54,353 bases of DNA from Mizuhopecten yessoensis (GCF_002113885.1 NW_018408800.1:398174-452526), one strand, 5' to 3'; numbered from the stretch's first letter, positions 1 through 54,353 are shown. Numbers and translations are program-made. Notes: generated by a model from the letters alone, not told the origin.

Positions 1-970
1 GACGGACCACGGACGCAGGGTGATTTGAAAAATATGGTTCAAAACATTGCTTACACTAAATACAAATACTTCAACCTTATAATAAACAACAGCTTATTGA
101 TGGTGGTGGTCCAACACTACCCAAAAAAACTTGCACAAAAACTTTAACCTCAAGCGTACCCAAAAACATTAATCAAGTCCAATAAAGCTGTTTTGGCCCC
201 TAAAATATAAAGTCCAGAACATTGCTACAATCAAAATCGTTACGGCGTCAACAAGCTGTGTTCAAAAAGCACACGCCCACAGACCTAACAGTTGTTTCAG
301 TGTCACTTTCACTGTATAGTTCACGAAAATGTGGATAGGTACACATTTAACGAAACATTCAAGTCATGACACATGGTTTGAAACATGAACATGCAATGTA
401 AATTTTATATTTCCATATACGTGTATGCGTAACCTTAAGTTGACGATGCGCTCAAACAACAAGTCTCCGAAAAAGATGCAATGTTGTACACTGCTTCTGA
501 AATCAAGAACGACACCGACCTCAAACGTTCCATCGACCAATCGACCAGCCAGATGCAGTGAGTGACACGCTGAAACAACCGTTCGTTTTGTGGGCGTGAT
601 CGTTTTGAACACGGCTTGTTGACGCCATAACGATTTTGATTGTAACACTCCATATAAACCTTAAAAAAGACAACTGTGTATTGAGTATGATGATCCAACA
701 CTGTCTTGAAAACTTGCCCAAAAACCTTAACCTCAAATTTACTGAAGTTCAATCAACTGTTTTTGGCCACTAAAATATGAAAATATGGTCCAGCACAATG
801 CTTACACTCGATAATGACTTATACTCATAAATGACAACTGTGTATTGAGCGTGATGATCCGACACTGTCTGGAAAAAAACTTGCCCTAAAACTTTAACCT
901 CGGAAGATGGGACGCCGACTCTAGGGTTACTACATTAGCCCCCCTATTCTTCATATAGGCGAGCTAAAAA
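1..970 (-). mobile_element. Non-autonomous Helentron-like element(s) (HINE), partial
   Basis: GGAC/GACG microsatellite-like motifs and internal repeated modules (aaaatatggt..cattgcttacact at ~29 and ~780). Ends in tagcc..ataggcgagctaaaa, like the other HINE termini in the window. Confidence 0.6.
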
Positions 971-1815
971 GGAAAAACCATATCACTGACTTTGTTCTCC
1001 ATTGTCTTCAATGTGTAGTCAATGGGACTACCATATCCATCGCAAATGCGACAGGTAAGCATGATTTTTTTCTGTCTGTTATATATTTGTGGCTACTCTA
1101 AAACACACTCTAAGCAATGGAGGTGATACAATTTGTCATTTCACAAAAATTTAGACAACTGAATTAACATATTTCTGTAGACAATTGTACCTCATTGTAA
1201 GATATTTTAATTAAATGACCGAAATATAACTCAATAACTCTTAACTCAATGACAATGAATGTACATTATACATACACATAAAGCTACTGACAGTACTTAC
1301 ATATTATACTGTATACCTGCACTCTACTGTATTTTGACTGACAGCCTCAGACAGGTGATCATGGAACTGTGAATGCAGGATGCATTTCACGATTGGCAAG
1401 ATTAGTCAGATACACGTCTCATATTATTAAAGTATGTTACGGTAGACAAGATACAAGTGTTCTGTTTTCACAAATCACATTATAATCCATCGAAAGCTAA
1501 AGTCTTGTTTTGGTTGATGGGATAAAGAAGCAATGTTACATACCCAAGATTGTTGTCAGCAAGAGAGAACTCTTCTATGCCCAGAGGTAGAGAGCTGTTA
1601 CATTTACCACCCCTATCGCTTTGGCAGTAGAATTCGATAAATAATTCGTTGTCATTAATTGGAGAATATCAAAACTTATATCTGCTAACATATTATCTCA
1701 TACAGTTACATAAAACGTATAGAAATATAATCCTCTACGACGAGTAATATTTGTGGATATCAATTAAAAGTAAATTGTGTTGCTGTTCTGATTACCTCCA
1801 CTAAAACTGACTAAA

Positions 1816-1878
1816 CAGGAAGCTGCGGCCATTTTGAGAATTTATCATTTCCTGCTTTTCTTCGGAATCACACAAGAG
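1816..1878 (+). promoter_or_regulatory. Putative epsin core promoter / non-coding first exon
   Basis: ETS-like CAGGAAG (1816) and YY1-like GCGGCCATTTT (1825-1835), followed by a splice donor GAG|GTAAAA at 1878/1879. The ATG-containing exon starts at an acceptor (5011), so an upstream exon is required. Confidence 0.5.
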
Positions 1879-2691
1879 GTAAAATACGTAGAATAACTCA
1901 TTTCATAGTAATTTAAATAATTTCGACTCGTGATTTCGTATATTGAAATAGACCGAACCATATGTCGATTGAAATGGTCAAATATTTTGAAAAATCTGAG
2001 TAATTTTACATTACTTGTGACACTTCTCACAAAATTATATCATGATGTCATGATCTTTTCTAACGTTCAATGTTAATTGACGGACATATAAGAAGGGTAG
2101 TATCCTAAAACATTGCTTGCATTTAAAACCCACGTTATCATCCTAAGTGGATATGGCAAGTATTAAGCAGACTGAGGCGTGATATCCATGTCATGCTTGC
2201 TTATTTTGATAGATTGTAAATATATTTTTTATGAAGGATGATTACACAATAGCTATTGTGTTTAAGATGTGTTAAAGCATAACGCGTGTACTCAGTACCA
2301 GTTATTTTCGTGTATAAGGGAAGGACGCCAAAAATGTTTTCATCCAATGTACTTTTTAATAGAGTAGTTAACCGAATCTCCACTGCTAAAACCTCAAATC
2401 TGTTATCATAGTTACCTGTCTAATCAGTTGAACAAATATAATTTGATTTTTTTTCTCCATCAGTTACATCTCTCTGTCATGACTTCTGACCTTTCCCATG
2501 AAATATTTCTTCTCCTTCGTTCCAATAATCTGCATACAACCTCTTGTGTAGATGTGGCACATACTTAGGGGAAACATGCCTCTTTTAAAACCATTAAAAA
2601 CTTTGTAGGCAGTACAATGTTTAAATACAGTTAAAACATTTTGTTAGATAACATCAACTCTTTTACTTTTGATGCCTTTGCTTATTTTACT

Positions 2692-2725
2692 CAGAGACGT
2701 ATAATACATCTATTATACGTCTCTG
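2692..2725. mobile_element. 34-bp minimal foldback element (15-bp perfect inverted repeats, TTTTACT direct repeat flanks)
   Basis: CAGAGACGTATAATA-catc-TATTATACGTCTCTG, with TTTTACT at 2685-2691 and 2726-2732. Confidence 0.6.
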
Positions 2726-5164
2726 TTTTACTTTCCTAGATAATGAATTAGCTAGACTAGTAATTCAGATTGATATATATATATATCGGTTTTTGTGAAT
2801 GGACAAAAATATTTAAATCGGTTATATTAACAGGTCATAAAAAAGTACAAGGCAAATTGATAAATAACTATCAAGCAAGTATAAATATATATATATTGTT
2901 TGTTTTTTAATAAAAAAAGATGTGGCTGCTATTTGTAAAAAGCTAACAGTAATATAGCCGGTTGTACATAATTAGAAGCTTACAAAGAGTTGGTTAAGTC
3001 CATGTGACAGTGTGAAACTTTTATAGTTTTATCCTAATATGTATAGATAGATATTTAGATTTTTTTTAGATGATTTAAATTTGAATGAAAGTAAATTTTA
3101 TACTATTATACTGAGCATTAGAAGACCTTTTTACATATTGTACATTGTATGTAAGAGTGATGCAGATATTTGGAGCTGTCATGGTACACTTAACTAGTGA
3201 TTCAATATATATATATATATATTATATAATAAAGCAATACTTGTGCCACAATACTTTTAGTTTTCATTCAATCAATTTTGCTATACCATAATTCAAAATG
3301 CAATGAAATGACCCAAAATAACAATTGCAGAAGTTGAGGTCTTGATCTTAAACATTGATTCTTCTTCCTCTACAGCTTTTGTGCTTCCATGGGTATGTCT
3401 CTTTTGACGTATTTCTGCTATTTAACACTTTGAACACTGGCCCTGAATGACTCATTAATGATAATATTGGTCTATAAGACTATGGTGTTAATATGATCTG
3501 TAGTTAGTTCATTTCATCCACTACTATTATGACATCACTGGTATGTACATATATAGTGATCAAATATTCATTATCACTTCAATTAGTTGGAACAGTCATG
3601 CTCAGTACTGGATGAAACTATAGTGTATTGTATTTTGTTCAAGGAAATTGATTATTATGTCTACTCAGATATTCCTGGTGAAGTTGACTATACTTTTATA
3701 GCAATCTCTTATTCCTTACAAAATGCAAGTGTCCAGTTAATTATAAAAATCTTGTTTAATGGATATTTCCCATTGCACTCTCAAGGTAGTTTATACAGTA
3801 TTTGTAAAAATGATAATGTTGATGTACATGATGTATTGAGACTGCACACATGGATATGCTGTATACAGAAAACACTACTCCCACACATGTTCATGTGTCA
3901 TTCAATGTGACTGTGTATACGTATTATATATATACATGTATATATGAATATGCTGTGCAATTTTATTTCCTACTTTCAAGTAAATGATATCATCACAATT
4001 TCTCCTCTTAACTAAGTGATCATGATTCATTCTTGATTACTTTTAATGTGCATAAAAGGGAGATTTTGATATGATATGAATATTTTGTGTATATTTTTAC
4101 CACTTTCCATGGGTATTTATAAATTACCTATTAATAACGACTGAGTTTTGTAGAATTTTATCTTTATGCAAGTCCTGTCCATCCTTTTCAAATTTAAAAT
4201 GCATGTGGGTCCACAAAAAGTTAACGAGTCCCACAGGAAAAGCATGAGTCAACGTCCAGGACTTGAATAAATCCCAAAAATTACATGGTAATAATACAGT
4301 TACAGTAGATATATATGCTAACTAGATTCAATTTTTTTTCAAGGAGGAAAGCATCTTCACAGGATTTTTCCTATTGCTATAGAATATTACAACAAATTTG
4401 ATACAACACTTTGATACATTTTAAAGGTAAGTATTGATTTTGCAAATCATGTTATAGTGATCTTAAAACACAGACAGAAGTAATTCATCATTTGATGTTG
4501 AAATAATATTAATGTAGCAAGTTTTGATGATGTTGACTAAATAACTCCTAATTGTAAGAAATAAGAGAAATATTCTGTAGTGTAAATGACCAGTTATTCA
4601 AAACAAATTTATGAAAAAAGTCTAATTGCAAACAATATCTTTATAGTGGCAATGTAGCGGTGTAGTCCAATGTCCATGGATAGCAGGTTTTATATCTGGG
4701 CTTGTAAAAAAAAGAATTTGGCAAAATCGGATTATAATTGTATACTTTTGATACCTGGTATATTTTTTTTAAAGGAAGGGAATAAAACAAACAATATGGT
4801 AAAATTAAATTTGTTGAGAAAACTTGCAGTCCTCACATGATAGCTTCATGTAGTAATGTTAATCTCTCTGTTCTGTTTTGAATTTGAGTAATTATGATCA
4901 TTTTGCATGATCACTGTCATTGATAATTTATTCCTTCATATGACATAACCCTTTTAAGCACACATATATATCCAATATTAATTACTACACATGTATGCTC
5001 TCATTTGCAGATCTGTATGCTGTGAGGTTTATAGACAATTGAAGTAAGTTTAGTGCTGACACCAGGGATGCGGCTTTAGTTTAGAGACTGCTGTAACTGG
5101 CTATCAGAAACGAAGCATAAGGACAATCATCAGATTTGATTGGTTTCCATAAAATAGAATCATC

Positions 5165-5662
5165 ATGTCTAACATGCCACCTATTCGCCGGACAATTAAA
5201 AATGTTGTCCGGAATTATTCAGAAGCTCAAGTGAAGGTGCGTGAAGCGACTTCAAATGATCCATGGGGTCCATCAAGTACACTTATGGGAGAGATTGCGG
5301 ATTTAACGTACAATGTTGTAGCGTTTACAGAGGTCATGCAGATGGTCTGGAAGAGACTGAATGATCATGGTAAAAATTGGCGCCATGTGTATAAGGCATT
5401 AGTATTATTGGATTATATTATCAAAACTGGGAGTGAAAAAGTTGCCCAGCAGTGTAAGGAAAATATATATGCCATTCAGACACTGAAAGATTTCCAGCAC
5501 AAGGAGGATAATAGGGATCAAGGCATGAACGTACGGGAAAAGGCAAAACAGCTTGTGGCTCTGTTGAAGGATGATGAGAGGTTAAGAAATGAACGAGCAA
5601 AGGCACTCAAAGCAAAAGAAAGATTTGCACAGAGTGCCATGGGAATAGGAAGCGATAATAAG
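5165..5662 (+). CDS. EPN2: Epsin exon: ENTH domain (exon starts at 5011)
   Basis: NYSEAQVKVREATSNDPWGPSS...KNWRHVYKAL; acceptor tttgcag|5011; donor AAG|GTATAA, phase 0. Confidence 0.96.
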
Positions 5663-8600
5663 GTATAAAACTAGCACTTTTAATTAGGTGTTTATTTTTT
5701 TTAATTTCCCTTGAAAGGTGTATCCACACATTTCCCTGTGTGAGATATCTTTGTCTTAGCCTAGGGTTGAGACATCAGGATTGCCCATCCCCAATCAAAT
5801 CAATTGTATGATGTCACATAAACAAATACATTGATGCAAAGTCAAGAATGCCTAGAGTCTGTTACATCAATGTATATGACAGGGTCATTAGGGTAAGAAA
5901 AAATAATCATTCACATTTGAGGTGAGATGGGCAATCTAGATCTAGATCTTAAGTCTTTGGGGAAAGATATTTTTAAGCTGACAAATACTCAGCTATAAAC
6001 ATGTGATTGGTAGATTAAAAATTCCCTGAGAATTAGATTTCCCTATCCCACCCATGCATGGCCAAGGAGGAGAATCTATTATTCTCCAATATGTTTCAAA
6101 ATCACATAGCAAGGACATTGCAGATAAAACAGTATTCTTAAGTTAGGGTCAATACATACAAATTGTATCAGATACTTTCCTAAATGATATGATGAAACAT
6201 CAATATATAAAAATATATACTTAATTGAGTAAAATAGCGATATACAGCAAGTGGCAGTATTGATAAATAAGCATTATAAAACATATTTTGGATAAAATCA
6301 AGAATTAATATAAATGCATTGATGAAAGAAATACCATTTTTGAATTGGCGTATATTGTAGATAAAGTATGGTGCTGGAAGCCCAAGTCTAGAGGCCAGCT
6401 CTGCTGGATATACTGATCCGTATGGAGGTGCCACAGGAGACGCTCTCAGTGGTGGAGGCAGTGAAACTTGTATGTCTAGACCCCCGTACAGCTAGAGTAC
6501 CACATGTGTACAGTAACTAATTAATTGGAATGATGCTACTGCTAGTACCTGTACATGCATTTTTTTATAACTATTTGATCCTTTATAGAGATTATTAATT
6601 TATGGTAGATTAACATGTTGTCAATCAGGTAGATATAGATTGCAATCCATATAAATTATTTCCATATGTAATATTATATAATAGAATCACTTAAAACTTT
6701 TTATCTATCATTTATTTTAACGACTTGGTGAAGTCAAGCGGGTGAATATAACAAAATCCGTTTGATAATATAGAATTTGATATTTAGTTAGTTTATAAAT
6801 TCAAAAATATATTTTTTTTAAACCTAAAAATTGGTATACTCTCTGGTTTGAAACAATGATTACTAAATTATCTGTCAATAACAGCATCGCCTACAGAAAA
6901 TACTGGANGATGACATCAAACTTCAGATGGCCCTGGATGAGAGTAGAAAACATGCTGTTGAAGAAGTAGGTTACATAAAAATGGATGTTTTTGTTCTTTA
7001 ATAAAGATTCTGATATAATTTTTCTCAGTTAATATTGATATAAAAAACCCAAGTAAGCTAGCTATATGCAGTCCACGTTTTAGATACTCATGTCACATGA
7101 TAGGGGAGCATGCATACTTCTTTAATAGGACGAGTCGAGCCTAGGGCACAATCCCCACACGCTCATGTGCCCAAGTCCCGCATCACCTATAACTACCGTC
7201 AACCCAGGTTTGATGGGTATAGTTTTGTCGTTGGGTTGATATATATATATATATAAACATCTATGACCTGACAGCTGTCGCAACAATAGTCCAAAACAAT
7301 GGTGACTATTCCTGGCTGCATATCTGACAAAAAGATACTTGAAAGTTATAATCACTTTAGTTAACCATGAGAAATGTCAACAATTTCCATAGAAAATTGC
7401 CTATTTATAACTTCTATGCTGTTTTCATGCTCCTGGTTACCTTCAGACCAGAAGTATGCATGTCCCCTTTAGTGTACACCAAGTGGTGCCAAACAAAAGG
7501 GCTATTTTCTGGAAACTTTAAACTCAGAAGCAATATGCAACAATGTCTTAGTTTGTCACACTGCCAAAACTTGTTTTAAAGCTGAAATCTGATTATTCTG
7601 CTCCCCATACAAATACCTTCTCTGCACCCTTAGAATATGTCATGACAAAATTTATGTCTCTTTATACACCACCTTGCAGATGATAGACTTGTCCGATGTC
7701 TGTTATGGAGATGAAAGGATTTGGATGGCAATTGCATTGTAACAGTAAAATTGACGGGCTTTTAAATTTGAGTGTACCTCCTATGTAATCTTCAAAGAAA
7801 CGGTATCAGCAAACTGGGAGCCTTTATTTTTGTCAGGTTATATTCCAAGGGTGTAGGAAAGATTTGTACATGGAGAGAAGAAACCTTGGATTTCAAAGAT
7901 TGAGGTCACTAATGTACAAACTTTCAAGCAGTGGGTTGAAATAAACTGTTTTTCTTGAACAAAATGGTAAAGCTGGGCCATCACAATGTATAAAATTTAA
8001 ATATTTTATCTTTCAACTGCTACAGACCAGGGATGTACAAGTTTTTGAATTTTGAAATCTAACTTGAGGCTAGCTAGCACTCTTGAATATAAATTAAGTT
8101 GTACACCCCTGCAGACTATAAACATTTTGCTAACAGTATCTGACTCTTTGATTCCAAGCTTTAAACATCTTGGCTGTGGTTGAATTGGCATCCTTGGGTG
8201 CAAGTTTTGATTATCATGTCTTTATGTATGCATCCTGAATACTGTGTTGGTGTTATTTTGCACACTAAGGTGGTATAAAAAAATAGTTATTGATGCAAAC
8301 ACACTGAAATTATATTTCTTATCAAAAGTCGCACCCAAATACACTGATTAATAGGGCAGTTTACAGTATGATCAAATTCAGTGTATTTGACATATATTTC
8401 GAAAGGAAAATCAAACTTAAACGAGCTATTTAATGTTTGATACAGTAAATTTTATTCCCAGGATTATGGATCCTATATTCTGCAAGAGTTGGTAGTGTCC
8501 TTTTATAATTAAGTCTGCTACTCTCATTGATTGGTTTTTATTAACCTTCAAACATTTTACATGGTACTAAATGTACCAACAGAGTTGTGTTATTTACTTT

Positions 8601-11600
8601 CACTCAAATGGTGGAGGAAATGGCTTCTTAAACTTTTGCATGTTTAGTGATTAAGTTCAGTACATTTAAGATTTCTGAAATCATTACAATGTACTTTTTC
8701 CAGATAATTTCCAACCTCTCAATTTCTGTTGTTAACTTTTTTTGCACTTGTACACATTTCTTAAAACACATTTACAGTATGTTTCTTTTATTATTTATCA
8801 ATTGATATTTGTGGAGTTTGCTTTTTTTCTTGTTGGGGTTTTCTTTTGCTTTTTTACATGTTCCTTTAGGAAAGGAAGAAGGACACAAGTAAAAAGGTTA
8901 ATTTAAAATTTCAGTTCCACTTCTCTGTATATTATTGAAGCAAACCTATCCATCATTGCACCATCATTTCCATCCATGGTTTGGTACATTTTTTAGTAAC
9001 TCTCCCTTGTATATATATGTTTTATTATGTTTCTGCTGGAATGCCTTATAAGCTGTTGTGTATATATGCCAGCCGTATGCTTGGTACAGAAAACAATATT
9101 TAGCTGACATTTCATTTAGGGTTTCATTTTCCCTAACTCTTTTTGAGAAATCATAGTTTTGTACATATTGCATTGTTTCGTCACTCTAAGTCATGAATGT
9201 CTTTTGAATTAATTAAAACATTTACTGATATCATACTTCATCATGTAATGTTGTAAAATAATTTCAGAAATTTCAAGACATGTTATATAGTGTTAAAAAG
9301 GTCATGTTATATAGCTCATCGCTCTAGTTTTTTGTGTCGCCTATTACGGATGTCGGAAAGACACATAGGCGTTGCTTTTCGACGGCGGCGTCAACAATGT
9401 TAAGGTTTTGCGTTTAGCTCTGTTTCTGACAAAGTTACACCAACAAAACTTCGATCAAAGATGAAGCATGGGTAGTGGAGCCTACTGCACTAAAAACATT
9501 TCACTGATTTCTGCATTTTTTTGGTGAAAACCTCAAATTTCTGGACTTAAAAAAAAACTAAACGTTAAGGTTTTGCGTTTAGCTCTTACATATTAGACTG
9601 TTTCTGACAAAGTATAAATGCTAGAGCGACCAAACTTGGGTCATAGGTGTATCATGGGATGTATTGCTGAATGAATTACACTCTTTACTAGCATTTCAAC
9701 GATTTCTGTATTTTTGGGCTAAAAACCTTAAACTTTCTGAACTTAGAAAAAAACTCAACATTAAGGTTTTGCGTTTAGCTCTTGCATATTAGGCTCTTTC
9801 TGACGAAGTATAAGAGCTACACCAACCAAACCTCAATCATACATGTATCATGGGTAGTAGAGCCTACTACTCTAAAAACATTTCATGGATTTCTGCACTT
9901 TTTCGGATAAAAACCTGAAATTTCTGGACTTTAAAAAAAATCAATGTTATGATTTTGCGTTAAGGTCCGTTTCCTTATGTACTATGTCAAATGCTTATTA
10001 TATTGACAAAGCGGGACAGGCGACACATATAATTACGTGTAATTCTTGTTAATAAAATACTGTATGGATTTATTTAATTTGTAAGCATTTTACTGTTACA
10101 TTATTATAATTATTATTATTATTTAATTTGCATTCTGATAAATGAATGTTATTTCAAATCAGATAACGCTTCCAAACCCTTCCAAGACAATCCATGCTGT
10201 ACTCCAACTGCATGCTTTAGCACTGCCTTTGATTGTCTCCCTTCCCTTGTGAAACCTACAGTACTATTGTGTGTGTATGTTTTGTGGTCTAGATATCCTT
10301 GAGGGATATATATCTCACACATACTCATTTTGTCCTATCTATTAAGTTGTCAAATTAATGTAGTTCAATAATTATTTTAAGATATCAACGTGCAGTTTGG
10401 CTGCTGACCATAGCATGTATGCTGCATTCACTATATACAAAGCAGTATAATCTTGGTTCTTAGACTCATACCTAATTAACAACGGCTGATAACACATAGT
10501 GTTGCATCTGTTTGTGTTTTCCCTGCAATATTGCAAAATTCAATCCTAAATTTATTGTTATGAATTTAATAAGTGTTGCTGAAGTTACATAAAAGATATA
10601 TGTAAATGATTTTTTTTTAAATGGACATTGTTGATGGTTGTTTTAGATGCAAAAAATCACTTGAAATTTAGACTATATTTAAGATTAATTTTCCAAACAA
10701 ATACATACATTGTGAAAATGATTATCCTCAGGTTTGGAAATGTACAAAATAAAAAGATATAATTATTGCAATGTACAATTTCAGTGAATAATGTGCTTCA
10801 TGTTTTTTTTGTGTCAGGTTTTTTTTGTAATTGTCATGTATTGTACAATAACTGCATGCATTCAAGTTTTTATACAAACTCTGTTTGAATTTTTTCATCA
10901 TCATGATGTCAAACAAATTACCTAATTTCATTTCAAAAACAAATTTGATAGTTTTCGAACTAGCTCATTTTATTTCCCAAAATGAATGATTTTTTGTTGA
11001 AAACTTTTTACTGCCAAAAAAGAAGCATTCATGATAAAATTATCTTTTTACTTCGTTTTTTTAAATTTGATAATGCCTATTCTTTTTGTCACATTGAAAG
11101 TGTAATATCTTAAAATATTTTAACATAAACATTTCTTTTAATCTAACCGGAACTTCTTTGTTTTGTTTGCAGCCTGAATTACCTGGTAAGAAGGGAAAAG
11201 CCCAGCCATCAGATCCCTGGGGAGTCCCAGCCCAGCCAGCTCCAACTGACCCCTGGGGAAGTCCACTGCCTGGACCACCAGGCCAGGCTCCTAAGGCACA
11301 GCCCCCACCCCCTTCAGCTGTGGAAGACCCCTGGGGATCACCGGCAAAAGTTCAAGCTCCTGCCAGTAACCCTGATCCTTGGGGAGCCCCAGTGAATGTC
11401 AGTCCTGTGCCGCCCCCATACCCCACAAGTAATTCTTCTTTTACACATCATACAGTAGCGGTTGTGATACGTATATTAAAGTTTATAGAATCAATCTATG
11501 TTAATTGTTTATAATTAGGGTGGTGAAATAAAATTTGAATAAATTCTAAAAAGATTGGCCCTAGAATGTTTATATTGAATTCTTCAAGACCAATCAGTAT

Positions 11601-14600
11601 TATACAATAGTTGTCACTGCCTCTTGAATTGGGGATAAAACAAGCTTGATATATTGACTGAATCATGTTGTATTTGTAATGACATATAGGTCATGTCTTT
11701 CAAACTTTTCATAATAAATTTCTTTTAAACTTACGATTTCAATATTTTCATATTTCTTTAATTAGTGATATTAAATTCTTTAACATAAACTTTAAATACT
11801 TCTTTTTCCTGTTAATCAAGTTTCAAACAGCTGAGCCAGAGTTTAGAATTAAAACTTTCTATGTTTTCTGAACTTAATAGCAGCTTCAAGTACAGATGCT
11901 TGGGTAACGTCTAGTGGCACGTCCAATCAAAGTTCTCCCTGGGGATCACCAGCCCCTCCACAGCAAGTGATGGCCGACACACCATTCGATTCCAACTTCA
12001 CAGCGTCTGGAGGTGCCCAAGTCACTAATGGATCAGGTGTTGATGATGGATTTGATCTTATCGGCAACAGAAGTGCAGGAAGCTCTCCTGCTAAAAATAA
12101 TAAAGAGTTAGAGGCATTTGATCCTTTAGGAGGTAATGATATAATAACTGCTTGACCTAATTTACACCAACTTGTTCATAGGTATCTAATCCTTTAGGAG
12201 GTAATGATATAATAACTTCTTGACCTAATTTACACCAACTTGTTCATAGGCATTTAATCCTTTTGGAGGTGATGATTTAATAACTGCTTGACCTAATTTA
12301 CACCAACATGTTCATGGGTATTTAATCCTTTAGGAGGTAATGATATAATAACTGCTTGACCTAATTTACACCAACTTGTTCATAGGAATTTAATCCTTTA
12401 GGAGGTAATGATATAATAACTGCTTGACCTAATTTACATCAACTTGTTCATAGGCATTTAATCCTTTAGGGGGTGATGATATAATAACTGCTTGACCTTC
12501 CTAAAAGGAGGTAATAACATAATAACTGCTTGAACTAATATACACCAACCTGATCATTGGCATTTGATCCTTTAGGAGGTAATGATATAATAATATGATA
12601 AATGCTTGACCTAATTAACACCAATTTCATCATGATAAAACATTTTTACCTTCTTTTTCAAATGTTCAGCTGGACTTTTTACTGATCAATACCATAATGC
12701 TAGTAGTCACAATGGGATAAACCACAAAATTTATATTGCAGTAGAATTTTCTCTTTTTTGTTTTTCATATCTTCACAGCTGTAGATTATATAGTTACTTA
12801 AAATTTAAGAGTTAAGCCTTTTTAATTAAGCAACCCTCAAAACAAACCATTATAAAAAGGGTTTGTAATCATGTTGGAAATGGGTTTCTGTCATTAAATT
12901 GGGAACTTCATTTCTGAATATGATATTTGTGAACTGTACTTGACAGATTGGGAACAATAAGGTTGAAATTGGGAAAACAAAGGGCTAATTACAGGTATAA
13001 TTTCCACCTGTGACACATAGTGTCTTGTAAAAGGACTATTTAAAACATCTGAAAAATACGTAAATTTATCAAGTTTGTTTACATTCATAACTTTGACTTA
13101 CATTAAAATGTACATTTACACAGTTTCCAAATTCTACCTTCCATCGTGCAGCGTATGTACATATATATTAATGTTGTATGCTTTAAATACACACTAGACA
13201 TGATCAATGCATGCCTGGTAAGGGAGGTAAGCCTTTTTGGCCTTAAATATTTAGAATAGTGTTCCTGTGTCTGATCATTCATTTTACTGATTTTGTTCAG
13301 AACCAAAGAAGGAGGACACATGGAACATGAGTGGCATGAGTGATGGACTGACCACGGCCCAGCAACAACAACAGAAACATAGAAAGACTCCACAGGAGTT
13401 CCTGGGCGACAACGCCAGCCTGGTCAACCTCGACCAGCTTGTAACCACGGAAAACACTCAAGGTAATCATTGTCCACTCTTAACATTAAAGGAAAGTTCA
13501 TTTCCTCAGTATTTCTGTACCTTAGCTGGAATTGAAAAAGGTTCCTTCGTACTTATACAATATAAAATAAAGTTGTTTTTTGTGTTGGACTAAATACTTT
13601 AGTTAGGCAATAATCAATATTGTAGTTACATATACCTCAATGCTGTATTCAAACATCAATATGATTATAGTTGCTTCAGTACTGAACTTGATACATGAGT
13701 TAGGCAGTTATCAATTTTGTAGTTACATATACCTCAGTGCTGTATTCAAACATCAATATGATTATAGTTGCTTCAGTACTGAACTTAATACATGAGTTAG
13801 GCAGTTATCAATTTTGTAGTTACATATACCTTAATGCTGTATTCAAACATCAATATGATTATAGTTGCTTCAGTACTGAACTTAATACATGAGTTAGGCA
13901 ATAATCAATATTGTCGTTACATATACTTCAATGCTGTATTCAAACATCAATATGATTATTGTTGCTTCAGTACTGAACTTGATACATGAGTCAGGCAATA
14001 ATCAATATTGTAGTTACATATACCTCAATGCTGTATTCAAACATCAATATGATTAAAGTTGCTTCAGTACTGAACTTAATACATGAGTTAGGCAGTTATC
14101 AATTTTGTAGTTACATATACTTCAATGCTGTATTCAAACATCAATATGATTAAAGTTGCTTCAGTACTGAACTTAATACATGAGTTAGGCAGTTAACAAT
14201 TTTGCTTCATCAGGGCTGTATTAAAACTTTATTCATTAGTTAANTGTAACCACGGAAAACACTCAAGGTAATCATTGTCCACTCTTAACAGTAAAGGAAA
14301 GTTCATTTCATCAGTATTTCTGTACCTTAGCTGGGATTGAAAAAGGTTCCTTCGTACTTATACAGTATAAAATAAGTTGTTTTTTGTGTTGGACTGAATA
14401 CTTTAGTTAGGCAATAATCAATATTGTAGTTACATATACTTCAATGCTGTATTCAAACATCAATATGATTATAGTTGCTTCAGTACTGAACTTTATGCAT
14501 GAGTTAGGCAGTTAACAATTTTGCTTCATCAGTGCTGTATTAAAACTTTATACATTAGTTAAGCAATAATCAATATTGTCGTTGCCCAAGTGCTGGATTT

Positions 14601-15115
14601 AAAGCGTTTTAACTAATTATTTTATATAGAAGAAATCAAAATTAATAAATAGTGTTTCTTTTTTTAAACTATTTGGGTGTCATGTCTATCACCTCTAATG
14701 TCATATCCATATTTGAAAACAGAAATTGTGTAAACTTCCTGTTTTCAAATATGGAGGTGACATGAGGGAGAGGGCCATTAAATCCCTAATTAATGGCTAA
14801 GCCCAAAAGCTTTGATGAGAGTGACTGGATTTTTTGTATAAGTAAGTGTTTTTCCAATATGATTTAAATTGTTTTACCTTCAGATTAATGAGTACATTTT
14901 GCATTTCAGTCAACAACCCATTTGCTGCAAAAACTACCAATCCTTTTGAAATTCAACAGCAGCAGCAACAACAGATGACGAGAATGACACTTAATCAGAT
15001 ACAGACAAATACATACAACACCGGATTCTCACAGCCAAGTTCTTCAAGCTTACTACCAAATCCCCTCGTTCCAATGAATAACGGCGCTATGCAATCACAG
15101 AACCCCTTCTTATGA
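5165..15115 (+). CDS. EPN2: Epsin (epsin-1/2/liquid facets-like), spliced: join(5165..5662,6361..6469,6885..6965,[8870..8896],11173..11428,11881..12132,13301..13462,14910..15115)
   Basis: Domain order is ENTH, UIM, DPW repeats, LVNLD clathrin box and three NPF motifs. GT-AG boundaries are phase-compatible except across the N at 6908. The paralog number in the symbol is nominal. Confidence 0.93.
6361..6469 (+). CDS. EPN2: Epsin exon (IKYGAGSPSLEASSAGYTDPYGG...SET)
   Basis: ttgtag| acceptor, open GC-richer frame, T|GTATGT donor, phase 0 to 1. Confidence 0.8.
6885..6965 (+). CDS. EPN2: Epsin UIM exon (DDIKLQMALDESRKHAVEE), interrupted by N at 6908
   Basis: UIM consensus LxxAxxxS; aacag| acceptor; GAA|GTAGGT donor. 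Confidence 0.8.
8870..8896 (+). CDS. EPN2: Candidate 27-nt epsin microexon (ERKKDTSKK)
   Basis: Long U-rich tract then tttag|; purine-rich 27 nt; AAG|GTTAAT donor; phase 0-0 fits both neighbouring exons. Confidence 0.6.
9328..10050 (+). mobile_element. HINE (Helentron-associated non-autonomous element) in epsin intron
   Basis: T-run, subterminal inverted repeat GTGTCGCCT...AGGCGACAC, GGC microsatellite, four internal ~165-195-bp modules (ttaaggttttgcgtttagctc), and 3' hairpin AATTACGTGTAATT followed by CTTGTT. Confidence 0.75.
11173..11428 (+). CDS. EPN2: Epsin DPW-repeat exon (AP-2 binding)
   Basis: Four DPW motifs; tttgcag| acceptor; A|GTAATT donor, phase 1. Confidence 0.92.
11881..12132 (+). 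CDS. EPN2: Epsin exon (STDAW...DDGFDLIGNR...AFDPLG)
   Basis: TAG|CAG tandem acceptor; G|GTAATG donor; phase 1-1. Confidence 0.88.
12113..12625. repeat. 68-bp minisatellite (~8 units) containing the exon end and splice donor
   Basis: atcctttaggaggtaatgat (or close variants) at 12121, 12189, 12257, 12325, 12393, 12461, ~12499 (partial) and 12567. Confidence 0.92.
13301..13462 (+). CDS. EPN2: Epsin exon (RKTPQEFLGDNASLVNLDQLV)
   Basis: Conserved epsin KTPxxFLG..LVNLD motif; ttcag| acceptor; G|GTAATC donor. Confidence 0.93.
13604..14215. repeat. 97-bp intronic tandem repeat (~6.3 units)
   Basis: taggca.t.atcaat..tgtagttacatatac at 13604, 13701, 13798 and onward. Confidence 0.92.
14699..14762. 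mobile_element. Palindromic MITE-like remnant
   Basis: tgtca..tccatatttgaaaacag / ctgttttcaaatatgga..tgaca inverted repeat. Confidence 0.5.
14910..15115 (+). CDS. EPN2: Epsin last coding exon with three NPF (EH-binding) motifs
   Basis: NNPF, TNPF and C-terminal QNPFL-stop; tttcag| acceptor, phase 1. Confidence 0.93.
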
Positions 15116-16806
15116 AAATGTGATACAATAAGATTAATATATTGACGAACTTGTAATTATTATATATATATATATATGATTGAGCTGTCTGTATATCATA
15201 GTATCCCATACACACGATGGAGTACACTAACTTTATATAGTGATGCATCAGATGCTACCCTTTTATCTGTGAATAGGTAAAGGAACATGTTCTGTGCATA
15301 TATTGTCATGCATTTTGTGATGAATGGGATTTTTTTTGCCCAGCCTGTTTTGAGACGGTCATATGCTATTTCTTGCTATATTGGAGTTAGCAGGTGACCT
15401 GATATAAAGGCCTCTGAGAAATGAGTAACACACTTATTTATTATGATTGAATGCACACATTACAAATGATGTTTTTGGAGACGTTTAATAAAGGCAATGA
15501 TTTACAGCAGAAAACATTCTTTTGGAACCTATTCTACATCAAGTCCAACATAATTCTCAGTCTGATTTGTTAAATTTAGTATTTCAACATTATTGTTGCT
15601 TCGGCAAGGATTCTTTCATTTGTGATATTTAGATTTAGGTTGTAGAGTTGATGAATGAAAACTTTTGTTTAAGTGCTGTTCAAGAACATGAGAATCACAA
15701 TATGTGTAAGTTTTGTTGTCAGAATTACAAGATGTTTGTTTTTATTTATTTGTTACTTATTGTGTGTTTGTCTTAGCTAAAAATTTTGTATGTCTTGTGC
15801 TTGAGAATTCACAGTATCATTTTGATGTAAAATATTTTTTGAATATGTATAATACAGGTGTTAAAAAGGACATTATAATTACAAAAGATATAATAATGTT
15901 TGAGAAGAAGCTGCATTTGAAGACAGTTGTATGTTTCTAGTCCATACATCAACACAGATGATATCTTGATTTAATTTGGGTTGAACAACAAAGCTGTGGT
16001 ATATTTTGTTTACTTACTTGAGAGCCAGTCATGTATTGCAGTACCCGTAATCTGTTTTAAGCTGCAAAAAGAAACTTGAATTAAATTAACAGGAGTTGAA
16101 TGAGGGTATATATTAAAAAAAAAAAAAAAAACTTTTTGAATTGTAAATTTCAATGTCAGTATATTACTTGTATGTGATATACATATATATAATATCAGCA
16201 TGTCAAGTCCTTTGTCATATGATACTACATGTATTTCAATTAACTACATAACACCCAACAATAGTGAAACACTTTTACAGGGAATTCAAATTTGTACGTG
16301 ATTTACAAATTCACTCTATTACATTTTATATCAGAAGAGGTCTAATTTTGATTATTTTGGTCTACTCTGTACCAGCTGGTGAAGCAACTCCTCCCTACTA
16401 AGTATGGTACTGCGTACTTTGTATTTATCTTAAAACTCCTCAATGAACAAAACAGGCTGGGCCAAATAAAACGAATGAAGACTGGCTTCAGAATTTTTTC
16501 ACGTTGCTATTCAATCCATAATTTAGGTGTAGTATAACCGGAAGTGTAAACTGCTTTTCATTGTTACAAAATGTTGGTTGTATTTTCTTCCTTGAACTCT
16601 GTATATAAATATAATGTTCATGGGTATATTTGTAACTTACTGTGTAATTTCATTTATTTTACTCATATAAATGTACAATAACTGGTTAGCCTAAAAGTAT
16701 CAACTTGTGTGTTGCATTGGAATATAAATGTGATTGTCCTTTTGTTTACTATTAGATTGGAGAATGAAATAGTTTGAATGATCATTGTTTGGCCACTTCA
16801 AGTTAA

Positions 16807-16888
16807 CCCTTCACCACTGTGGACCATAATGGACTTATCCTGATCAATGCATGGTAGAGACTACTAAAGTTACATAGGGGTGAAAGGG
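16807..16888. mobile_element. 82-bp piggyBac-type MITE with TTAA target-site duplication
   Basis: TTAA-CCCTTCACC...GGGGTGAAAGGG-TTAA. Confidence 0.7.
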
Positions 16889-17307
16889 TTAACAAATCTA
16901 TAAAGACCGGCTTGCCCTGCCGATCACATGTTGAAAGTGATATTCTTGAGAGTTATCAGGATTGAGAAATACATCTTAATCCCTGGGTATGATTGATTCT
17001 CATGCGCTACACGGCTTGAATCTGAACTGTATGTGTCTTCACTGTCGGTTCTTAATTTGACAGCTGCAGCTTGAGTGAAATATTGAATTCTGGTTGTGTT
17101 TGAAAGATCACAACAGTTGTTTGCTATAAATGGATGTGATGGATTCTCAGCTTCAGTAAGTTCAACTGTATACTGCTAGGAACAATGATAAATGATATGG
17201 TATCAAACTGTGTTTTTGTATACTGTAACCATTGGATATGTGTAATGTAATACTAGTTGCTGACTGTGATTTCTAGTTTTTTATGTCCCTTGGACGCTTA
17301 TTATATC

Positions 17308-17313
17308 AATAAA
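17308..17313 (+). terminator. Candidate epsin polyadenylation signal (~2.2-kb 3' UTR)
   Basis: AATAAA after a U/GU-rich UTR-like stretch. Another AATAAA occurs at ~15487. Confidence 0.35.
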
Positions 17314-20111
17314 CAGGGTTTCAAAAAAAATTAAAACGCCAGATAATGTGAATTGATAGGATTAAAAAAAAATCTGTAAATAAATTGATGCAATATATGT
17401 TTCATATAGATTGATATCAAAAACATTATTAACTGTATTGAAACATGAAACATGAATTTGGTCTAACGTATAGTAACATAGCTGTATGTAATTGTGCCAA
17501 ATACTTTTTGATTTTGTAAAACTTGCATGGATATGACCAGCTAAACAGATCAATTGATTGGAAACTCAGTAATTGTATTACATCTTTAAACAGGTTTTGG
17601 CAAATTTTTGACAAAATTGATTTTCACAGTCTGAGACTATGATTTGTTGGTTTCTTTTTCTCACAAAGACATTTTGTAGACCGGAAAACAGGAAGGGACA
17701 AACGTTTTTCTTTATTTATGTATGGTGTTCTTTTCTACATAGGCTATTTTTTTTACCGTCAAATAAAACCGAATAATTCCTAAAGCTGGATAAGTTCCGT
17801 CCTTTCTAATGATAATGTTCATGACTGGTCCAGAGTTATCCCCACTTAATAGAAAAAAAATCCCGACTAGAAATGTGCCATTTGTTTCTTTCTTTTTAAT
17901 ACCAATTTATTCTATGCCCTATTCTGTAAAATGGATAGTTCGTGCTCAAGATATTTTGTTGCATTTCTTAAAGTCCCCAACAATTTGCTGTTAGAATAGC
18001 AGTAACATTTCTGTATTTATTGGACCCTTTCTTCTTCAATATAGAGAAGTAAAATTTTAAGATCGGAACAAAGGTTAAAAAAAGAAAAAGTTATTTTTTT
18101 TCAATTTTCAAAGTTTTAAGCAAATTTGGCACTATGCAGCTGCATTCTGTACCCGAAATGTCATTAGGTATCAAGTAGTACTGCATGGTAACATAATTTT
18201 ATGATAGATCTGATGATTGTGACTTGCAGCATATGAGTCGCATACATACTTTTAAGATCTGATATTGTTCCTATTGTTACACATTTTGTTATTGTCTAAT
18301 TACGTTATCACTTCAACCATAACACTTCATATCTTTTCTCAATTTTTTTGGGATTTGTTGGCCAAACATTATGCTGTAACCGACAAAATTAATTGTTATT
18401 TTGAATTTTGCTGGCTTACCCCATCACTGTAAATGATATTTATTTTATACCACCGGAATTATCTTCTGTCTTTGTGTGTTCATGTATTTTGGATAGATAG
18501 GACAATGTCCCCTTATATCAATACATGTACAAAGTAATACTGACTGGGGTAGATTTATTTCCAGTTGTGAATTACATGATGTAATGGTTTTGTTTTAGGT
18601 TGAGGAGTTACTTCTGTAGACTTTATTAACGCGGACACCAAATATTCCAAAAGCAAAATCATGAAAAATTATAAGTCTAGATAAATAAAACTGAAATGGC
18701 CACCATGAAACTGTTGATTGCTGAACCAGGAAATCAATATGGGTTCAGAACGTTTTTTTTTTTAACTTTACGAATATTTTCACTGAATGTTTAGGGATAA
18801 ATACAAGTCATATTGGTACCACTTGGCCAATGTGTTACTTTCACAGGTGCACTTAGATAAAATACCACAAGCGAAATTTAAAGATCACCATTTTAAGGCA
18901 TTTATTGCAAAAATAGTGAAAAAACTTCTTTTTTTCAATACAGTTAGTTTCCCCAACATGGTGTTGTGTGCCTGAGGAGAATGATAAATTAGCTAAAAAA
19001 AAATCACCTCACCATATAGGTGCCAAACTGTAGCTGGCAGAATCAGCTGTTCTGGATGAGTTTCATTGGAATGTTAGTACAGATCCCAGACAGAAGTACA
19101 CCACATGATAGAATTCCATGTACACATGTACTAGATCACTTTGTGTTTAATCTGCTATTGTATATGTATTGTCTTTTATAAAATGATGAATTAGTCATGT
19201 TTTTTGACAACACTTTTGCAATAATAGGTCCATACATGACCACAAAACCTGTCTTAGCTGATCCCTCTCTATTCTGATTGGTTCCATTATGATAAAATGT
19301 GACTAATATCCACCTGTGTGGTTCGATACCCTGTGTACTTCCTAACCCTTTAGTCAGACAGGACAGGTGTTACAAACTTTACCTCCAATATAAGTTCTTT
19401 TGTGTTTTGTTTTTTTATATGTAAAACATGTCTGAATCATGTCATCGTAACTTGGTAAAAGTCAACTTGATTGTCCTTTGTAATCTTCCATCTGTATATA
19501 TATTTCATACTAATAATGTATACTTGTTATTTAGTCCTTAACGACCATTACTACTATTATTATTATTAATTCATTTAGCATAAAATTTTGAAAAGAAGAA
19601 AATCTCAGTTTGCATAGAACCAACATGTATTTCCAGCTGTGGTTGGTGGGATATCTGAATGACAATGTATTGTGTTTGTGACTGGTAAATCTGTCCTTCA
19701 TCCCTTTTAATCGGTCCTTGCCTATAAGTAGCTATTTCTATTATTACTCTAGAACGGTAATTATTTCCTTTATCATAAATGATGCTTCGTACAGAGCATG
19801 CCATCGTCCGTCTATTTGTTTTTTTCTAAAGAACCAATTCTGGGTAATAACTTTTTGTTCCAGCCAATAATTGGTTTTTACATTGAAAGTATTTTGAAAA
19901 AGAAATCTCTACTGAGTGTTGCTTTGAAGATAATGCCTTAGGTCTAGTGAGATATATTTTATAACTATGAAACTTGATTTGCAAACTTGCAATGTTATCA
20001 AATATGACTTGATGATTAGTCATTAAACATCTATGAAAACAGGTATATTGTTTGTTGTTGTTAAGTTGTGCTATCATGTGAGATGTAATGGTGTGCTCCA
20101 CAAAAGTCTCC

Positions 20112-20301
20112 TATTCCGTCGTTTTTACATGCAGAGTTATCTTCTCTTGGGAGCAGGTATTGATTGTTACGTCACTTGTTTGTGAGAGTAAAGTCATCAT
20201 TTTTTGAGAAAACGACGTAATTTTCTCGCACAAACCAATGATGTAACAAGCAATACCTGCTCCCAATAGAAGATAACTCTGCAATACGCAAAGACTGAAT
20301 A
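20112..20301. mobile_element. ~190-bp foldback MITE
   Basis: TATTCCGTC..tgcagagttatcttct.ttgggagcaggtattg pairs with caatacctgctcccaa.agaagataactctgca..GACTGAATA. Confidence 0.8.
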
Positions 20302-23240
20302 CTACTGTCTGTTCCAGTTATCTCTGATGTCACTTTAAGGGATTACTCCATCAGTGTGCAACAGAAGTAAACAAATATATTTTTTTGTTAGCTTAACTAG
20401 CACAACATGTTCTACCCGGTCTCCGGCACTCACACAAAGCAAGCACACATACACAACACACATGGAGGCACATCCTTAAATGACATTGGCTGTTAAAGGG
20501 ATTTTAAACAAAACAAGACCAAAACAAACCTGTGGGTTAATGTTATGGTGCTTTGTCTGTCCTTTGTCTGTCATATTTTCTCTTTGTAGAATATATGAAA
20601 ACCTAAAAGACCCAGATTCCTGCTTTTGGCCAGGAGATGCCTGGGACAGAGTGCTATAAAGTTTTCTCATACAAATGACCTTGGTTAAATATGGTAAAAA
20701 CTTTCTCTAATATGTTTAATATTGTGTTAAGGTTTTAGGTCAACTTTGAGGGCTGGCAAATGATAACATAGTCTACTTAAGTCCCATATGGTTCAAAGTC
20801 CTGATTTATATTTGGCCAATAGATATATTGCATAGAGTGCTGTAAAATTTCCTATTGAATGACCTTTGCCTACTTTTCAAGGTCAACTAGGTGGAAAAAA
20901 ATAACATTTGCTGAAGATGTGTATAGAGCAATGTTTTTTTGGTATGATGTGAAGACTGACAATACAAATCGTTTTCTAGCATGTTATGTACATGTTCTGG
21001 TCGAAAGTCAACTTTGAGCACAGACTAAGGTTATCATGAGTTTTACACTTAAAAAGCTTTGAAAATTTCTCCTTTTTGTTTCATGAAGCCTGTGAATGTG
21101 ATATGTTACCAGCAAGTACTTTTGATAAAGTGCTGTTAGAAGTATCTTAGTACCTACTTTTAAGGTCGAATGGTTTAAATACAGTAAAAACTTCATAAAG
21201 ATTATCGAAAGAATCACAAATTCATGTGGTCAAGAGTTACACAATTAAGATATGATTTGTAGACCAGTAGTGGGAACCTTTTTCTTTTCTTTGAGTGAAA
21301 ACTTTGAAATGATTGAGTAACCATAAATTTGTTTGCTTGGCATGAAAAAAACCACCAAGTATGTTACCAGGATTAACTCCGGAATCATGCCGTGCCCCAG
21401 GGAAGTAGTTTTTGTCATCAAATGAAAATTACTAAGATCCTTACCCTTTATACATATATAATATATCGACCAGATTTGATATGGAGCTTCATTGGGAACA
21501 AAGAGACAAAGCCCAAAATGAAGAAATATTTGAAATGTTGCTTTTTAATGAAAATATTTTCCCAAAATTGCTTAAATATATAGGTTAGCCATACAGGCCT
21601 TCTTGACCTCTTGTTACTGTTGTCTGTTGCCCTCAGTAACTAGGTAAAACGGAAACGTATCTAATAAACAAAAGCCTGTATCGCTCACCTGGATAAAAAA
21701 AAAAACCATGGGAAATTATTCGTATTACAAAAACATCCCTCCAATGGTACAGAAGAAGGATTTTAAAGAATTAAACCTCGTATTCTCAATACGGACTGCA
21801 CCCAGAGGGGCAACACTCTCCATTTATACAAAATTTAGTCCCCTTTGTCAAAGGATACTCCAGGCCAAATTTGGGTGAAAATCCATCCAATTATATAGTT
21901 TTTCAAATTCCCCTTTTGAGCCCGCCTCTCTGCACCCAAAGGGGCCACATCCATCGTTTATACAATAATAATACAATAATTTATACAAAAACTACCTTGA
22001 AATCCCTGGTATTTAGTAATCAGATAACGAAATGTTAGTGGCCTTTTTCGCTTGTTGAAAATAGTAGAATAGCGAAAGAAATTCAAGAAAAAGGAAAAAT
22101 ATATGTATCATTTCTGTTTCACAGTTGTTTGTGTTGGCCATAATACCTCCCACAGCTACACTTATTGATCACAACTGTGCTACGCTTTGCGAAAATTAAA
22201 TCATTGAAAACAAGTGTATATATAAAACGAATGCTGAACAGTATCCTATAATTTATATGTCATATAATTCCGAAATGACCATCTGAGTAGCCGATAGTTT
22301 CACGCACGTGTACACACAACATACTGCCTGTTATACATTATTAACGGTCTGCATATGTAATGTAATTGAAGAGACGGGTATATGCAGTAAACAAATCGAT
22401 TGTATTGATTGAATTGAAGATGTCTGCCTGGACAGATGTGGGTTATATTCGTTGATTTAATCCCGGAATAGATGCCCTATCTCGTATCAGTTGTACGGAA
22501 GGTCATGAATAAATTAAGTAAGTCACACATTCAAGCCTAACAGAAACTGTGGGTACTTTTATCCTGCCTTGGCACGGTCTTTCTTGATTTCTGTAGTTCG
22601 ACCGGCATCCTGGCCTAATGAAGTATTTTATATCACCAATCCATCTTGTGACGTTGCATTGATTACTAGTTTTGAATTAAAATATAACCCGAGGGTTGGA
22701 ACCGGTAAGATTTTTTTCAGGACAATCTTTGGCCTATTATCATATTTACTTGCATAGTAAATATATACGTCTTAATCATTATATTTCGCGATTATAATTA
22801 ATAACAATCTTTTTGCATCAATAACCTATACTTTTTAAAAAAAATATCAGAAGAGATACATATGAATTTAAGTTCATTAAAACATGTTCATCAGATTTTC
22901 TATAGATCAGTTTTAGAAAGACGAAACAGGTGTGTGATGCAGTGTTAATTAATATTTTGGCATTTCGACCATATCTATTACCAAATTGTAAAGGTGTGTA
23001 CCCCTGCAGGTGGGGGATCGGAGAAAGAATACACCTGCTGTTACCCACTGCATGTATCGTAGGAGGCGACTAATGTGGGAATCCCCTGTAGAATTTGGGA
23101 TTTGCTTTGGTGTCCTCTATTTGGGGACAAAAAATCGACCAAAATAAATCTGCTAAATCCATCGCAATATTTAGTATCTTTATTTTTCTTTCTACTTCTA
23201 ACTTCCCTTTATTTCCTACCGCCTTGCTTCGCAACACTTC

Positions 23241-23635
23241 ACTTTTGGCCTTAATGTTGAGCGTTCGCCCGGGTGATGAAGGCAATGGGTTCTGTCCCCA
23301 GGCCGGGACATACCAAAGTCCTTAAAATGGTAGTTGCTATTCCCTGCTTAACGTTCAGCAATAAGACTAATAGCAACAACTGGTAGCATGTTATGCAGTA
23401 TAATGTGACCGGGCGGAATGCTGTGCTGGGTGCCTTCGTGTTGGCAGTTCAGTGAGATAGCACTATAAAGTCGGCATCAGATCTGCGCTAGCACAAGGAG
23501 ACAAGAACACCAACATACCCTGTCTCCTGCATACACACATGCAAGCACGCATACACTACAAACATGGAGGCGCGTCCTTAAATTACCTTAGCTGTTAGTA
23601 GGACGTTAAACAAAATTAAACCAAACCAAACCACC
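23241..23635 (+). mobile_element. tRNA-derived SINE (V-domain-like)
   Basis: Degenerate A/B-box head, central ataccaaagtccttaaaatggtag domain, and tail gacgttaaac plus (caaac)n. A tail fragment also occurs at ~20440-20530. Confidence 0.7.
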
Positions 23636-23788
23636 TGGTGTGTGTGTGTTTGTTACGTTCTTCTTTCAAGATACAAGGTGGTAGACTCTGCTGGTGGGTT
23701 ACTAAGTCCCCGAGATTTGCCGTAACCTTGACGGCCACAGCTATCGCTTTTTGAGGAGTGGCACGGGTCATAATATACACACTTTACN

Positions 23789-24140
23789 ACTTTTGGCCTT
23801 AATGTTGAGCGTTCGCCCGGGTGATGAAGGCAATAGGTTCTGTCCCCAAGCCGGGACATACCAAAGTCCTTAAAAAGATAGGAATTGCAACAAGTGGTTC
23901 ACCCGTTGTCAGTATAATGTGACCCGGCGGAATGCTGTGCTGGGTGCCTTCGGTATGGCATTTTAGTGAGAGAGCACTATAAAGTCGGCATCAGATCTGC
24001 GCTATCACAAGGAGACAAGAACACCAACATACCCTGTCTCCTGCATACACACACGCAAGCACGCATACACTACAAACTTGGAGGCACGTCCTTAAAGTAC
24101 CTTAGCTGTTAGTAGGACGTTAAACAAAATTAAACCAAAC
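23789..24140 (+). mobile_element. Second copy of the same SINE (probably the other haplotype, joined at N 23788)
   Basis: 23789-24300 repeats 23241-23787 with SNPs and indels, directly after a single N. Confidence 0.65.
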
Positions 24141-24428
24141 CACCTGGTGTGTGTGTGTGTTTGTTACGTTCATGTGTCAAGATACTAGGTGGTAGACTCT
24201 GCTGGTGGGTTACTTAGTCCCCGAGATTTGCCGTAACCTTGATGGCCACTCAGCTATCGCTTTTTGAGTAGTGGCACGGGTCATAATATACACACTTTAC
24301 TAATGATTTAATTCGAAATTAATCGGCACTCCTCTAAATTTTGACATTCTTCTATTAAAGGGTTTAATCGTACGCACCTCTGTTTGTCTAGTAATCCGAC
24401 AATTCGGATTTCCAACTTTTGGCCCTTA

Positions 24429-24472
24429 GCATCACCGAAAACTCCTAGAAGGACGAAACAGCTGTATGATGC
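24429..24472 (+). ncRNA. Degenerate minimal type I hammerhead ribozyme (Penelope-like element relic)
   Basis: Stem I GCATCA/TGATGC; core CCGAAAA (consensus CTGANGA); stem II cTCC-tagaa-GGAC; GAAA; palindromic CAGCTG; GTA cleavage triplet. Confidence 0.65.
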
Positions 24473-25225
24473 AGTGAAATTCATATTTTGGCACTGTGCT
24501 ATTTCCAAATTTTGATGCGAGTATCTAGATTTACACATAGTGATGAAAACTGTGAGTATCTGATGATAAACAATCGCTGAGGGAAACTGTGGTCTCAGAA
24601 ATCCAACATATGCTGAGGGAAACTGGTATTAGAATATGCCGAGGGAAACTGTGATATCTGAAAATTGAAATACAATGTGAATACATTTGATGGAAACACA
24701 CAGAATACCACGGGCTTTAGGTATTAATGGTGCTCACAAATTAATATGGGATCAAACGTAACCCAATGGACTGGGCTATAAATTATTATCAGACCTAGGC
24801 ATCATATTGTACACAAAGAATACCAGGAAACCTGACGTATTGGAAAATCCATGAAACATTTAATCAGTCTTCCTTACTTCACGAAACATTTGATCATACT
24901 GCATATCAATTGATATTACAACTCTTAAAAAAAAAAAAATGTATTCAACAAAACAAAAGAATTTCCACTGTAATAACTTTAGAATGTAATTCTCCGTTTA
25001 TTTAAGAATACACTGTATAAAGGATTAACAATGCTTTTCTGATCCAGAAGAAAGTTGCAAATAAAGTTTGTTAAGGGTGTAATAACGTCCTCGCAACAGT
25101 CAGTGCCATTTGAGGACAGTGCATGTGTTCGTTAATTATACCTTTTTTACAGCTTTCAGAACCGGAAGTAGCCAGAGAAGTATGATAATCAACTTGTAAA
25201 TCGATTATATGCAAAGAGAAAAAGG

Positions 25226-28021
25226 TTATTTGAGGCAGTTAATTTTCTCACTAAGATGTCGAATGATATCCACCTTGCCATTGGTATAGCCGACCCACAA
25301 ATTACCTTGACTGTCCACAGCCAGAGAGGTTGGCCGAGTACATTCGTTATACAGAGTACCAAGTAACCGACCTTCAGCATCCAACACCAGCACCGCCTTC
25401 CGGTTATACTCAGCAATGATTATATTGTTACTTGAGTCGAAACACGCATCTACAGGAATGAACCTGTTGTCGCAATTAGAACCGGAAGTTGTAGATACGG
25501 AAGTGGTCATTTCCCGAGGAGAAGCGGAAGAAGATATATCAGGAATATTAGCTGCCGTGTATGTGTTTGTTCCGTCAAATAGGAACCGAATATTAAGGTC
25601 TTTATCTACTACAGCAATAGAAGATGGACCCTGTCGATTTATGATGACAACGTCGTCATTATTTTCGTTGACTCTGACTTTCCAAGGATTGCCAACGGTA
25701 GCTCTGTCGCGCCCTTTGCCGTCCAGACAACCAAGTACATCCCCCGTCGAGTCAAGTAGTACTACTTTGGATGTGAGATAATGACAGACGACTATGTTAC
25801 CGCTACTCAACTGACACAAACTGGTCAAATCCTCGTCCGTTTCGAACTTGACCACAGATTTGTCAACTGCCAACATCTGCCTAACGACGCTGTCTGTGCA
25901 CGTGACAAGAATTCCATCGCTGCGGTCAACGGATATGTCCACCACAGCGCGTGGAAAACCAGACGTTTGTACCACCTTGCCGGACCTAGAAACCATTTTT
26001 ATTGCCCGAAACACGTGTTTACCTTTCTGTCGTGCAATCCACGCGCACTCACCTGCTGACAGAGGACAAATTGAAATGACTTCATCTCCACCTTTTACCT
26101 TAAACGTGTGTAGTACGTCGAGTATATCGTGTGAGTCCGTATGAGCAGGTTGACTGGGAATGGGCGAACATCTGCCCTCCTCGCTATCAACATCTGTACT
26201 ATTTTTATGCAAGCCTTCCCGCTCATAGCTGCCGTCTCGATTTTCAGTAGTAATGATTTGAGGCTCTACATGCACAACCTCCACTTTTTGTTTCATCGCT
26301 TCGGTGTCTTTCACATGTGTAATTACATTTACGTTTGAATATTCCTCGGAAGCACCATTGTCTGATTTCCCCCGAGTTTCAACAAATTCCTGAGTTGCTT
26401 CGATGCCTGTATCCTTCATCACTTGTATTGCAGGCACTGATTGGGATAATGCTTTTGATAAGCCGTTGTCTTTTGCTTTTCTGTCAACGTCTTCTGGCAC
26501 GTCAGATCGACTTGTCTGTTTAAGGCTAGACACAGACTGTGGTTTATCATCAAAATAATTCTGTCCATGAGAAGTTGATACGACGATTGGTATTGGCGCT
26601 TCCTTCACTGGTTTATCTATTGTTTCAGATGACAGGGAATCTTCGTGATCCGACCTGATTTCCTTGTCTATCACAGAAGATTCGCTGCCTTGAACGTCAT
26701 CTTTTGAATCTGCATCTCCAATCAATGAAGAGCGTTCCTCTTTGTCTTTCACATTACCCTCTTTAGCTAAAGAAACGATTTCCTCCGCGTCTTTCAACTT
26801 CAGAACACTACTCGATTTTGAAGAAGCAGCATCTTCATAACTACTGGCATATGAATATCTGGATTTTTCTGACGCCAACTCATCTTCTGTATCTTGCATA
26901 ACTCTTCCATCTTCCTCCCTTTCAAGAACTTGGGAGGTGTCGGTCACATCTAGATCTTCCTCTACAAAATCATCCGCAATTGACTTCTCGGATCCTGCAA
27001 CCGATTCATTGTCCTTTTCAGAAGAATGTTTTGCACTCGATTCGGGTTCGACGTCATCAGAAGAAGGCACAAGTTTAACGGTCGATGCGTCGTTTTGTTC
27101 CTCAAGTTTTGCAATTTCCAGACCAGATGCAGTTTCATCATGTGTTGAAATAACTTCACTTTGGATAGATGCTTTATCAGATGTATTGTCATCTTGTACT
27201 GCCCCTGATTGTGGTGATATGTCTTGGTCCTCCTTGTTGGAGGACGTCGCGTTTGCAATTATTTCATCTTTATTACCAGAGTCTGTTATTACTTCTTCGA
27301 CTCCATCGTCAACTTCTTCTGAATCACCATGATCACTCTTTGCACTGGCTTCACTTTGAACGAAGCTTTTCTCTGAATTAATATCTCCATGAACTGAGAC
27401 AGATTTCGGAGTTGTTCCATGTTCAGAATCAAGAAGTGAAGCTATGTCGGAGTTATCGCCCATATCCACGTCCGGTTGAGGCGCTTTGTCTGTTATACTA
27501 TCGCTATCGGGAACAGGTATGTCTCTGCTGCACATTTTACCGAAGAAATCTTTCAGTTCAGTTGTTGCAGTTTGGACTGGTTCAAAGAAATCTTCACTGA
27601 GTTCAATACTTGGGAGATTCGTGTGGTTTAAAAGTTCGTCTAGGGACTTAATGATACCCTTCACTTCTTGAAGGTTATCAGAATTACAAACTTGTCCGCA
27701 TCGAACAGATTCAGCTTTCAGTTTTAACAAGTATGTAGAATATTCTTTCTCTATCGTTCTGATATGCTTTGTTCTTGTGGCTTTCAGTTCGTGGTATTTT
27801 GCTTCGAATTCTGATACGAGTGCATCCATCTGTTGCTTAAGGTGACATCCTCTGTCTCTGATCTTGTCCACCTCCTGCTGAAGGATTGTTGGGTTCTCGT
27901 TCCTCATCAGCTGATCATGAAGGAAGCTGATTTTGTTCTGCACATCCTCCGTCTTTTCGTCTACCTCCGTCATAAAGACATCAGTTAAAGTTTTACGATT
28001 GTACTCCAACACTTCATCCAT
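25226..28021 (-). CDS. Intronless 931-aa coiled-coil + acidic disordered linker + NHL-type beta-propeller protein (TRIM2/3-NHL-like, no RING/B-box)
   Basis: Long ORF with an N-terminal helical coiled coil. C-terminal NHL-like blades (PVDACFDSSNNIIIAEY, RPTSLAVDSQGNLWVG). In-frame stops lie just upstream of the ATG, and an AATAAA on - is at 24997-25002. Confidence 0.85.
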   Translation of the reverse strand: MDEVLEYNRKTLTDVFMTEVDEKTEDVQNKISFLHDQLMRNENPTILQQEVDKIRDRGCHLKQQMDALVSEFEAKYHELKATRTKHIRTIEKEYSTYLLKLKAESVRCGQVCNSDNLQEVKGIIKSLDELLNHTNLPSIELSEDFFEPVQTATTELKDFFGKMCSRDIPVPDSDSITDKAPQPDVDMGDNSDIASLLDSEHGTTPKSVSVHGDINSEKSFVQSEASAKSDHGDSEEVDDGVEEVITDSGNKDEIIANATSSNKEDQDISPQSGAVQDDNTSDKASIQSEVISTHDETASGLEIAKLEEQNDASTVKLVPSSDDVEPESSAKHSSEKDNESVAGSEKSIADDFVEEDLDVTDTSQVLEREEDGRVMQDTEDELASEKSRYSYASSYEDAASSKSSSVLKLKDAEEIVSLAKEGNVKDKEERSSLIGDADSKDDVQGSESSVIDKEIRSDHEDSLSSETIDKPVKEAPIPIVVSTSHGQNYFDDKPQSVSSLKQTSRSDVPEDVDRKAKDNGLSKALSQSVPAIQVMKDTGIEATQEFVETRGKSDNGASEEYSNVNVITHVKDTEAMKQKVEVVHVEPQIITTENRDGSYEREGLHKNSTDVDSEEGRCSPIPSQPAHTDSHDILDVLHTFKVKGGDEVISICPLSAGECAWIARQKGKHVFRAIKMVSRSGKVVQTSGFPRAVVDISVDRSDGILVTCTDSVVRQMLAVDKSVVKFETDEDLTSLCQLSSGNIVVCHYLTSKVVLLDSTGDVLGCLDGKGRDRATVGNPWKVRVNENNDDVVIINRQGPSSIAVVDKDLNIRFLFDGTNTYTAANIPDISSSASPREMTTSVSTTSGSNCDNRFIPVDACFDSSNNIIIAEYNRKAVLVLDAEGRLLGTLYNECTRPTSLAVDSQGNLWVGYTNGKVDIIRHLSEKINCLK

Positions 28022-28729
28022 AGCGAATATCTCTCTAAATCTTCACTATAACACAAACCACTTTATATCAACTCCAAATACACACTCAATCCTTATAAAA
28101 GAGAATCTGCACCAACGTAGACACACGGTTTTCAAAAGACGAACAGATGTGGCCGCTTCCTCAGTCATTGAAGTACTGGCAATAATGTCACATTTACAGC
28201 CCTGCTGCTCATTTGATATTTACTTTTTATCTGCACGATACAAACATCGCGGAACACTGTACATATACGGCACGCGATCGATAGGTCAGCAGCAGTATCG
28301 GGGCGTGTATAACGTAACGATCGAGGTCGGCACTTGGAAGATCCGGAATTAATAATGCATCCCAGCCGACTTGTACGGCAATAACAGGTAGAGTGATAGT
28401 TGAATCGTCAAGGTGGGGTACGGTTGTGTATTGTTGTGTAATGCATTAACACAGCTGATAATCAAATGTTTTACTGCTATATGTATACCTGTACATAGGT
28501 GTCTGCTGACATACTGTCGGGGACTGTACTGACCTCCCAGTGGTATTAAGCGTCAGACCGACAGGTGGCAGGGATCGTCAAAGTTGATGAATGAAAATGA
28601 TCAAACTAGACATATGTTCATGACTTTATTACAGATTACTATGTCTTACTCATTATTTACTGCATCGATAATAAGTGTACTAGACGAAGTGTTTGGGTTT
28701 TGAAGAAAGCGCACCCAAATCGTGACTAT

Positions 28730-30215
28730 ATTTGACCACGGGTTATTATACTGACTACGATCACCTTTACTTGGGTGAATATACGAAACTATGGGAAATA
28801 CAATTTGACTACGGGTTATTACCTGACTACTGACTACGAGCTATTATACTTGACTACTGACTACGAGCTATTATATTTGACTACATGACTACTAGTTATT
28901 ATACTCGACTACGTTACTACGAGTTATTATACTTGACTACGGGCTATTATACTTGACTATGTGACTACGAGCTATTATAATTGACTACGTGACTACGAGT
29001 TATTATACTCGACTACGTGACTACGAGTTATTATACTTGACTACGGGCTAATATATTTGACCACGTGACTACAAGTTATTATACTTCACTACGAACTATT
29101 ATACTTGACTAGTGACTACGAGTTATTATACTTGACTACTTGACTACGAATTATTATATTTAACTACGTGACAACGAGTTATTATACTTGATTACGTGAC
29201 TACGACTTAATATACTTGACTTCGAGTTATTATTTTTGACTACGAGTAATTATACTTGGCTACGTGGCTACGAGTTATTATAAATGACCACGTAACTACG
29301 AGTTATAATACTTGACTACGTGACTACGAGCTATTATACTTGACTACGTGGCTACGAGTTATTATACTTGACAATTTGAATACGAGTTATCATACTTGAC
29401 TACGTGACAACGAGTTATAATACTTGACTACGTGGCTACGAGTTATTATACTTGGCAATTTGACTACGAGATATTATACTTGACTACGTGACTACGAGTT
29501 ATTATAATTGACCACGTAACTACGAGTTATTATACTTGACTACGTGACTACGAGTTATAATACTTGACTACGTGGCTACGAGTTATTATACTTGACAATT
29601 TGACTACGAGATATTATACTTGACTTCGTGGTTACGAGTTATTATAATTGACCACGTAACTACGAGTTATTATACTAGACTACGTGACTACGAGCTATTA
29701 TACTTGACTACGTGACTACGAGTTATAAGACTTGACTACGTGGCTACGAGTTATTATACTTGACAATTTGACTACGAGATATTATACTTGACTACGTGAC
29801 TACGAGTTATTATACTTGACAATTTGACTACGAGTTATTATACTTGACTACGAGTTATTATACTTGACTACGAGTTATTATACTTGGCTTCGTGGTTACG
29901 AGTTATTATAATTGACCACGTAACTACGAGTTATTATACTAGACTACGTGACTACGAGCTATTATACTTGACTACGTGACTACGAGTTATAATACTTGAC
30001 TACGTGGCTACGAGTTATTATACTTGACTACTTGACTACGAGTTATTATACTTGACTACGTGACTAAGAGTTATTATACCTGACTACGTGACTACGAGTG
30101 ATTATACTTGACTACGAGCTATTATACTTGACTACGAGCTATTATACTTTACTACGTGACTACGAGTTATTATACTTGACTACGTGACTACGAGTTATTA
30201 TACTTGACTACGGGT
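28730..30215. repeat. Satellite with mixed 21/29-bp units GACTACGAGTTATTATACTT(GACTACGT)
   Basis: Dozens of visible tandem copies. Confidence 0.95.
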
Positions 30216-30280
30216 GTCTTGACTTGACTACTGGTGGATATACGTAAGAACGGGTGACTTTATTTGACTACGGATGTCTT

Positions 30281-30815
30281 TACTTGACAATGGGTAAACA
30301 TATGAAACTACAGGTAAGTATCCTTGACAATGGGTGAACATATGAAACTACAGGTAAGTATATTTGACAATGGGTGAACATATGAAACTACAGGTATGTA
30401 TACTTGACAATGGGTGAACATATGAAACTACAGGTAAGTATACTGGACAATGGGTGAACATATAAAACTACAGGTAAATATACTTGACAATGGGTGAACA
30501 TATAAAACTACAGGTAAGTATACTTGACAATGGGTGAACACATGAAACTACAGGTAAGTATACTTGACATCGAGTGAACATATGAAACTACAGGTAAGTA
30601 TACTTGACAATGGGTGAACATATAAAACTACAGGTAAATATAATTGACAATGGGTGAACATATGAAACTACAGGTAAGTATACTTGACAATGGGTGAATA
30701 CATGAAACTACAGGTACGTATACTTGACATCGAGTGAACATATGAAACTACAGGTAAGTATACTGGACAATGGGTGAACATATGAAACTACAGGTTAGTA
30801 TACTTGACATCCGGT
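30281..30815. repeat. 40-bp tandem repeat (~13 units) TACTTGACAATGGGTGAACATATGAAACTACAGGTAAGTA
   Basis: tatgaaacta at 30301, 30341, 30381 and onward. Confidence 0.95.
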
Positions 30816-30828
30816 GACCACTGTATAA

Positions 30829-30975
30829 TACTTGACTACGAGTGACTTTACTTGACTATGAGTGACTTTACTTGACTATGAGTGACTAGACTATGAGTGA
30901 CTTCACTTGACTATGAGTGACTTTACTTGACTATGAGTGACTTTACTTGACTATGAGTGACTATATGTGACTACG
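30829..30975. repeat. 20-bp tandem repeat TACTTGACTATGAGTGACTT
   Basis: About 7 tandem copies. Confidence 0.9.
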
Positions 30976-31387
30976 GATGAATTGCTGGAATGGAAGTTAC
31001 AATACTGACTACCGGTGACATTGCTTGATTACGTGTAACTAGGACTATACTTGTCAAATGATTACTATAGTCATGACTGGTACTGTATGTGACTAAGGTT
31101 GACTATATAGATACAGTCCGTATACTTTACATGTGTAGATATACAATGTATGTATATATGAGCCTCCAATGATGGGGTTTTCCCAGGTTATATTATCCCA
31201 CAGGGATATTGTGTTATTGTAACAATTTAACAGGTTTTGTCGTTAACTAACTCGCCTTCGGTTTTGCTCATCTAAATAGCCATTAACTATATAGAAAGTA
31301 TAAGTTTACTATAAATTAATGACATTTACATGTTTTACTACAAGAATGAAAATTACTTCTGCTGAGCACAATATCTGTGATTGAAAA

Positions 31388-31606
31388 CACAGGGATCTGA
31401 GCATTTGTTACAGCTATATTTGGACCTAAACTAAGGTAAGTAATTTTACATGTTTTAGGGGTTTAGATCGACTTTCGGTAAAAATGACACCTCAATATTA
31501 TTATTTTTTACCGAAAGTCGATCTAAACCCTTAAATCATGTAAAAATACTCTTAACACCTTAGTTTAGGTCCAAATATAGCTGTAACAAGTTATCAGGTC
31601 CCTGTG
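31388..31606. mobile_element. CACAGGGA-family foldback MITE, copy 1
   Basis: Termini CACAGGGA...TCCCTGTG with ~100-bp inverted arms. Confidence 0.88.
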
Positions 31607-32050
31607 ATTAAAACTAGTCTTGTAAAGAAAAAAATGACAGACTCAGTGTAATATCATAAGCTTATTGGCCTTTCAGGAGGTCAAACAAGAGGTCGAAGGG
31701 GCATGTTTCGCCCTTGAAGAAAACCCTTATTTCCGCAATCGGGCCCGCCACTCCGCCCCAGGTTGAGAGGACACTCCCTTTCACTATAGACTTAATGACA
31801 ATATAAACCGATTTCATGAAATGTGACTTAATATCAATTCATTTAACAATGGAAAGAACAAAGCTTTGGAGTTATACTCTGAATGATCCTCGTACTACTG
31901 GTAACAACCAACTGCATTTTTCAGGATCGACGATATAGCTTGGATGAATCATTTTCGAAATAATACCATACCTTGCGGGACTTTCATGAAATAGATATAT
32001 AAATATGAAATAGATAAATTGTAATCAACAACAGTACGTGTTTTGAGTAT

Positions 32051-32292
32051 GAAAATTCAGCGGGGCTAGAGCGGGATTGGAACTCAGGACCTTAGTATGT
32101 TCTACTATCGCCCTTACCGACTGAGCTTTCGAACACTGGACCTTAGTATGTTCAACTATCGCCCTTACCGACTGAGCTTTCGAACAATGGACCTTAGTAT
32201 GTTCTACTATCGCCCTTACCGACTGAGCTTTGGATCTCTAGACCTTTGTATGTTCTACTATCGCCCTTACCGACTGAGCTTCCAGGTCAACG
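32051..32292 (-). repeat. tRNA-derived SINE head with 51-bp unit amplified 4 times
   Basis: Reverse complement reads AGCTCAGTCGGTAAGGGC...GTTCGAA per unit; the last unit ends GTTCCAATCCCG..TTTT. Confidence 0.8.
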
Positions 32293-33145
32293 AGAATGTC
32301 ATCGCCCAGCTTTGCTACAGCTTTTTCCTAAACGAAATTAAATGGAGGCTACTTTATATAAAAAAAACGCATTACAGCGAGACATGGATCCTTAAACATA
32401 GATTCCAAAAATAATCGTCAGGTTATATTTTCTGTTATAATAGCAGTATCCGGTGCGAATCTGTTCAAAGATTTATGTAAGATAAAACAACAAAAACCGA
32501 GTTCGGCTTTCCGTATTAATGTGTGTCATTTGTGTCGATTACAAGTCTTGTCTTTAACGTGTCAACTTAAAGTCTCCTTTTCCTCTGAACCCTTTCTGCC
32601 ATACACGTTCTTATGATATTTTTAAAGATCAACAGTCGGTAAGAGAACACTAGGATAGGATGCTAAAGTAAAAGTAGCGTTAATATCAAGCGGACAGTGC
32701 TCATAAGAATACATTTACCGTCGTATGACATTGCCACTTTATAACCCTACCCCACATTTAGATCTCATTCATACAGGCTATGAATGCCTAGAAAAGATTG
32801 TTGACATCATCATTATTATGACGCCATTTTGATACTTATGTTGGATACTACTGACTCGCCTTAGACAGACTGCTGGCCCCGGAATATCTGTTCTATTCAT
32901 TAAACAAGCATATATACGATCAATTACTTATTTGAGCTAAATGCTGAATAATAGTATTTGTAATTAGTGGGTTTTTTTAGGGAGAGGCGGAGGGGGAGGG
33001 GGGGGATTCAAAACCTGGTAAACCTAACTAGTTTGCTTTCAGTTGGCATTCATAGGCTCCCAATGCTCAAACATAACTAACTCGAAATCCAATACAGTTC
33101 CAAGATATTTTCACTTTATTTGAGATTTGAATAAAACAAATTCAT

Positions 33146-34112
33146 TCAATTAAACTTCGGGACTTCGGATAGCCGGTACATGAAAAACCAGCTTTGGTAG
33201 GCGGAACTGTAATTACACGGCAAAGCTTGCGCCATTTGCTCATTAAAGTGGACTTCCGATATCGCACCTGTCACGTGGCTCACACACAACGTCTGCGCAC
33301 TGTCATGGAATTCAAACATGAGAGCTCCCGTTTTAGAGGTCGGAGAGGTCGTCTGAAATTTCCACTTTCCCGGGATCACATTTTTAGTTTCATCACACTT
33401 TCTCCTTTTCAGGAAATGTGTGGAATCCGAAATAAATACACAATAATCATCAAACTTAAATTCGCCTTTCTCTGAAAACGTAAAAGAGTTTTCAGGTATT
33501 ATTCTATATTTAAAACATGCATATGTTATCCCAATGTAATGATCATCTAGGACAGCAAGACAGGCTAAAGTTTTCCCGTTGGTTATCTCCCCATAGAAGG
33601 CGGCGTCGATAGGGGGAACCTTCTGTTCCGGAAGTACGTTTTTAAGGTACCAGTGGAATGGTTTACAGTGCAATGACTTAAGAAAGTTTTTCTGTGACAT
33701 AATAGCATTGTTGTCTATTTGGGGGAAATTCTGCGTTCGTCCAGCAGTAACTCTATAGAAGGTATCTTTATATTCATCCAGCCATATTTCCGCTACCCTC
33801 ATCAGATTTTTCAGTATGACTGTATCTCGATCGGCGCCACCAAAACTGTAACTCTGGACGCCTAATTTAAACAGATGTCCCACTTTGGAACATGGAACTG
33901 TCAACACTCTCCCAGCACACAACCAGTTTTTGAATGACAAATCAAAGTGTTCCCCTCCCCAAATGTCAAGTCCCTCGTCGAAGCCCCCGATCCGAAAGAA
34001 GTGGTCCCTTCGTACGGCGATGGCGTTACCCACCAGCACGGGGGTAACAAATGGTTCCGTTTTAGACTTCAATGCTTGTTCAACGAAGCCCGGTACTTCG
34101 AACCACGCATAC
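33146..34112 (-). CDS. GALNT: GALNT copy 1 exon 3 (Gal/GalNAc-T motif + ricin-like lectin)
   Basis: tttcag| acceptor; DIWGGEHFDLSFKNW, PCSKVGH; stop TGA. Confidence 0.92.
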
Positions 34113-36651
34113 CTGAAATGACAAATGAATGAAAATGAAATCTGAAGTGAAGAAATATTACTGTCTTAACATGTGTACACCATTTAGATTTATCCACGAT
34201 TATATCTACTTATATTAGGGACTGACCTGGCCCCATATTCATTAAACCGAATTCATACTCAAGCATGGATTTTGTGCTCAAGACAACTGTTTTGTAACTT
34301 ACTAAATTATTGTAACACAGAACAAAGTCCAGTAAAAACATTGAAAACAGTATTTGGTTTTTCGTCTATCCAATATTCTTCCAAAATCATCAACGAAATT
34401 GATCCCGGAGAGAAGAATTCNNNNNNNNNNNNNNNNNNNNNNNNNNNNNNNNNNNNNNNNNNNNNNNNNNNNNNNNNNNNNNNNNNNNNNNNNNNNNNNN
34501 NNNNNNNNNNNNNNNNNNNNNNNNNNNNNNNNNNNNNNNNNNNNNNNNNNNNNNNNNNNNNNNNNNNNNNNNNNNNNNNNNNNNNNNNNNNNNNNNNNNN
34601 NNNNNNNNNNNNNNNNNNNNNNNNNNNNNNNNNNNNNNNNNNNNNNNNNNNNNNNNNNNNNNNNNNNCCAGCGCGTGTTACACTCCATGTGAGCGTCAAA
34701 GAACACCAACACGTCACCGGTGGCATTGCGGGCCCCATTCATCCTCGACCTGACCAGTCCGGCCCTCTGGCGGTTCCGGATCACCCTGGCTTTTGGCACC
34801 AGGGACAAATACATGTCTAACTCGTCCTTTAGGTACGTCATAGTGCTGAAGTCGTCTACGAGGATCACTTCCTTCAGGTTTTCTTCTGGGGACCTGTCTA
34901 TGACGCTGTGGACGGTCCGGAGCAAAGTGGACAGCGCCTCGTTGTGGAAGATGGTCACTACGGATACAGTGAGTGATGTATCATAGAGAAAATTTGTTTT
35001 GTGACATTCCGGATTTCTATTATCAGGAACAGGACGTCGTACAGACAACCCGTCACCGGCCGACACGTTGTACTTGAATTTGCTAGTGTCGACCATTCCT
35101 CTGTGACGAGCGAGGATGGATTGGAGAGTGTGCTCCAGTTTCTTCGTGTATTTCTCATCCTCAATTGCACCTAATCTAAATCAAATAAAACGTTACTTAT
35201 ATTATGTAAGCGACATAGATAACAGAAATATTGAAATTAATTTAAACGGACTTTGCCTCAAATATATTGTTACATGTTTCAATTAACCCCAGAAAAAATG
35301 GCAATGGATTAAAATAAATGAACATATCAAACACACGTAACATATGTTAAGAGGTACTTGTCAAATGGACCATAAAACAACACGATGGCCTAACTATCGA
35401 GCATTCTGGCAGTGGTTCCAATTATTTTAATCACACTATCAAAATTTCGATTTTGATCAGTCTTGCTTTTTTTTCAACACAAAGGAGAAGATACACCATA
35501 TAATACTGATTCTGATTTAATGTTAGCGTAGAATGGGTTTGACCAGAATTATTGAAAGTATATGGATTCTAAAGATAAGCTCTGTACGGATTCCTGTCCC
35601 ACTGTCCTCTGCTGTTTCGTGTATACAGTAACCTCCCCGAAATGTCGTTTTTGATTAAACTGTAGCCCAGTGAGGCACTGACCAAACTAGCCCAGTGAGG
35701 CACTGACCAAACTGTAGCCCAGTGAGGTACTGACCAAACTGTAGCCCAGTGAGGCACTGACCAAACTGTAGCCCAGTGAGGTACTGACCAAACTGTAGCC
35801 CAGTGAGGCACTGACCAAACTGTAGCCCAGTGAGGCACTGACCAAACTAGCCCTGTGAGGCACTGACCAAACTGTAGCCCAGTGAGGCACTGACCAAACT
35901 GTAGCCCAGTGAGGCACTGACCATTCCGTTGACTCGGTAGTTCAATCGGTTAGAGCAACAACATAACAATCTCAGGTCATCAGTTGGAATCCTAGTCTAG
36001 CCCTGCTGATTTTTTTTTTTAAACTCAGAACACTGTTGTTTACATTTTATTCCATTAAACTTTAATATTTTTCATAACGTCCGACAAGATGTGATTTTCT
36101 TATCAGAAATTATTTATCACAGCTGTAATAATGCCAGAAAAAATCAGTTTTCGTGTCATATTGCAAACTATTCCATGCAATAACTAATTGTCAAAAGTTG
36201 CACTCGACGCACACGTATTTGATTTACACATTGTATCAAAATTTGTGCCCATGGGCGTTCTTACTTTTGACGGGTACGGTATAAGAGAACATGCCATGGA
36301 GAGGTCAATAATCAGTGCGTTTTATAGTAAAACAACCTTATCAGTGGAGAGAAATGAATGTTAGTCTAAAGAGAAGTAGATAAATAGTAAAAAAAAACGC
36401 TAAATGAGTCGATTTTAAAGAACAGGGTCCTCAATCAGCATAAACATTACCATATCATCATACAGTGTAGTTGGTTTACACACGTACCTTGCTGCCACCA
36501 TGCGTTGCTGAGATATGATGTCGCGCTGGTCCTCCTCTAGCTGTCGAGGGGAATGTGGCAGAGATATCAGGATAATCCACGATTGTCCAACAATAAATAG
36601 AAGCATAACGGGTAGGAGCCCGCACCTCCTCGCACGGCCTGACCTTGCCAT
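33146..36651 (-). CDS. GALNT: Polypeptide GalNAc-transferase-like copy 1: join complement(36488..36651, 34668(gap)..35175, 33146..34112)
   Basis: N-terminal transmembrane segment, IFHNE, VDD, DAH, WGGE and VGH motifs, and a C-terminal ricin-like region. The end of exon 2 is lost in the N gap 34421-34667. An in-frame upstream ATG exists at 36702. Confidence 0.9.
34668..35175 (-). CDS. GALNT: GALNT copy 1 exon 2 (GT-A fold, DxH), truncated by gap
   Basis: SVVTIFHNEALSTLLRTVHS, ILVDD, FFDAHMEC. Confidence 0.92.
35657..35922. repeat. 27-bp minisatellite (~10 units) in GALNT copy 1 intron 1
   Basis: AAACTGTAGCCCAGTGAGGCACTGACC tandem, with some 25-bp variants. Confidence 0.95.
35927..36020 (+). 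mobile_element. Monomeric tRNA-derived SINE head (same family as the 51-bp arrays)
   Basis: cgttgac..gtagttcaatcggttagagc...aggtc...aatcctagtctagccctgctga followed by a T-run. Confidence 0.6.
36488..36651 (-). CDS. GALNT: GALNT copy 1 exon 1 (cytoplasmic tail + type II transmembrane anchor)
   Basis: MARSGRARRCGLLPVMLLFIVGQSWIILISL; AG|GTACGT donor, phase 2, matches exon 2. Confidence 0.85.
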
Positions 36652-36926
36652 CGTGTCACGTCCGTACGCACGTGGGATCAGGTACACGTGGCGAGGTGAC
36701 ATTGTATAGGGTGTCTGGTGTCGTCATCAACATATGTACCTTATTATTTATCCATAGCACAAGTCTGCAAAGAAATTATATTTTTCATTTTTTTTACCTT
36801 AATTGACGAATCAAATGAATGTTTGAACGTATCATACAACCACACTATAATAATTTCTCTCATCTGGATAAAACATGCATGTATAAATAAATATATGCAG
36901 ATAACTTCGTCCCTGGATAGATTGAA

Positions 36927-37148
36927 CACAGGGACGAGAATTTGTTACAGCTATATTTGGACGTAAACTAAGTTGTTCATGGTAATTTTACGCGTTATAG
37001 AGGTTTACGTCGACTTTTGGTAAAATGTCTCTCCCAATGATGATAACTTTTACCGAAAGTCGATCTAAACCCCTAAAACATGTAAAATTACTCTGAACAC
37101 CTTAGTTTAGGTCCAAATATAGCTTTAACAAATTATCAGGTCCTTGTG
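36927..37148. mobile_element. CACAGGGA-family MITE copy 2 (chimeric, at duplication junction)
   Basis: Same foldback structure; left flank matches copy 3, right flank matches copy 1. Confidence 0.88.
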
Positions 37149-37636
37149 ATTGAAACGAGAGGACCATAAGGCCCGTATAGCTAATCGCTCAACGTAATCG
37201 CTTCAGATGTTCTAAACAAATGCAGACTCAGTGTAATAGCATAAGCTTATTGGCCTTTCAGGAGGACAAACAAGAGGTCGAAGGGGCATGTATCGCCCTT
37301 GAAGAAAACCCTTATTTCCGCAATCGGGCCCGCCACTCCGCCCCAGGTTGAGAGGACACTCCCTTTCACAATAGACTTATTGACAATATAAACCGATTTC
37401 ATGAAAGGTGACTTAATATCAATTCATTTAATAATGGAAGGAACAAAGCTTTGGAGTTATACTCTGAATGATCCTCGTACTAATGGTAACAACCAACTGC
37501 CTTTTTCAGGATTGACTATGTAGCTTTGATGAATCATTTCCGAAAATAATACCATACCTTGCGGGACTTTCATGAAATCGATATATAAATATGAAATAGA
37601 TAAATTGTAATCAACAACAGTACGTGTGGTGAGGAT

Positions 37637-37980
37637 GAAAATTCAGCGGGGCTAGAGCGGGATTGGAACCCCGGACCTTAGTATGTTCTACTATCGCCCT
37701 TACCGACTGAGCTTTCGAACCCTGGACCTTAGTATGTTCTACTCCCGCCCTTACCGACTGAGCTTTCGAACCCTGGACCTTAGTATGTTTTACTCCCGCC
37801 CTTACCGACTGAGCTTTCGAACTCTGGACCTTAGTATGTTCTACTATCGCCCTTACCGACTGAGCTTTGGAACTCTAGACCTTAGTATGTTCTACTATCG
37901 CCCTTACCGACTGCGCTTTGGAACTCTGGACCTTAGTATGTTCTACTGTCGCCCTTACCGACTGAGCTTCCAGGTCAACG
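37637..37980 (-). repeat. tRNA-derived SINE head with 51-bp unit amplified 6 times
   Basis: Units start at 37683, 37734, 37785, 37836, 37887 and 37938. Confidence 0.8.
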
Positions 37981-38048
37981 AGAATGTCATCGCCCAGCTT
38001 TACTACAGCTTTATCCTAAACGAAATTAAAGGGAGCCTACTTTATATA

Positions 38049-39315
38049 AACAAGAGGCCCAATGGGGACCAATATACAGCTACAGTCAAAATATCTGTGT
38101 TCGATCCATTTGAATCTATTGAATGTTTTAAACATATGACACCTGTGACTTTGAAAGTTTATAGCCTTCCGTCCCGGCATACTTCTGGCTAAATATCATT
38201 ACCCTGGACCTTTTGAATAAACATATTTGATCCCTGTGACATTGAATATGAGCAAAGGTCATTCATTTGAACAAACTTGGTAGCCCTTCATCCCAGCATG
38301 TTACTGGCCAAATATCATCATCCAAGGCCTTTTGGTTATTGAGAAGAAGTTTTTTTAAAGGTTTTAAACATATTTGACCCCTGTGACCTTGAACAAGGTG
38401 AAGGTTATTAATTTGAATAAACTTGGTAGCCTTTCTTCCCAGCATGTTACTGGCCAAATATCATTAGCCTATGCCTCTTGGATATTAAGGAGAAGTTGTT
38501 TAAAGGTTTTAAACATATTTGACCCCTGTGACCTTGCAAATAGGTGAAGGTCGTTTGTTTGAACAAACTTGGTAGCCCTTTATCTGAGCATGATACTGGT
38601 CAAATATCATTGTTCTAGGACTCTTGGGTATTCAGGAGAAGTTGTGTAAAGGTTTTAAACATATTTGACCCCTGTGACTTTGAAAATAGATGAAGGTCAT
38701 TTGTTTGAACAAACTTGGTAGCCCTATATCCCAGCATGTTACTGGTCAAATATCATTATCCTAGGCTTCTTCGTTATTCAGAAGAAGTTGTTTAAAGATT
38801 TTAAACATATTTGATCCCTGTGACCTTGAATATAAGTCAAGGTCATTCATTTGAACAAACTCTGTAGCCCTCTATTACAGCATGCTACTGGTCAAATATC
38901 ATTATCCTAGGCTTCTTGGTTATTGAGAAGAAGTTGTTTAAATGTTTTAAACATATTTGACCCCTATGACCTTGAATATAAATAAAGGTCATTCATTTTA
39001 ACAAAATTTAGTAGCCCTTTATGCTAGCATGTTACTGGCTCAATATAATTATCCTAGGCCTCTTAATTTATTCAGAAGAAGCTGTTTAAAGTTTTTAACA
39101 TATTTGACCCCGGTGACCTTGAAAATAGCTGAAGGTGATTTATTTGAACAATCTTGGTAACCCTTCATCCCAGTTTGCTTCTGGCCAAATATCACCACCC
39201 TAGACCTTTCGGTTATTAAGAAGAAGTAGTTTAAAGTTAAATATTGACGACGGACGACGGACGCCGGACGCCGGACGCCGGACGCCGCACCACGGCATAA
39301 GTGCCAGGTGAGCTA
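38049..39315 (-). mobile_element. HINE with ~146-bp internal tandem repeats
   Basis: Termini aacaagaggccc...(ggacgcc)n..ccaggtgagctaaaa; core period 146 (38511, 38657, 38803). Absent at the paralogous site ~32360. Confidence 0.88.
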
Positions 39316-40109
39316 AAAAAGCAGTACAGCGAGACATGGATACTTAAACATAGATTCCAAAAATAATCTTCAGGTTATATTTTCTGTTATAACAGCAGTA
39401 TCCGGTGCGGATCTGTTCAAAGATTTACGGAAAAAAAATATAAAAAAATAACGAGTTCGGCTTTCCGTATTACTGTGTCATTTGTGTCGATTACAAGTCT
39501 TGTCTTCAACGTGTCAAATTATAGCCTCCTTTTCCTCTGAACCCCCTCTGCCATACACGTTCTTATGATATTTTTTTTTATGATCAACAGTCGGTAAGAG
39601 AACACTCGGATATGATGCTAAAGTAAGAGTAGCGTTAATATCAAGCGGACAGTGCTCATAAGAATACATTTACCGTCGTATGACATTGCCACTTTATAAC
39701 CCTACCACACATTTAGATATCATTCATACAGGCTATGAATGCTTTGAAAAGATTTTTGACGTCATCATCATTATGACGCCATTTTGATACTTGTTACGTT
39801 GGATACTACCGACTCGCCTTAGACAGACTGCTGTTCCATTCATCAAACAAGCATATATACGATCATTTTTTTAATTGAGCTAAATGCTGAATAATAGTAT
39901 TTGTAATTAGTGTTTTTTTAGGGAGAAGCGGAGGGGGAGGGGGTGGTGTTAAACAGATTTCAACGATTCAAAACCTGGTAAACATAACAACTCATTTGCT
40001 TTCAGTTGGCATTCATAGGCTCCCAATGCTCAAACATAACACACCCAAAATTCAATAAAAGTTCCAAGGTATTTTGACTTTATTTGAGATTTGAATAAAA
40101 CAAATTCAT

Positions 40110-41076
40110 TCAATTAAACTTCGGGACTTCGGAAAGCCGGTACATGAAATACCAGCTTTGATAGGCGGAACTGTAATTACACGGCAAAGCTTGCGCCATT
40201 TGCTCATTAAAATGGACCTCCGATATCGCACCTGTCACGTGGCTCACACACAACGTCTGCGCACTGTCATTGAATTCAAACATGAGAGCTCCTGTATTAG
40301 AGATCGGAGAGGTCGTCTGAAATTTCCACTTTCCCGGGATCACATTTTTAGTTTCATCACACTTTCTCCTTTTCAGGAAATGTGTGGAATCCGAAATAAA
40401 TACACAATAATCATCAAACTTAAATTCGCCTTTCTCTGAAAACGTAAAGGAATTTTCAGGTATTATTCTATATTTAAAACATGCATATGTTATCCCAATG
40501 TAATGATCATCTAGGACAGCAAGACAGGCTAAAGTTTTCCCGTTGGTTATCTCCCCATAGAAGGCGGCGTCGATAGGGGGAACCTTCTGTTCCGGAAGTA
40601 CGTTTTTAAGGTACCAGTGGAATGGTTTACAGTGCAATGACTTAAGAAAGTTTTTCTGTGACATAATAGCATTGTTGTCTATTTGGGGGAAATTCTGCGT
40701 TCGTCCAGCAGTAACTCTATAGAAGGTATCTTTATATTCATCCAGCCATATTTCCGCTACCCTCATCAGATTTTTCAGTATGACTGTATCTCGATCGGCG
40801 CCACCAAAACTGTAACTCTGGACGCCCATTTTAAACAGATGTCCCACTTTGGAACATGGAACTGTCAACACTCTCCCAGCACACAACCAGTTTTTGAATG
40901 ACAAATCAAAGTGTTCCCCTCCCCAAATGTCAAGTCCCTCGTCGAAGCCCCCGATCCGAAAGAAGTGGTCCCTTCGTACGGCGATGGCGTTACCCACCAG
41001 CACGGGGGTAACAAATGGTTCCGTTTTAGACTTCAATGCTTGTTCAACGAAGCCCGGTACTTCGAACCACGCATAC
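40110..41076 (-). CDS. GALNT: GALNT copy 2 exon 3
   Basis: Near-identical to 33146-34112. Confidence 0.92.
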
Positions 41077-44000
41077 CTGAAATGACAAATGAATGAAAAT
41101 GAAATCTGAAGTGAAGAAATATTACTGTCTTAACATGTGTACACCATTTAGATTTATCCACGATTATATCTACTTATATTAGGGACTGACCTGGCCCCAT
41201 ATTCATTAAACCGAACTCATACTCAAGCATGGATTTTGTGCTCAAGACAACTGTTTTGTAACTTACTAAAAGCATGTAACACAGAACAAAGTCCAGTAAA
41301 AACATTGAAAACAGTATTTGGTTTTTCGTCTATCCAATATACTTCCAAAATCATCAACGAAATTGATCCCGGAGAGAAGAATTCCAACTTGAGCACGAAA
41401 TCTGCTAGAGTATCACAAAAGCCCGACCGAGTTTGATATTATACACGCATGGACTTTGTTGAAGGAAAACACGATTGTTTGTTCCTCAACATTAACATAT
41501 TTCTCTGCGAAAAAGGCTATACATGTTTTATCATACCGAAATAAAACAATAACGTAACTAGAGCAGTAAATACGAGCATGCAGGTTGACACGCCATTGTT
41601 GTCGTTTGCTTCATCCACTCGGAATTAGATGTCACGGCTGTTGCCCATTTTCTTGGAGAGGCTCCGCAAATGGGAAATATGACCATTAAAACTCGAGCGC
41701 GTGAAGTTGATACGATGTTTTATTTCCCCGTCATGTAATCAGTATAATTCAATCATAAACGCTGTTATATAGATGAGGTATACTGATGTGTTTTCACTTA
41801 GTGTGGCCGAATAAGTTTGAGATTTCATCTGAGGCCTACCAAGTTTGGGAACATTTTATTTTATTTTATGACGCCGCTTGGGTTATTTTTAAGTACTGAC
41901 CGGAAGCCGACATAATGNACCAAGTTTGGGAACATGTAATTTTATGACGCCGCTTGGGTTATTTTTAAGTACTGACCGGAAACCGACATAATTTGATGTA
42001 CAGATACTCAAAAGAGGCCTAGCAAGTTTAATATTATATACATACTTGAACCCGAAACATTTTAAGAACTGATTTTCATATGACTCTGACAAAGTTTCTT
42101 TATTTTGTATCACCTCTGACGCCCGACCCGGATTTATAATTTATCTTAAATAACAACCTAAGATACGCACCTGAGGTCCCAACCGAATCCTCCACGAGAG
42201 CGACGATCACCATCTGGGTAACTGTAATAGTCCATTGTGTCAGCTTTAATGATGTCCACATCCGGCTGTAGAATTGCAGTGGGTTCGTCTTGAAGCGCGT
42301 GCAGGAGTGGCTCCAACCAGCGCGTGTTACACTCCATGTGGGCGTCAAAGAACACCAACACGTCACCGGTGGCATTGCGGGCCCCATTCATCCTCGACCT
42401 GACCAGTCCGGCCCTATGGCGGTTCCGGATCACCCTGGCTTTTGGCACCAGGGACAAATACATGTCTAACTCGTCCTTTAGATACGTCATAGTGCTGGAG
42501 TCGTCTACGAGGATCACTTCCTTCAGGTTTTCTTCTGGGGACCTGTCTATGACGCTGTGGACGGTCCGGAGCAAAGTGGACAGCGCCTCGTTGTGGAAGA
42601 TGGTCACTACGGATACAGTGAGTGATGTATCATAGAGAAAATTTGTTTTGTGACATTCCGGATTTCTATTATCAGGAACAGGACGTCGTACAGACAACCC
42701 GTCACCGGCCGACACGTTGTACTTGAATTTGCTAGTGTCGACCATTCCTCTGTGACGAGCGAGGATGGATTGGAGAGTGTGCTCCAGTTTCTTCGTGTAT
42801 TTCTCATCCTCAATTGCACCTAATCTAAATCAAATAAAACGTTACTTATATTATGTAAGCGACATAGATAACAGAAATATTGAAATTAATTTAAACGGAC
42901 TTTGCCTCAAATATATTGTTACATGTTTCAATTAACCCCAGAAAAAATGACAATGGATAAAAATAAATGAACATATCAAACACACGTAACATATGTTAAG
43001 AGTTACTTGTCAAATGGACCATAAAACAACATGATGGCCTAACTATCGAGCATTCTGGCAGTGGTTCCAATTATTTTAATCACACTATCAAAATTTCGAT
43101 TTTGATCAATCTTGCTTTTTTTTCAACACCAAGGAGAAGATACACTATATAATACTGATTCTGATTTAATGTTAGCGTAGAATGGGTTTGACCAGAATTA
43201 TTGAAAGTATATGGATTCTAAAGATAAGCTCTGTACGGATTCCTGTCCTCTGCTGTTTCGTGTATACAGTAACCTCCCCGAAATGTCGTTTCTGATTAAC
43301 CTGTAGCCGGCAGTGAGGCACTGACCAAACTGTAGCCCAGTGAGGTACTGACCAAACTGTAGCCCAGTGAGGCACTGACCAAACTGTAGCCCAGTGAGGC
43401 ACTGACCAAACTGTAGCCCAGTGAGGCACTGACCAAACTGTAGCCCAGTGAGGCACTGACCAAACTAGCCCAGTGAGGTACTGACCAAACTGTAGCCCAG
43501 TGAGGCACTGACCAAACTGTAGCCCAGTGAGGTACTGACCAAACTGTGGCCCAGTGAGGTCATGGGCTCAGAACATTGTGTTTACATTTTATTCCATTAA
43601 CCTTTAATATTTTTCATAAAGTCCGACAAGATGTGATTTTCTTATCAGAAATGATTTATCACAGCTGTAATCATGCCAGAAAAATAAATCAGTTTCAAAT
43701 GTGTAGTTACAAATTTTGGCAGTGGGTACGGGGAGTTCAAAAGCATATATTTATAGTGTGCGATTCTTTACACTAGCCATACAGCAAGCCATACTCATTA
43801 TACAAAAGGCAAATGACAACCAGTTATACCAGTGTGATATGAAATAGGCCGTTTATTCACAAAAAAAGAAGGTACAAACATGTATACTCACTGGGCGAGG
43901 GTTCCCACATCCTCGATACTCCCAAGAGTTACGCTCACTTTCGATCTCTGCTACGCTTATTTTCACTCTGTGCTGAGAGCGAAAGTGAGCGTAACCCCTT

Positions 44001-44559
44001 GATTATCTGAGGATGGGGTTCAAAGTGCCGTGTTATGTCATTGCGCATGCGTCAATAACTGTTTTCGTGTCATTTTGCAAACTATTCAATGCAATAACTA
44101 ATTGTCAAAAGTTGCACTCGACGCACACGTATTGGATTTACACATAGTATTAAAATCAGTGCCCATATATGGGCGTTCTTTAATTTTGACGTGTAAATTA
44201 AGAGGACACGTCATGGAGAGGTCAATAATCAGAGCGTGTTAAGAGTACCTTATCAGTGGAGAGGAATGAATTTTATTGTAAAGAGAAGTAGATAAATAGT
44301 AAAAACGCTAAATGAGTTGATTTTAAAGAACAGGGTCTTCAATCAGCATAAACAATACCATATCATCACACGGTATAGTTGGTAAACACACGTACCTTGC
44401 TGCCTCCATGCGTTGCTGAGATATGATGTCTCGCTGGTCCTCCTCTAGCTGTCGCGGGGAATGTGGCAGAGATATCAGGATAATCCACGATTGTCCAACA
44501 ATAAATAGAATCATAACGGGTAGGAGCCCGCACCTCCTCGCACGGCCGGACCTTGCCAT
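40110..44559 (-). CDS. GALNT: Polypeptide GalNAc-transferase-like copy 2, complete 594 aa: join complement(44396..44559, 42171..42824, 40110..41076)
   Basis: Three phase-2-compatible exons (164+654+967 nt) with GT-AG boundaries and all GT27 landmark motifs. Confidence 0.93.
42171..42824 (-). CDS. GALNT: GALNT copy 2 exon 2
   Basis: DAH, WLEPLL, RGGFGWDL; AG|GTGCGT donor. Confidence 0.92.
43300..43560. repeat. 27-bp minisatellite in GALNT copy 2 intron 1
   Basis: Paralog of 35657-35922. Confidence 0.95.
43908..44015. mobile_element. 108-bp foldback MITE
   Basis: CATCCTC..gttacgctcactttcg / cgaaagtgagcgtaac..GAGGATG; flanks gggttccca and gggttcaaa. Confidence 0.7.
44396..44559 (-). CDS. GALNT: GALNT copy 2 exon 1
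   Basis: Transmembrane anchor exon, AG|GTACGT donor. Confidence 0.85.
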
Positions 44560-44832
44560 CGTGTCACGTCCGTACGCACGTGGGATCAGGTACACGTGGC
44601 GAGGTGACATTGTATTGGCTTACTACACGGCGTGTCTGGTGTCGTCATCAATGTACCTTATTATTTATCCATAGCACAAGTCCGCAAAGAAATTTTGTTT
44701 TCTTTATTTTACCTTAATTGAGGAATCAAATGAATGTTTGAATTTATCGATCACACTATATGAATTTATCTGGATAAAACATACATGTATAAATACATGT
44801 ATGTATATAACTTCGTCCCTGGATAGATTGAA

Positions 44833-45043
44833 CACAGGGACGAACATTTTATACAGTTATTTTTTGGACCTTGACTAAGTTGTTCATGGTAATTTTACGC
44901 GTTTTAAAGGTTTACGTCGACTTTCGGTAAAAATGATAACTTTTACCGAAAGTCGATGTAAACCCCTAAAACGTGTAAAATTACTCTGAACACCTTAGTT
45001 TAGGTCAAATATAGTTGTAAACAAATATTCTCAGATCCCTGTG
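44833..45043. mobile_element. CACAGGGA-family MITE copy 3
   Basis: Same termini and arms. Confidence 0.88.
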
Positions 45044-45749
45044 GGTTTGAAAACAAAGTCGGGACGCTGTTTAGAAAAGCTATATATGATATTGGTTATA
45101 ATAAGTGTATTGTTTGCAATTTTTGTAATCGACTTCATCATTGTTCGATCAAGCCGTGTCGTATATCTACCAGATGGACGTTATCGACACCCGTGATATA
45201 TTTAAACCGATTTTTCTTTTCAGTCTTCTACCGATTCAAACTATCATAGTAAAGGTTATTACCGCATAAGTTCTATCTCAAATAAACAGTCCCCCTTTAC
45301 TTTTCCCCATTTGATGGAATGAAGAGTTTTTCCTCGCTTAGATTTTATTTTGTGTTTATTGGTGGAAAAACCATGAAAAAATCTATTTGACATTACCGTG
45401 CTTACAGACAATCAGACTGAACTATTGTTTATAACGAAATAACAGTTTTAACGCTGACAAGGAACTCCACAACTCTATAACACTGTCTATAAAGAAAGTC
45501 TTTATCTCCCCCGAAAGTCGTGTCAAAAATCATGGTTTATTGTAGACACCGGTTGATGCAAAATTCTCGTATAGCATCTCTAGTCAACAAATTAATAATT
45601 GCCCTTTGCAGTACATGCGTAAGGATTATCGAAGTCTGGATAAACGAGATTCTCCTATATATAAGTCGGTATAATTCTACTATATATCAGTATAGCTGTA
45701 ATTCTACTGTACATCTGATTAATTGTGGTGGAAATAAATTTAGTCAGTC

Positions 45750-46870
45750 GTCAACTGTATTGTACAAAAGACGATCCTATTGTACTGTACACACGTCGGT
45801 GTAACTGTATTGTACATAAGACGGTGTAATTGTACTGTACACACGCCGGTGTAATTTAACAGCCGGTATAACTTTACTGTACAGCAGCCGATCTAATTTT
45901 ACTGTACACACGCCGGTGTAATTTTACTGTACAAAAGACGGTGTAATCGTATTATACGCACGCCAGTGTAATTGTACTGTACACAAGACGGTGTAAGTAT
46001 ACTGTACACGCGCCGGTGTAATTGTACTGCACATAAGACGGTGTAATTGTATTATACACAAGCCAGTGTAATTTTACAGTCGATGTAATTGTACTGTACA
46101 CAAGTCGGTGTAATGCTGCTGTATATAAGATTGTGTAATTGTACTGTACATAAATCAGTGTAATTTTACTGTACATGAGTCAGTGTTATTGGACTGTACA
46201 TAAGTCGGTTTAATAGTATTGTACATAAGTCGGTGAAATTGTACTGTTCATAAGTCAGTGTAATTGTACTGTACAAATTACGGTGTTATTGTACAGTACA
46301 GAAATCGGCTAAATTGTACTGTTCAGAAGTCGGTTTTATTGGACAGTACACAAGTCAGTGTAATCTGACTGTACATAAGTCGGTGTAATTGTACTGAACA
46401 TAAGTCGGTGTAATTGTATTGTACAGAAGTCGTCGTAATTGTACTGTACACAAGTCTGTGTAATTGTACTGTACATAAGTCGGTGTAATTTTTACTGGTC
46501 ACATGTCGGTGTAATTGTAGTCTAGTGCTCTGGTGTTAACAAGAAAATTGAACTCCAGTGCACAAGCTTGTGGCTTGAATTCACATGCTTTTGTACAGAG
46601 TTCTTACGCTTGTGCACTTGGGTAAATTACAGTGCACACTGTCCAAGTTCACTACAAAGTGTACTAAAAACCAAGTTAGGTTTGCTCCCAATTGTAAGTC
46701 GGCGTAATTCTACTGTACACATATCGGTGTAATTTTCTATACATAAGTCGGTGTAACTTTTACTGTACAGATGTTGATGTAATGTTATTGTATGTAAACC
46801 GGTGTAATTTACTGAACAGAAGTCGTTGTAATTTCACTCTACATCGGAGTAATTAAACTGTACAAAAATC
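45750..46870. repeat. 25-bp satellite TACTGTACACAAGTCGGTGTAATTG, interrupted at ~46520-46695
   Basis: Tandem diverged copies. Confidence 0.92.
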
Positions 46871-46992
46871 AATGTATTTATTTGTCGACGTAAATACACT
46901 GTACATATAGCCAATTTAACTCTACTGTCAAAGTAAATAAACTGTTTATTCTTAAGTAATTTACTGTTAAGAAGGCAGTGTACCTATACTGT

Positions 46993-47079
46993 TAGTCTCG
47001 TTCAACCAGACGCTTGATCACTTGTTATTCTGTTCGGCATAGCTTGCGCAAGCAACAAGAGTCTGGTTGAACGAGACTA
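46993..47079. mobile_element. 87-bp MITE with 19-bp perfect TIRs and ~9-bp TSD
   Basis: TAGTCTCGTTCAACCAGAC...GTCTGGTTGAACGAGACTA; flanks ctatactgt and ttatactgt. Confidence 0.85.
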
Positions 47080-47178
47080 TTATACTGTATATCAGTCGAG
47101 TGTAATTCTATAGTGCCATAAATCGACTCTACGTAAGTTCTAGTCTCTAGCCTCGTTCAACGTAATTCCGGTCTATCA

Positions 47179-47292
47179 CGACTACCAACAATGCCATGTT
47201 CTTGATCACAAACACCACGACTACCCACAATGCCATGTTCTTTGTCACAAACACCACGACTACCCATAATGCAACGTTCATTTCCACAAACA
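47179..47292. repeat. 39-bp tandem repeat, 3 units
   Basis: cgactacc..aatgc at 47179, 47218 and 47257. Confidence 0.75.
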
Positions 47293-47400
47293 AACAACAG
47301 CAAAACATGTTAATGTATGTCGAAGTAAATTATTAGAAGACCAATAAAAATTCAAGATGAAATAACAGTAATTGTACAAAATGAATACATGAACAATTTT

Positions 47401-48355
47401 TTATACGAGTTTATACATGAAAAACCAATTCTGATAGGACGTTTCGAGGTAAGAACTCTTGTTGCAATTTATACCTTGTGCCATCTGTTCTTTGAAGTGG
47501 ACTTTCTGTATCACACCAGTGACATGTCCCACACAAAGTATACGTGCACTACCACTGATCTCGAAATGAAGACTTCCGACAATCGCGGCTGGGTCTTCGG
47601 TCACGAACGACCACTTTCCGGCAAAAACCCCACGTGTTTCATCACATGTGCTTATTTTCAAAAAACGATTCTCATTATCAACAAATACACACCTATCGTT
47701 ATATTTGAATTTACCATTTTTTGTAAATGTAAATGAATTAATGGGTAGAATTCTGTACTTAAAGCAATCGAATGTGATGCCTATGTAAAAATCATCCAAA
47801 ACAGTAAGACATCCCGTTGTCCTTACGTTTGTTATCTCCCCGTAGAAGGCGGCGTCGATAGGGGGCACTTTCTGTTCCGGCAGTACGTTCTGAAGATACC
47901 AACGGAAAGTCTTACAATTTAAAGACTTGATAAAATTCTTTTGTTTTCTAAGAGACGTCTGGTCCAGTACGGGAAAATTGGCATTTCGTGCCCTACGTAT
48001 TCTGTAGAAAACATCTTTATATTCGTCCATCCATATTTCCGCTACCCTCATCAGATTCTTTTGAATTATGGTATAGCGATCACCATCAAAACTGTAACTT
48101 TGGCCCTCCTTAAACAGATGTCCGACTTTGGAACATGGAACAGTTAACACTCTCCCCGCACACATCCAGTTCTTAAAGGACAGGTCGAAGTGTTCCCCTC
48201 CCCAGATATCAAGTCCCTCGTCGAAGCCCCCGATCCTGAAGAAGTGGTCCCTTCGTACGGCGATGGCGTTCCCCACTAGGACAGGAGTTATAAATGGCGT
48301 AGTTTTGGATGCTATGGCCAGTTCCAAGTACTCTGGTATCACAAACCACGAGTAT
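47401..48355 (-). CDS. GALNT: GALNT copy 3 exon 3
   Basis: ttacag| acceptor; WGGEHFD, VGHLFK; stop TAA. Confidence 0.92.
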
Positions 48356-51300
48356 CTGTAAGTTAGTAAAATTACAATATCATCTTTGGAACATGTTCGA
48401 TACAAGGTAAGAACTACGGTGAGAAAACTATACACAATGTATCAATTATGTATCAATTAAGGAAAAGGGTACTACTGCACCAGATATAATCGCAATGGAG
48501 ATTTCCACTTTTTTTAACTTGTGCGTGAATGATTTTTCTGCTTTGGAGTAACTTATATTGTCAAGTTATTTATCATTCAATGCTCATGTTTTCCCTCATA
48601 GGTTTTGCGGCCAATTGTTTGGACAATCGTTATGATGCTGACTGGATGCCAACACTGGTAAAGTGAAAGGTTTTGAGTTCATACCCGGCAGTTTGTCTGT
48701 CTTTTGGGGTTATTTTTTGTCTTTCTTTTTCTCCCTCTTTTTTTCTTTTCTCCCTATTTTCTGATCATTCAAATTTCGAACAGCTATATTTATTTCTGTA
48801 AAATGCATAGCAAAATATGATTTTGTTGCAATACTTCTATTGAAAAGGACTTCAAATATTACACAATAGTGAGTCAGTGCCAATTGCGATTTTCAATTTT
48901 TAGTTCACCTGGTCCGAAGGACCATAGTGAGCTGATGCCGTGGCGCAGCGTCCGTCGTCGTCGTCCATCGTCAACTTTTTCTTAAAAACCTATCTCCTCC
49001 TAAACGCCAAAGAGGATTTCAACCAAACTTAGTCTGAAGCATAACTAGGGGAGGGCAAACATTTCTTAAATAAATGAGGTTGGTTTGACCCATGCGGCCA
49101 GGGGGGCGGGGCCCTTAAGGAGAACTTAGCTTAATTTGCTTTAAAACGCATCCCCTCCGAAACGCCAGAGAGGATTTCAACCAAATTCAGTCTGAAGCAT
49201 CACTAAGTGAAGGGCAATCATTTCTTAAATAAATGAGGTTGGTTCGATCCCTGAGGCCAGGGGGCCGGGCCCTGAAGGGGAACTTAGCTAAATTTGCCAG
49301 AGAAGATTTCAACCAAATTTGCTCTGACACTTCATTGGGGGAGAGCAATCATTTCCTAAATAAATGAGACTGGTTCGACCCCTGGGGCTCAAAAGAGGAA
49401 AATTATCTAATATTTTGCTTTAGAACGCTAATATCCCCTAATTGACTGAGTTGATTGTACAAAATATGGTCAAAAACATTATTGAGAAAGAACAAACTTT
49501 TCTTAATTGAATGAGGTTGATTTGACCCCTGCGGTCCTAAGAAATGGTACAGCTAGATTATCATTTGCTATGGTGTAGTTTTCATAAATTGTTTCTAGGT
49601 TTATAAAAGCTTATAGTTGAATGAAAATTGAAGTATTGTCTAATTACACCCTGTAATATAACATATCATTTATTTCAAAATCTGTTAACATGGCAACTCA
49701 ATGGAGGCCTCTGATTAGTTGAAAGTCAGATAGTGTGGTACAAGTTGGGTTAGAACATAGATGGTGTCTGGTTTTGGGGAAATTTCATATAAAGATGTAC
49801 TAATGCATTCAGTTGTAATGACTTAAATATAAAACCAGGTGAGCGATACAGGTCCAATGGACCTCTTGTTTTTGGTACCCTTCACCTTAATGTGTATGAT
49901 GCTCACCTCATATCCCAGCCGAAGCCACCCCGGTACCTTCGTCCGTCGTCGTAAGCGTAATACTCCATTGATTTAGCGGCTATAATATCTACTACTGGTT
50001 GTAGAATCGCGGTGGGTTCGACCTTGAGCACATGCAGGAGTGGCTCCAGCCAGCGCGTGTTACACTCCATGTGAGCGTCAAAGAACACCAACACGTCACC
50101 GGTGGCATTGCGGGCCCCATTCATCCTCGACCTGACCAGTCCGGCCCTCTGGCGGTTCCGGATCACCCTGGCTTTTGGCACCAGGGACAAATACATGTCT
50201 AACTCGTCCTTTAGGTACGTCATAGTGCTGAAGTCGTCTACGAGGATCACTCCCTTCAGGTTTTCTTCTGGGGACCTGTCTATGACGCTGTGGACGGTCC
50301 GGAGCAAAGTGGACAGCGCCTCGTTGTGGAAGATGATCACAACAGACACAGCGTATGTGGTGTCGATGGGGTATGTGATATTGTGACATTCCGAAAGTCT
50401 GGTGTCCGGAACTGAACGTCGGACAGATATGGAGTTCCCTGCAGATACGTTGTAGTTGTGGTTTACGGTATCGCTCACGTTCTGGTGACGGGCGAGGATG
50501 GATTGGAGAGTCCTTTCCAGTTTTGACGTGTATTTTTCGTCCTCCATGACACTTAGTCTGAAACATAAACGGAAATTTTAATGCAGTCTGATTCACATAA
50601 TATATCATAAATTACTCATTATATTCGTATACATGATCGATATCAAAAGTACAGCGGCTCCCAATACAGTATCAAAAGTTCATTAGCTTATTCTCTATTA
50701 GGCAAAACAAAAAATTGTGTTTCAGGTATCCCGACCTACCCTGGATTTTACTGCTGCCCCCTTTTTTTACTTTGAGAATTCTCTCACATTATACATACAA
50801 TGTAAAGCAACAAAAGGAAGTTTATTTTTTTGGCTAAGAGTGACTTCCCTTGTAAACGCATTCCTCTCTCAATGGTGCGACCCATAAGACACTGGTGAGC
50901 TCTCATTTTAATGATGTGCATTTATAATTCTTAGCTAAACATATTCGTTAGGAGAAAGATTGGCAATGTAAAGGTCCCGACTCCGAAGAATACCCACCAC
51001 CCCCGTTTTTAGCTCACCTGGCCCGAAGTGCCAAGTGAGCTTCTGGCATGGTGCGGGTCCGTCGTTCGTCAGTCCCGAATAACCAATAGGTCCAGGGTGA
51101 CGATATTTGGCCAGACGAATGTTGGGATAAAGGGTTATCAAGTTTGTTCAAATAAATAAATGAGCTTTGCCCATATTAAAGGTCACAGGGGTCAATTGTC
51201 TTACAAACCTTTAAACAACTTCTTCTGTAAAACTGAAAGGTCCAGGACGACGATATTTGGCCAGAGGGATTTGGGATGAAGGGTTATCAAGTTTATCAAA

Positions 51301-53263
51301 TGAATGACCTTTGCCCATATGCAAGGTCACAAGGGTCAATTGTCTTAAAAACCTTTAAACGACTTCTTTTGAATAACCAAAAGCTCCAGGGTGAGGATAT
51401 TTGGCCAGTAGCATGCGGGGATGAAGAGTTTGTTCAAACGAATGACCTTCGCCCATATTCAAGGTCACATGGTTCAATTGTCTTAAACCTTAAAACGACT
51501 TCTTCTGAGTTACCAAAAGCTGCGGGGTGATGATATTTAGCCGGTTGCATGCCTGGATGAAGGGCAACCAAGTTTGTTCAAGTGAATGGCCTTTGCCCAT
51601 ATTCAAGGTCACATGGGTCGATTGTCTTAAAAACCTTTAAACGACTTCTTCTGTATAACCAAGAGGTCCAGGGTGATGATATTTGGCCAGAAGGATGTTG
51701 ACATGAAGGGCTACCAAGATTGTTCAAATGAAAGACATCTGCCCATATTCAAGGTCACATGGGTCAAATATGTTGAAATCTTTAAACTACTTCTTCTGAA
51801 TAACTAAAGCATACAGGCTGATTGCTTGTTGATGTGAATGACCTTGACATTCTTTCTTGGTAACATCTGGTCCATAGTGCATGAACCTTTAAAAGTCATC
51901 TTCTTAAAAAAAGGTATAAGGTGGTGATATTTGGCAAGTTGCATTCTAGGAAGAAGGGCTATGAAGTTTGTTCATGTTTGACTTTTTAAGGTCACAGGGG
52001 TTAAATATGTTAAAAACTTTCAAACAACTTCTGCTGAATAACCAAAAGGACCAGGGTGATGATATTAGGTCAGTAGTATGGTGGGATGAAGGGCTACCAT
52101 GTTTGTTCAAATGAGTAAACTTCACTCATATTCAAGGTCATAGGGATCAATTGTCTAAAAACTTCTAAATAACCAAAAGGACCAGGATGATATTCGGTCA
52201 GTAGCATGCTGGGATAAGGGGCTACCAGGTTTGATGATATTGGCCAGACACATGTTGGCAGAAAGGGCTCCAAATCGATGACCTTGACCTTTAATCAAGG
52301 TCACAGGGGTCAAATATGTTAGAATATTTAAATAACTTTGTCCGATAATAATGAGGCCCAAAATGTTGATACTTGACCAGAAGCATGCTTGGATGTAGGC
52401 CTACCAAGTTTGTTCAAATGAATGACCTTCACCCTTATTCAAAGACATTTAAAATCTTTAAACAACTTCTTTTGAATAACCAAAAGTTGCATGATGATGA
52501 TATCTGGCAAGTTACTTGCTAGGATGAAGGACTACCAAGTTTGTTAAAATGAATTACCTTGACTTATATTCAAGGTTAGAGGGGTCAAATTTGTCAACAT
52601 TTTTTATACCACTCCTGAGAAACCATAAGGCCCAGAATGTTGATATTTGGCCAGAAGCATGCTTGGGTGAAGGGCTATCAAGCTTTTTCATTTGAATGAC
52701 CTTGACCTACTTTCAAGGTTACATTGCCTATTAGGACCTAAGCATTAATTAATTTACAACTGTAGCAAGATCATATTAAAAGTTTTCGGGACTTAGATCA
52801 GCTTTCGGTAAAATGCTACATTGCATATACATCGGTTTAGGTAAAACATAGTTAAACTGTCACAAATTATCAGGTCCCTGTGGTTTGCCCGTTTATTATT
52901 TGAAGAGTTTGTATTGCTACTTTCTTGATGTTATCATGTTCTTTCCTAAATGCCTTTTCATGAACCCATATTTGGTCAATCCAATATCTTTTCGTCTGAC
53001 CTTAGCTGTACCCTGGAAATACTAATCCCCTCACCCCTTTATAGCTATTACGGAAGTGTAGAGACAAGTATCAACAACAATTGTATGACTTACTTGTACG
53101 CCACTCCACGTTGTTGCTGCGCGAGCTCAAGCCGTTCCGTCTCCAGCTGCCGGAAGGATTGGGGTAAGGACATAAGAATGATCCAGGTTTGTCCTAGAAT
53201 AAACAGCAGCAGGGCGGGCAGGAGTCTCCGGAACCCACACTTCGCTCGCCCTGATTTCGCCAT
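47401..53263 (-). CDS. GALNT: Polypeptide GalNAc-transferase-like copy 3 (diverged paralog), 591 aa: join complement(53094..53263, 49907..50557, 47401..48355)
   Basis: Same intron positions and phases (170+651+955 nt). Exon 1 encodes MAKSGRAKCGFRRLLPALLLFILGQTWIILMSL and is missing from the ORF track. Confidence 0.92.
48461..49886. mobile_element. TTAA-flanked Kolobok-like non-autonomous DNA element with nested HINE
   Basis: TTAA-GGAAAAGGGTAC...GTACCCTTCACC-TTAA imperfect TIRs. Confidence 0.6.
48897..49872 (+). mobile_element. Complete HINE in GALNT copy 3 intron 2
   Basis: ttttagttcacctgg, (gtc)n, internal repeats (ggatttcaaccaaa), ccaggtgagcga and hairpin aggtcc-aat-ggacct followed by cttgtt. 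Confidence 0.85.
49907..50557 (-). CDS. GALNT: GALNT copy 3 exon 2
   Basis: tttcag| acceptor; DAH; AG|GTGAGC donor. Confidence 0.92.
51006..52740 (+). mobile_element. HINE with ~146-bp core repeats (same family as 38049-39315, opposite orientation)
   Basis: tttttagctcacctgg start; repeated caaggtcacaggggtcaa / gatgaagggctaccaagtttgttcaaatgaatgacc. Confidence 0.85.
52780..52882. mobile_element. Partial CACAGGGA-family MITE
   Basis: tagatc..ctttcggtaaaa and terminal caaattatcaggtccctgtg. Confidence 0.55.
53094..53263 (-). CDS. GALNT: GALNT copy 3 exon 1 (transmembrane anchor)
   Basis: Homologous to exon 1 of copies 1 and 2; AA|GTAAGT donor, phase 2. Confidence 0.85.
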
Positions 53264-53882
53264 TATGTGTCACGTGTCATAGTGAAAATACACACGCACG
53301 TGCATGGGACACAGGCGATCGAGAACCTGACTATGTGGTCGTTGTCCCATTCACCTAGCCTGATGCTGTTTTACTAGTCATTTCTAGACATGTATTTCAT
53401 GGACAGGTATACCATTTAAGGGGNNNNNNNNNNNNNNNNNNNNNNNNNNNNNNNNNNNNNNNNNNNNNNNNNNNNNNNNNNNNNNNNNNNNNNNNNNNNN
53501 NNNNNNNNNNNNNNNNNNNNNNNNNNNNNNNNNNNNNNNNNNNNNNNNNNNNNNNNNNNNNNNNNNNNNNNNNNNNNNNNNNNNNNNNNNNNNNNNNNNN
53601 NNNNNNNNNNNNNNNNNNNNNNNNNNNNNNNNNNNNNNNNNNNNNNNNNNNNNNNNNNNNNNNNNNNNNNNNNNNNNNNNNNNNNNNNNNNNNNNNNNNN
53701 NNNNNNNNNNNNNNNNNNNNNNNNNNNNNNNNNNNNNNNNNNNNNNNNNNNNNNNNNNNNNNNNNNNNNNNNNNNNNNNNNNNNNNNNNNNNNNNNNNNN
53801 NNNNNNNNNNNNNNNNNNNNNNNNNNNNNNNNNNNNNNNNNNNNNNNNNNNNNNNNNNNNNNNNNNNNNNNNNNNNNNNNNN

Positions 53883-54353
53883 TACTGTACACAAGTCGGT
53901 GTAATTGTACTGAACAGAAGTCAGCGCAATTTTACTGTACACAAGTCGGTGTTATTTTACTGTACATCAGTCAGTGTAATTGTACTGTACATTAGTCGGT
54001 GTAATTGTACAGTTCACAAGTCGGTGTTATTGTACTGTCCATCAGTCGGTGTAATTTAACTGTACACAAGTCGGTGTAATTGTACTGAACAGAAGTCAGC
54101 GCAATTTTACTGTACACAAGTCGGTGTTATTTTACTGTACATCAGTCGGTGTAATTTAACTGTACATCAGTCAGTGTAGTTGTACTGTACATTAGTCGGT
54201 GTTATTTTACTGTACCTCAGTCAGTGTAATTGTACTGTACACAAGTCGATGTTATTTTACTGTACATCAGTCAGTGTAATTGTACTGTACATTAGTCGGT
54301 GTAATTTTACTGTACACAAGTCGGTGTAATTGTACTGAACAGAAGTCAGCGCA
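53883..54353. repeat. 25-bp satellite (same family as 45750-46870), runs off the window
   Basis: Period 25; follows the N gap 53424-53882. Confidence 0.95.

Follow-up and report, generated by a model that had tools for sequence, protein, structure and literature searches.

In animals, the members of glycosyltransferase family GT27 are regarded as a uniform set of UDP-GalNAc transferases whose AGGL loop does not vary, and a locus of the scallop Mizuhopecten yessoensis raises the question of what such proteins do in a branch that replaces this loop at the very residue that chemists mutate to alter donor preference. The window analysed is a stretch of 54,353 nucleotides (GCF_002113885.1 NW_018408800.1:398174-452526), and all coordinates below are counted from its first base. 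A six-frame scan finds DAH, TPVLVGNAI, WGGEHFD, and CSKVGHLFK three times each, all on the minus strand; their first bases lie at 50079, 48288, 48204, and 48135 in gene A, at 42346, 41009, 40925, and 40856 in gene B, and at 34697, 34045, 33961, and 33892 in a third copy, C. These positions bear out the original prediction of three copies that keep DAH, VGH, and WGGE together with the unusual TPVLVGNAI, WGGEHFD, and CSKVGHLFK. The interval 33146-53263 runs exactly from the stop codon of copy C to the ATG of gene A.

By splice-site reading, gene A (591 amino acids) comprises three coding exons on the minus strand, with open frames and GT..AG introns. Exon 1 (53094-53263), which opens with the ATG and is followed by a GT donor, encodes the cytoplasmic tail, the transmembrane helix (residues 14-32 in the structural model) and the start of the stem. 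Exon 2 (49907-50557) encodes the N-terminal half of the GT-A domain, with the equivalents of R201 and R208 and the DAH motif (D217-H219), and exon 3 (47401-48355) contributes TPVLVGNAI, WGGEHFD, GHLFK, and a degenerate ricin-type lectin domain. Gene B has the same layout on the same strand, again open and with GT..AG introns: exon 1 (44396-44559) for the tail and transmembrane helix, exon 2 (42171-42824) with DAH, and exon 3 (40110-41076) with the remaining motifs and the lectin domain; its product is the 594-residue protein of the original prediction. Database proteins of equal length exist for both, P0001 (591 amino acids) for A and P0005 (594 amino acids) for B, and P0001, whose source label is Mizuhopecten yessoensis, is 100% identical over the exon-3 query.

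Copy C (coding exons 36488-36651, 34421-35175, and 33146-34112, minus strand) differs from B at 5 of 164 bases in exon 1 and at 13 of 967 in exon 3, and overall at 22 of the 1639 coding bases compared (dS 0.034), and the introns and flanks of the two align at 87-97%. An assembly gap of 247 N (34421-34667) covers the end of its exon 2, so that, of the three intact frames predicted originally, those of A and B are open and that of C cannot be called intact. In the intron-covering runs X15 and X19, exon 3 is a single unbroken contig (913 or 921 bases); in that of X15, five sites have the B letter and the remaining differing sites that it spans have the C letter, and a contig of run X3 likewise mixes the two. 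Pecten, Ylistrum, and Argopecten each have one A-type and one B-type protein. The near-identity of B and C, the mixed-letter contigs, and the single B-type protein of other scallops make C probably a second haplotype (allele) of B assembled in tandem, in which case the locus may hold two genes, not three. Alternatively, C may be a private recent duplicate of B, as rare variants get dropped from contigs and 87% is a low identity for the flank of an allele.

Genes A and B are spliced and expressed, and their predicted exon joints are present in contigs of runs from three studies. The intron 1 joint of gene B (42824-44396) is found in contigs of runs X1, X2, and X3, and the joint of its exons 2 and 3 in contigs of X1, X2, X3, and X5; B and C transcripts are not confidently separable in these contigs. 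The intron 2 joint of gene A (48355-49907) is covered by X1 and X2 contigs and by one raw X23 read, and the sole support for its intron 1 is an X2 contig whose eight overhanging letters at 50557 are the reverse complement of the last eight bases of exon 1. The runs have no tissue labels, and among the indexed runs listed as matching, none is on record as RNA; X23, which is on record as RNA, gives thin exon cover, and X22, a raw RNA run, almost none.

Both genes are also under purifying selection, with an overall dN of 0.20 and dS of 0.96 between A and B (dN/dS ~0.2). The original prediction had named absence of expression and a dN/dS near 1 as outcomes that would tell against it; we find spliced contigs and a ratio well short of 1. 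A gene-conversion tract occupies 50035-50334 in A (codons ~132-231, minus strand; partner ~42302-42601 in B) with six differing bases in ~100 codons. Its dS is 0.08 inside (codons 128-232) versus 1.48 outside, and the paralog identity of 0.96 exceeds the ortholog identity of 0.86-0.88. Because DAH lies inside this tract, its sharing by A and B is not independent evidence. The motif block of exon 3 (codons 293-362) lies outside the tract and combines a dS of 0.75 with a dN of 0.038, so that the unusual motifs are under strong constraint; codons 321-360 give a dN of 0.03 and a dS of 0.97. The earlier argument that changes common to a diverged paralog speak against decay therefore holds for the exon-3 motifs.

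The alignment-based AlphaFold2 model (pLDDT 91.7, pTM 0.86), used instead of a single-sequence model of pLDDT 33.6, shows a predicted GT-A plus beta-trefoil architecture. Its best fold matches are to GalNAc-T2 (Foldseek E 7e-49; VIA Z ~49, rmsd 3.7-9.1, ~480 aligned). The N-terminal hydrophobic helix, followed by a long stem helix, gives a type II membrane layout, and the C-terminal beta-trefoil aligns to about residue 590 of the model on GalNAc-T structures. As a lectin, this trefoil is degenerate: the Pfam Ricin score is 12-15 bits, under the cut-off of 29 (an oyster T13-like control scores 96), the alpha repeat reads CLT (A) or CLA (B) at the CLD position, which places Thr or Ala at Asp458, and by inspection the beta and gamma repeats have no CLD either. 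Toxoplasma GalNAc-T3 is similar in that its lectin domain also lacks the sugar-binding Asp-His-Asn motif, and that enzyme is reported to be active, its lectin domain giving no enhancement of activity (PMC11074326); it differs in having a second-metal site of its own, and it is the lowest-scoring GT27 structure against gene A. A search with PF11397 (GT60) gives no match at E up to 1, and whereas the polypeptide alpha-GlcNAc-transferases of GT60 are described as having no ricin-like domain (PMC8724618), the scallop proteins have the beta-trefoil.

The catalytic core is that of a GT27 enzyme. In gene A, the Mn ligands are D217, H219, and H353, PF00535 scores above its cut-off, and the Gal/GalNAc-T motif W325-G-G-E328 lies in a PF02709 match of 24.5 bits (cut-off 23). 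Using T2 residue numbers taken from printed PDB alignments, and counting over the 82 rows of our FastTree set that carry an xGC-type loop (the branch rows), D176, R201, R208, D224, W331, G332, E334, and H359 are invariant (82/82), H226 is kept in 81 rows and G308 in 79, and the positions of Y367, F361, and F280 are held by Y or F in 82, 80, and 79 rows, respectively. These positions include those assigned to the catalytic site (W331, E334, H359, and Y367; PMC4388629 Table 2) and to the specificity hydrogen bonds (R208, G308, G332, and E334), which in the same account are distinguished from a hydrophobic pocket formed by I253, W282, L310, H359, and F361 (PMC13071866). The Pro-x-Pro recognition pocket F280/W282/F361 (PMC4432651) corresponds to Y275/W277/F355 in gene A. 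Both A and B retain all of the named hydrogen-bonding residues and the proline-pocket residues.

The original prediction of altered sugar contacts is right in part. A307, G309, L310, N335, L336, E337, R362, and H365 all differ; E334, the Glu of WGGE, and G308, the first Gly of AGG, are unchanged. Similarly, the donor pocket described as rewired is changed in the 307-310 loop at the N-acetyl group and conserved in its contacts with Mn, with the sugar hydroxyls (R208, G308, G332, E334, and W331), and with proline. N335 and R362 vary in solved active enzymes too, where T10 has Gln at N335 and T4 and T12 have Pro at R362.

The distinctive feature, as read from the alignment, is a coupled A307V/G309N(C)/L310A switch at the putative N-acetyl pocket. 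AGGL (A307-L310) reads VGNA in all copies of the locus. Across the 82 branch rows, A307 is replaced by Val, Ile, or Gln in 74, G309 is not Gly in 80 (Cys in 60, Asn in 12, and Ser in 6), and L310 is Ala in 69; in the 118 other GT27 rows, the same positions are Ala in 111, Gly in 115, and Leu in 111, respectively. Asn at position 309 is specific to the scallop group. AGGL is present in every solved wild-type GT27 enzyme with a printed motif (T1, T2, T3, T4, T7, T10, T12, and PGANT9). Engineered into T2, the I253A/L310A pair opens a hole and turns the enzyme towards donors with bulky N-acyl groups (PMC7276986; PDB 6E7I, 6NQT), and the double mutant is reported to favor the bumped donor over UDP-GalNAc by >100:1 (PMC13591258). 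Like that enzyme, the scallop proteins have Ala at the L310 gatekeeper; theirs is natural, I253 is Val and not Ala (Ile is retained in 31 of the 82 branch rows), and A307 and G309 gain bulk, so that the hole is only putative.

Phylogenetic trees were made from catalytic-domain alignments from which the columns of the motifs had been taken out. Leaving out 12 fragmentary rows, all rows shorter than 300 amino acids, and a list of near-duplicate canonical rows gave a FastTree set of 202 rows; the IQ-TREE set holds 65 chosen rows (LG+G4). In the latter, the scallop genes group together (support 100/99) within a mollusc WGGEH clade (99/98), itself contained in a mollusc-annelid-brachiopod clade (100/99); the wider xGC clade receives 100/97 for 26 rows and 97/93 for 32 rows, one IGG row included. 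Forcing the scallop genes together with T1/T13/pgant5, the sole grouping put to the AU test, lowers lnL by 118.8 and is rejected (p-AU 2.6e-7), as the original prediction of a separate subfamily would have it in a tree whose sample leaves out the Y-subfamily (T8/9/18/19) and does not knowingly include T15 or T20. A single clade of all xGC-motif proteins is not secure: FastTree supports the 82 rows by themselves at 0.45 and reaches 0.987 only when two AGG/IGG rows are added, an intronless WGGED group falls outside the clade in IQ-TREE, near the long bacterial outgroup, and shifts position between trees, and one nemertean VGC protein lies among canonical rows in IQ-TREE. No Y-subfamily sequences were found: the motifs printed for the new proteins in a list of 150 representatives include no YGGE type, the 17 region matches include none of that name, and the sole YG match in 80 metagenome loci is in an unrelated frame. 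A and B lie in a supported lophotrochozoan GT27 branch, separate from the GALNT groups that the trees cover.

The genome that houses the locus gives at least 34 matches. They include a fourth VGNAI gene of three coding exons (on C5549), five intronless genes with IVGCAF/WGGED, and two multi-exon genes with VGAA (on C1616); in all, the genome has at least ten genes or copies whose loop departs from AGGL in this general way. Ordinary AGG-type GALNT exons are present too, as is a separate T2-like gene (L030). The orthologs in Pecten, Ylistrum, and Argopecten carry the same motifs as the locus. In abalone, limpet, and Gigantopelta the loop reads VGCAI or QGSCI and is accompanied by WGGEH, and the sequences of Ridgeia, Owenia, Dimorphilus, Capitella, and Lingula combine VGCA or VVGCA with WGGEN. 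The original prediction of a mollusc system was too narrow, since annelid and brachiopod members carry VGCA. Of 30 representatives whose names were sought, many have none; those in the branch that do are molluscs, annelids, or a brachiopod, and the named sister row is a nemertean. Homologs are indeed filed under generic names, as had been anticipated, being now labelled T1-, T13-, or T20-like, some orthologs bear the automatic similarity label 'inactive ... like protein 5', and the ESM Atlas gives generic GALNT clusters only. The sole cloned mollusc GalNAc-T named in a 2015 review, that of Biomphalaria glabrata (PMC6272458), is also a GT27 enzyme, but of group Ib (T2-like), unlike the scallop branch. 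A bacterial origin was considered and rejected: the 39 loci of a GTDB scan include no close branch member, their long matches being 24-32% identical, with up to 54% on short segments only. Some Planctomycete proteins have a similar GCA loop, so the polarity of the loop change could be either way.

We give an even chance to the reading, based on conserved residues, that A and B are active, lectin-independent polypeptide alpha-GalNAc-transferases. They share with T1/T2/T13 (CAZy GT27, EC 2.4.1.41) the type II layout, the GT-A plus beta-trefoil fold, DxH and the second His, R208/W331/G332/E334/Y367, and the proline pocket, at ~30-34% identity in the fold matches; they differ in VGNA for AGGL, N335H, R362K, the loss of H365, the absent lectin Asp, and just two coding introns. 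We infer the Golgi location, the catalytic activity, the alpha (retaining) linkage, and the donor: the enzymes would carry out Mn-dependent retaining transfer of a galacto-configured sugar, most likely GalNAc, from the UDP-sugar to Ser/Thr near prolines. With one side chain added and another shortened, A307V/G309N/L310A would repack the N-acetyl pocket and not remove it, the degenerate lectin domain would probably leave the enzymes without long-range lectin guidance, and the branch may have special substrates, the same genome also encoding ordinary AGGLF-type GALNTs. Against a GalNAc-transferase stand the loss in the branch of the loop printed for all solved wild-type enzymes, the combination of L310A with I253V in A and B where engineered I253A/L310A disfavours UDP-GalNAc, and the precedent of the vertebrate Y-subfamily, another atypical GT27 group of unclear activity, with little or no proven activity in vitro (PMC8472655, PMC9587226).

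The changes cluster at the position of the sugar C2 and spare the named hydrogen-bond contacts, which makes a galacto-sugar altered at C2 the main rival donor. The branch would then consist of polypeptide transferases that use either UDP-Gal, with Asn or Cys 309 taking the place of the acetamide and Gal-O-Ser/Thr as the product, or a GalNAc with a larger N-acyl group accommodated in a natural L310A hole; from the residues involved we judge this possible but unlikely. The branch-wide changes all fall at 307-310 and 253, lining the I253/W282/L310/H359/F361 pocket, the gatekeeper changes of the bump-and-hole design are L310A and I253A, and the switch is common to molluscs, annelids, and a brachiopod. 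Yet the side-chain volume is roughly traded (Gly plus Leu for Asn/Cys plus Ala), so the pocket may be unchanged, and I253 is merely trimmed to Val. The vent tubeworm Ridgeia has a branch member (P0030), and galactosylated threonine is reported from the cuticle collagen of another vent tubeworm, Riftia (PMC10141479); Riftia itself is not among the sequence matches, and mollusc O-glycans, as far as the review covers them, start with GalNAc (PMC6272458). We know of no enzyme that initiates the Gal-Thr of Riftia, nor of any N-acyl-extended UDP-GalNAc in molluscs, and the latter counts against such a donor.

It is improbable that A and B are weakly active or non-catalytic modulators in the manner of GalNAc-T18. 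The Y-subfamily, to which T18 belongs, is defined by Tyr in place of W331, and in its members the second Gly of AGG is replaced by Cys, a likeness that favors a modulator, as do the 'inactive' names. However, the scallop proteins keep W331 and F361, residue 331 is Trp and not Tyr in every branch row, the catalytic residues are invariant or nearly so, codons 321-360 are strongly constrained, and the automatic names are labels of similarity. The precedent in favor of such a role is T18 itself, described as lacking proven activity in vitro and as having a proposed chaperone-like role (PMC9587226).

Quite improbable, too, is that A and B act on O-glycans already in place, extending them by an alpha-linked HexNAc or Gal (to give cores such as 5, 7, 8, or 9), and not on peptide. 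Gastropod O-glycans with alpha-GlcNAc1-6 (core 9) and alpha-Gal1-3 (core 8) are described as having no identified enzymes, and a retaining transferase would be needed (PMC3705362); the branch has gastropod members. Nevertheless, the peptide proline pocket is conserved, core 9 needs GlcNAc yet the GalNAc hydrogen-bond residues are kept, and no Conus sequence is among the matches listed. Decaying duplicates or an assembly artefact, to which only the gapped and probably allelic copy C lends itself, are extremely unlikely and are refuted for A and B, which are open, spliced, under purifying selection, and represented by orthologs with identical motifs in the three other scallops.

In sum, the genes belong to an old and apparently unstudied GT27 branch of molluscs, annelids, and a brachiopod: conserved, expressed, and filed under generic names, it agrees with the uncharacterized subfamily predicted originally. 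We found no description of it in the literature searched, which consisted of listings and the opening parts of abstracts, most subscription papers and supplements being outside its scope; a text search with the motif brought up only papers on other subjects. If its donor is switched at C2, protein O-glycosylation in these animals would have an initiation route separate from mucin O-GalNAc, and the branch would provide a candidate enzyme for the Gal-O-Thr of annelid cuticle collagen. Such a second donor chemistry, if it exists, would yield an enzyme to which invertebrate linkages of unexplained origin could be assigned, and glyco-engineering would gain a natural scaffold. If instead the donor is plain UDP-GalNAc, the AGGL loop would not be required for its use, and an unnamed subfamily would be added to GT27.

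The conversion between the two complete paralogs of the window, genes A and B, covers positions 50035-50334 (A) and 42302-42601 (B) and lies over the nucleotide-binding half of the protein. The corresponding A/B-type pair of Ylistrum is 0.94 identical across this tract and likewise looks homogenised from its sequence, whereas in Pecten (0.84) and Argopecten (0.81) the paralogs are less alike over the same stretch. A fourth VGNAI gene resides elsewhere in the scallop genome, on contig C5549 at ~377400-381950 (loci L004 and L031-L032), where three coding exons encode a protein of 618 aa (P0010) and the final intron falls at the same position, between R and Y.

Tandem or high-copy repeat arrays occupy window positions 12112-12593, 13440-14562, 28800-30963, 38218-39236, 45663-46519, and 51077-52723; those at 38.2-39.2 kb and 51-52.7 kb are related, lie in inverted orientation to one another, and are very abundant in other sequencing runs. 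The window also holds a multi-exon epsin-like gene on the plus strand (5153-15115; ENTH domain PF01417, E 5e-53), with DPW-rich frames and frames ending in NPF, and a minus-strand single open frame of 938 codons (25226-28042), which we take to be TRIM/NHL-like: its first part resembles a coiled coil, its central part is a long low-complexity stretch rich in acidic residues, and its C-terminus matches an NHL repeat (E 1.7e-5).

Two further multi-exon GT27 genes stand in tandem on scallop contig C1616 (~165900-180400 and ~196700-203500; loci L034-L037). Both carry VGAA at the AGGL position, and the second has GHIER at the site reading GHVFR in others. The pair presumably resembles the Y-subfamily (T9/T18/T19), described as vertebrate-specific, but unlike that subfamily both genes keep W in place of Y. 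Five intronless scallop GT27 genes (contigs C4067, C5553, and C1154; loci L005-L009) combine IVGCAF with WGGED; other scallops carry orthologs and abalone carries relatives, and the placement of this group in trees is unstable.

In abalone, the lophotrochozoan branch with the changed donor loop has expanded (P0016-P0019, P0021, and P0035), and the loop is altered further to QGSC. Five GTDB GT27-like proteins, mostly from Planctomycetes (L043, L046, L049, L050, and L051; identity ~27-30%), read DAH/DSH, P.L[VI]GC[AC], and WG.ED. A GT27 protein of the nemertean Tubulanus (P0230) bears VGCV and HIWK. Because this VGCV-bearing protein groups with canonical rows in the tree, the sequences suggest that the donor-loop change arose more than once.
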